Source of the DNA: Squalus acanthias
Lineage: Eukaryota
Assembly: GCA_030390025.1 (NCBI GenBank)
Contig: CM059432.1
Coordinates: forward strand, 83,268,001 to 83,332,000
Length of the DNA: 64,000 nt
Direction of reading: 5' to 3'
Part shown: piece by piece, positions 1 to 64,000 of the stretch
Numbering within the stretch: position 1 is the first letter of the stretch
Layout of the letters: each line of letters starts with the position of its first letter
The notes under the pieces: generated by a model
Database searches by the model: none
Seen by the model: the letters and a program-made list of their open reading frames with translations, nothing else
Told to the model about the DNA's origin: nothing
Translations under genes and position numbers: made by a program

Positions 1-1377
1 AGCTGATTTGTAAAACTATACCCCAAAAATCTATCCCTTGGGGAACACCAGATCCAACTCTTTTACATCCTTGTATGTTAGGCAGCAACAAGACTTGCAA
101 GACAAATAAAGACCACGGTCCTCAATGTAAAAGCTCCTGTGCTCAGTTTAGTTTTCTGTGCTGCTTCAGTATTAAATATAATAGATATCTTTTAAAAAAT
201 TGTGCGCACTGTAATATTGCTGTTTAAAACTCTCCAGTATTCTACCTTCACATCACTGGGCCTTGTACAACTAATTGAAGAGTCAATTCTAGATATTTGA
301 GTGATTGACTGCCCATACTTAATTGAGACTTACTCTACCCACAGGTGATATTGAAGGAATCATGAATTTTTTTATATAAGTAGGTGTGTGATGAACTTTT
401 ACAAGTTGCATCACAGGTATGAAACTTAATACAACCAATTCAAGTACTCAGAATGGTTTCCCCCAGCACTAGCTATGGTGGAATCAGAAATTTGCTTACA
501 GTGAAGCCATTGATTGGCTCTGCAATATTCATCTTGCACTATGCAGAATACCAAGCAAGCAATAAGTCTCCATTCTCTGCACAGCACCAGTCAGTGGGCA
601 GAAACCAAGTACTACAGCATTACTTATTTGGGTAAAAAGGGACAGTCACACTCTGTCCAGTGACAAAATGAGATACCACTTACATTATAAGACAGTCCAG
701 TTCCTAAGCAGAATTTTCTTCTAATGGTATTGGGTAGAAATTGAGTTGCTGCTTAAAAAAAAAGCAGAGGAGAAAAAGCAGAAAAACTAATTATGAAACA
801 TGTCAGAACATACAAGGGGATAGTTCAGACAGCCAAGAGTAAATTTCTGCTTTTAGAGTTTACAGCACAGGCAAACACCATTTGTCTGTGCCGGTGTTAG
901 CTCTTCAACAGGAGCTGGTTGAAGAGCTGTAGCTCTTACCTGCCCTTTCCCCATATTTTTACATGCTTTCTTATTCACTCATTCAATTCCATAATAAATG
1001 ATGTTATAGTTGGTATCTTAATAGTCACTTGTAGTAAAGCATTCCACATTCTGACACCTTCTTCTTACAAATAAATATGAACCAATTACTATGAGGTTGG
1101 GATCAATATCTTGATCCTGGACTAACAATCCTTGTAAATAATTTTTGAACAAGTAAAATTAGAATAAAGTAATTTTAATGTAGCTGCATACATGGGAAAT
1201 CTTATCAAGGTGCAGTATAAGTGAGCTGGCAAAAAATGGGTTACTTCTGTGAGTTTTTCAAAATTTTAAGACTTGTGCTCTCACAGAACTACAATGCCAC
1301 TAGCCAGAACTATGTTAGTCAACCAGTGCATGCAAGTTAGTACTAATAATTAACTACAAGTTAACTGCTATTTTAGT

Positions 1378-1500
1378 AAACACTGATACAAAGTACTCAT
1401 TGAGTATTCTAGCCTTGCCCTGTGCCTCTAAGCATGTATCACCTTCTTTGTCCCTATTAGGCCCCACCCCGCCTCTTACTACCTGCTTACTGTTTACATG
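1378..1500 (-). mobile_element. CR1 LINE ORF2 fragment
   Basis: Minus translation ...VVRGGVGPNRDKEGDTCLEAQGKARILNEYFVSV resembles the CR1 EN-RT linker seen in other copies in the window. Confidence 0.7.
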
Positions 1501-2900
1501 CCGGTTAGCCTAACATCAGTAGTAGGGAAAATGCTAGAGTCTATTATAAAGGATGTGATAACAGGACACTTCGAAAATATCAATGGGATTAGATAAAGTC
1601 AACATGGATTTATGAAAGGGAAATCGTGTTTGACAAACCTACTGGAGTTTTTTGAGGATGTAACTGGTAGAATAGATAAGGGAGAACCAGTGGATGTGCT
1701 GTATTTGGATTTTCAGAAGGCCTTTGATAAAGTCCCACATAAGAGGTTAGTGTGCAAAATTAAAGCACATGGGATTGGGGGTAATATACTGGCATGGATT
1801 GAAAATTGGTTAACAGACAGGAAACAGAGAGTAGGAATAAATGGGACTTTTTCAGGGTGGCAGGCGGTGGCTAGTGGGGTACCGCAGGGATCAGTGCTTG
1901 GGCCCCAGCTATTCACAATATATATCAATGATTTGGATGAGGGAACCTAATGTAATATTTCCAAGTTTGCTGACGACACAAAACTAGGTGGGATTGTGAG
2001 TTGTGAGGAGGATGCAAAGAGGCTTCAAAGTGATTTAGACAAGTTGAGTGAGTGGGCAAATACATGGCAGATGCAGTATAACGTGGATAAATGTGAAGTT
2101 ATCCACTTCGGTAGGAAAAACAGAAAGGCAGAGTATTATTTAAATGGTGATAGATTGGGAAATGCTGATGTACAAAGGGACCTGGGTGTCCTTGTACACC
2201 AGTCACTGAAAGCAAACATGCAGGTGCAGCAAGCAGTTAGGAAGGCAAATGGTATGTTGGCCTTCATTGCAAGAGGATTTGAGTACAGGAGTAAGGATGT
2301 CTTACTACAGTTGTACAGGGCCTTGGTGAGACCACACCTGGAGTACTGTGTGCAGTTTTGGTCTCCTTACCTAAGAAAGGATATACTTGCCATAGAGGGA
2401 GTGCAGCGAAGGTTCACCAGACTGATTTCTGGGATGGCAGGACTGTCGTATGAGGAGAGATTGGGTCGACTAGGCCTGTATTCACTAGAGTTTAGAAGAA
2501 TGAGAGGGGATCTCATTGAAACGTATAAAATTATGACAGGGCTAGACAGACTGGATGCAGGGAGGATGTTTCCCCTGGCTGGGGGGGGGGTCTAGAACGA
2601 GGGGTCACAGTCTCAGGATACATGGTAGCACATTTAGGACTGAGATGAGGAGACATTTCTTCACTCAGAGGGTGGTGAACCTGTGGAATTCTCTACCACA
2701 GAGAGCTGTGGAGGCCAAGTCTCTGAATATATTTAAGAAGGAGATAGATAGATTTCTAGACACAAAAGGCATCAAGGGATATGGGGAGAGAGCAGGAATA
2801 TGGTATTGAGATAGATGATCAGCCATGATCATATTGAATGGCGGAGCAGGCTCGAAGGGCCGAATGGCCTACTCCTGCTCCTATTTTTCTATGTTTCTAT
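1501..2900 (+). mobile_element. 5'-truncated CR1 LINE (RT C-terminal half plus 3' UTR)
   Basis: ORFs 1612-1950, 1996-2595 and 2555-2809 contain [15 protein letters not shown] and HLEYCVQFW. Ends in a (ctatgttt)n-like tail. Confidence 0.93.
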
Positions 2901-2904
2901 TAAA

Positions 2905-5900
2905 CTGCCATTACCCATCCCCACCCCTCTGCTTCTCTCACTGAGCTGCTGAATTCTCTTCTGAAATTTGGTTTCCGAATTCCTGGACTTCTCTGGAGAT
3001 CAAGACTACGCTTCTGCACTGGACTACACTTGATTACACCAATACACTTCTGCACTGGATTTCACCATAAGACATTTGCTGTGTCTCTGATTCTGCTGCT
3101 AAAAAATGTTGAAGTAATCATTTGGTCATCTTCCCCCACTGGGCGACTCGTTCTACTGGTTTTTCAGCCTTGTTGGCTGCTGACGAGTGGTTTTACATTC
3201 CTCCGCCACTTATGATCTACGGTAACCTCCAACTTCGCCATCATCTTTCTGCACCGCAACTGATTCTCATTCCCACGGCAAGAACCTCCATCCTCAAATT
3301 CTCTACCCTTCTAATAGCTTCTGGATTTCACTTGCCCGCTACATCTGTCTCCGAACATGGACAACAGTTTTGTTGATGCTCCATGCTGATTCCATCCTAC
3401 CTACATCAACTTTATCCCTCCACGGGACCTCTGACTTTTACTCTGGACTCCCTCCTATTGTTTTCCAATAATTGGTACATAACCAGGCCTATGTAACTTG
3501 AGTTTTTCCGTGTGTCCATTCGTGTGCGCATTTTGGCTGCCACTCCAGACTTGAGCCAATCACTTCTATTTCCACTTTTTTCTCCCCCTTTTTTCCCTCT
3601 CTATCCCGCCCTGACTGCTCTCTCCTGTCATCATGCCTCCTTTCATCTCTCCTCTCTCGGATACTCTGCCCTCCCAAATCCCTACCCCAATCCTTCATTA
3701 CTCTTCAACCTTCCTACTCTCCTGCCGTCGTCCCAGGCTTGACTCCCTCTTAGATAAGCCTACAGCTTCCCTCTGTGCCTCTCGGCATCCTCTGAAGGGC
3801 CCATCAAGGCACTCGTCACTGCCTCCTCATGGGCAGTAACTCCAACTGTCCCATCCCACTCTCTTGCCGACCTTCTCGCCCAACTCGCCTGCTGGGGGCT
3901 AATCTTGCCAATCACCTCCCCGTCCAACTTATCCCCCAGCGCTGATCCTGTGAACGCTGGCAATGGATCAGCCATCACCTCCCCTCTCCGCATCTCTCTC
4001 CAGAATCTCCGTTCACTTCTGAACAAGGCCCTTGCCATCCATGAGCTTATCGTGGATGATTGCATCGACATCATAGCCCTAACGGAAACTTGATTGAGGG
4101 GTGATGACCCCTTACCCCTAAATGAAGCCTCACCGCCTGGCTACACCTTCCACCACTTGCCCCGCTCAGACCGTTGTGGTGGCTCTCCTCCGGCACTTCA
4201 TCCTCCTTTGAGCATCTCACCTGGTTCCACCCATCTCACCTCTGATTTAAAATTCTCGTTCTCTACCGCCCACCCAAGTACCATAAAAATGTTATCACCG
4301 AGATATCTTCACTGCTTTCCTCCCTCAGCCTCTGCACCGAGCGACTTCTCATCCTCTGTGATTTCAACCTCCATCTCAATTCATCATGCTCTCTCTCCCC
4401 TGAGTTCACTACCCTCCTATCCTCCCTTAATCTCTCCAACCCATATTCACGGCCACCCCTCAATTTTGCCATCTCTCGTGACCTCGCTACTCCCATCGTG
4501 TCAATCGCAGACAAGGCCATCTCTGATCACTTCCTCGTATTGCTTTCCACCCACATCCTCCTTCCCCACCACCAACCCTACTTCCTTCTGTGTCCGCCCC
4601 TGAAAAAAACTCTCCCAACTCTCTTACTACTGCACTTACGAAATCCCAACTGTCCAGCCTTTGGCCCTCCATTCACCACGACATTTCAGCAGCTACCGAT
4701 CTGCTCAACCACACCCTTACCACTACCTTTGATGCCCTCGTCCCTATTAAAACAATTACTCTCTCTCACTCTGACCATTCCCCCTGGTACGGCCCTCATC
4801 TTTGCTCACTTAAGTCCAAGGGATACAGACTTGAACGGATTTGGCGGACAACTGGTTTAGCCATTCACCACCAGATCTGGCTGGACCACATAAAGCATTA
4901 TCTGGTCCTGCTCTCGTCTGCCAAAACTGCTCACTATTCCAGGATCATTCTGGAATGCAAAGACAACCCCGGCTCCTATTCTCTACTGCTAACCCCTCTC
5001 CCCTGTCTCCTCCACACTCCCCTCCAACAAGTGTGAGGAGCTCATGGACTTCTTTGTCTCTAAGATTGAGACCATCCGATTAGCTGCCTCTGCCACTTCC
5101 CTTCCTTCCCCTAGCCCAAAATTCCTCTAAGGTTCCCCCGTGCCCTAGCCCTGAACTCGCATCTTTCTCCAGTTCCTCTCCGATCTCCCCTCATGACCTC
5201 TCTGCACTCACCTTGTCCATAAGACCCACCTCCTGCTCCCTCGACCCTATTCCCACTGAACTACTGACCACCCAACGTCCTTTACTGGCTCCCATGTTAG
5301 CTGACATTGTTAATGGTTCGCTCTCCTCAGGTACTGATCCCCCTCCTTCAAATCTGCCGTCATCACCCCTCTCCTCAAAAAAACAACCCTTGACCCCTCC
5401 GTCCTTGCAAACTACCGCCCCATCTCCAACCTCCCTTTCCTTTCTAAAGTCCTCAAACATGTTGTCGTCTCCATAATCCATGCCCATCTCTCCCGGAACT
5501 CCATGTTTGAATCCCTCCAATCAGGTTTCCACTCAGCTACAGTACCGAAACGGCTCTCATCAAAGTCACAAATGTGACTGTGACAAAGGTAAACTATCCC
5601 TCCTCATCCTTCTCGACCTGTCTGCAGCCTTTGACACGGTTGACCACTCCATCCTCCTCTCCACCGCCATCCAGCTGGGTGGGACTACACTGGCCTGGTT
5701 CCATTCTTATCTATCTAATCATAGCCAGAGAATCACCTGAAATGGCTTCTCTTCCCGCTCCCGCATCGTTACCTTTGGTGTTCCCCAAGGATCTATGCTT
5801 GGCCTCCTCCTATTTCTCATCTACATGATGCCCCTCAGCGACATCATCCAAAAACACAGGGTCAGTTTCCACATGGACGTTGATGACACCCAGCTCTACC

Positions 5901-6835
5901 TCACCACCTCTTCTCTCGACCCCTCCACGGTCTCTAAATTGTCAGACTGCTTGTCCAACATCTAGTACTGGATGAGCAGAAATTTCTTCCAATTAAATAT
6001 TGGGACGACCAAAGCCATTGTCTTCAGTCCCCGCCACAAACATTGTTCCCTAGCCACTGACTCCATCCCTCTCCCTAGCATCTGTCTGAGGCTGAGCCAG
6101 ACTGTTCGCAACCTTGGTGTCATATTTGACCCTGAAATGAGCTAAGATTGCCTATTTCCACCTTTGTAACATCACCCATCTCCGCCCCTGCCTCAGGTCA
6201 TCTGCTGCTGAAACTCTCATACATGCCTTTGTTACCTCTAGACTTGACTATTCCAATGCACTCCTGGCTGGCCTCCCACATTCTACCCTACGTAAACTTG
6301 AGGTCATCCAAAACTCTGCTGCCCGTGTCCTAACTCGCACCAAGTCCCGTTCATCCATCACTCCTGTGCTCGCTGACCTACATTGGCTCCCGGTTAATCA
6401 ACGCCTCGATTTTAAAATTCTCATCCTTGTTTTCAAATCCCTACATGGCCTCACCCCTCCCTATCTCTGTAATCTCCTCCAGCTCTACAACACCCACCCC
6501 GCCCCCCACCGAGATATCTGCGCTCCTCTAATTCTGGTCTCTTGAGCATCTCTGATTTTAATCATTCCACCATTGGTGGCTGTGCCTTCAGCTGCCTAGG
6601 CCCTACACTTTGGAATTCCCTCCCTAAACCTCTCCGTCTCTCTACCTCTCTTTCCTCCTTTAAGACAGCTCCTTAAAACCTACCTCTTTGACCAAGCTTT
6701 TGGTCACCTGCCCTAATTTCTCCTTATGTGGCTCGGTGTCAAATTTTTATTTTTTGTCTTGTAACACTCCTGTGAAGTGTCTTGGGACATTTTACTACGT
6801 TAAAGGACCTATATAAATACCAGTTGTTGTTGCTG
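2905..6835 (+). mobile_element. L2-clade LINE, long and degenerate (EN + RT, frameshifted); 5' boundary approximate
   Basis: LQNLRSLLNK...IIALTET (EN), SCSLDPIPT and [13 protein letters not shown] (L2-type RT). Ends atataaataccagttgttgttg. Confidence 0.88.
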
Positions 6836-8091
6836 AAGTGGTTGTTGATAATCCACATTCATAAAAAAGTGAAAGTGAGTCAGGATAAATAAGACAAGGT
6901 AAAGACATTACAAGTAACAGTTCCATACCATGGGCTATGTCCTGTTCTAGATCCAGCTCATCTAAGACAGCTGTGTGCTCTCCTTCAAACCATTTTATTT
7001 AGTCAGCTAGGTATCTGACACACATGGAAACCCTTCACCTTGCTTAAAAGTCTACGAACCAAGCTACTGAGAAAATCACAAGGGTGGAGTTTTGTTTTTC
7101 TGATATGAAGTGCACACGCACTACCCATAGAGACACACTCCACTTAGCCAAGTCCAGACAGCTTAACCACAGGTTAGTATCAGCCAAGGCTTAGGAACTA
7201 CCAAGTGTACATAGAAGTACTGTCAGAGTTTAACTGCATAGCTTACCAGCACTGAGTGTTTAGAAACTTCCGGATGTGATGACCCTATCGGTTAGGGCAT
7301 TGGCTTGGTTTATGTGTAACTGAGTGGGAAGAAGGCTAGTCCCCAATGACTGGTCTACTCCTGCAGATCGCATTAATGAGTAAGGCCGACTGGGCAATCA
7401 CCAACAGTTCCCTGGTGTACTCTGGATCTGTCTGGCTCAGGTATCGGATTACCGAGTCTGCCGCAGTTGACTTGAATCCCATCTTTCATTGGCAGGCATG
7501 TCAGCCCAGCTCCAAAGCGACCCCACTTATCTCCCCCCTTCAACTGGTGACTTCTGGAGTGGGTCATTAGACAACTAACAAGTATGGGTTTGAGGCCTCA
7601 CTACGCAGACTCCAGACCAGGAACTCCAAACAACTCCTCGCAAGCTCACCATACCGATGTCCCTTCATATCTATAAACCATGGGACTCAGCAATTGACAT
7701 ATAGTTAAAATGTTTTTATATTACCACTCATTTAGTTTAGATTCCAGGAGACCAGCGACAATGAACTAGATCTTTGCGTTTCCTAAATCTGACTTCCTTA
7801 TCTTGGCAGCATAAGGCTGGTTTTTTATGGACACTTTAAAGGGGCATTGCTGCTGTGCTGGCCAAAGGGAAAGAAAGTGAGCTTTTGTCATGGGAGCAGC
7901 AGGATCTTTTCTGCCCATTGTGTTCTTCCCTAGAGCAGGTCCTAATTCAAGTCTCACATATAAGATTCTTGAGCCACTTACTAGGGAAGAGTAGCTCAGG
8001 TGGTTTCCCGTTACTTACCTCACGTTTTTTATTGTCGGAGTGTCCTCTCCTAGGTTGGGTGCAACCAAGGCAAAAGAGCCCCATCTTTAAG

Positions 8092-8560
8092 ATAACAACA
8101 GAAAACGCTGGAAAAACTCAGCAGGCCAGGCAGCATCCGTGGAGAGAGAAACAGAGTTAACGTTTCAGGTCGAAGACCCTTCGTCAGAACTAGATAAAGC
8201 AGGAAATGAAATAGATTTAAAGCAAGAATAAAGCTGGGAAAAGGGGGAGGGGATGAAAGAACAAAAGGAGAGATTAAGAGACATTGAGAGACATTAAGAG
8301 ATGATCAAGGCAAGAGGAGGTGTTGATGTAACAGGTTGAGGCTAAATGAAGTGTGAAATGCACTGGCAGAATGAAGGACAGCTGCCAGCTTCTAGGAGGA
8401 AAAAAAAAAGGGGGGGGGCCAAACAAAAGGGTGGATGAAAAAATAAAATATAATTGTGATAGGGGCTGAGATTATGATCTAAAATTGTTGAACTCGATAT
8501 TGAGTCCACAGGGCTGTAGGGTGCCTAAACAAAAGATGAGGTGCTGTTCCTCGAGCTTTA
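8092..8560 (-). mobile_element. Penelope-like element 3' fragment (GIY-YIG C-terminus plus terminal region)
   Basis: Minus 8558-8476 encodes KLEEQHLIFCLGTLQPCGLNIEFNNFR, a typical PLE ORF end. It is followed by the PLE terminal motif ctgacgaagggtcttcgacctgaaacgttaactc...gatgctgcctggcctgctgag. Confidence 0.85.
8155..8191 (-). ncRNA. Minimal type I hammerhead ribozyme motif (PLE-associated)
   Basis: AGUU-CUGACGA-A-GGGUC(UUC)GACCU-GAA-ACGU-U-AACU: stem I AGUU/AACU, catalytic core, stem II, palindromic stem III. Confidence 0.75.
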
Positions 8561-8970
8561 AGATGTTAGGGTCACTTGCACTCATCGAACATAAGTATCC
8601 CTGCTGGACATTAACCCAATACTGAGCGCTCTGATCTCAGCTCGCCAAGGCTGTCTGGAGTGGGGGCCAGAAGCGGGAATACTGCCATGGAGCCAGGGTC
8701 ACTCCCTCCTGCTGGATGTCAGCCCAGTATTCAGAGACAAATTTTAATCTGCACTTACCGAGGCTGTCTAGAGTGGAGTCGTGCTCAAACCCTTCATCTT
8801 CTGACATGGTGGAATGCAATCAGTAAGCCAAAGGTTCACTCAGGATGCTCTTTTATGGATGGGAATTTTATTAGATCAAGTACATTAGATTTAGCTCTAG
8901 TATTGTGCAATGAGACAAGGTTAATTAATAACCTTGCAGTAAAGGAGCTCTGGAGAGCAGTGATCATAAT

Positions 8971-9734
8971 GGCCTGAAAATTAGACCTAATACGCGAGAG
9001 TACGCACTGTGTACTCTCGCGTTTTAGGTCTCCAATTGCCGGTTTCCTGCATGCACTGCGCATGCGCGGGAAACCGGCACTTCGTGAATTCAAAAGGGGG
9101 CGGTTCCTAAGTGAACCGCGTGCGTGCTACGGGCTGCGCGCACGCAGTGCACTTAGTTATTTTTGCAGCTTTGAACGCGCAGGTAAGCATGGAAGATTTT
9201 ACACATGAAGAAAGGAGGCGTAAGACCCTCTTTTAACAAGGTAAGTAGTTAATTAAGTATTATTTTAAATTTTTTTCAACAGGTTTATCTTTTTTAGAGA
9301 CTTTAAAGAAAGGTAAGTTTATTTTTATAACTTTTAAAAAGATTTTAAATTTTTTCAAAAATTTAATTTTTTGTTTAAAGTGGTTAATTTATTTAACTAT
9401 ACTTATTTTATTAATGTGATGGCTTTTTTTAAAATTTAATTGAGGTTTAGCTGTTCTTTTGGGGGTGTATAGTATTCATAGCTTTGACAGCTCTTGCTGT
9501 GAAAACTATGAATGAAAGATGGTGTGCTGCCATTGGCTCTAACTGAATCACGTGATCCCAGAGCTCGCACGAACTAATTGCGTCTCTGGGTCATGCAAGC
9601 ACTGCACAGCTGCATGTGGGACTGGCCTTGAAACTAAAGTTCGTGTGGGCCCGGAGGAAAAAGGTAGGCGCGGAGTGAGATATCGCGGGGAAGCCTTACC
9701 CCCACGCGAACACTCACTGTTTAATTTCTGGGCC
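8971..9734. mobile_element. Non-autonomous Harbinger/PIF-like MITE (764 bp)
   Basis: Imperfect TIRs ggcctgaaaatt / aatttctgggcc. 3-bp TSD AAT confirmed by the interrupted CR1 (gatcatAAT|...|AATatgatag). Subterminal hairpins and AT-rich core. Confidence 0.8.
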
Positions 9735-10288
9735 AATATGATAGAATTTTATATTTAGTTTGAGAGTGATTTAGTTAAGTCCGAAACTAGGGTCTTAAAT
9801 CTGAACAAAGCAAATTACGTAGGCACGAGAGGTAAGTTGGGCTAAGGTATGTTGGGAAACTCGATTCAAAGATATGATGGTAGATAAGCAATGGCAAACA
9901 TTTAAATAAGTAATTCATAATTCGCAATGAATATATATTCCCTTAAGGAAAAAAAAACCCACGCGAATAATGGTCCAACTATGGCTAACAAGAGAAGTTA
10001 AAGATCGTATTAGATTAAAGGAAGAGACTTATAATGTTGCCAAAAAGAGTAGTAAGCCTGAGGATTGGAAAGATTTTAGAATTCAGCAAAGGATGACCAA
10101 GAAATTGATAAAGAGAGAGAAAATAGAATGAAAGTAAACTAGGAGAGAGACATAAAAACAGACTGTAAAAGCTTCTATAGGTATGTAAAAAGGAAGAGAT
10201 TAGCGAAAATAAACATGGGCCCCTTACAAGCAGAGACAGGAGACATTATAATGGGGAATAAGGAAATGGCAGAGACATTAAACAAATG

Positions 10289-12035
10289 ACATTAACTGCC
10301 CTCTGAAATGGCCTAGCAAGCCACTCAGTTGTAACAAACCGCTACGAACACAATAATAAGAATGAAACTGGACGGACCACCCGGCATCGACCTCAGCACC
10401 AGCTATGGACACGACAACGGCACACCCAGCCCAGTCTACTCGGCAAAGTCCTCCTCACCAACATCTGGGGCCTTGTGCCAAAATTGGGAGAGCTGTCCCA
10501 CAGACTAGTCAAGCAACAGCCTGACATAGTCATACTCACAGAATCATTCCCTTCAGCCAATGTCCCAAACTCCTCCATCACCATTATTGAGTATGTCCTG
10601 TCCAACGGCAGGCCAGACTCACCAGGGGTGGTGGCACAGTGGTATACAGTCGGGAAGGAGTGGCCCTGGGAGTCCTCAACATTGACTCTGGACCCCATGA
10701 AGTCTCATGGCTTCGGGTCAAGCATGGGCAAGGAAACCTCCTGCTGATTACCACCTACCGCCCTCCCTCAGCTGATGAATCAGTACTCCTCCATGTTGAA
10801 CACCACTTGGAAGAAGCACTGAGAGTAGCAAGGGCACAGAATGTACTCTGGGTGGGGGACTTCAATGTTCATCACCAAGAGTGGCTCGGTAGCACCACTA
10901 CTGACCGAGCTGGCCGAGTCCTGAAGGACATAACTGCCAGTCTGGGCCTGCGACAGGTGGTGAGGCAACCAACACGATGGAAAAACTTACTTGATCTCGT
11001 CCTCATCAATCTACCTGTTGCAGATGCATCTGTCCATGACAGTATTGGTAGCAGTGATCACCGCATAGTCATTGTGGAGACGAAGTCCTGTCTTCACACT
11101 GAGGACACCCTCCATCGTGTTGTGTGGCAGGAAAACTGGGCATCCATGTGTTTAGCGCCATTCACAACTCCTCAGATAATGAAGCAGTCCATGCCCGCAT
11201 GCAACAAGACCTGGACAACGGTCAGGCTTGGGCTGATAAGTGTCAGGTAACATTCGCGCCACAGAAGTGCCAGGCAATGACTATCTCCAACAAGTGAGAG
11301 TCTAACCACCACCCCTTGACATTCAACGGCATTACCATCGCCAAACCCCCCACCATCAACATCCTGGAGGTCACCATTGACCAGAAACTTAACTGGACCA
11401 GCCACATAAATACTGTGGCAACAAGAGCAGGTCAGAGGCTAGGTATTCTGTGGCGAGTGTCTCACCTCCTGACTCCCCAAAGCCTTTCCACCATCTACAA
11501 GGCACAAGTAAGGAATGTGATGGAATACTCTCCACTTACCTGGATGAGTGCAGCTCCAACAACACTCAAGAAGCTCGACACCATCCAGGACAAAGCAGCC
11601 CGCTTGATTGGCACCCCATCCACCACCTTAAACATCCACTCCCTCTACCACCGGCGTACTGTGGCTGCAGTGTGTACCATCTACAAGATGCACTGCAGCA
11701 ACTCACCAAGGCTGCTTCGGCAGCATCACCCAAACCCGCGACCTCTTCCACCTCGAAGGACAAGGGCAGCAGGTGCATGGGAACACCACCACCTCCAAGT
11801 TCCCCTCCAAGTCACACACCATCCTGACTTAGAAGTATATCACCGATCCTTCATTGTCGATGGGTCAAAATCCTGGAACTCCCTGCCTAACAGCATTGTG
11901 GGAGTACCTTCACCACATGGACTGCAGTGGTTCAAGAAGGCAGCTCACCACCACCTTCTCAAGGGCAATTAGGGATGGGCAATAAATGCTGGCCTTGCCA
12001 GCGATGCCCACATCCCATAAATGAATTAAAAAAAA
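10289..12035 (+). mobile_element. CR1-group (Zenon-like) LINE with internal deletion joining EN to the 3' part of ORF2
   Basis: EN motifs PDIVILTES, YRPPS, VGDFN and SDH; later YKAQVRNVMEYSPLTW; poly-A tail. Clade name is tentative. Confidence 0.8.
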
Positions 12036-13248
12036 TACTTTGGCTGGAATTGTATCTTTCTTCATGGAAGATACAAAAAAATTCCTGAAATCATGGGGAA
12101 CCAAGGGTCTAGTGAGAATGAGGAACTTAAAGAAATTACTATTAATAATGAACTAGTACTGGAGAAATTAATGGGACTAAAAGCCAACAAATCCCCTGGA
12201 CCTGATGGCCTGCATCCAAGGGTTTTAAAAGAGGTGGCTACGGAGATAGTGGATGCATTGGTTTTTATCTTCCAGAATTCCCGAGATTCTAGAACTGTCT
12301 CCGCGGATTAGAAGGTAGCAAATGTAACCCCGCTATTCAAGAAAAAAAGGAGAGAAAACGGGGAACTTTCAACCAGTTCGCCTGACATCGGTAGTAGGGA
12401 AAATGCTAGAATCTATTATTAGGGACGTGGTAACAGGGCACTTAGAAAATCAAAATACGATTGGGCAGTCAACACAGATTTATGAATGGGAAATCGTGTT
12501 TGGCAAATTTCATAGGGTTTTTTGAGGTTGTAACTAGCAGGGCAGATAAAGGGGAACCAGTGGATGTAGTGTATTTGGATTTTCAGAAAGCATTTGATAA
12601 GGTGCCACACAAGAGGTTATTACACAAAATTAGGGCTCATGGGATTGGGGGTAATATATCAGCATGGAATGAGGATTGGTTAATGGACAGAAAACAAAGA
12701 GTAGGAATAAACGGGTCATTTTCGGGTTTGCAGGCTGTAACTAGAGGAGTACTGCAAGGATCAGTGCTTGGCCCTCAGCTATTTACAATCTATAGCAATG
12801 ACTTAGATGAGGGGACCGAGTGTAATGTATCCAAGTTTGTTGACAATACAAAACTAGGTGGGAAAGTAAGTTGTGAGTAAGAATGCAAAGAGGCTGCAAA
12901 GGGATATAGACAGGTTAAGTGAGCAGGCAAGAACATGGCAGATGGAATATAATGTGGAGAAATGTGAAGTTATCCACTTTGGTAGAAAAAATAGAAAAGC
13001 AGAGTATTTTTTAAATGGTGAGAGACTGGGAAATGTTGGTGTTCAGAGGGACCTGGCTGTCCTTGTATACGAATCAGAGAGTTAACATGCAGGTACAGCA
13101 AGCACTTATGAAAGCAAATGGTATGTTAGCCTTTATTACAAAAGGATTGGAGTATAAGAGTAAAGAAGTCTGACAGCAATTATATAGGGCCTTGGTGAGA
13201 CCACACCTGGAGGACTTTGTACAGTTTTGGTCTCCTTATCTAAGGAAG

Positions 13249-13456
13249 CCATGATGTGGAGATGCCGGTGTTGGACTGGGGTGGACAAATGTGAGAAGTT
13301 GCACAACACCAGGTTATAGTCCAACAGTTTTATTTGAAATCACAAGCTTTCGGAGCGCTGCTCCTTCGTCAAGTGACGAAGGAGCAGCGCTCCGAAAGCT
13401 TGTGATTTCAAATAAAACTGTTGGACTATAACCTGGTGTTGTGCGACTTCTCACAT
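13249..13456. mobile_element. Penelope terminal fragment forming a fold-back palindrome, flanked by an 11-13 bp TSD
   Basis: TSD (tt)atctaaggaag at 13236-13248 and 13457-13469. Inverted arms 13287-13371 and 13374-13458. Homologous to 22425-22517. Confidence 0.85.
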
Positions 13457-14144
13457 TTATCTAAGGAAGGATATACGTGCCTTGGAGAAAGTGCAATGAA
13501 GGTTCACTAGACTGGTTCCTGGGATGGGGGGGGGGGTGTCCTTTGAGGAGAGATTGAGGAGACTAGGCCTATATTCCCTAGAATTTAGAATGAGAGGTGA
13601 GCATATCAAAATATAAAATTCTTACAGGGCTTGACAGGTTAGATTCTGGGAGGATGTTTCCCCTGGCTGGGGAGTCTAGAACCAGGGGTCTCAGTCTCAG
13701 AATAAGGGGTCAGCCATTTAGGACTGAGATGAGGAGAAATTTCTTCACTCAAAGGGTTGTGAATCTTTGGAATTCTCTACTCCAGAGGGCTGTGGAGGCT
13801 CAGTCGTTGAGTATATTCAAGACAGAGATCGATAGATTTTTGGATATTAAGGGAATCAAGGGATATGGGGATAGTGCAGGAAGGTGGAGTTGAGGTGAGG
13901 TAGATCAGTCGTGATCTTATTGAATGGGGGAGCAGGCTTGAAGGGCCGAATGGCCTACTCCTGCTCCCATTTCGTATGTTCTTATTAGAGGATGAGGCTG
14001 TTATTTCTCCAGATGGTTGTCGGATGGTCAGAACAGTGGGACGGTGTAGCCGTGCATGTCATAGATAGAGTCATAGAGTCATAGAGCACGGATAGAGGCC
14101 CTTCGGCCCATCGTGTCCGCGCCGGCCATCAAGCCCTGTCTAAT

Positions 14145-17071
14145 CTAATCCCATATTCCAGCATTTGGTCCGTAGCCTTGTATACTATGGCATTTCAAGT
14201 GCTCATCCAAATGCTTCTTGAATGTTGTGAGGGTTCCTGCCTCCACAACCCTTTCAGGCAGTGAGTTCCAGACTCCAACCACCCTCTGAGTGAAAAAGTT
14301 CTTTCTCAAATCCCTTCTAAACCTCCCGCCCTTTACCTTGAATCTATGCCCCCTTGTTATAGACCCCTCTACTAAGGGAAAAAGCTCCTTAGTATCCATC
14401 CTATCTATGCCCCTCATAATTTTGTACACCTCAATCATGTCCCCCCTCAGCCTCCTCTGCTCCAAGGAAAACAAACCCAATCTGCCCAGTCTCTCTTCAT
14501 AGCTGAAGCACTCCAGCCCGGGTAACATTCTGGTGAATCTCCTCTGCACCCTCTCCAAAGCTATCACATCCTTCCTGTAGTGTGGCGACCAGAACTGCAC
14601 ACAGTATTCCAGATGTGGCCTAACCAGTGTTTTATACAGGTCCATCATAACCTCCTTGCTCTTATATTCTATGCCTCGGCTAATGAATGCAAGTATCCCA
14701 TATGCCTTTTTTACCACCTTATCCACCTGTTCCGCCGCCTTCAGGGATCTGTGTACTTGCACACCAAGATCCCTCTGACTCTCCGTCTTGCCTAGGGTCT
14801 TACCATTCATTGTGTATTCCCTTGCCTTGTTAGTCCCTCCAAAGTGCATCACCTCGCACTTTTCCGGATTAAATTCCATTTGCCACTGTTCCGCCCATCT
14901 GACCAACCCATCTATATCGTCCTGCAGACTGAGGCTACCCTCCTCGCTATTTACCACTCTACCAATTTTTGTATCATCCGCGAACTTACTGATCATACCT
15001 TTTACATTCATATCCAAGTCGTTAATGTAGACCACAAACAGCAAGGGACCCAGCACCGATCCCTGTGGTACCCCACTGGCCACAGGCTTCCAGTCACAAA
15101 AACAACCTTCGACCATCACCCTCTGCCTTCTGCCACTAAGCCAGCTTTGTATCCAATGTGCCAAGGCACCCTGGATTCCATGGGCTCTTACCTTCTTGAC
15201 CAGTCTCCTGTGCAGGACTTTATCGAAGGCCTTACTGAAATCCATGTATACTACATCCACTGCGTTACCCTCATCCACACACCTAGTCACCCCCTCAAAA
15301 AATTCAATCAAATTAGTCAGACATGATCTTCCCTTGACAAAGCCATGTTGGCTAACCCTGATTAATCCTTGCCTCTCCAAGTGGAGACTAATTTTGTCCC
15401 TCAGAATTTTTCCAATAATTTTCCTACCACTGATGTTAGGCTCACTGGCCTGTAGTTCCCCGGTTTTTCCCTACTCCCTTTCTTGAACAATGGTACTACA
15501 TTAGCGGTTCTCCAGTCCTCTGGCACATCCCCTGTGGCCAGAGAGGTTCTGAATATATGTGTTAGAGCCCCCGCAATCTCCTCCTTTGCCTCACACAGCA
15601 GCCTGGGATACATTTCGTCCGGACCTGGGGATTTATCCATTTTTAGACCTGCTAAAACCGCCAATACCTCCTCCCTCTCGATGTTAAAATGTTCGAGTAT
15701 ATCACAGTCCCCCTGCCCTAATTTTATGTCTGCATCATCCTTCTCCATAGTGAAAACAGATGCAAAGAATTCATTTAGAACCCCACCTACATCTTCCAGC
15801 TCCACACACAGATTGCCACTTTTGTCCCTAATGGGCTCTATTTTTTCCCTAGTTATCCTCTTACCCTTAATATACTTATAAAACATCTTAGGATTTTCCT
15901 TTATTTTGCTCGCCAGTGTTATTTCATGGCCCCTCTTTGATCTCCTAATTTCTTTTTTAAGTATCCCCCTGCACTTTTTGTACTCCTCTAGGGCTTCCTC
16001 CGTCTTTAGCATTTTGTATCTGCCAAAAGCCCTCCTTTTTTTCCTGATCCATTCTCGTATATCCCCTGACATCCAAGGTTCCCTGGGGTTTTTGGAACCA
16101 CCCTTGACCTTTATGGGAACATGCTGCCATTGTATGATCTCAATCTCCCTTCTGAAAGAATCCCATTGCTCCGATGCGGATTTTCCTACAAGCAGCTGAT
16201 CCCAGTCCATTTTGGCCAGATCCTGCCTTATCATATTAAAATCGGCCTTCCCCCAATTTAGAACCTTTATTTCCGGCCCATCCCTGTCCTTTTCCATGAC
16301 CACCTTAAATCTCACCGTATTATGGTCACTGTCACCAAAGTGCTCACCTACTAGCACTTCTTCCACTTGGCCGGCCACATTCCCTAGAATTAGGTCCAGT
16401 ACCGCCCCCTCCCTTGTAGGACTTTCTACATGCTGGCTCAAAAAGCTCTCCTGGATGCACTTTAAGAATTTTGAACCCTCTAAGCCCTTCACACTCTGAC
16501 TATCCCAATTAATATTGGGGAAGTTGAAATCCCCCATTATTATTACCCTATTATTTGCACACTTCTCTGAGATTTGCCTACATATCTGTTCCTCTAACTC
16601 CCCCTGACTGTTTGGGGGCCTATAGTACGCTACCAGCAAAGTGCTTGCCCCCTTTTTGTTTTTAAGCTCCACCCATATAGCCTCATTGGAGGAACCTGCT
16701 AATATATCATCCCTCCTTATGGCAGTAATTGATTCCTTAATTAATATTGCTACACCCCCTCCTCTTATACCTCCCCCTCTGTCTCGCCTGAAGATTCTGT
16801 ACCCCGGAATATTGAGCTGCCAGTCTTGCCCCTCCCTCAACCATGTCTCTGTGATAGCAACAATATCATACTCCCATGTGTTTATCAACACCTTCAGTTC
16901 ATCCACCTTATTCGCTAGACTCCTTGCATTAAAATAGATACCTTCCAGCCTTGTTCTTACATGTTTGCCCTGTCTTCCAAGCTGACTTGTTTTTTTCTCT
17001 ATATTTGACTGTACATCACCCCCTATTGTAGCTCCACTCTGTATCCCATCCCCCTGCCAAGTTAGTTTAAA
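14145..17071 (-). pseudogene. CR1 ORF2 (APE endonuclease + reverse transcriptase) with one frameshift
   Basis: Frame is open from 17071 through IYFNARS, AITETWL, MGDFN and YRPVSLTS. An A5 run at ~15407-15411 (A6 in copy 2) shifts the frame. The RT part has [15 protein letters not shown] and FADD. Confidence 0.9.
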
Positions 17072-18012
17072 CCCCCCCCAACAGTGCTAGCAAACCTCCC
17101 CGCAAGGATATTTGTCCCGCTCTGGTTCAGGTGCAAACCGTCCGACTTGTACAAGTCCCACCTTCCCCAGAAGCAGGCCCAGTGATCCAGGAAACTAAAA
17201 CCCTCCCTCCTGCACCAACTCTTTAGCCACGCATTCATCTGTTCTATCCTCCTATTCCTATACTCACTAGCACGTGGCACTGGGAGTAATCCAGAGATTA
17301 CAACCTTTGAGGTCCTGCTCTTTAATCTGCTGCCTAGCTCCCTAAATTCTTGATGCAGGACCTCATCCCCCTTCCTACCTATGTCGTTGGTCCCAATGTG
17401 AACCACGACCTCTGCCTGCTCACCCTCCCCCTTAAGAATGCCCTGTAGCCGCTCAGTGACATCCATGACCCTGGCCCCAGGGAGGCAACAAACCATCCTG
17501 GAGTCACGTTTACTGCCACAGAAACGCCTATCTGTTCCCCTTACGATAGAATCCCCTACCACTATTGCTCTCCCACTCTTTTTCCTCCCTTTCTGAGCAG
17601 CAGAAGCACCCCTGGTGCCAGGAAGTTGGCTGCTGCCGCTCTCCCCTGGTGAGTCATCCCCCTCAACAGTATCCAAATCGGTATACCTGTTTGTAAGGGG
17701 GATGACCGCAGGGGTCCCCTGTACTTCCTGCCTGCCTCTGCTGCTCCGCCTGATGGTCACCCATTTCCCTTCTGCCTGTGCAGCCCTACCCTGCGGCGTG
17801 ACCAACTCGCTAAACATGTCATCCACGACCCTCTCAGCATCGCGTATGCTCCAAAACTCATCCACCCGCAGCTCGAGCGCCGCAATGCGGTCTACAAGTA
17901 GCTGCAGCTGGATGCATTTCTCGCACACATGGGCCCCAGGGACACTGGCAGCGTCCCTGAATTCCCACATGGAGCAAGAGGAGCATAACACGGGGCTGAT
18001 CTCACCTGCCAT
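17062..18012 (-). CDS. CR1 ORF1p (316 aa): Cys/His-rich N-terminus, coiled coil, SGNH esterase-like domain
   Basis: CSSC...HVCEKC, LQLLVDRIAALELRV, IVVGDSIVR, HIGTND, DGLHLN. Confidence 0.9.
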   Translation of the reverse strand: MAGEISPVLCSSCSMWEFRDAASVPGAHVCEKCIQLQLLVDRIAALELRVDEFWSIRDAERVVDDMFSELVTPQGRAAQAEGKWVTIRRSSRGRQEVQGTPAVIPLTNRYTDLDTVEGDDSPGESGSSQLPGTRGASAAQKGRKKSGRAIVVGDSIVRGTDRRFCGSKRDSRMVCCLPGARVMDVTERLQGILKGEGEQAEVVVHIGTNDIGRKGDEVLHQEFRELGSRLKSRTSKVVISGLLPVPRASEYRNRRIEQMNAWLKSWCRREGFSFLDHWACFWGRWDLYKSDGLHLNQSGTNILAGRFASTVGGGLN

Positions 18013-19159
18013 GACCTACTGCTTTAATTAAATTAAAAATGTATTCAATACCCCAGTTACAGATATACTCATTGCGAGCAGCAGTGCTGGCAGCATTGTT
18101 CTAGGAGATTTTAATTACCCACTCATTGACTGGGACAGGGAAGGAGTAAATGTAGAAAAGGGAATGGAATTCCTAAAATTCCAGAAGGATATGCAGATAG
18201 GGTTACATGAAGTAGGGTGGGAGGAGGCGCATGTGGAGTATAAACACCAGCATTGGGCCGAATGTCCTGTTTCTGTGCTGTAATTTCTATGTAATGTAAT
18301 TCTATGTAAAATGTGTGGACTCGTTCCTCAAGCAGTATGTTGATATGCCTACAAGGGAGAGTGATGCTAGATTAAGTTATAAGTAACAAAATAGATGAGG
18401 TAAATGAGGTAAATATGGGTGAACATCTCGGGAGTAATGACCATAATATGATATGGTTTAAGGTCCAAATAGAAAGGGAAAAAGGAAGTACAAAAACAAG
18501 GGCAGCAGATTGGAATAGGGCAGATTTTAGAAAAGTGAGAAGTGAGCTAGCTGAGGTGAGGTAGAAAGAGAAATTGGCACACGGGACTGTAGATCAACAA
18601 TGGGATATTTTTAAAAGGAGATTGCAAAAGTGCAGAATAAATATATGTATTAAAAAAGGAGACTACTTCAACTTTCAAGATGATGTGGATAAATAAAGAG
18701 ATTAGAATCAAACTAAAATTGAAGAGGTTATATAGAGCCTATGGGTAAGATATAAATTATAAAATAAAGACTGACAAAATAAGGAAAGAGATTAAGAGAC
18801 AGATAAGGAAAGCAAGGAGAGAGTATTAGGAGCGAATCTCAAAATATTAAAAAGGTATTCTACAAATATCAGTAAAAAGAAAATTGTTAAGTGTGAGGTG
18901 GGACCTCTGAGAGGAGAGGATAGCGAGTTAGTAGAGGATAAATGGAAACTGGCAGGGATACTTAACAAGTACTTTGCTTCGGTGTTTACAAAATAGGATA
19001 TTGGAGAGGAGGTGAATCTTGAATTGGTTAAAAGCAGATGAGAGTTATTATAATAAATAAAAGGAAAGTATTAGAGAAGTTAGTTAAGCAAAAGGAAGAA
19101 AAAGTGCCAGGACTTTATAGGATACTGCCAAGGATTCTGAGGGAAATGAGGGGAGATAA

Positions 19160-19445
19160 ATGACCAGTTAATCTGTTTTGGTGGTGTAGGGTGAGGAATA
19201 ATAGTTGGCCAGCACACCACGAGAACTCTCCAGCATTTCTTTTGAATAACGCCATGGGATCTTTTACATCCACCTGAACAGGCAGATCAGGTTTCAGTTT
19301 GCCACCTCATCGGAAAGACAGCACCTCTGACAGTGCAGTATTCCTTCAATGCTGAAGTGCCCAGATTATGTGCTCAAGTTTCTGGAGTGGGTCTTGAATC
19401 ACAACCGTCTGACTCGGAGTGCTACCACTGAGCCAAGGCTAACTC
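19160..19445 (-). mobile_element. tRNA-derived DeuSINE-like element
   Basis: Minus-strand head agccttggctcagtggtagcactc (A box). Central domain shared with the copies at 46200-46628 and 59068-60176. Confidence 0.7.
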
Positions 19446-19476
19446 AAAAGAAGAATTTACCCGAAAGAAGCTTAAA

Positions 19477-19550
19477 GGCTCATAAGGTGGTTGAACCCAC
19501 AACTGTACGCATTATTAACTTCAAACACTAACCGACTGAGTTAACAAACC
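19477..19550 (-). pseudogene. Degenerate tRNA-Ile(AAT)-like sequence (pseudogene or SINE head)
   Basis: Minus ggtttgttaactcagtcggttagtgtttgaagttAATaatgcgtacagttgtgggttcaaccacc keeps D-loop, anticodon-loop and T-loop patterns, but the stems are broken. Confidence 0.55.
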
Positions 19551-19938
19551 CACCGTAACCAACAGGGAAATAGAGAGATTAGTGGAGGCCCAAGAAATTA
19601 TATTTTGGATTTCTATTGAAAGTGGATGTGTGCTGGAGGACTGGAGAGTGCAGATCGGAACAGAGTGTTAAACTGCGAGTTTGGTGAATGAGGGAGTTCG
19701 GGGAGGGAGGTGTTCCTTTCTTTTTCCATCTTTGTCAGCTTCCAGGAGAGCAGGAGCTAAAAAGCTGCACAAGAGGGGACAGAGAACCAGCGGTGAGTAT
19801 TTCTACAGTATTTCTACATTCCAGTTATTAAAGTAAAAGTAAGGTCTCTAGTTTAGAGTAAGTAGTGTTTAAAGGGAAGTAAGGTCCCGAGAGTATTTAA
19901 TATTCTTTAATTTAAAGGGAGTAAATTAAGGGTAGGAC

Positions 19939-20871
19939 ATGGCAGGGCAGCTCAGCAGCGTGGAGTGCTCCTCCTGTGCTATGTTGGAAGTCAGGGACAC
20001 TTTCGGTGTCCAGGGCGAACACACGTGCAGGAAGTGTCTCCAGCTGCAGCTACTCGAAATCCGCGTTTCAGAGCTGGAGCTGCGGCTGGAGTCACTGTGG
20101 AGCATCCGCAAAGCTGAGATCTTCATGGATAGCACGTTTAACAAGGTGGTCACACAGGCAGACAGGGAATGGCTGACCGCCAGACAGAGTAAAAGAACTA
20201 GGAAGGTAGTGCAGGAGTCCCCTGGGTCCATCTCCCTCTCCGACAGATTTTCCGTTTTGGATACTGATGGGGGAGATGGTTTCTCAGGGGAATGCAGCAA
20301 GAGCCAAGTCCGTGGCACTATGATTGGCTCAGCTGCACAGGAGGGGAGGAAAAAGAGTGGGAGAGCAATAGTGATAGGGGATTCTATCGTAAGGGGAACA
20401 GATAGACGTTTCTGTGGCCGCAGACGTGACTCCAGGATGGTATGTTGCCTCCCTGGTGCCAGGGTCAAGGATGTCACTGAACGGCTGCAGGGCATTCTGA
20501 AGGGGGAGGGCGAACAGTCAGAGGTCGTGGTTCACATTGGTACCAACGACATGGGTAGAAAGAGGGATGAGGTCCTGCAACAAGAATTTAGGGAGCTAGG
20601 TAGCAGATTAAAAAGCAGGACCTCAAAGGTTGTAATCTCTGGATTACTCCCGGTGCCACGTGCTAGTGAGTATAGGAATAGGAGGATAGAGCAGATGAAT
20701 GCGTGGCTAAAGAGTTGGTGCAGGAGGGAGGGCTTTAGTTTCCTGGATCACTGGGTCTGCTTCTGGGGAAGGTGGGACCTGTACAAGTCGGACGGGTTGC
20801 ACCTGAACCGGAACGGGACCAACATCCTTGCGGGGAGGTTTGCTAGTACTGTTGGGGGGGGTTTAAACTAA
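19939..20871 (+). CDS. CR1 ORF1p (310 aa), SGNH esterase-type
   Basis: Intact ORF. C-terminal half nearly identical to 17062-18012 (GDSIVRGTDRRFC, HIGTND, DGLHLN, ...VGGGLN*). Confidence 0.9.
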   Translation: MAGQLSSVECSSCAMLEVRDTFGVQGEHTCRKCLQLQLLEIRVSELELRLESLWSIRKAEIFMDSTFNKVVTQADREWLTARQSKRTRKVVQESPGSISLSDRFSVLDTDGGDGFSGECSKSQVRGTMIGSAAQEGRKKSGRAIVIGDSIVRGTDRRFCGRRRDSRMVCCLPGARVKDVTERLQGILKGEGEQSEVVVHIGTNDMGRKRDEVLQQEFRELGSRLKSRTSKVVISGLLPVPRASEYRNRRIEQMNAWLKSWCRREGFSFLDHWVCFWGRWDLYKSDGLHLNRNGTNILAGRFASTVGGGLN

Positions 20872-22420
20872 CTTGGCAGGGGGATGGGATATGGAGTGGA
20901 GCTATAGTAGGGGGTGATGCACAGCCAAATATAGAGGAAAAAACAAGTCAGCCTGAAGGCAGAGCAAATATGTAATGGCACAAGGGAGTATGGCAAGGCT
21001 GGATGACATTTATTTTAATGCAAGGAGTCTTGCGAGTAAGGCAGATGAATTGAAGGTGTTGATGAACACATGGGAGTATGATATTGTTGCTATCACAGAG
21101 ACATGGTTGAGGGAGGGGCAGGACTGGCAGCTCAATATTCCGGGGTATAGAATCTTCAGGCGAGACAGAGGGGGGTGTAAAAGAGGAGGGGGTGTCGCAA
21201 TATTAATCAAGGAGTCAATTACTGCTGTAAGGAGGGATGATATCTTAGCAGGTTCCTCTAATGAGGCCATATGGGTAGAACTTAAAAACAAAAAGGGGGC
21301 AAGCACTTTGCTGGGAGTGTACTATAGGCCCCCAAACAGTCAGGGGGAGATAGAGGAACAGATATGTAGGCAAATCTCAGAGAAGTGTAGAAAAAATAGG
21401 GTAATAATAGTAGGGGATTTCAACTTCCCCAATATTAACTGGGATAGTCAGAGTGTGAAAGGCTTAGAGGGTACGGAATTCTTAATGTGCCTCCAGGAGA
21501 GCTTTTTGAGCCAGCATGTAGAAAGTCCTACAAGGGAGGGGGCTGTACTGGACCTAATTCTAGGGAATGTAGCTGGGCAAGTGGTAGAAGTGTTAGTAGG
21601 AGAGCATTTTGGTGACAGTGACCATAATTCGGTGAGATTTAAGGTAGTCATGGAAAAGGACAAAGATGGACCGGAAATAAAGGTTCTAAATTGGGGGAAG
21701 GCCGATTTTAATATGATAAGGCAGGATCTGGCCAAAGTGGACTGGGATCAGCTACTTGTAGGAAAATCCACATCAGAGCAGTGGGAGTCTTTCAGAAAGG
21801 AAATAGAGAGAGTACAACGGCAACATATTCCCGTAAAGGTCAAGGGTGGGACCAACAAGCCCAGGGAACCCTGGATGTCAAGGGATATACGAGAATGGAT
21901 TAGGAAAAAAAGGGAGGCTTTTGGCAGATACAAAGGACTAAAAACAGTGGAAGCCCTAGAGGAGTATAGAAAGTGCAGGGGGGTACTTAAAAAAGAAATT
22001 AGGAGAGTGAAGAGGGGGCATGAAATAACACTGGCGGGCAAAATAAAGGAAAATCCAAGGTGTTTTATAAGTATATTAAGGGCAAGAGGATAACCAGGGA
22101 AAGAGTAGGGCCCATTAGGGACCATAGTGGCAATCTGTGTGTAGAGCCAGAAGATGTAGGTGGGGTTTTAAATGAATATTTTGCATCTGTGTTCACTATG
22201 GAGAAGGACGATGTAGGCATCGAAATCAGACAAGGGGATTGTGATATACTTGAACAAATTAGTATTGAGAGGGAGGAGGTACTAGCGGTTTTAGCGGGCT
22301 TAAAAGTGGATAAATCCCCAGGCCCAGACGAGATGTATCCCAGGCTGCTGTGTGAGGCAAGGGAGGAGATTGCAGGAGCTCTGACACAAATTTTCAGAAC
22401 ATCTCTGGCCACAGGGGAGG

Positions 22421-22719
22421 TCAAAATTGAGAGGTCGCACAACACCAGGTTATAGTCCAACAGTTTTATTTGAAATCACAAGCTTTCGGAGCTATCGATT
22501 GCTCCTTCCTCAGGTGAAGTAAATTAGATACAGAATCGCCAAAGCATATATAGATAGAGAACAAAGCATGTGTACCTTACAATTGCAGACCACTAAATTA
22601 AATCATCCTGACTATCTGCCGAGGTGTGATAAAGTTAATTAAGTCAGCCAGGAAGGTACCACATCAAAGACATAGCAAGATACAACTGAGACAATGAGGT
22701 GTAGTCGCAGGGGTTCTAA
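22421..22719 (-). mobile_element. Penelope terminal fragment inserted in CR1 ORF2
   Basis: Contains the gcacaacaccaggttatagtccaacagttttatttgaaatcacaagctttcggagc motif, as at 13300-13356. Interrupts GEV|(PE)DWR with a small target deletion and no TSD. Confidence 0.8.
22476..22517 (-). ncRNA. Minimal type I hammerhead ribozyme motif (PLE-associated)
   Basis: UCAC-CUGAGGA-A-GGAGC(aaucgaua)GCUCC-GAA-AGCU-U-GUGA. Confidence 0.72.
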
Positions 22720-24475
22720 GGACTGGAGAACAGCTAACGTAGTACCATTATTCAAGAAGGGTAGTAGGGATAAACCAGGGAATTATAGGCCAGTGAGCCT
22801 AACATCAGTGGTAGGGAAATTATTGGAAAAAATTCTGAGGGACAGAATTAGTCTCCACTTGGAGAGGCAAGGATTAATCAAGGATAGTCAGCATGTCTTT
22901 GTCAGGGGGAGATCATGTCTAACCAATTTGATTGAATTTTTCGAGGGGGTGACTAGGTGTGTGGATGAGGGTAGTGCAGTTGATGTGGTCTACATGGACT
23001 TCAGTAAGGCTTTTGACAAAGTCCCGCATGGGAGACTGGTCAAGAAGGTAAGAGCCCATGGGATCCAGGGCAACTTGGCACATTGGATCCAAAATTGGCT
23101 TAGTGGCAGGAGGCAGAGGGTGATGGCCGAAGGTTGTTTTTGTGACTGGAAGCCTGTGTCCAGTGGTGTACCGCAGGGATCGGTGCTGGGTCCTTTGCCG
23201 TTTGTAGTGTACATTAATGATTTAGATATGAATGTAGGAGGTATGATCAGTAAGTTTGCAGATGACACGAAAATTGGTGGAGTGGTAAATAGCGAGGAGG
23301 GAAGCCTCAAGCTACAGGACGATATAGACGGGTTGGTCAGATGGGCAGAACAGTGGCAAATGGAATTTAACCCTGAAAAGTGTGAGGTGATGCATTTTGG
23401 GAGGACTAACAAGGCAAGGGAATACACAATGAATGGTAGGACCCTAGGGAGGGACCTTGGTGTGCATGTACATAGATCCCTGAAGGCAGCAGGACAGGTA
23501 GATAAGGTGGTTAAAAAGGCATATGGGATACTTGCCTTCATTAGCCGAGGCATAGAATATAAGAGCAGGGAGGTTATGATGGAGCTGTACAAAACGCTAG
23601 TTAGGCCACAGCTGGAATACTGTGTGCAGTTCTGGTCGCCACACTATAGGAAGGATGTGATTGGATTGGAGAGGGTGCAGAGGAGATTCACCAGGATGTT
23701 ACCTGGGCTGCAGCGCTTCAGCTATGAAGAGAGACTGGACAGGCTGGAGTTGTTTTCCTTAGAGCAGAGAAGGCTGAGGGGGGACCTGATTGAGGTGTAC
23801 AAAATTATGAGGGGCATAGATAGGGTAGATAGAAAGGAACTTTTCCCCTTAGTAGAGGGGTCAATAACAAGGGGGCATAGTTTCAAGGTAAGGGGCAGGA
23901 GGTTTAGAGGGGATTTGAGGAAAAACTTTTTCACCCAGAGGGTGGTTGGAATCTGGAACTCACTGCCTGAAAGGGTGGTAGAGGCAGGAACCCTCACAAC
24001 ATTCAAGAAGCATTTAGATGAGCACTTGAAACGCCATAGCATACAAGGCTACGGACCAAGTGCTGGAAAATGGATTAGAATAGACAGGGCTTGATGGCCG
24101 GCGCGGACACGATGGGCCTCTTTCTGTGCTGTATAACTCTATGACTCTATGAGAGTGACCAATGTCATATCCGTTTTCAAAAAGGGAGACAGAGGTAATC
24201 CGGACAAGCCAGTTAGTTTAACATCTGTGGTAGGGAAAATTTTGGAATCTTTTACAGATAAAATTACTAATTATCTAGAAGACAACAAAATAATTAGCAG
24301 CCAACATGGATTACAGAAAGGAAGGTTGTTCTGGATAAACCTGAAGAGTTCTTGGATGGAGTAAATGCAGTGGGTGTGGTGTACATGGACTTTCAAAAAG
24401 TCTTTAACAAAGTACCACACAGGAGACTACTGGAGAAGATTAAAGACATCCTGCAGGGGCATATCAGATCCTGGA

Positions 24476-25420
24476 GTAGGAACTTAGGAAGAGGAGTACG
24501 CCATTGAGCCCCTCGAGCCTGTTCCACTATTCATTGAGATCATGGCTGATCTGCGACCTAACTCCATATCCCCGCCTTTGGCCCATATCCCTTAATACCT
24601 TTGGTTAACAAAAAGCTATCAATCTCAGATTTAAAGTTAACAATTGAGCTAGCATCAATTGCCATTTGCGGAAGAGAGTTCCAAACTTCTACCACCCTAA
24701 TTTCACTCCTGAAAGGTCTGGCTCTAATTTTTAGACTATGCCCCCTAGTCCTACAATCCCCAACCAGCGGAAATAGTTTCTCTCTAGCTACCCTATCTGT
24801 TCTCCTTAATATCTTGAAAACTTCAATCAAATCACCCCTTAACCTTCTAAATTCTAGGGACTACAACCCTAATTTGTGTAATCTCTCCTTGTAACTTAAC
24901 TCTTGAAGTCCGGGTATCATTCTGGTAAACTTACATTCTACTCCCTCCAAGGCCAATATATCCTTCCTAAGGTGTGGTTCCCAGAAATGCTCACAGTACT
25001 CCAGGTGTGGTCCAACCAGGGTTTTGTACAGCTGCAGCATAACTTCTACCCCCTTGTATTCTAGTCCCCCAGATATAAAGGCCAGCATTCCATTAGACAT
25101 ATTGATTATTTTCTGTACCTGTTCATGACATTTTAATGATCTATGTACCTGGACCCCCAAGTCTCTTTGCACCTCCACTGTTTTTAGCTTTTCACCATTT
25201 AGAAAGTACCCTGTTCTATCCTTTTTAGGTCCAAAGTGGGTGACCTCACATTTGCCTACATTGAAATCCATTTGCCACAGTTTTGCTCATTCACTTAATC
25301 TGTCGATATCCCTTTGTAATTTTATGCTTTCATCTACAATGCCGCCTATCTTTGTGTCATCAGCAAATTTGGATATATGACTTTCTATGCCATCATCTAA
25401 GTCGTTAATAAATATTGTGA
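24476..25420 (-). mobile_element. 5'-truncated CR1 LINE
   Basis: ORFs 24861-25271 and 24558-24830 are CR1 RT C-terminus. Same subfamily as 45612-46127 and 51158-52760. Confidence 0.9.
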
Positions 25421-25787
25421 ATACTGGTAGACAAGTCTAAAGCCAAAACACCTTTCGCTGGTAGTTCAAAATAACATTCTTAAGATTAGGTTTTTTGTAG
25501 GTTGTAGCTGGTACGTTCAAACCCAGCTCCTGGACTGTATTTAGTACCTGCTGTCTGGTTTTGCAGGCAGACCCCAGCAAGAAGCTCTAATGAGCTAATC
25601 CTCCAGATGCAGAACTATTGCATTCTGAGATGCACTACAACCACAGTTCCTGTAAATGGTGCCCTTCTTTATGTCCACCTATCCTCTGGAACTTCCTCGC
25701 CAACTCTCTATCTTTAAAAACTCTCTCAAAACCCAGCTCTTCAACCAAGCTTCCTAATCTCTCCTCCCTGGATCAGGGTTTGTTTAC

Positions 25788-27932
25788 TCCCAACTGTCCA
25801 GCCTCTGGCCCTCGATCCACCATGACATTTCTGCAGCTACCGATCTGCTCAACCACACCCTCACCACCTTTGATGCCCTAGTCCCTACTAAAACAATTAC
25901 CCTCTCTCATCCGGGCCATTCCCCCTGGTACGGCTCTCATCTTTGCTCCCTTAAGTCCAAGGGACGCAGACTCGAACGGATATGGCAGGCAACTGGTTTA
26001 GCCATTCACCGCCAGATCTGGCTGGGACCACATAAAGCACTATCGGGCCCTGCTCTTGTCTGCCAAAATTGCTCACTATTCCAATGCAAAGATAAACCCC
26101 GGCTCCTATTCTCGACTGCTAACCGTCTCCTCCACCCTCACCTCTGATAACAAGTGTGAGGAGCTCATGGACTTCTTTGTGTCTAAGATTGAGACCATCT
26201 GTTCAGCTGCCTCTGCCACTTCCCTTCCTTCCCCTAGCCCTGAACTCACATCTTTCTCCAGTTTCTCTCCGATCTTCCCTCATGACCTCTCTGCGCTCAT
26301 CTTGTCCATGAGACCCACCTTCTGCTCCCTCGACCCTATTCCCACCAAACTGCTGACCACCCAACTTCCTTTTCTGGCTCCCATGTTAGCTGATATTAAC
26401 GGCTCTCTCCCTCAGGTACTGTCCCCCTCCCCCTCAAATCTGCCCTCATCACCCCCTCCTCAAAAAATCAACCCTTGATCCCTCCGTCCTTGCAAACTAC
26501 CGCCCCATCTCCAACCTCCCTTTCCTCTCCAAAGTCCTTCAACATGTTGTCGCCTCCCAAATCCGTGCCCATCTTTCCCGCAATTCCATGTTTGAATCCC
26601 TCCAATCAGGTTTCCGCCCGTGTCACAGTACTGAAACGGCTCTCATCAAAGTCACAAATGACATCCTTTCTCGTCCTTCTTGACTTGTCTGCAGCCTTTG
26701 ACCGGTTGACCACTCCATTCTTCTCCAACGCCTCTCCACTGTCGTCCAGCTGGGTGGGACTGCACTCGCCTGGTTCCATTCTTATCTATCTAATCGTAGC
26801 CAGAGAATCACCTGCAACAGCTTCTCTTCCCGCTCCCGCATCGTTACCTCTGGTGTCCCCCAAGGATCTATCCTTGGCCCCCTCCTATTTCTCATCTACA
26901 TGTTGCCCCTTGGTGACATCATCTGAAAACACAGCGTCAGTTTCCACATGTACACTGACGACACCCAGCTCTACCTCACTACCTCTTCTTTCGACCCCTC
27001 CACGGTGTCTAAATTGTCAGACTGTTGGTCCGACATACAGTTCTGGATGAGCAAAAATTTTCTCCAATTAAACATTGGGAAGACCGAAGCCATTGTTTTC
27101 GGTCCCCGCCACAAACTCCTAGGGAACCCAGCCAATGACTCCATCTCTCTCCCTAACATCCGTCTGAGGCTGAACCACTGTTTGCAACCTTGGTGTCATA
27201 TTTGACCCTGAAATGAGCTTCCGACCACATATCCGCAGCATAACAAAGACCGCCTACTTCCACCTCCATAACATCGCCCGTCTCTGCCCTTGCCTCAGCT
27301 CATCCGCTGCTGAAACCGTCATCCATGCCTTTGTTACCTCTAGACTTGACTATTCCAACGCACTCCTGGCTGGCCTTCCACATTCCACCCTACGTAAACT
27401 TAAGGTCATCCAAAACTCTGCTGCCTGTGTCCTAACTCGCACCAAGTACCATTCGCCCATCTCCCCTGTGCTTGCTGACCTACATTGACTCCCGGTTAAG
27501 CAGCACCTCGATTTCAAAATTCTCATCCTTGTTTTCAAATCCCTCCATGGCCTCGCTCCTTCCCATCTCTAATCTCCTTCAGCCCCACAAACCCTCCCCC
27601 CCCCCCGTCCCGAGATACCTGCGCTCCTCCAATTCTGCCCTCTTGAGCATCCCTGATTATAATCGCTCAACCATTGGTGGCCATGCCTTTTGTTGCCTAG
27701 GCCCTAAGCTCTGGAATTCCCTACCTAAACCTCTCCACCTCGCTACCTCTCTTTCCTCCTTTAAGACGCTCCTTAAAACCTACCTCTTTGACCAAGCTTT
27801 TGGTCACCTGCCCTAATTTATCCTTATGTGGCTCGGTGTCAAATTTTTTGTCTTAAAATACTCCTGTGCAGCGCCTTGGGACGTTTTACTACGTTAAAGG
27901 CGCTATATAAATACAAATTGTTGTTGTTGTTT
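25788..27932 (+). mobile_element. L2-clade LINE, 5'-truncated; same family as 2905-6835
   Basis: [25 protein letters not shown] and HAFVTSRLDYSN motifs; (ttg)n tail. Confidence 0.9.
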
Positions 27933-28121
27933 AGTCATGTTTGTTTATGAATCACCTTGGGACATTTCTTGCCTTGAAAACACTATATAAATTGCAAGTT
28001 GTTGATCTAATCACTCCATGGAAACCCAGGGGTGTGATCATAAAATGAATGGGGTGGTCCTGTCTGGTATTTCAAAAACCAATATATTTGGAGTGATTCT
28101 TCCACATGTGGTACTTTCTTT

Positions 28122-29246
28122 GATAAAGTGCCACATAATAGGCTTGCCAGCAAAGTTGAAGCCCATGGAATAAAAGGGACAGTGGCAGCATGGATACAAA
28201 ATTGGCTAAGTGACAGGAAACAGAGAGTAGTGGTGAACGGTTATTTTTTGGACTGGAGGAAGGTATACAGTGGTGTTCCCCAAGGGTCAGTATTAGGACC
28301 ACTGCTTTTCTTGATATATATTAATGACTTGGACTAGGGTGTACAGAGCACAATTTCAAAATTTGCAGATGACAAAAAACTTGGAAGTATAGTGAACAGT
28401 GAGGAGGATAGTGCTAGACTTCAAGAGGACATAGACAGGCTGGTGAAATGGGTAGACACGTGGCAGATGAAATTTAACGCAGAACAGTGCGAAGTGATAC
28501 ATTTTGGTAGGAAGAACGAGGAGAGATAATATAAACTAAAGAGTACAATTCTAAATGGGGTGCATGGACAGACAGACCTGGGGGTATATGTGCACAAATC
28601 GTTGAAGGTGGCAGGGCAGGTTGAGAAAGGGTTAAAAAAGCATACGGCATCCTGGGCTTCATAAATAGAGGCATAGAGTACAAAAGCAAGGAAGTTGTGA
28701 TGAGCCTGTATAAAACACTGGTTCGGCCTCAACTGGTGTATTGTGTCCAATTCTGGGCACCACACTTTAGGAAGGATGTGAGGGCCTTAGAGAGGGCGCA
28801 GAAAAGATTTACAAGAATGGTTACAGGGATGAGGGACTTCAGTTACGTGGATAGACTGGAGAAGCTGGGGTTGTTCTCCTTAGAGCTGAGAAGGTTGAGA
28901 GGAGATTTGATCGAGGTGTTCAAAATCATGAGGGGTGGAAGGGTCGAGAACCAGAGGACACAGATTTAAGGTGATTGGCAGAAGAACCAAAGGCAACATG
29001 AGGAAAAACTTTTTAGGCAGTGAGTGGTTAGGATCTGGAATGCACTGCCTGAGATGGTGGTGGAGGCAGATTTAATCGTGGCTTTCAAAAGGGAATTGGA
29101 TAAGTACCTGAAGGAAAAAAATTTGCATGGCTACAGGGAAAGGGCAGGGGTGTGGGACTAGCTGAAGTGCTTTTGCAGAGTGTCGGCACGGGCACGACAG
29201 GCCAAATGGCCTCGTTCTGTGCTGTAACCATTCTATGATTCTATGA
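28122..29246 (+). mobile_element. 5'-truncated CR1 LINE
   Basis: [18 protein letters not shown] and YCVQFWAP motifs; (ttctatga)n tail. Confidence 0.9.
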
Positions 29247-31195
29247 AATGGACACAAATTTCTTCAGCTACCTCCTTGGAAATTTTCCTTCAGTCCCTAA
29301 CAGCCTCTTGTGGTCAATTTCTCACCCTGCATGCCATTCTTACCTCTAGGATCAAGGATGGGACAGAAAGCCTGAAGTAAGTCTGGTAATGCAACCTAGC
29401 CCGACTGTTAAGTGAGGAGGAATGGCAAAGAGTAGAGTCAGAACATAAACATTGCTACCTGTAACAGATTGCACAGGCCAATTCAAAATCATAATATCGC
29501 ACATAGTGTACTCCACTCATGATCCACAAATTTCACCCCTCATACCAGACGACTGCTAGAGGGACTGCAGCTAGAAAGGCACCCTCCTGCACATATTCTG
29601 CTCATGGCTTGCATCTTGCTATATTGGACAGAAATCCTGGAGATCACTACGAACATGACTGTTTTCAGGATCCCGAGAGGACCCAGCTCAGTGCTTGTTG
29701 GACTGACCCAATGCAGAAAAGGCCCATCTTCCTCCCATCAATAAGCAGGCTAGCATGATTCTTGCAACCAAATGCATTTCACCCCCCCTCTGTAGGGTGC
29801 ACCCCACCAACAACAAACATGTGGGACATTTGTCAATCAGAATGAGTGATGATTGGTCTATGCCTGGAATTGGGTAAATACCAGGTAGTCTGAGACCTAG
29901 CCCCTCAGCACATAAATCTACTCATTTCCCAGAAACATGACCATTATTACACAGGAACCCACCCCACTGTCCCCAACCCTAACTAACCCCACAACTCGGG
30001 ACCAAACAAGCTGCCCCAATCCCCCAACCTCCATTGCCCTAGTGCAAACAGCTTAATATGGCGATACATGGCTCCCTCAAGCACCATGCAGTCAGGATGT
30101 GAAGTGACTTTATAAACTATATATGAGTGTGTACACTCTCATGTGTGATTGCACAATGACCTCAAAATATCTATGTGAATGTACCCTCAATCATACAATT
30201 ATTTCATAAAATATATGTATATCTTCATAAAATAAATGTATTAATTGAAGGAAGCTTAGCAAACATGGCCATACATATGAAAAATTATAGAAGTCTAAAG
30301 GTTCAATTCTGTTAGGCAGACCAGACAGATGTGGTAATGAGCAGTAAAACATAAGTGTGGTAGATGCTCACAATGAGTTAGAGGAGCTGGTGTTTTATAA
30401 TGATAATAGAGTGGTGACACAATTCCCAGTACTGGCAGTATGTATACAGTTGACACTGGAGACTAGATTTCAATCCCTCCACCTGCTCCAAAGAATGTTT
30501 TTCTTCTGTTTTCTTCTGGACTCCTCCTAGTCCCTTTCTCGTTGCTTTCTTTCCTCTGCTCCCCTAATCTTCCTTTTCCTGGTCTTCTCTCCTTCTCTCC
30601 ATGTTTTTGTTATGCTAAGTGATTTTTTTTCACCCATCCAGCAATCCAACTCTCCTTTGCTAGTGTGATAAATATATTTAATCTTGTTTTGGTAGCTGTC
30701 ACTTTAAAACTCAGTCATTGTGCAAAGGGAGTTTACTTTGTAATGCATCTTGAGAGACATTCTGCATTTTAACAGTGTTTTATATAAAGTAAATTGATTA
30801 TGTTATTTATACATGTACCTTCAGCCGGGTCAGAAGTAAAAATGGCATTAGCATCACTTTGAAAATTAAATTCAGTGCTGTGACTGGTTGAAATTTCAGC
30901 CTTTCAAAAGGAATTGTTTTCCTACGAGTTCTATATTTCAGCAAGTCAGTACTGTTAAATTGCTTATTTCAGCCGTTAAGAAAAATGTGACACCTGGTTT
31001 TATCTGTTGCAGGTAGATTTAATGTGTGATGCATTATACACAAGACTTTTAATTATACAGATGCTAGACTGAAGGCTTATAAGGATTATGATCAATTAAT
31101 ATAATCATTTGTAAACTGACATATAATGAATTAGAAAAATACAACAATCAAAGCACTGCTAGAATTTCCATTTGGCATCATTAGTAAACCACAGT

Positions 31196-31348
31196 GGGGT
31201 AGAATTTACAAGGGGGTTCTCCTGAACCCCCGCTATAACTTCTGTGGAAATCCTGAAGAAATAACGCAAACAGTCGCTTACTCCATTTCTCCAGGTTAAC
31301 CGAAGTTACAGCAGATGATCGAGAGAATCCCTGCGGAAATTCTATCCC
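31196..31348. mobile_element. Short palindromic MITE (153 bp), Harbinger-like ends
   Basis: ggggtagaattt...aaattctatccc, with the halves complementary along most of their length. Flanks are agt / aat. Confidence 0.7.
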
Positions 31349-31501
31349 AATGCTTTGTATGGCATACTTACTTTTATATCTTTGATACCAAACCTAGCAA
31401 ACCAGAATACTACCTGTACTTCAAAATCAAATTTTTAAAAAGCCGCACAACCTTATTTGAAAAAGAAATGCAAGTCCAGTTTATCCATTTAATGCAATGC
31501 A

Positions 31502-31542
31502 TTACAAATTACTTTTCCATTTCAGAGTTGTCTCATCTTGGA
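31502..31542 (-). CDS. LACTB2: LACTB2 terminal coding exon (41 bp to stop), followed by 3' UTR toward lower coordinates
   Basis: cattttgtcttgcag|TC CAA GAT GAG ACA ACT CTG AAA TGG AAA AGT AAT TTG TAA. Phase 1 completes ATC, giving IQDETTLKWKSNL*, a LACTB2-like C-terminus. Confidence 0.9.
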
Positions 31543-32639
31543 CTGCAAGACAAAATGATAGGTATTTTGATTAATGCCGTTTACAGCACTGAAAAATACT
31601 GCACTGAATCCATGTTGAAAATTGCAGAATTAAATATTGCCAGTAATTCAGTAACAAACAACAAAACATTGCTTCCCTGAATCAGTTCCTGAAGATAGTT
31701 ACTGAGGTTATTACACCAACTACTATACAAATTTCTAAACTACTGATTGAAAATAATTTTCGTTTTTCTGCAGGTTTCCCTCCAGCCCCCTTGCCAAATC
31801 ATCGACTCTTGCTATGAAGAGTTCCATGCATGCAGTCACTTTCCATTACTTTGCCCAAGTGACTTCTTCATGATTGAGCCTATACATAAAGTCTATTCAA
31901 CTGGAGGCCAATGTAGTTTTCATCTGACATCTGTGCACACACCTCCAGCAGAAGATTAGAAGTGGGAACACTCACCAATTTTCTCCTCCCTTATAATGGC
32001 ACAAAGGTAAATTGTAGTACACCATTGCCATCCCAGCTCAGATCAGTCAATTTAGCGCAGATCAGAGATTGAACATGGAATCATCTGAGTCTATATGGCT
32101 CAGCTATTGTCTCAATCACAATAAACAAGACCAATCACGGTCCCAAACAAAGTAATCAAAGTTCTAAACATTAAAATTGCTGTTCTGTTTGTGACTATGA
32201 ATGACCGGTTTGGTATAATGTTCATCTTGTTTAGAAATATTCAGCACTGTAAAACATAGACTGTCTGCTAAGGTGAAATCCTGAGTGAAACAATGACAAC
32301 ATGCCTTTTGTGCTTGTCGAAAATGGAATTGGCTAATTCCGGGTCTGCTTAATTTTAATCATCCTGATGAGCTCCTGGCAGTACTGCCTCTGATTGGGAG
32401 CTCGCCAGTTGGGGATCAGGAAGTTCTGTGCTGCTGAGGATTAAAGGGACCAATATACCAAAAACCCTTGTGGCAACACTGAATGCCAGTAAAGCTGCAG
32501 AATCATCCCCCTCCCCGGTTCAACAGGGAAACAATGGCCGTGCTTCTCCATGGAAAGACGCAACCCTAGAGAGTAACACAACCGCAATGGCGGGACGTGG
32601 TAGGGCAGTTAGCATGAATACAGCCACACTTTTTGTTTT

Positions 32640-33390
32640 CGGGATGTAGGTTGTGCTCATTGTCTATGCATAGTTACCCTGTGAAGGTGGTGGTGGGTCT
32701 TCTTGAATGGCTGCAGTTTTTGTGACAATGATAGCTCCACAATGGTGTTAGGTAGGGATTTCTAGGATTTTAACCCAGTGACAATGAAGAAGCGGCAGTT
32801 TATGTCCAAATCAGGATGGTGTGTGACTAGGAGGTGATGTTGTTCCCACGGCATTGCTGTTCTCATCTTTCTGAATATTAGATATCAGAGGCTAGGAGGT
32901 GCTGTCGAAGTAAGTGTTCAAAATCATGAGGGGTCTAGACAGAGTAGATAGAGAGAAACTGTTCCCACTGGCAAAAGGGTCGAGAACCAGAGGACACAGA
33001 TTTAAGGTGATTGGCAGAAGAACCAAAGGCGACATGAGGAAAAACTTTTTTACGCAGCGAGTGGTCAGGATCTGGAATGCACTGCCTGAGAGGGTGGTGG
33101 AGGCAGATTCAATCATGGCTTTCAAAACGGAATTGGATAAGTACCTGAAGGAAAAAAATTTGCAGGGCTACGGGGAAAGGGCAGGGGTGTGGGACTAGCT
33201 GAAGTGCTCTTGCAGAGCGCCTGCACGGGCTCGATGGGCCGAATAGCCTCCTTCTGTGCTGTAACTATTCTATGATTCTAAGCTTGTTGAGTTACAGCAG
33301 TGCATCCTGCAGACAGTGCTTAATGCAGTCAGTGGAGGAGGGAATGGATGCCGGGGGCTGCTGATCAAGTGAACTGCTGTCCTATATGTG
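32640..33390 (-). mobile_element. Decayed Zenon-like LINE 3' fragment interrupted by a plus-strand CR1 3' end (32913-33280)
   Basis: Degenerate reverse complement of 11600-12010. The insert carries ORF 32914-33198 and a ttctatgattcta tail. Confidence 0.75.
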
Positions 33391-33394
33391 GAAA

Positions 33395-36300
33395 CTAAGT
33401 GTCATAAAACTATCAATGACCTCACCAGGGCAAGCAAGGTATGGGTCAGCAGCATCTTGCAAGAGTGCGTTGCACACAGCGTATCAGACAGTCACAGTGA
33501 TCTCCCTCACACTGTTAAAGTGAATGAATTGCTTACCATCAATGCCCAGGATGTTTTTATAGCCCCAGCCTTTACCTCAAACTGTTTCTCCTCTCAGTCC
33601 TACATTCAATCATCGTACGAAAAGCTTCATATGGAATCTAATTGCATAGTGCATGCTCCTATCATCATGCTAGTTATATGCTGCTTGCCGACACTGTCTT
33701 TTGCAGTCTCTCACAGTATCCGAAGGTAATTTAAACATTTTGCTTTCTTTTTCATAGCCAAGACAGCACCTAATAACAGCACAAGAAAAGCCATAGGTGG
33801 TGGACGGCCTGACCTCCACCCTCTAACTGTATGAGGAGGAAGCCCTTGGATTCGTGAGGAGGAGATTATAAAGTGTCGATTACAGTGAGCTATGAGGACA
33901 AGTGTCAGCTGCAGGTCCATTATGGCATTCTGCTTCTCCTTCTCAAGCTAATGGTACCACACATTACCTGCTGGCTAGCTACATCATTAAACCCTCATGT
34001 GATTCCTACTGAAAGTCTCATGTGAAATCCTCAGTAACCCATTCTATTCTCTTTTCTTGTCTTCTTCTAGATGTTCCAGACCGAGAAGAATCAGGATAAA
34101 GCACATCATCACATGTGCCATCATCACCAGCCCAGAGACATCCACGCAGCAACATTCAAGAGTGAGCTACAAGGGAGTGTATGAGTGGACAGGAGGAGCT
34201 GGGGGTGAAAGATGAGGAGGAAGAAATTGATGGCTGGAGTAAATAGATGTTACACCAGCAATAGAAGTGTCTGGGGACCCAGATCTCATAAGTCCTGATT
34301 TTAAAAGAAGGATGCTTGAAAAGCACTAAAGGTATGTGCAGTCACTGTGGATGGGTCTGGCAACGTGCAGCATATGGTGGAGGAGTACACCACCCAAATT
34401 GATGGAAGGTGTCGTCGACAGTGCTATCAAGCAGCACTTACTCACCAATAACCTGCTCACTGATGCCCAGTTTGGGTTCTGCCAGGACCACTCGGCTCCA
34501 GACTTCATTACAGACTTGGTCCAAACATGGACAAAAGAGCTGAATTCCAGAGGTGAGGTGAGAGTGACTGCCCTTGACACCAAGGCAGCATTTGACTGAG
34601 TGTGGCATCAAGGAGCCCTAGTAAAACTGAAGTCAATGGGAATCGAGGGGAAAACTCTCCACTGGCTGGAGTCATACCTAGCACAAAGGAAGATGGTTGT
34701 GGTGGTTGGAGGTCAATCATCACAGCCCCAGGACATCGCTGCAGGAGTTCCTCAGGGCAGTGTCCTAGGCCCAACCATCTTCAGCTGCTTCATCAATGAC
34801 CTTCCCTCCATCATAAGGTCAGAAATGGGGATGTTCGCTGATGACTGCACAGTGTTCAATGCCATTCACAACTCCTCAGATAAAGAAGCAGTCCATGACC
34901 GCATGCAGCAAGACCTGGACGACATTCAGGCTTGGGCTGATAAGTGGCAGGTAATATTCGCGCCACACAATTGCCAGGCAATGACTATCTCGAGCGTCTA
35001 ACCACCGCCCCTTGACATTCAACGGCATTACCATCGCCGAATCCCCCACCATCAACATCCTGGGGGAGGGTCACCTTTGACCAGAAACTTAACTGGACCA
35101 GCCACATAAATACTGTGGCAACAAGAGCAGGTCAGAGGCTGGGTATTCTGCGACGAGTGTCTCACCTCCTGCCTCCCAAAGCATTTCCACCATCTACAAG
35201 GCACAAGTCAGGAGTGTGATGGAATACTCTCCACTTGCCTGGATGAGTGCAGCTCCAACAAAACTCAAGAAGTTCGACACCATCCAAGACAAAGCTGCCC
35301 ACTTGATTGACACCCCATCCATCACCTTGAACATTCACTCCCTCCACCACCGGCGTACCGTGGCTGCAGTGTGTACCATCTACAAGATGCACTGCAGCAA
35401 CTCGCCAAGGCTTCTTCAGCAGCACCTCCCAAACCCGCGACCTCTACCACCTAGAAGGACAAGGGCAGCAGGCACATGGGAACACCACCACCTCCAAGTT
35501 CCCCTCCAAGTCGCACACCATCCTGACTTGGAAGTATATCACCGTTCCTCATTGTCGCTGGGTCAAAATCCTCGAACTCCCTCCCTAACAGCACTGTGGG
35601 AGTACCTTCACCACACGGACTGCAGCGGTTCAAGGCGGCAGCTCACCACCACCTTCTCAAGGGCAACTAGGGATGGGCAATAAATGATGGCCTTGCCAGC
35701 GATGCCCACATCCCATGAACTAATAAAAAAAATTCGTGACACCATGATTTCTCTACATTGCAGCAGATCCTGGAGGCAGCGTGTGGCATCTCCAGGCCAA
35801 TCTGCAAGGGAGCCCCTCCACCACAGATGCTCATAGAGGCCTGAGGTGTCAGCTTTCTCTCCCAACCTCCAAACGATGCAAGCTGAGAAAGAGACAAGTA
35901 TCTCTTCAGAACTTCACTGATGTCATGATACCATTAGTTCTGCTTTCCTGCAGATCAGTGGCCATGCATAGGCATTGCCCAGTACTGGTGGCATGGCAGG
36001 AATGTGCTCACGATGTTGCTGTCTCTCAGAATAGCAGCACGTGCATACCTGCTGCCAGCACCCTCACAAGCCTGCGCATGTGGCAGAAAGGAAGCAGGGC
36101 TAGGCAAGTAGAGCTGTAGCAAGTAGAAAGGTGCAGCCTGCGTGGGATCTCCAGACCGCCGTGTGGTCGCGAAGCTTAGCGGGAACGTTGGACAGGACTA
36201 TTGCACTGCGCAGATCTGGTAATCAAGGGATGGTCTCTTGCATCAAATTGGAAAGAATGTTTCTGGCAGTTAGCAATGAGTTGTCCTTTGTATCCCCTTC

Positions 36301-36540
36301 AGGCTGTTACTGCTCCTCTGGTTAATCCCTCTACTGTCCTTGAATATCTTGATCTCTGGATCCTCCACGCTGAGGCCTTTTTGTAAAGCAAAGTTGTGCA
36401 GCAGGTAGCACTCAACCATGATCCTCGAGACCCATGGTGGACTATAATGCAGAGCAACTGCAAACCCATCTGAAGCACGTCTTCAACATTCTAATTGTGT
36501 GCTCGAGGACAGTGGAAAATGGCACTCACTATAGTGGTAC
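33395..36540. mobile_element. Decayed autonomous Harbinger transposon: spliced Myb/SANT-like gene (+) and transposase C-terminus (-)
   Basis: Plus strand: CHKTINDLTRASK|gtatgg and ttcatag|..KTAPNNSTRKAIGGGRPDLHPLT. Minus ~36515-36385: TVLEHTIRMLKTCFRW..ALHYSPPWVSRIMVECYLLHNFAL, a HARBI1-type C-terminus. Confidence 0.7.
34395..35732 (+). mobile_element. Zenon-like LINE (RT plus 3' end) inserted in the Harbinger relic
   Basis: [27 protein letters not shown] and MFADD motifs; poly-A tail. Confidence 0.85.
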
Positions 36541-36544
36541 TCAA

Positions 36545-37106
36545 CTGCTTAAACATTCACTCCCTGTACCATCGGCGCAACGTAGCTGCAATGTGTGCCA
36601 TCCACAAGATGCACTGCAGCAACTCGCCAAGTCTTCTTCGACAGCACCTCCCAAACCTACAACCTCTACCACCTAGAAGGACAAGGGCAGTAGGCGCATG
36701 GAAACAGCACCACCTGCAAGTTCCCTTCTAAGTCACACACCATTCTGACAATGGGAGCAGTCTCGTCTGTGTCAATTTAATATCTAATCATATCAGTCGA
36801 TTCTGGTTTGTCAGAAAACCGAGTGGATAATTCGCACTGGAGTCTTAACAAATTATTTTTCCTGACACTGCCAGGGTCAGTAATTTTTTTTCTTATTCAT
36901 TCATGGGATGTGGGCATCGCTGACAAGGCCAGCATTTATTGGAAATATATCGCCGTTTGTTAATCGTCACTGGGACAAAATCCTGGAACTCCCTCCATAA
37001 CAGCACTGTGGGAGTACCTTCACCTCACGGACTGCAGCGGTTCAGGAAAGTGGCTCACCACCACCTTCTCAAGGGCAATTAGGGATGGGCAATAAATGCT
37101 GGCCTT
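36545..37106 (+). mobile_element. Rearranged Zenon-like LINE 3' fragment
   Basis: LNIHSLYHRRNVAAMC. An inverted copy of its own 3' tail lies at 36884-36940. Confidence 0.75.
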
Positions 37107-37329
37107 GTATACATGTGCAGAAGGCTGCAAAAGTGTTTTGTGCAAATAATCACAGCGTCAGCAATATCCTTCTTGTGGATGATCACCTAGGCCCAATTAC
37201 CATTTTGTTTGGCAGTTACCCTCTGTCTTGAGGGCTGCAATGTAAATGGACCCCCATGCCCCGTGGGAACAAAGGTGCAATTACTGCAATATTCCCAGTA
37301 TTTTATAATTCATTGTTGAGAATACTCAC

Positions 37330-37411
37330 TTAATCTTTCTTCTTTTCCCAACTTTTTCAGGTGGTGGGTAAGATTAACTTCAGCTGCTTGATGTAAGTGT
37401 GGAGGAGTATC
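37330..37411 (-). CDS. LACTB2: LACTB2 coding exon (82 bp; probably exon 6)
   Basis: ttttcttctccaatag|GAT ACT CCT...AGA TTA A|gtgagt encodes DTPPHLHQAAEVNLTHHLKKLGKEERL. Its phase 0 start matches the previous exon. Confidence 0.93.
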
Positions 37412-38089
37412 CTATTGGAGAAGAAAACCATACATTATATATTGTGTTCCTCTAAGAATAGACCACAATGTTTTTCGACTAAAAAAAAGGGTTGAAAATA
37501 ATTTTGGTTCTTGTATTTGATGTTTATGTCGGCATACATCGCCAACATGGAACACAAATTAATAAATTCTAATTTGAAATGATCAGACTGAGCAATCTCA
37601 ACCCAGTTCCCAGTAGATAAAGGAAGAAACAAAGAAAGAACTTGCATTTATATAGCACCTTCCACGACCTTAGGATGTTCCAAAGTGCTTTACAGCCAAT
37701 TAAATACTTTTGACATGTAGTCACTGTTGTAATGTAGGAAACACAGCAGCCAATTTGTGCACAGCAAGGTCAAACAAACAGCAATGTGATAATCAGATAG
37801 TATCTTTTAGTGGTATTGGTTGAGGGATAAATATGGTCGCGTCTATTTTCAACACCAGAATTCTGATTGGTTCACTTAGAGGACAAGATCAGATTTCTGA
37901 TTGGTCCCCTTGGAGGACAAGACACACCTAGCAGTTTATCTGGAATGTGTAATTAGATCCTGCCTGCCTCGGTAATCAAGTACTTTGCAATGTGTAATTT
38001 GAGCCATTCATTCTGACTGCTAGGCTCCAGATACAGCTCACAGAGAACAGACAGGGCTCACCCTCGCGGGTTAGGATCTTCTACCCCTT

Positions 38090-38640
38090 CCCCCAACAAA
38101 CAAGTTCCTGCCACCACCCCACCCCCGAACAAACTTCTAACCTTCCCACCTCCCCCCCGAGTTTCTGACCTTTTCCCTCCACAACAAGTTCCTGACCTCC
38201 CCTCCCTCCGCCCAAGTTCCTGACCTTCTCCACCTGACCCAAGTTACTGACCTTCTATCCCTCCCCTCACCCCGGTTCCTGACCTTACCCCCACCCTCCA
38301 AGTTTCTGACCTTTTCCCTCCCAAAAGTTCCTGACCTTCTCTGCCCCACTGCCCGCCCCCCACACATTCCTGACCTTCCCCCCACCCCAACGAGTTTCTG
38401 ACCTTTTCCCTCCCCAACAAGTTGCTGACCACCCCCCCCCACCCCACTCAGTTGCTGACCTTCTCCCCCTGCCCAAGTTCCTGACCTCCCACCACCCCCC
38501 CAATAGATGGGGCATTGTGTGGGGGTTACGGATTGTTAACAGGTTTATTGGGTATGAACTGAACAGTGACAGTGGTTCCTGACCTTCTCTTCCTCCCCCC
38601 GCACCCCCACCCCCCGGGGTTCCTGAAGACCTCTCCCCCT
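38090..38640. repeat. Degenerate minisatellite, ~30-35 bp unit with core aagttcctgacctt plus C-runs
   Basis: Repeated gttcctgacctt / gtttctgacctt / gttgctgacc cores. Confidence 0.8.
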
Positions 38641-38729
38641 CCGATCCTCTCTCTTTCCTCCTTTTGATCTTCTCTCTCCCCCCCGATCACCTCTCTCCCC
38701 CCCCCTCCTTTCCCCAGCAGTCTCTCTCC

Positions 38730-41700
38730 CCGTGCCTCTCTCTCTGCCCCCCGTGTCTCTCTCTCTCCCCGTGTCACTCTCTCTCTCTCCCTCCCCGTGT
38801 CTCTCTCTCTCTCTCTCTCCCCCCCCGTGTCTCTCTCTCTCTCTCCCCCCCCGTGTCTCTCTCTCTCTCCCCCCCCCCCCGTGTCTCTCTCTCTCTCTCC
38901 CCCCCCCGTGTCTCTCTCTCTCCCCCCCGTGTCTCTCTCTCTCCCCTCCCCCCGTGTCTCTCTCTCTCTCTCTCTCCCCCGTCTCTCTCTCTCTCTCCCC
39001 CGTGTCTCTCTCTCTCTCTCTCTCCCCCGTGTCTCTCTCTCTCTCTCTCTCCCCCGTGTCTCTCTCTCTCTCTCTCTCCCCCGTGTCTCTCTCTCTCTCT
39101 CTCCCCCCCCGTGTCTCTCTCTCTCTCCCCCCCCCGTGTCCTCTCTCTCTCTCTCTCTCCCCCCCCCCCCGTGTCTCTCTCTCTCTCTCCCCCCCCGTGT
39201 CTCTCTCTCTCTCCTCCCCCCCGTATCTCTCTCTCTCTCTCCCCCCCCCCGTGTCTCTCTCTCTCCCCCCCCGTGTCTCTCTCTCTCCCCCCCCGTGTCT
39301 CTCTCTCCCCCCCCGTGTCTCTCTCTCCCCCCCGTGTCTCTCTCTCTCTCCCCCCGTGTCTCTCTCTCTCCCCCCGTGTCTCTCTCTCCTCTCCCCCCCG
39401 TGTCTCTCTCTCTCTCCCCCCCGTGTCTCTCTCTCTCTCCCCCCCGTGTCTCTCTCTCTCCCCCCCGTGTCTCTCTCTCTCTCTCCCCCCGTGTCTCTCT
39501 CTCTCTCCCCCCCGTGTCTCTCTCTCTCCACCCCGTGTCTCTCTCTCTCTCCCCCCCGTGTCTCTCTCTCTCTCTCCGCCCCCGTGTCTCTCTCTCTCTC
39601 CCCCCCGTGTCTCTCTCTCCCCCCCCGTCTCTCTCTCTCCCCCCCGTGTCTCTCTCTCCCCCCCCCCGTGTCTCTCTCTCTCCCCCCCCGTGTCTCTCTC
39701 TCTCCCCCCCCGTGTCTCTCTCTCTCCCCCCCGTGTCTCTCTCTCTCCCCCCCGTGTCTCTCTCTCTCCCCCCCCGTGTCTCTCTCTCTCCCCCCCGTGT
39801 CTCTCTCTCTCCCCCCCCCGTGTCTCTCTCTCTCCCCCCCGTGTCTCTCTCTCTCCCCCCCGTGTCTCTCTCTCTCTCCCCCCCCCGTGTCTCTCTCTCT
39901 CCCCCCCCGTGTCTCTCTCTCTCCCCCCCCGTGTCTCTCTCTCTCCCCCCCCGTGTCTCTCTCTCCCCCCCCGTGTCTCTCTCTCTCCCCCCCGTGTCTC
40001 TCTCTCTACCCCCGTGTCTCTCTCTCTCCCCCCCCCCCGTGTCTCTCTCTCTCCCCCCCCCCGGTGTCTCTCTCTCCCCCCCCCCCGTGTCTCTCTCTCT
40101 CTCGCCCCCCGTGTCTCTCTCTCTCTCGCCCCCCGTGTCTCTCTCTCTCTCCCCCCCCGTGTCTCTCTCTCTCTCGCCCCCCGTGTCTCTCTCTCTCTCG
40201 CCCCCCGTGTCTCTCTCTCTCTCCCCCCCCGTGTCTCTCTCTCTCTCCCCCCCCCCGTGTCTCTCTCTCTCTCCCCCCCCGTGTCTCTCTCTCTCTCTCC
40301 CCCCGTGTCTCTCTCTCTCTCTCCCCCCGTGTCTCTCTCTCCCCCCGTGTCTCTCTCTCTCTCTCCCCCCGTGTCTCTCTCTCCCCCCGTGTCTCTCTCT
40401 CTCTCTCCCCCCGTGTCTCTCTCTCTCTCCCCCCCCCGTGTCTCTCTCTCTCTCCCCCCGTGTCTCTCTCTCTCTCCCCCCGTGTCTCTCTCTCTCTCTC
40501 CCCCCGTGTCTCTCTCTCTCTCTCCCCCCGTGTCTCTCTCTCTCTCCCCCCGTGTCTCTCTCTCTCTCTCTCCCCCCGTGTCTCTCTCTCTCTCTCCCCC
40601 CGTGTCTCTCTCTCTCTCTCCCCCCGTGTCTCTCTCTCTCTCTCCCCCCGTGTCTCTGTCTCTCTCTCCCCCCGTGTCTCTCTCTCTCTCTCCCCCCCGT
40701 GTCTGTCTCTCTCTCTCCCCCCCGTGTCTGTCTCTCTCTCTCTCTCCCCCCCGTGTCTCTCTCTCTCTCCCCCCCGTGTCTCTCTCTCTCTCTCCCCGTG
40801 TGTCTCTCTCTCTCTCCCCCCCGTGTGTCTCTCTCTCTCCCCCCCGTGTGTGTCTCTCTCTCTCTCCCCCCCGTGTCTCTCTCTCTCTCCCCCCCGTGTC
40901 TCTCTCTCTCTCTCCCCCCCGTGTCTCTCTCTCTCTCCCCCCGTGTCTCTCTCTCTCTCTCTCCCCCCCGTGTCTCTCTCTCTCTCTCTCCCCCCCCGTG
41001 TCTCTCTCTCTCTCTCCCCCCCGTGTCTCTCTCTCTCTCTCTCTCTCCCCCCCGTGTCTCTCTCTCTCTCTCTCTCTCTCTCCCCCCGTGTCTCTCTCTC
41101 TCTCCCCCCCGTGTCTGTCTCTCTCTCTCTCTCCCCCCGTGTCTCTCTCTCTCTCTCTCTCTCTCCCCCCCGTGTCTCTCTCTCTCTCTCCCCGTGTGTC
41201 TCTCTCTCTCTCCCCCCCGTGTGTCTCTCTCTCTCCCCCCCGTGTGTGTCTCTCTCTCTCTCCCCCCCGTGTCTCTCTCTCTCTCCCCCCCGTGTGTGTC
41301 TCTCTCTCTCCCCCCCGTGTCTCTCTCTCTCTCCCCCCCGTGTCTCTCTCTCTCTCCCCCCCGTGTCTCTCTCTCTCTCCCCCCCGTGTCTCTCTCTCTC
41401 TCCCCCCCGTGTCTCTCTCTCTCTCTCCCCCCCGTGTCTCTCTCTCTCTCCCCCCCGTGTCTCTCTCTCTCCCCCCCGTGTCTCTCTCTCTCTCTCTCCC
41501 CCCCCCCGTGTCTCTCTCTCTCTCCCCCCCGTGTCTCTCTCTCTCTCCGCCCCCGTGTCTCTCTCTCTCTCTCCCCCCCGTGTCTCTCTCTCCCCCCCCG
41601 TCTCTCTCTCTCCCCCCCGTGCCTCTCTCTCCCCCCCGTGTCTCTCTCTCTCCCCCCCCGTGTCTCTCTCTCTCCCCCCCCGTGTCTCTCTCTCTCCCCC

Positions 41701-42990
41701 CCGTGTCTCTCTCTCTCCCCCCCGTGTCTCTCTCTCTCCCCCCCCCGTGTCTCTCTCTCTCCCCCCCCGTGTCTCTCTCTCTCCCCCCCCCCGTGTCTCT
41801 CTCTCTCCCCCCCCGTGTCTCTCTCTCTCCCCCCCCGTGTCTCTCTCTCTCTCCCCCCCCCCCGTGTCTCTCTCTCTCCCCCCCGTGTCTCTCTCTCTCC
41901 CCCCCCGTGTCTCTCTCTCCCCCCCCGTGTCTCTCTCTCTCCCCCCCGTGTCTCTCTCTCTACCCCCCGTGTCTCTCTCTCTCCCCCCCCCCGTGTCTCT
42001 CTCTCTCCCCCCCCCCGGTGTCTCTCTCTCCCCCCCCCCCGTGTCTCTCTCTCTCTCCCCCCCCGTGTCTCTCTCTCTCTCCCCCCCCCGTGTCTCTCTC
42101 TCTCTCCCCCCCCAGTGTCTCTCTCTCTCTCCCCCCCCGTGTCTCTCTCTCTCTCCCCCCCCCCGTGTCTCTCTCTCTCTCCCCCCCCGTGTCTCTCTCT
42201 CTCTCCCCCCCCGTGTCTCTCTCTCTCTCCCCCCCCGTGTCTCTCTCTCTCTCTCCCCCCGTGTCTCTCTCTCTCTCTCCCCCCGTGTCTCTCTCTCCCC
42301 CCGTGTCTCTCTCTCTCTCTCCCCCGTGTCTCTCTCTCCCCCCGTGTCTCTCTCTCTCTCCCCCCGTGTCTCTCTCTCTCTCCCCCCCGTGTCTCTCTCT
42401 CTCTCTCCCCCCGTGTCTCTCTCTCTCTCTCCCCCCGTGTCTCTCTCTCTCTCCCCCCGTGTCTCTCTCTCTCTCTCTCCCCCCGTGTCTCTCTCTCTCT
42501 CTCCCCCCGTGTCTCTCTCTCTCTCTCCCCCCGTGTCTCTCTCTCTCTCTCCCCCCGTGTCTCTCTCTCTCTCTCCCCCCGTGTCTCTGTCTCTCTCTCC
42601 CCCCGTGTCTCTCTCTCTCTCTCCCCCCCGTGTCTGTCTCTCTCTCTCTCTCCCCCCCGTGTCTGTCTCTCTCTCTCTCTCCCCCCGTGTCTCTCTCTCT
42701 CTCTCCCCCCCGTGTCTCTCTCTCTCTCTCCCCGTGTTGTCTCTCTCTCTCTCCCCCCCGTGTGTCTCTCTCTCTCCCCCCCGTGTGTGTCTCTCTCTCT
42801 CTCCCCCCCGTGTCTCTCTCTCTCTCCCCCCCGTGTCTCTCTCTCTCTCTCCCCCCCGTGTCTCTCTCTCTCTCCCCCCGTGTCTCTCTCTCTCTCTCTC
42901 CCCCCCGTGTCTCTCTCTCTCTCTCTCCCCCCCCGTGTCTCTCTCTCTCTCTCCCCCCCGTGTCTCTCTCTCTCTCTCTCTCTCCCCCCC

Positions 42991-43021
<31 letters not shown>

Positions 43022-44650
43022 CCCCCGTGTCTCTCTCTCTCTCCCCCCCGTGTCTGTCTCTCTCTCTCTCTCCCCCCCGTGTCTCTCTCTCTCTCTCTCT
43101 CTCTCCCCCCCGTGTCTCTCTCTCTCTCTCCCCGTGTTGTCTCTCTCTCTCTCCCCCCCGTGTGTCTCTCTCTCTCCCCCCCGTGTGTGTCTCTCTCTCT
43201 CTCCCCCCCGTGTCTCTCTCTCTCTCCCCCCGTGTGTGTCTCTCTCTCTCCCCCCCGTGTGTGTCTCTCTCTCTCCCCCCCGTGTCTCTCTCTCTCTCCC
43301 CCCCGTGTCTCTCTCTCTCTCCCCCCCGTGTCTCTCTCTCTCTCCCCCCCGTGTCTCTCTCTCTCTCTCCCCCCCGTGTCTCTCTCTCTCTCCCCCCCGT
43401 GTCTCTCTCTCTCTCTCTCCCCCCCGTGTCTCTCTCTCTCTCTCTCCCCCCCCCCGTGTCTCTCTCTCTCTCTCCCCCCCCGTGTCTCTCTCTCTCTCTC
43501 CCCCCCCCGTGTCTCTCTCTCTCTCTCTCCCCCCCGTGTCTCTCTCTCTCTCTCTCTCTCCCCCCCGTGTCTCTCTCTCTCTCTCTCCCCCCGTGTCTCT
43601 CTCTCTCCCCCCGTGTCTCTCTCTCTCTCCCCCCCGTGTCTCTCTCTCTCTCTCTCCCCCCCGTGTCTCTCTCTCTCTCTCTCCCCCCCGTGTCTCTCTC
43701 TCTCTCTCTCCCCCCCGTGTCTCTCTCTCTCTCTCTCCCCCCGTGTCTCTCTCTCTCTCTCTCCCCCCCGTGTCTCTCTCTCTCTCTCCCCCCCGTGTCT
43801 CTCTCTCCCCCCCGTGTCTCTCTCTCTCTCTCCCCCCCGTGTCTCTCTCTCCCCCCGTGTCTCTCTCTCTCTCTCCCCCCCCCGTCTCTCTCTCTCTCTC
43901 TCCCCCCCCGTGTCTCACTCTCTCCTCCCCGTGTCTCTCTCTCTCCTCCCCGTGTCTCTCTCTCTCCTCCCCGTGTCTCTCTCTCTCCCCCCCGTGTCTC
44001 TCTCTCTCCCCCCCGTGTCTCTCTCTCTCCCCCCCCGTGTCTCTCTCTCTCCCCCCCGTGTCTGTCTCTCTCCGTGTCTCTCTCTCTCTCCCCCGTGTCT
44101 CTCTCTCTCTCCCCCGTGTCTCTCTCTCTCTCCCCCGTGTCTCTCTCTCTCTCTCCCCCGTGTCTCTCTCTCTCTCCCCCGTGTCTCTCTCTCTCCCCCC
44201 CGTGTCTCTCTCTCTCTCCCCCGTGTCTCTCTCTCTCTCCCCCCGTGTCTCTCTCTCTCTCTCCCCCCGTGTCTCTCTCTCCCCCCGTGTCTCTCTCTCC
44301 CCCCGTGTCTCTCTCTCCCCCCGTGTCTCTCTCTCTCTCTCCCCCCCCGTGTCTCTCTCTCTCTCTCCCCCCCGTCTCTCTCTCTCTCTCCCCCCGTCTC
44401 TCTCTCTCTCTCCCCCGTGTCTCTCTCTCTCTCCCCCCCGTCTCTCTCTCTCTCTCCCCCCCGTCTCTCTCTCTCTCTCTCCCCCCCCGTCTCTCTCTCT
44501 CTCCCCCCCGTCTCTCTCTCTCTCCCCCCCGTCTCTCTCTCTCTCTCCCCCCCGTCTCTCTCTCTCTCCCCCCCCCGTCTCTCTCTCTCTCCCCCCCCAT
44601 GTCTCTCTCTCTCTCCCCCCCCGTGTCTCTCTCTCTCTCTCTCTCTCTCC
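38730..44650. repeat. ~5.9 kb satellite, unit GTGT(CT)nCm (~18-35 bp)
   Basis: Directly visible. The plus strand is almost devoid of A. Confidence 0.98.
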
Positions 44651-45039
44651 CCTCCGATTCCCTCTCCCATCTCAGCTTCCCTTTCTCTCCCCTTTCGATC
44701 CTCGATCTTCCGACGACCAGCCACCAATGGATCCCCTGACCACCTCCCACGGAGTCGAGGAAAGTGTGGCCAATGGTGCAGGCCACAACTGGGTACTGCG
44801 CATGCGTGGCTCCGGTATACAGCGTGCATGCGCAGAAGGCTGCAAAGGGGGTCATGCAAATAATCACAGTGGATAAATATTGGCCAGGACACTGGGGAGA
44901 ACTTCCCTGAGGTTAACTGCAGATAGGTTGCAATTAACTCACATTGTTGGGAGTCAGTGAAAGGAGTTTTACTCTGTACATGATTCTGCTTTACCTAACC
45001 TGGGATGACAGGCAAGGCTGCTATTATTGCCCATTCCTA

Positions 45040-45611
45040 TTTAAAAAAAGTTAATTCATGGGATATGGGCATCGTTGGCGTGCCAGCATTTATTGTCCAT
45101 TCCTAGTTGCCCTTGAGAAGGTGTTGGTGGGTCTTCTTAAACTGCTGCAGTCTGTGTGGTGAAGGTGCTCCAACAATGCTGTTATGTAGGGAATTTCAGG
45201 ATTTTGACCCAGCAATGATGAAGGAACAGCGATATATGTCCAAGTCAGGATGGTATGCAACTTGGAAGTGGTGGGGTTCCTATATGCTTGCTGCCCATGT
45301 CCTTCTAGGTGCTGGAGGTCGCGGATTTGGGAGATGCAGCCAAAGATGCCTTGATGAGTTGCTTCTGTATATCCTGTAGATAGTACATATTGCAGCAAAG
45401 TTCGGCCGGAGGTGGAGGGGTGGACATTTAGCTTAGTGAGTGAAGTTACGATCAAGCGGACTGCTTTGTTCTGGAAGGTGTCGAGCTTCTTCAGTGTTAC
45501 TGCAGCTGCACCCATCCAGGCAAGTGGAGAGTGTTCCACCACACTCCTGACTTGTGCGTTAAAGGTGGACACACTTTAGGGAGTCACGAGGTGAGTCACT
45601 CACCACAGAAT
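45040..45611 (-). mobile_element. Zenon-like LINE 3' fragment
   Basis: ORF 45090-45572: AQVRSVVEHSPLAWM... Confidence 0.8.
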
Positions 45612-46127
45612 ACCATCCTGTATTCTAGTCCTCTAGATATAAAGACTAGCATTCCATTAGCCTTTTTGAGTATTTTCTGTAACTGTCCATGACATTTTAA
45701 TGATCTATGTACATGGACTCCCAAGCCTCTTTGGACCTCCACTGTTTCTAGCTTTGCACCATTTAGAAAGTACCCTGTTCTATCCTTTTTAGGTCCAAAG
45801 TGGATGACCTCACATTTGCCTACATTGAAATCCATTTGACACAGTTTTGCCCATTCGCTTAATCTATTAACATCTTTTTGTAATTTTATGCTTCCATCTA
45901 CATTACTTACAATGCCACCTATCTTTGTGTCATCGGCAAACTTGGATATGTGGCTTTCTATCCCATCATCTAAGTCGTTAATAAATACCGTGAATAGTTG
46001 AGGCCCCAACACAGATCCTTGCGGGACACCACTAGTCACATTCTGCCAATTAGAGTACCTACCCATTATCCTTACTCTCTGTCTCCTGCCGCTTAACCTA
46101 TTTCCTAACCAGGTTAATAATTTGCCA
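45612..46127 (-). mobile_element. CR1 RT internal fragment
   Basis: [18 protein letters not shown] and SKFADDTK motifs. Confidence 0.9.
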
Positions 46128-46199
46128 TACAGATCAGGAAGGTCTCAGTTCACTGTTGAGTTAGTTCAACTAATTTGGCACATCAGTAGGGGTGAGAAA

Positions 46200-46628
46200 A
46201 AAAAAAGAAAAAAGGAAGTTGCATTTACATAGAACCTTTATTGACCTCCAGGACATCCCAAAGTGCTTCACAGGCAATGAAGTCTTTTGAAGTGTAATCA
46301 CTCTTGTAATGTACAGAAACCTGGTAGCCAATTTGTGCACAGCAAGGTGCAACTAACAGCATTGAGATAAATAACTAGATAATATGTTTTTAGTGATGCT
46401 AGTTAGAGGATACATGTTGGCCAGAACAGTGCGAGAACTCCCCTGCTCCTCTTCAAATAGTGACATGGGATTTTTTACATCCAACTAAGGCGGCACAGGG
46501 CCTTGATTTAACGTCTCATCTGAAAGATGGCACTTCAGACAGTGCAGAACTCCGGCAGATTACGCACTCAAGTCTCTGGAGTGTGGCTTGAACCAACAAC
46601 CTTCTGACTCAGAGGCAAAACCGCCACC
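46200..46628 (-). mobile_element. Near complete DeuSINE-like SINE
   Basis: tRNA-like head (A box tggctcagtggtgg, B box ggttcaagcc on minus), central domain and L2-like tail. Confidence 0.78.
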
Positions 46629-47175
46629 ACTGAGCCAAGGCTGACACCAGTGTCAATGTCTTTGAATGAGAGAAAAGTTTACTGTGGTTCCTGCTCATGA
46701 CGACTATCCAACTCCCAGAGGTGTACGTGTGTGGACATGAGGTAAAGATAAGATCTCATTTGGTAGATGAACCTTCCCTATTGTTGAACATTCCTTCTGA
46801 CATTTACTGTCAATATCCACACATGATTAATGGCCATTTAGACAAGGAACCAAGAGACAACTGGTGCTTGTGGAATCATATGCAAGCAAGAGGTGAACAC
46901 TTTCAGCAGCAGAAGGCAAAAAGTACTTGAAAAGAGAATTAAAAAAAAAAAATTGTTTAACATTTTATTGCGTACTCGAAAGATATTCTTTAATCAAGAT
47001 AATATCACAATATTGCCATAACTCAGGTTGTCATTTCTTCTGGTTCTCAAATAGAATGATACTGAAGACACTGCACAAGCACAGTTTAGTCACTGAGCTT
47101 AAAACTTATACATTTGGAACAATTAAGGACACTATTATGCCATTATGTTCATATATAAATAAAAATAAAGTTTAC

Positions 47176-47324
47176 CTTATAAACACTTTTAACAAGTTCC
47201 ATTGGGGTGAAATACTTCTCAGCATGCTCCTGAAAAACCTTTAAAATCTGTTGTTCCCTCAAGTTTCTGTGAGATATGTAATCTCTAATTTTATCAGATG
47301 CATGTTGCACAACTGGGCCATGTC
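47176..47324 (-). CDS. LACTB2: LACTB2 coding exon (149 bp; probably exon 5)
   Basis: ttattttgaattccag|GA CAT GGC CCA...GTT TAT AAG|gtaaac. Phase 1 completes the Gly codon from the previous exon. Encodes [50 protein letters not shown] (PGHG motif). Not in the ORF track; found by hand. Confidence 0.95.
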
Positions 47325-48943
47325 CTGGAATTCAAAATAAATAGACATAGAAGATCAGGAGGGGAATTGATCGGATATCTAGGAAATACCAAGACATTTA
47401 TGAAAGCCAAAATACCTGAGACTTGGATGACTAGCTCTCTGTAACATATAAAATGGTTGAGTTTATTGTTCCACCGAGCTAGAAAGCTTAAGGTTGTTTC
47501 TGTTCTATATAGATCTTAATATATAGAAGCCGAGATAATTTATAGTTGAAAAAAAACCAATGAAGAGTTTGATTTCAGGCGTTCAAATACGTTCATGGTA
47601 TTATTGAAGGCACATCTGTGAGATTTTCAATTGTTTTTTAAAAATTTGCCTCCCTCAGCACTTCTCTAATTTAAGTTTCTAATTTGCTCCTGTTTCAGGT
47701 TTTCCTATTTCTAGCTTAATGACTTATGGCTCAAAGTACACACTACAAGGAAATGTTCAGCAACAGTATATATAGTAGCGCAGAATGATTACTTGGATCC
47801 ATGGCTCCTTACAATATACATTTTGTTTAGTTTGACTGGAAATGCTTCAGCTGGATGTGTATGTATTTTTCTTAATTTTTTTTTTTCTCAGCTGCTTTCA
47901 CCTAATTTTAATATATCGGCAGTTCCATAAGAACAGGAGTAGGTCATTCAGCCCCTCAAGCCTGTTCCACCATACAGTTAGATCATGGCTAATCTGTACC
48001 TTAACTCCATTTACCCATCTTTGCTCCATATTCCGTTTTTTTAATACAACTTCACATTAACTTGTACAATAAAATGCAGGTATTTATGTTGCCATAAACC
48101 AGTGATTCACTTGTCAAAATGCTTCGGTTTCAGACTTGTGTGTTTCTGAATAAAATGGATACAACTATAGCCTATTAAAATATACTTCTTGTCTGTATCA
48201 TGACTTCTTGCCATCATACAGTATTTTTGTCACACATTACATGAATTGTTTCCCATTATAATTTCTTATGCCCACATTTACAATGAGTTTTGCCTATGTA
48301 AACTTGTCACGCTGTAATTAGTCTGGCTGCTTGGCGACTTTCTGCCCAGGCTGTGAACATTTTCACAGTGCCTCACTAAAACTTCAGAGCCCCAGAATGC
48401 CATCTAATATTATTAGGTAAAGTTTGTTTAAAATTGAGTTTTATTTTCTCTGTTCTTTCAGTTCAGTTTTAAATTCTGTGACTTTCCTAATTATTTGTCG
48501 TCTCTCAGCTTTAAACCTCATAATTCCCCTTTGAATTTTAAATATAAAGTTTTTTAAGCCTCCATTACAAACCTTATTACACGTTGCAGTGTTAGTGACC
48601 TACTTATAATTAGAACCCCAAAATAAATGCCACAGCTAATACAGAAACCTAGTGTAAAATTAATTGGAAATAATTTAGAAGCAATCTTCAAACTTTTACT
48701 CTTGTGCCTCACAGCGAAGGCCTATCCGCATCCATGACCCTTGTTTAACTTTCAACCGGATATCAGTTGACTGCCCCACTGCAACACAGGTGGAACACAA
48801 CAGCGCTGAATGGAAGTGCTCAATCGAGTAAGTATTTGCCACTTCTCTGAGAACATTTGAGACTGTGATTAAGGAAAAAAATAATTGACTTGCTCTAATC
48901 TCCATCACTGAGTAGCATATGAACCCCTCCCCCCCCCAACCAA

Positions 48944-51165
48944 ATTTACTAACTTGCCATCAGGGGAGCGAGATTCATTAATACTTTTTTTTACTGAAAA
49001 ATACATTTGGGGAAACTTGCAGTGTTTATGATTCCGTTGGAAAGGAAATTAACACATATTTATAGATTACTGTATTATAATGAAAACAAAACAATGAATG
49101 TTAAAGGTAAGTAATTAAGGACAATCTACTAGGAACATAGTACCACCCGGATGGAATACCCCAATAAATGAACAACGCCTGTACCTCACAAAAGACCCGT
49201 ACATCTCCAATGAACTGAATATCTACTCCTCGAGAAGTCCATGCCTCCCCACAAAGCAGCTTATGCAACTGCTGGAACCACCCCACCCCAATCAAGCAAG
49301 GTTTACAAGAAGACCCTGTTATCTGCTGATTATGTGGGTCTTTAAGTTGGCTACAACAAATACTACAGGAATAGTTAATCATAGGAAAATACCTCAATTT
49401 TTGCTACATTGCATTAATTCTCACACCAGAAACACTTCAATATACAAAATGGATCTTTTTTAAAAGTTTGTTCTTGGGACATGGGCAACCTTGGCAAGGT
49501 CACATTTAGCGCCCATCCCTGGTTGCCCTGTGAAAGTGGTGGTGGGCATTCTTCTAGCTACTGTTTGGAATTGAGTTATTTGCTAGGCGACTTCAGATAG
49601 CATTAAGTGTCAACCACTAATGAGTGGACCAGTTAGAGATGACAGGACATTAGCGAACCAGTTGGATTTTTACAGCAATTTGGAAGCATTCATGGTTCTG
49701 CTAGTCCTCAAATTACCGGATTTATTAAATTCCATTTCACAACTTGTCATGGTGGGAATTGAACTCTCAACCTCTAATCCAGTAACATAACCACAAGACT
49801 ACTGAGATTACTGTACTCATCTGAATATGAACCATTAATGTGTATATGTTGGAATAATGGCCCGTATTTTCCGATCGCAGGCCTCCCGCGGGCGGAGGCC
49901 TGCGATCTGGAAAAATCTGCGCCCTTACCTGAGGGCTCCCGGGACGCACACACTTCCGCTCCTGGGCTTCACCAAACTCCAGGTGCGCAGGGCCCACGTA
50001 TCCCAGGGGCACATGTAGTTCGCAGCATCCCTGGGGTCACGTGGGCCATGGGGAGCCAATCACAGAAGGGAATCTCCCTTCATACATTTGACAGGAAGAC
50101 CTGTCAAATATATGAATTGAGATCAATGAAAAAACATGGTAAAACTTTAATTAAATTAAAAAAAAAAATCACATTTTTAAAATGACTTGAAATTACAATA
50201 TATTAAGTATTTTAAACAAAAATTTAATTTTTTGAAAAAAATAATTAAAGTATTTTACAGGGCTAAAAATAAACTTACTTTTCTTAAAGTATTTTTAAAT
50301 GATAAATCAGTGAAATAATTTTTTTTTTAACTTTTTTCAACTCTTACCCTGCTTTTACCAGGCGTAAGAATTGTAAGGGTTTTCTGCGGGCGGAGGGTCT
50401 CCAAAAAACGGAACTATCCGCCCGCAGAGGCCCTTCTCCAGGGCAGCCGGAGGATCTGTCAAGACCATTCTTGACAGATCGGAAATGCTGGTTTTCAGCG
50501 CATGCGCTGTGCAATCCTGAAACCGGCATTTCCGATGTCCCTACGGGTGGGTACACAGCGCGTACCCACCCATAGGGATCGGAATATCCGGGCCAATAAA
50601 AGCTTCATGCAAATAATTATTTAATTTATTCATTACTTCTTTGTTTTCAATGTTCTCTCTCTTCTCAAGGTCTCAACTTTTGCTGGGGTATGATTCCCCC
50701 ATGGCACTGGTACCTTGCCCAAGTGGCCATTCTCCACATAAGCAGGCTATTCCACCATGAAAACACTACAGTTAAGTCAATCCTTATCTTGCCTGATGGA
50801 CACAAACAAGTTCCCCAGTAGAGGCCACAGAATACAGATCAGATACAGGAATCCTGGCTGATTTTTCCCACATCGTTAACCCAGGGGCACTGAGGCTAAT
50901 TGTAGCATCCCAACTGCTGCCTTCGATTAGATTAGCTAAACCAGTATGTTCAGTACCACACCAGGTGATGCATTTACTAACTTGCTATCAGGAGAGCTAG
51001 GTTCATGAATACTTTTTTTTTACTGAAAAATACATCTGGGGAAACTAGCAGTGTTAATTTCCTTTCCAACGGAATCATAAACAAATATTTATAGATTACT
51101 GTATATAATGAAAACAAAACAATGAATGTTAAAGGTAAGTAATTAAGGACAATCTACTAGGAACA
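48944..51165. repeat. 194-bp direct duplication (48944-49137 and 50972-51165)
   Basis: Offset is 2028 bp at both ends. Near identical except for an internal 24-bp inversion. Confidence 0.92.
49859..50594. mobile_element. Non-autonomous Harbinger/PIF-like MITE (736 bp)
   Basis: TIRs ggcccgtattttccgatc / gatcggaatatccgggcc; TSD AAT on both sides; subterminal hairpins. Confidence 0.85.
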
Positions 51166-52760
51166 GGAGTAGGCCATTTAGCCCCTCAAGGCTGTTCCGC
51201 CATTCAAATGAGTTCATGGCTGATCTGCAACCTAACTCCATATACCCGCCTTTACACCATATCCCTTAATACGTTTGGTTAATAAAAATCTATCAATCTC
51301 AGATGTAAAATTAACAATTGATCTAGCATCAATTGCCGTTTGCGGAAGAGAGTTCCAAACTTCTACCACCCTTTGCATGTAGAATTGTTTCCTAATTTCA
51401 CTCCTGAACGGTCTGGCTGTAATTTTTAGACTATGCCCCCTAGTCTTAAGACTCCCCAACCAGCAGAAATAGTTTCTCTCCATCTACCCTGTCATGTTCC
51501 CCTTAATATCTTGAAAACATTGATCAAATCACCCCTTAACCTTCTAAATTCTAGGGAATACAACCCTAATTTGTGTAATCTCTCCTCATAATTTCACCCT
51601 TGGAGTCCGGGTATCATTCTGGTAAACCTATGCTGCATTCCCTCCAAGGCCAGTATATCCTTCCTAAGGTGTGGTGCCCGGAACTGCTCACAGTACTCCA
51701 GGTGTGGTCTAACCAGGGCTTTGTATAGCTGCAGCATAACTTCTACCCCCTTGTATTCTAGACCTCTAGATATAAAGGCTAGCATTTCATTAGCCTTTTT
51801 GATTATTTTCTTTACCTGTTCATGAAATTTTAATGATCTATGAACCTGAACCCCCAAGTCTCTTTGGACCTCCACTGTTTTTAGCTTTTCACCATTTAGA
51901 AAGTACCCTGTTCTATCCTTTTTAGGTCCAGTGGATGACCTCGCATTTGCCTACATTGAAATCCATTTGCCACAGTTTTGCCCATTCGCTTAATCTATCA
52001 ATATCCCTTTGTAATTTTATACTTTTATCTACACTGCCTACAATGCCGCCTATCTTTGTGTCATCGGCAAATTTGGATATGTGGCTTTCTATCTCATCAT
52101 CTAAGTCGTTAATAAATACCGTGAATAGTTGAGGCCCCAACACAGATCCCTGTGGGACACCACTAGTTACATCCTGCCAATTAGAGTATCTGCCCATTAT
52201 CCCTACTCTCTGTCTCCTGCCACTCAGCCAATTTCCTAACCAGGTCAATAATTTGCCTTCAATTCCATGTGCTTCAACCTTAGTTAACAGTCTTTTATGA
52301 GAGACTTTATCAAATGCCTTCTGGAAGTCCATATAAATAACATCCATAGCCATTCCTCTGTCCACTACTTTAGTCACCTCTTCAAAAAATGCAATCAGGT
52401 TTGTCAGGCATGACCTACCTTTTACAAATCCATGCTGGCTCTCTCTTATCAGCTGAAAATTTTCAAGGTGTTCAGTCACCCTATCCTTAATTATAGACTC
52501 TAGTAATTTCCCACCAACAACTGTTAGGCTAACTGGTCTATAATTCCCTGGTGTCCTTCTCTCACCATTCTTAAATAGATGAGTGACATGCACAATTTCC
52601 CAATCTAAAGGAACAGTTCCTGAATCGAGAGAACTTTGGAAGATTATAGTTAGGGCATCTGCAATGTGCTCACCTACTTCCTTTAAAACCCTGGGATGGA
52701 AACCATCTGGTTCTGGGAATTTGTCACTCTTAGTGCCATTATTTTCTTCATTACTGTTAC
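51158..52760 (-). mobile_element. 5'-truncated CR1 LINE abutting the LACTB2 exon donor site
   Basis: ORFs 51922-52593, 51594-51875 and 51232-51483. CR1 homology starts within ~10 nt of 52764. Confidence 0.92.
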
Positions 52761-52764
52761 TTAC

Positions 52765-52943
52765 CTGGATATATTACTTCAGCCTTTAAATTTAGCAGCT
52801 TTTCCAAAGAAAGCATATAACTATACAGGTCCTCAAAGACTGCTGTTCCTTCTCCCAGAATACAGTCTCCAGAAAATATAGCATTTTCCTCTTGCAGTAA
52901 TAATGCCATGTGATCACTGGTGTGTCCAGGAGTGTAAATAACC
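52765..52943 (-). CDS. LACTB2: LACTB2 internal coding exon (179 bp; probably exon 4)
   Basis: Minus strand ttttgctaccag|G GTT ATT TAC...TAT CCA G|gtaagt encodes (R)[60 protein letters not shown]. It carries the MBL-fold motifs TPGH and SGD, recognised as LACTB2. Exon number is by recalled analogy to mammals. Confidence 0.96.
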
Positions 52944-53139
52944 CTGGTAGCAAAAATAAAGATGCAATTCACTCCTCCATATAAAAGAGAACTTCATATA
53001 CAGAACTATTGTACAGAACATTGGTTTGTCACGGATATACTACATAGTTTAAAATAATGCTTGGATGGATAATTACAAGGCAGCAACAGAGTTGAAATGA
53101 CACTAAACCTCCACTTAAAGTTTTGAGTACATATAGTCA

Positions 53140-56100
53140 GTGTTAACATTAATCGCTCCTTTCTTGCCCTCCAAGTTTTCTCTTGTCCTGAAGGCAATGG
53201 CCGAGAAATTTGATCACGCCCCAAAACAGGCACGCAGGAAGCATACGCCTGTTGGTATTGTCCCAGGCAGCACATAATGTTCGATTGCATTTCTTGTGGA
53301 GGCATGACTCTCGTTGTAGGTCAGCTCTGCAGCTGTGCCTGGATTTCTGACAGGATTCGTGAGCCATGTCCGGAGGAGCTAGCCCTTGTTGGCCAGTAGC
53401 CAGCCTGTAACTTGACAGCCTGATTAAAATAAAGGCGGAACAGAAGACTGGCACAGGATGGAAGAGTCATTACTGCTGCCAGGTGACTGCGCATGGACCT
53501 GCATGATGCGCTGTCTGTGGTTGCAAACGGCTGTATGTTGTGGGAATGTAATCCCTTTCTATTGATAAAGATGCCAGGCTGGTGATAGGGAGTACGCAAG
53601 GCAATGTGGGCACAGTCTATGACCTTACACCCCGGGGAAGCCTGCAATGTGGGTGAAGCCTAAGGTGCTCTTGTTCTCTTTTGCTCTGTCCATGAGGAAG
53701 GAGATGTAGATGTTCCTTTTGGTGTAGAGAGCCTCGTTGACCTCCCTGATATATCAGTGTACTGTGAATGGCGAGATGTTGCTGATGTCACCTGCTGTAG
53801 CCTGAAAGGAGTCCCCGGTGTAAAAGATGACCGTGACAGCCATGGTCAGTGCTGTCTATGCCCTGGTGCGTGGCTGCAGCAGGTGACACAGCTCAGTGAC
53901 AGCCTCCTTTGTGCAGCGAAGGCTCCTCAGTGAAGTTCATGTAGAAGTGCTCCCTGAATACCCATTGTGGGTTTGGTGCAGTGTCCTCCTCCTTCTTGAC
54001 ACAGGTGCTCCTGCTCTTTTCTATCTTCCTTGGTGCACCCCTTGTCCTTCAGTCCCAAAGGTAGTCTTGCCAGACCAGTCAAAATATTTATAAGGCCGCC
54101 AACAACAGTGCAACACCAGCAAAATCGTCTCAGCTGTCAAACTTAACTTTCAAGTCAGAAAACAGGCCAAAAAATGACCAGTCAGTAACCAGCAGCCGGA
54201 AATGACAAACCAGCAACTAACCTGTAAGTACTGCATGATCCTTTTAAATAACACTGATGAAGGGCCCTTCCTGCCTGTTAGCGCTATGAGTTGGTGAGTT
54301 TAACATGTGGCGAGTCAGGCGCTGGGCATACCAAAACCAGAAAAGAGTCCTCCAACTAGAGCAGGACCCTAATTTGAATAAGTTATTCAATGTTTTCTAT
54401 AGTTCTGGCGTGAGCTCTGGACACCTACGGAGAACCTTGATTCAATATGGCAGGCGGCGCACTGCCAGCTCGAAATGAGTGTCTGCTTCCTACCCACCAA
54501 AACAAGGAGAAATGGGAAAAAGACAAAGTTAAAAGCTCTATATCTGAATGCACGCAGCATTCGTAACAAGATAGATGAGTTGACGGCACAAATAGATACA
54601 AATGGGTATGATCTGATCGCCATTACAGAGACGTGGTTGCAAGGTGATCAGGGCGGGGAACTGAATATTCCAGGGTATTTGAAAATTCGGAAGGATAGAC
54701 AGAAAGGAAAAGGAGGTGGGGTGGCTTTGTTGGTAAAGGATGGGATCAGTGCAGTGGTGAGAAGTAATATTGGCTCAGAAGATCAAGATGTAGAATCGGT
54801 TTGGATGGAGATAAAAAATAATAAAGGGAAAAAGTCTCTGGTGGGCGTAGTCTACAGGTCCCCGAATAGTAGAAATACTGTTGGACAGAGTATAAATCAA
54901 CAAATAATGGAGGCCTGTAAAAAAGGTACGGTAATAATCATGGGTGATTTTAATCTTAATATTGATTGGACAAATCAAATTGGCCATGGTAGCCTTGAGG
55001 AGGAGTTCATAGAGTGCATCCGGGATGGTTTCCTAGAACAGTATGTAATGGAACCAACCAGGGAGCAGGCTATCTTGGATCTGGTACTGTGTAATGAGAC
55101 AGAATTAATAAATGATCTCATAGTAAAGGATCCTCTAGGAAAGAGTGATCATAGCATGGTTGAATTTCAAATTTAGTTGGAGTGTGAGAAAGTTGTATCT
55201 CAAACCAGTGTCCTGATCTTAAATAAAGGCAATTATAATGGCATGAGGGCAGAACTGGCTAAAGTGGACTGGAAAAATAAATTAAAGGGTAAGACAGTTG
55301 AAATGCAGTGGCAGACATTTAAGGAGATATTTCATAACTCTCAACAAAAATATATTCCAGTGAGAAAGAAAGATTTCAAAAGAAGGGAGCACCATCCGTG
55401 GCTAACTAAGGAAGTAAAGGATGGTATCAAATTGAAAACGAAGGCGTACAATGTCGCCAAGATTGGTGGGAGACCAGAAGATTGGGAAATTTTTAAAAAC
55501 CAGCAAAGGATGACTAAAAAAATAATAAAGAGAGAGATCAATTATGAGAGTAAACTGGCAAGAAACATTAAAACAGATAGTAAGAGCTTCTACAGGTATA
55601 TAAAAAGGAAGAGAATAGTTAAAGTTGGTCCCTTAGAGGATGAGACTGGGGAATTAATAATGGGGAACGGGGAAATGGCAGAGACTCTGAACAAATATTT
55701 TGTATCTGTCTTCACGGTAGAAGACACTAACAAGATCCCAATAATGGATAATCAAGGGGCCACAGGGAAGGGGGAACTAAAGACAATCACTATCACTAAG
55801 GAAATAGTACTTGGTAAAATAATGGGACTAAAAGACCAGATGGCCTGTATCCCAGGGTCTTAAAAGATGTGGCTGTAGAGATAGTGGATGCATTGGTTGC
55901 AATATACCAAAATTCCCTGGACTCTGGAGAGGTCCCAGCGGATTGGAAAACCGCAAATGTAACACCCCTATTTAAAAAAGGAGGGAGACAGAAAGCAGGA
56001 AACTATAGACCAGTTAGCCTAACATCTGTCGTTGGGAAAATGCTGGAGTCCTTCATTAGGGTAATTCCAGAAATGAGGGGGTTGACTTATGAGGAAAGTT

Positions 56101-56592
56101 GAGCAGGCTGGGCCGATACTCATTGGAATTTAGAAGAATGAAGGTGATCTTATTGAAACATATAAGATACTGAGGGGACTCGACAAGGTAGATGCAGAGA
56201 GGATGTTTCCCCTCGTGGGGAAATCTAGAACGCGGGGGCACAGTTTTAGAATAAAGGGTCGCCCTTTTAGAACTGAGATGAGGAGGAATTTCTTCTCTCA
56301 GAGGGTCGTAAATCTGTGGAATTCTCTGCCCCAGAGAGCTGTGGAGGCTGGGTCATTAAATACATTTAAGGTGGAGATAGACAGATTTTTACAAGATAAG
56401 GGAGTGAAGGGTTATGGGGAGTGGGTGGGGAAGTGGCTTTGAGCCCAAGATCAGCCATGATCGTATTGAATGGCGGAGCAGGCTCGAGAGGCCAAGTGGC
56501 CTATTCCTGCTCCTATTTCTTATGTTCTTATATTAGAGGCCTTAGGTGCCCCTTTAGTGCCTGAAGACATGGTGCCATTGAATTTCTAGGCC
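53140..56592 (-). mobile_element. Decayed Harbinger transposon (DDE transposase relic ~53150-53990; terminus at 56592), interrupted by a CR1
   Basis: VIDCAHIALRTPYHQPGIFINRKGLHSHNIQ matches the HARBI1-type IDCTH...NRKGxHSxNxQ motif. End gaatttctaggcc|aat resembles the MITE TIRs. Confidence 0.8.
54388..56530 (+). mobile_element. CR1 LINE (complete EN, internal deletion of the RT core at ~56055, 3' tail)
   Basis: LYLNARSIRNK, AITETWL, MGDFN and SDH motifs. YRPVSLTS is joined directly to C-terminal sequence. Possible TSD TATT. Confidence 0.88.
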
Positions 56593-59067
56593 AATGAGTC
56601 TTGCTGCAGTGGAATTCGTATCAAACATGCTTATGGTATGTTGCCTAAGTAGCCATTCTTCATGTGTGAAGAATGACTGTCAAGCTATACCACCACAGGG
56701 ACATCAAGCCTAGCCAAATTCTGTCCTCACCTGATTACCATTCACAACAATTTTCAACCAGGGTCACTGGATAACGACCAGAAGTGGGAATTGTAAGTGA
56801 TTTTGTCCTCCCCAGGTCAGGCATTGAAACTAATTGTTGCACATCTACAGCTACCTCAGCTGAGATTAATTAAATCAGATTTGTAATGTTTAAATACATA
56901 GTGCATGTAGCATAGGCATTTACAGAAGATATGAATTAGTGATTTTAGTTACTACAGGTCCCTGTGGGGTGAATTCCAAGTGCACAATATAATCCCTGTG
57001 GTGTCAGAAAATGCATACTCCTGGTTACAAACTAAACATTTTTTGGCATTTACTCAATACCTTGTTTCTGTATGTATCCTGTTAGACAAGTACAGTTTTT
57101 GTTTGCTTTTCATTTTATTACTCTGTCTCTTATCGTTCTCTCTGTACCAAGCTATATTAGCCCTAATCCTATACACTTAATTCCAAATCAATCCAAAATC
57201 AACTGTGCACCAACAAAAGCGATATATTAGTACAACAGCAGCATTAGTTTCAAATTCTACAGGATGAATTCCATTACTTTAATACATGAAAAATTGGGTG
57301 AATCATGCCAGTGATTTCCAGATATGCAATTCCAGCAGGCCAGGAGTGCACATTCAGAAAACTGGCCCTTGCTAGTTATACTAGTCACTCTCTTTGAATG
57401 TTCTTCCATGCACCAATTCTCTGCCAGGGAGAGGGAATTCAAAATTGTCCATAATATTCAAAATGAGGCTTTACTAATAAATTTTTAACGGTTTAAAAAA
57501 AGTGTTTCAGCTTATAATAAAATACTTTCCAAATGCAAGAGTACTTGATTAGCCTGGCAGATAATATCTTCACACTATGTAGGTTTTCAATAATCCAACC
57601 CAAAGCTTTTGCCTTTTCTATCTTTGTTGAGGGACAGCCATTCATTGCGCACATTATATACTTGCTGTACCAATCTGCATTACCTTTCATTTATCCACAT
57701 TAACATCCAGTTGACATTCATTCCGATCTCTTTAAATAATGTACAGCACTCTTCCAGCCAACTTGTTTGGTGCCAGTAGTCGATTTTATATTACGTGGCC
57801 AGAAGTACCCTCCCCTTATTGTGAGCAGCAAGGGAATGAGAATAGATACCCAGGAAATTTCACTCGTCCTGTCTGTCTCCAAGAGCATCTCTATTTATTT
57901 CCATCGTCTACTTTCTATAGGCAAGGCTATTAGCAATTCAAGTGGCAAATAGTCATTCATTCAGTGAGCCTTAATCTTCTTCAAAAGTCTTGCTGCTGAC
58001 TTTTATCAAATGCCTGCTGAAAATCCAAGTACATTACAACTATAAGATTAAAAATTTGCAGTAGATTGGTAAGGTACAAACTACTGCATCCACAACTATG
58101 TTAGCACCTCCTTATGGCAACTATACTTTTTAAATAAATATGGATAGTGACCCATGATACACACAAACGTTTTTTTAGTACTGACAGACTGACTAATCTA
58201 TGATTACTCAGGAACTGTACTTCAAAAACAGTATCTTATCTTTCTCCTCTGGCTTGAACACTGTCTTCAACGATATCCTCCATTTCCTTTACAGCAAGGG
58301 GTGATGGTGATATGAGAAGGATCTACTGGTTTCTGGGCGGAGGGTGGTTTGGAGCCTCTTCATGAGACATGATATTGATGGGGAAGATGGTATGCAGTCC
58401 TTTTTCTTCCCTTTTACTAACAGACCATCCTTTCCCAGCATTTTCTGTTTTTACTTCAAACTTGTTCTGGCTTTCTGTATTTTCAAATTTCCCAATTTCT
58501 TGCTTTTTTCTTTGGGTGGGCCTCTCTCTGCCTTAGCTATTCTCACATTGCTCTTGTGTTTATAATTTCTTTAGTACTTCTTTCTATTGCCTGGCTGAGG
58601 TGATCGTTTACATTATCTAATAATCTCCTGCTTTTCTTTTAAGCAAGTTACAGGGGTTTCACTGATTTACTCCCTTCATGTAGTTGGATCATCTTTTTGT
58701 TTGTTACTCTTTTGTTCAGATTCTATTTAATTGCTTGCTTTTGTTTAATTTTTCAGTCCTAAATGGCCTCGGCCAAGGCATCATCCCACCTTTCCTTTCC
58801 ACCGATACTGAATGACCTGCTGTGTATTTCCAACCTTTTCTGTTTTTGTTTCAGATTTCAAACATTAACAGATTTTGCTCTTTATTCTACAATTCATATC
58901 TTACTCCCATTTTTGAAAATCAGGATTACACTATCTATCCTCCAGGCGTGAGGTACAATCCCTGAATTCATGGAACTCCTAAACAATTTTTGCTAAAACT
59001 TTTGGGCTCATCACCAAGAATGTTAATGATCACCCAGTGGCAGCATCAAGCACTCGAGGTCAGTAAC

Positions 59068-60176
59068 AAAAGAAAGAAGAACGAACTTGCATTTATGTCA
59101 CACCTTTCATGTCCTCAGCATATTCCAAAGAACTTTACAAATTGCCTTTGAAGTGTAGTTACTGTTGTTTTGTAAGCATATGTGGCAGTCAATATGTGCA
59201 CAGGTTGAGAGATAAATGTTGGTCAAGAGTTGGTTGAGGAATAAATGTTGGTCAAGATACTGGAAGAACTTCCCTACTCTTCTTTGAATAGTGCCACGGG
59301 ATCTTCTGCATCCACCTGAGCAAATGTGGGCTTGGTTTAACGTTTCACCTGAAAGGCAGCCCCTTCAACTTCATATTTCCTCATTGCTCACGGAAGTGTC
59401 AGCTGTATTATGTGCTGCCATCCTAGAGTGGGTCTTCACCCACCAACTTTTCGACTCAGCATGACTCAAAGATTATATACGTCATCTTTATTCTTCTAAT
59501 TGGAATCATTTTCCCCAGGGACAATTATCACCGTGATTTTCCAGCCTAACCAGTTCATTATCTATTTGTTCACCTTGAGTTGACATCAATTGCCAGTTAT
59601 GAAACTGTTTTTACCACTACATATTGCTAGACAAACTGCCTCTACCATTTCCCCTTCAGCTATTATAGACATGTTGACCGATAACATTTGTAAACAAAGC
59701 ATTTACATTTTGCTGGAAATGTAAACATGTGACTTTCAAAGTTAAAGTATCACCATAATGGAATTAGGTTCTGAGTCACAAGGTTAAAGGTTCAAGCCCC
59801 ACTCCAGAGACTTGAACACATAATTTAAGCTGACTCTTCAGTGCAGTACTGAGAGAATGCTGTAGCGTAGGAGGTGCTGTCAGACTGAAGCCCTATCTGC
59901 CCACTCAGGTGGGCATGAAGGATCCCATAGCACTATTCAAAGAACAGCAGGGAAATTCCCCTGGTGTCCTGGTCAACATTTATCCCTCAATCAACACCAT
60001 TAAAACAGATTATCTGATCATTATTCTGTTGTAGGACCTTGCTATTTGCAAACTGGCCACCACTTTTCCCTACATAACAGTGACTACACATCAAAAGTAC
60101 TTTATTGGTGGTGAAGTGCTTTGGGACATCCTGAGGCTGTGAAAGGCGCTATATAAATGCAGGTTTATTCTTTCTT
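59068..60176. mobile_element. Two divergently oriented DeuSINE-like copies (59068-59460 minus; 59765-60176 plus)
   Basis: Homologous to 46200-46628. The plus copy has the ggttcaagcc B box and a gctatataaatgcag tail. Confidence 0.72.
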
Positions 60177-60624
60177 TGGCTATTGTGAACTTAAATATAT
60201 ACTCTTCGCTAAATGGTTCAGCCCATGAGGTAGCACCCATCAGCTATAATTTTTAAAACTATATAGATTCTTGACATAATATTTAGACTCAATATTTACT
60301 TCAACCATTTGCAAAAGAAAATTGTGTTAAATGGCACTACTCCCAGCAAACACAATGCTATCAGATAGTTGTAATAACTGCACTGGCAATGAATTTTTGC
60401 CCTCCATTTTGGGAAGATATCAATATCATAATATGCTGCAGTACCTTAATCAACACCTTACTTTTATTCCTACTTCCTGATTTCTAAGCTTAACAAAAAT
60501 GATTTCTGTATGTACCTAGAGTGTAAAGTGAAAATATATCAAGGACCTGAATACAAGACCTGTACATATCCCTAAAGGGCAAGAGCTCTACTTGTGTAAT
60601 TAAACAACCTTGGTCAACAAAAGA

Positions 60625-62355
60625 GGCGAGAGATGGCATAAAACTAAAAGAAAGGGCTTACACAAATGCAAAGAATAGTGGAGATTCTGCAGACTGGGAG
60701 AGATATGTAGAACAGCAAAGGGATACAAAGAAATGATACAAAAAGGAAATACAGGAAAAAACTTGCGAGAGATATCAAGGATAACACTAAAGTCTTTACA
60801 AGTGTATTTAGAGAAAGAGGTTGGCTAAGGGTAATGTAGGCCCCTTAAAGACAGATGCAGGTGAAATTGTAATTGAAAATAAGGAAGTGGCAGATTTGTG
60901 AAATGATTACTTTGTCTCAACCTTCACAGTGGAGGAAGAGGAGAAAGTACCAGTGATACGAGGAAAACTAAAAATAAATCATAGGGAGGAACTTACTGGA
61001 TTTAATACAAGTTTAAAAAAATGGTATTGGAGAACATAATGAGACTGAAGATAGACAAATCTCCAGGATCTTATGGCTTCCACCCCAGGCATTAAAAGAA
61101 GTAGGTGAGGAAATTGTAGATGCTTTAGTCATGATCTTGCAAAGCTCTCTTGATTCAGGAATTGTCCCCTGTATTGGAACGTCACTCCATTATTTAAGGG
61201 TGGGAGAGAGAAACCAGGAAATTATAGACCTTTTAGTCTAACATCTGTTGTGGGAAAGTTACTGTAATCCGTCATTAGGGACAGAGTGACTGAGCACTTG
61301 GACAAATATGAACTGATCAGAGAGCCAGCATGGATTTGTAAGGGTAAGTCATATCTAACTAACCTAGTTGATTTTTTTTTTGAGGTCACTAACATGGTAG
61401 AAAGGGAGTGCCTATGGATGTTATTTACATGGACTTCCAGAAGGCATTCAATAAGGTTCCACACAAGAGACTGTTATCAAAAATGAAAGTGCATGGTTTT
61501 GGAGACAACCTATTGACATGGGTAGGGAATTGATTACAAGGTAGAGAGTAGGGATAATAGGTATGTACTTCAATTGGCGGAATGTGATGTCCCCCGCCCA
61601 CCCAGATCTGTACTGGGGCCTCAGCTTTTCACTATATTTATCAATGACTTAGATGAAGAAATAGAGAGCCATATATTCAAGTTTGCTGATGACACAAAGT
61701 TCGGTGGCACAGTAAGTAGATGGGAGCAGAAACTTGCAAAGGACATTGATAGATTAAATGAGTGGGCAAAAATGTGGCAGATGGAGTTCAGTGTGGGGAT
61801 GTCTGAGTTCATCCACTCTGGACCTTAGAAAGATAAATCAAAGTATTTTCTGAAAGGTGAGTAGCTAGGAACTGTGGAGGAGCAAAGATTGCAGGTCCAT
61901 GTACAGAAATCACTAAAAGCTAGTGGACAGGTTCAAAAAATAATCAAAAAGGCTAACTGAATGTTAGCCGTAACGCAAGGGGACTGGAATACAACAACAA
62001 CTTGTATTTATATAGCGCCTTTAACGTAGTAAAACATCCCAAGGCGCTTTACAGGAGTGTTAATAAACAAAGAATTTGACACCGAGCCACATAAGGAGAA
62101 ATTAGGTCAGGTGACCAAAATCTTGGTCAGAGGTAGGTTTTAAGGAGTTTTAAGGTAGTGAGGCGGAGAGGTTTAGGCAGGGAATTCCAGAGCTTAGGGA
62201 CTAGGCAACAGAAGGCAAAGGGGTGGAAGTTATGCTACAGTTGTATAAAGCTCTGGTTAGACTGCATCTGAAGTACCGCGTTCAGTTCTGGGTACCGCAC
62301 CTCAGGAACGATAGATTGGCTTTGGCGGGGGGGTGCAGCGTAGATTCATCAGAAT
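60625..62355 (+). mobile_element. Decayed CR1 LINE containing a minus-strand L2 3' fragment (61991-62216)
   Basis: [15 protein letters not shown] and FKFADDTK motifs. The insert is the reverse complement of 27690-27930. Confidence 0.85.
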
Positions 62356-62957
62356 TATTACATACAATTTACAGCATAGAAACAAGCCATTCGGCCCAAC
62401 AGGTCTATGCTGATATTTATGCTCCACACGAGCCTCCTCCCACCTTACTTCATTTCACTATATTATTCAACATATTATTCAATTCCTTTCTCCCTCAAGT
62501 ATTTATCTAGCTTCCCCTTAAATGTATCTATGCTATTCGCCTCAACAACTCCATGTGGGAGTGAGTGCCACGTTCTCACCACTCTAAGAATTATCTCCTG
62601 ATTCCTTTTTGGATTTATTAGTAACTATCTTATATCTATGGCTCTTAGTTCTGGACTAAGTGGAAACATCTTTACTACGTCTACCCTATCGAACCTCTTC
62701 ATAATTTTAAAGACCTCTATCAGGTCGCCTTTTCTAGATAAAAAAGCCCCAGTCTGTTCAGTCTTTCCTGATAGTTGTTCTCTTTAGGTTTGGGTCTCAT
62801 CCTTGTATTTGTTTTTGCACTTTCTCCAGTGCCTCTATATCCTTTTTGTAATATGGAGATCAGAACTGTGCAGAGTACTTCTTGGCTTTTGAATTTCTCT
62901 AGAAATGTTGTTTTGTTTGCATTTTTTATGGCTTTGTTATCCTGAATTGCTACTATT

Positions 62958-64000
62958 AATTTTTTTTAATTCGTTTATGGGCGTCGCTGGCAAGGCCAGC
63001 ATTATTGCCCATCCCTAATTGTCCTTGAGAAGGTGATGGTGAGCCGCCTTCTTGAAACGCTGCAGTCCGTGTGGTGAAGGTACTCCCACAGTGCTGTTGG
63101 ATAGGGAGTTCCAGGATTTGGACCCACCGACGATGAAGGAACAGCGATATACTTCTAAGTCAGGATGGTGTGTGACTTGGAGGAGAACTTGGAGGTGGCG
63201 GTGTTCCCATGCGCCTGCTGCCCTTGTCCTTCTAGGTGGTAGAGGTCGCGGTTTTGAGAGGTGCTGCCAAAGAAGCCTTAGCGAGTTGCTGCAGTGCATC
63301 TTGTAGATGGTACACACTGCAGCCACGGTACGCCGGTGGTGGAGGGAGTGAATGTTTAAGGTAGTGGATGGGGTGCCAATCAAGTGGGCTGCTTTGTCCT
63401 GGATGATGTCAAGCTTCTTGAGTTTTGTTGGAGCTGCACTCATCCAGGCAAGTGGAGAGTATGCCATCACGCTCCTCACTTGTGGCTTGTAGATGGTGGA
63501 AAGGCTTTGGGGAGTCAGGAGGTGAGACACTCGCCGCAGAATACCTAGCCTCTGACCTGCTCTTGTTGCCACAGTATTTATGTGGCTGGTCCAGTTAAGT
63601 TTCTGGTCAATGGTGACCCCAGGATGTTGATGGTGGGGGATTCGGCGATGGTAATGCCGTTGAATGTCATGGGGCGGTGGTTAGACTCTCGCTTGTTGGA
63701 GATAGTCATTGCCTGGCACTTCTGTGGCACGAATGTTACCTGCCTCTTATCAGCCCAAGCCTGAACGTCGTCCAGGTCTTGTTGCATGCGGGCATGGACT
63801 GCTTCATTATCTGAGGAGTTGGAATGGCGCTGAACGCTGTGCAGTCATCAGTGAGCATCCCCATTTCTGACCTTATGTTGGAGGGAAGGTCATTGATGAA
63901 GCAGCTGAAGATGGTTGGGCCTAGGACACTGTCGTGAGGAACTCCTGCAGCGATGTCCCGGGGCTGTGATGATTGACCTTCAACCAGCACAACCATCTTC
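62958..64000 (-). mobile_element. Zenon-like LINE 3' part, running off the window
   Basis: ORFs 63736-63996, 63578-63787 and 63015-63572 are homologous to 34600-35730. Confidence 0.87.

Follow-up and report, generated by a model that had tools for sequence, protein, structure and literature searches.

Viral -1 frameshifting at the heptamer U_UUA_AAC is exemplified by IBV, in which, as at the junction described here, an in-phase heptamer ends the upstream reading frame and the polymerase frame lies in -1; the same heptamer is also found at retroviral pro-pol sites. The CR1 junction differs from the viral sites in that no 3' pseudoknot or hairpin was found there, a positioned G-run standing in its place, and in that its host is a non-LTR element.

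Turtle PsCR1 and elasmobranch HER1 are presumably other esterase-type (Type IV) CR1 LINEs. An ORF1 built of Cys pairs and an SGNH esterase is described for CR1-type LINEs (PMC13343379 and PMC4120745, in their available portions), and the element analysed here is alike to chicken CR1 and the ZfL2-1 ORF1p (PDB 4c1b) in this ORF1, in an APE-RT ORF2 and in its octamer tail, the element itself being ordinary. A mechanism for the translation of CR1 ORF2 was not found in the texts searched, the word 'frameshift' being absent from the available portions of PMC13343379, PMC4120745, PMC3905857 and PMC2734521, the last of which uses 'frame-shift' for mutations. Likewise, no earlier proposal of -1 frameshifting in CR1 was found in the literature searched, a body of texts to which the founding CR1 papers do not belong.

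For LINEs in general, how ORF2 comes to be translated is called an unsettled matter (available part of PMC3894237). Both SART1 and mammalian L1 have a bicistronic RNA and need little ORF2p (PMC3894237, same part; PMC5009743), and both make a separate ORF2p, by UAAUG coupling and by AUG-independent initiation respectively, whereas the CR1 junction combines an in-phase heptamer with an overlapping open -1 frame, both CR1 copies in the window having neither overlapping nor adjacent stop and start codons. In Dictyostelium TRE5-A and TRE3-A, which are APE-type non-LTR elements like CR1 but belong to another clade and host, ORF2 is stated to require a -1 frameshift (PMC5911963, as far as its text was available). 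Penelope-like elements have their ORF1 set off by a frameshift and a pseudoknot (PMC8557442, in part); they too lack LTRs and link an upstream ORF by way of a frameshift, as proposed here for CR1, but they form a different retroelement class, and the pseudoknot drawn there has no counterpart found in CR1.

The element and its ORF1-ORF2 junction

The window is a stretch of 64,000 nucleotides of Squalus acanthias DNA. Domain searches and profile comparison identify the element that it contains as an esterase-type CR1 LINE (Table 1): residues 152-299 of ORF1 match PF13472 (E 1.4e-15), and a profile of 33 ORF1 relatives matches the ZfL2-1 esterase 4c1b (E 1e-43). Short octamer repeats at the 3' end without poly(A) are what we take to be a mark of CR1. 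Since one frameshift separates the two parts of ORF2, copy 1 is broken.

Table 1. Features of the two CR1 copies, numbered from the first letter of the window
Feature	Positions	Strand	Remarks
CR1 ORF1, 316 aa	17062..18012	-	ATG at 18012; N-terminal Cys pairs, then SGNH esterase; end G-L-N-stop
Slippery heptamer T_TTA_AAC	17065..17071	-	X_XXY_YYZ phase, adjoins ORF1 stop
ORF1 stop TAA	17062..17064	-	
TAG closing the -1 frame	17087..17089	-	five codons (15 nt) 5' of heptamer
G-runs, +11..+15 and +18..+20 after heptamer	17054-17050 and 17047-17045	-	candidate stimulator or G-[DE]-G motif of -1 frame
Linker, heptamer to endonuclease	16937..17061	-	open in -1 frame
15-nt deletion site, private to copy 1	16957..16958	-	family members carry in-frame ATG there
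ORF2 first part: linker, APE endonuclease, start of RT region	15401..17071	-	-1 frame; PF03372 E 5.9e-16
ORF2 second part: reverse transcriptase	14145..15470	-	PF00078 E 7.7e-28
3' tail, 2.8 octamer repeats, no poly(A)	14065..14086	-	
ORF1 of second, related CR1 copy	19939..20871	+	73% aa identity to copy 1; same G-L-N-stop end
Identical heptamer in copy 2	20862..20868	+	flanks equal to copy 1 over 44 nt
Two ATGs in endonuclease frame, copy 2	20975..20992	+	at 20975 and 20990; second common to family contigs

The preliminary description had read the end of ORF1 in copy 1 as GGT TTA AAC TAA with the heptamer in phase, the -1 frame shut just upstream by a TAG and open downstream for 55 codons. 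These readings hold on the minus strand, and the open frame proves to be longer, 556 codons counted from the heptamer, with the endonuclease Tyr of YFNARS as codon 45. The transframe peptide needs amendment, as F-K-L-T-W had been proposed and the standard model of tandem slippage would predict L-N-L-T-W. Because TTTAAAC occurs 15 times in the window, counting both strands, a single occurrence is weak proof, and it is conservation across families that constitutes the evidence.

Conservation of the heptamer

We compared 22 junctions, comprising 20 metagenome loci and the two window copies, of shark, sturgeon and bird type, which fall into 9 clusters below 70% identity; they were chosen via an ORF1 protein motif about 55 codons upstream and not via the heptamer, and a single assembly supplied 15 of the 20 metagenome junctions. 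The metagenome matches numbered 31, of which 6 were unrelated chance matches and were dropped, while 5 further CR1 loci stop short of the junction. Eight matches in genome_contigs were likewise dropped as unrelated chance similarity. Scans of IMG/VR found no relatives, and tblastn against plasmids and phages gave no match.

The string TTTAAACT is exact in 17/22 junctions. The silent wobble T of the codon before TTA is kept in all 22, the third base of TTA in 19 and that of AAC in 20, to be compared with an average of 0.585 for the conservation of 39 third positions upstream; upstream of the site the shark, sturgeon-type and bird-type loci are only 33-55% identical in bases. Synonymous changes, which would be expected to destroy the heptamer freely if its codons had no role of their own, clearly do not do so. 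The stop that follows is TAA in 9 junctions, TAG in 8, TGA in 3 and mutated in 2, and most bird-type loci have C in front of the heptamer. Across both ORF1s of the window TTA accounts for 5/51 Leu codons, AAC for 8/13 Asn codons and T-ending codons for 35/124 of those for Gly, Ala and Thr, from which usage, that of these two ORF1s only, the chance of the heptamer is about 0.017 per independent lineage. Among the 40 substitution rows listed for the family contigs, out of 92, none falls within 17041-17074, an observation that does not serve as a count here.

The same pattern extends to the proteins. Leu-Asn forms the terminal residues of 87/120 ORF1 homologues, preceded by any of 12 different residues, and in only 3 of the 87 can the codon of that residue not end in T. 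It stands at the very end whatever the length of the tail after DGxH (25, 27, 32 or 39 residues). For the 88 of 150 cluster representatives whose C-terminus lies 22-40 residues after DGxH, the last three residues can encode a canonical heptamer in 56, against 3.7% of internal tripeptides. At the protein level only, Gln precedes Gly-Asn in all 8 proteins with that ending, QGN fitting G_GGA_AAC, and one representative ends in SKN, which fits A_AAA_AAC; the QGN and SKN proteins were ranked by a profile built from LN-enders. U_UUA_AAC, G_GGA_AAC and A_AAA_AAC are three of four heptamers counted with those most prone to shift on mammalian ribosomes (PMC5009743). In a FastTree esterase tree from which the window protein was left out, the proteins ending in LN, GN and KN are intermixed within one clade; such an ending is missing from 28 of 86 rows, among them a clade of 9 rows with an L2-like appearance.

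The frame between heptamer and endonuclease

Of the 15 loci in which the endonuclease is reached, 9 have it in the -1 frame relative to the heptamer; the linkers of those 9 hold 2 stops in 567 codons in this frame, the two other frames having 23 and 50 (ORF1 stops subtracted). The 6 loci in which the endonuclease lies outside the -1 frame may be read as indels in decayed copies, although this is not proven. Before the first in-frame AUG, in the 5 loci concerned, there are 2 stops in 238 codons against 13.0 in shuffles, none of 5000 being as low. Upstream of the heptamer the -1 frame is shut within 8 codons in 15/22 junctions, such that there is no shared upstream start. Two ray gene models (P0121, P0037) run from esterase through F-K-L to endonuclease, and a search for longer ORF1 fusions returned 7 proteins, one of which is an esterase-endonuclease gene model. 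A search with the ORF2 N-terminus found 6 proteins starting at predicted Met codons, which has no bearing on the junction.

The preliminary description had also relied on the lack of an AUG before the endonuclease. This is correct for copy 1 and fails as a family trait: copy 2 (20862, +) and the family contigs (runs X1, X4) have 15 extra bases at 16958/16957, and within them an in-frame ATG that lies in good context 7 codons ahead of the endonuclease Tyr. A conserved in-frame AUG upstream of the endonuclease is thus found in the window's shark family and in three bird-type clusters, not across CR1, and the argument drawn from copy 1 is weak for that reason.

The downstream sequence

The G-rich tract noted 3' of the heptamer is present and conserved in position, with G at the positions of the G-run in 13-19 of 20 loci, while other subfamilies diverge at 17044-17047; its role as a stimulator is that of a candidate only. 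The 80 nt 3' of the heptamer fold no better than shuffles in 22/22 loci (z -0.85 to +2.6), in folds that take in neither pseudoknots nor G-quadruplexes, a search for long-range duplexes gave no conserved partner, and RNAalifold on 7 bird-type copies showed compensatory change in 0/21 pairs. Immediately 3' of the site a G4Hunter-like score reaches 1.2-1.5, which places it in the top 4% of the element's windows; as the strand is G-rich, this is a hint only. Stimulation of frameshifting by G-quadruplexes was known only from synthetic constructs (PMC5009743). The junction would accordingly seem to operate like a -1 programmed frameshifting site that is not to be filed under the pseudoknot type. 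The junction signal spans about 30 nt.

Translation of ORF2: probable frameshifting and its alternatives

We consider it probable that programmed -1 ribosomal frameshifting is the main route by which ORF2 is made in esterase-type CR1 LINEs. The gag-pol-style ORF1-ORF2 fusion envisaged in the preliminary description is well supported as a prediction by the comparison of junctions; the slip itself and the fusion protein are what we infer from the heptamer, its phase, its conservation at the nucleotide level and the open -1 linker. On this model most ribosomes would read x-Leu-Asn and stop, giving ORF1p, whereas in a minority tRNA-Leu on UUA and tRNA-Asn on AAC would re-pair one base back, with UUU and AAA, possibly during a pause that the G-run lying 11 nt further on, with the stop codon next in line, brings about. 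Slipped ribosomes would miss the stop and, past a linker of 30-90 codons, translate the endonuclease and reverse transcriptase. The product would be a fusion of about 1,290 aa by arithmetic from the coordinates, and slippage would set a low ratio of ORF2 to ORF1, as in gag-pol. A more general proposal is offered tentatively, and may well prove wrong: -1 frameshifting would be ancestral and general for ORF2 in the esterase-bearing CR1 of vertebrates and some other animals, lineages having switched among U_UUA_AAC, G_GGA_AAC and A_AAA_AAC, and the stimulator would be, in place of a pseudoknot, a G-run without structure 11 nt past the heptamer, either recognised by a protein or folded into an RNA G-quadruplex.

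Among the alternatives, ribosomes might stop at the end of ORF1 and restart at a nearby AUG or non-AUG codon, the heptamer and G-run acting as a reinitiation signal, either with no fusion made or with both routes in use. Such restarting has a precedent in the overlapping UAAUG of SART1 (PMC3894237, available part), and for mammalian LINEs AUG-independent initiation is held likelier than bypassing (PMC5009743); at the CR1 junctions an AUG lies 2 nt past the stop in 8/22 cases (3 of 9 clusters), with TTG in 5 more, and the shark family of the window has its conserved AUG just before the endonuclease. Yet the positions of the AUGs vary between families, and L001, L013, L023 and copy 1 have none ahead of the endonuclease. 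Reinitiation leaves unexplained the in-phase X_XXY_YYZ nature of the conserved string, the ends of distant relatives that fit other heptamers and the stop-free -1 frame before the first AUG, and we regard it as unlikely.

The conserved string could also reflect no recoding at all, if ORF1p needed a C-terminal Leu-Asn and the codons were a relic of descent or of codon bias. A packing role is plausible for a Leu close to the end of the final SGNH helix, and the 9 clusters, being related families, are not fully independent. However, the silent T is invariant despite the low conservation of upstream third positions and the limited sharing of bases there, TTA is rare among the Leu codons of the window's two ORF1s, and the crystallised ZfL2-1 esterase chain stops two profile positions earlier and has no LN, so the fold does not need it; a constraint of this kind is already largely refuted and merits very little credence. 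Just as improbable is a signal outside translation, be it a palindromic DNA site (GTTTAAAC) or a splice branch point with its acceptor, from which a spliced mRNA for ORF2 would arise. The ACTAAC followed by AG 7 nt on, and the palindrome, are present in both window copies, but neither is conserved, the stop being variable and C preceding the heptamer in most bird-type loci, and both readings were rejected on that ground. Among the 7 joints listed for the 4 contig runs none lies at 17054, which says little, since rare forms are lost from contigs.

Implications for CR1 biology

Of the chicken genome assembly, CR1 accounts for 11.8% (PMC11835228). That the heptamer before the ORF1 stop is kept from shark to bird in CR1, the most widespread family of mobile elements in non-mammalian vertebrates, suggests that the ribosome slips one base back here, as in retroviruses. 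If this is so, the dominant retrotransposon of most non-mammalian vertebrates would use recoding in the style of retroviruses, and the CR1 reverse transcriptase would carry the esterase module of ORF1, tying the enzyme to ORF1p assemblies in cis. Should the stimulator be a G-quadruplex, the junction would be an instance in nature of a mechanism hitherto described from synthetic constructs. In practical terms, annotations that begin ORF2 at the first AUG would be wrong, the criteria for an 'intact' CR1 copy would be altered, and assays with engineered CR1 would require the native junction.

Setting of the junction in two CR1 copies

Copy 1, the element that carries the junction described in the preliminary account, is an ordinary CR1 element, with a 316-aa ORF1 that contains an SGNH esterase, an ORF2 that encodes an APE endonuclease and a reverse transcriptase and is interrupted by one internal frameshift, and an octamer repeat that forms its 3' end. 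The named proteins closest to its ORF1 are those of sharks and rays, among them a Pristiophorus protein with 69% identity, which points to a cartilaginous fish as the probable host. A protein recorded as Pseudomonas aeruginosa (P0009), 63% identical to this ORF1 and terminating in GLN, is probably animal DNA within a bacterial record. Copy 2 lies head-to-head with copy 1; its linker has lost 1 nt and its ORF2 carries a further frameshift.

Features of the window
Feature	Position	Strand	Remarks
Copy 1, CR1-type LINE, near full-length	18012-14065	-	ORFs, domains, 3' octamer repeat
TAG preceding the -1 frame of copy 1	17089-17087	-	
G-run 5' of the heptamer	17079-17072	-	
Heptamer of copy 1	17071-17065	-	in phase
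Copy 2, second CR1, more broken than copy 1	19939-24152	+	
Insertion in copy 2, ~290 nt	near 22430-22716		
Third CR1 family	54497-56436	+	38% aa identity in ORF2; truncated just 5' of the endonuclease, without ORF1; remaining part without Met ahead of YLNARS
Other LINE family fragments	4094-6545, 25758-27816, 10307-11972, 34600-35683		weak similarity to CR1 ORF2
CT/GA-rich low-complexity repeat, ~6.5 kb	38500-45000		gives long spurious ORFs

On rechecking the window, all the sequence statements of the preliminary description were borne out. ORF1 of copy 1 ends in GGT TTA AAC TAA with T_TTA_AAC in phase, and the -1 frame, which starts after the TAG, is open for 556 codons from the heptamer, the endonuclease Tyr being codon 45. 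The absence of an AUG before the endonuclease is likewise true of copy 1, but is not a trait of the family, since copy 2 and two sets of family contigs (X1 and X4) have 15 extra bases relative to copy 1, including an in-frame ATG 7 codons 5' of this Tyr. The G-run 5' of the heptamer recurs in shark and ray families (P0025, P0121); an altered length of this run would merge the ORF1 and ORF2 frames, a situation apparently seen in P0121, which is a ray gene model.

Conservation of the slippery heptamer

Loci were picked from metagenome contigs by a pattern search aimed at an ORF1 motif ~55 codons 5' of the stop, so that the heptamer played no part in their selection. The pattern matched 31 loci, 25 of them CR1; 20 extend as far as the junction, and a single assembly supplies 15 of the 20. 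Adding both copies from the window brings the set to 22 junctions, which form 9 clusters below 70% identity. One locus (L001) matches proteins under a sturgeon assembly, a record whose assignment is flagged unverified, two (L020, L028) match a crane protein (P0124), and the others are treated as putatively bird-type by resemblance. The conservation of heptamer and phase across CR1s, proposed earlier as a check, is evident in these junctions: TTTAAACT is exact at 17/22, with 1, 1, 2, 2 and 3 differences in the remaining five. The silent wobble T is kept in all 22, the third base of TTA in 19 and that of AAC in 20, as compared with an average conservation of 0.585 (maximum 0.95) over 39 upstream third positions; the stop codon itself is variable. 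Given codon usage within the window itself, the chance of all three synonymous choices occurring together is ~0.017 per independent lineage.

Protein termini extend this picture. LN forms the C-terminus of 87 among the 120 homologues of ORF1 that were listed (sharks, rays, a bony fish, frogs, turtles, lizards), and the residue preceding it, which may be any of 12 amino acids, is without a possible T-ending codon in just 3 of the 87. The solved chain of the ZfL2-1 esterase (PDB 4c1b) stops short of the two LN positions. From 150 representatives clustered at 50% identity we kept the 88 whose C-terminus lies 22-40 residues past DGxH; the other 62 lack this motif or have short or longer tails. The last three residues can encode a canonical heptamer in 56 of these 88, as against 2-11 compatible tripeptides at eleven upstream offsets and 3.7% internally. 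The ends comprise LN in 48 (tails of 25 to 39 residues), QGN in 8 and SKN in 1, the latter two compatible, in a protein-level reading, with G_GGA_AAC and A_AAA_AAC, evidence which may be affected by the ranking profile having been built from LN-enders. Of the four heptamers that PMC5009743 counts among those most prone to shifting on mammalian ribosomes, these two and U_UUA_AAC make up three. In a tree of 86 tail-trimmed esterase domains built with FastTree, LN ends 32 of 34 members of the named vertebrate CR1 group; a 9-row group is without any such ending, and in a third, unnamed group LN, GN, KN and EN are intermixed with 17 other endings.

The -1 frame and the search for a stimulator

The start of the endonuclease is reached in 15 loci. 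Relative to the heptamer it lies in the -1 frame in nine of these; its out-of-frame position in the other six is interpreted as the result of indels in copies that have decayed. Linkers range from 33 to 90 codons, and across the nine in-frame ones the -1 frame contains 2 stops in 567 codons, the other frames 23 and 50. Upstream of the heptamer a stop closes the -1 frame at a distance of at most 8 codons in 15/22 loci, and the frame has an AUG in 3/22; there is thus no shared upstream start. In two ray gene models the esterase is joined to the endonuclease via F-K-L by the same -1 reading; both are probably single-copy indels. After the site, the -1 frame of the 22 junctions tends to x-[MLW]-x-G-[DEG]-G.

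At the nucleotide level, G occupies positions +11 to +15 after the heptamer in 15, 15, 15, 19 and 16, and +18 to +20 in 13, 17 and 17, of 20 loci (two with deletions excluded), and other subfamilies among the family contigs depart from copy 1 directly 3' of this G block, which could be either an RNA signal or a G-[DE]-G motif of a transframe peptide. Downstream folding at the junctions was no better than that of shuffles, no stimulatory structure being found, and neither a conserved distant pairing partner nor covariation was found for the junction.

Frameshifting and reinitiation

The junction combines a slippery site, in phase and deeply conserved, with a -1 frame that is open, and we consider programmed -1 frameshifting, which would produce an ORF1-ORF2 fusion, its best and a probable explanation; the gag-pol-style fusion originally suggested gains sequence-level support from the conserved site and the open frame. 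The main rival, that ORF2 is translated by termination-reinitiation, has LINE precedent and could draw on the well-placed AUG 5' of the endonuclease in copy 1's family and on an AUG 2 nt past the ORF1 stop in 8/22 junctions (TTG in 5), although the latter may reflect the hydrophobic residue of the fusion-linker motif rather than a start. Yet the part of the linker 5' of the first in-frame AUG (5 loci, 4 clusters) contains only 2 stops in 238 codons, where base shuffles give 13.0 and 0/5000 are as low, a scarcity that does not follow from ribosomes reinitiating at a downstream AUG. We regard reinitiation as an unlikely sole explanation, which may nonetheless work alongside frameshifting.

Full-text literature searches, beyond whose reach lay the founding CR1 papers (Haas et al. 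1997, Kajikawa et al. 1997, Kapitonov and Jurka 2003), returned no proposal of frameshifting for CR1; an overlap or a frameshift may already be noted there or in Repbase. In a 2026 CR1 survey (PMC13343379), no mention of frameshift, overlap or translation was found. TRE5-A and TRE3-A are said in PMC5911963 to require a -1 frameshift, so that the idea already exists for other LINEs.
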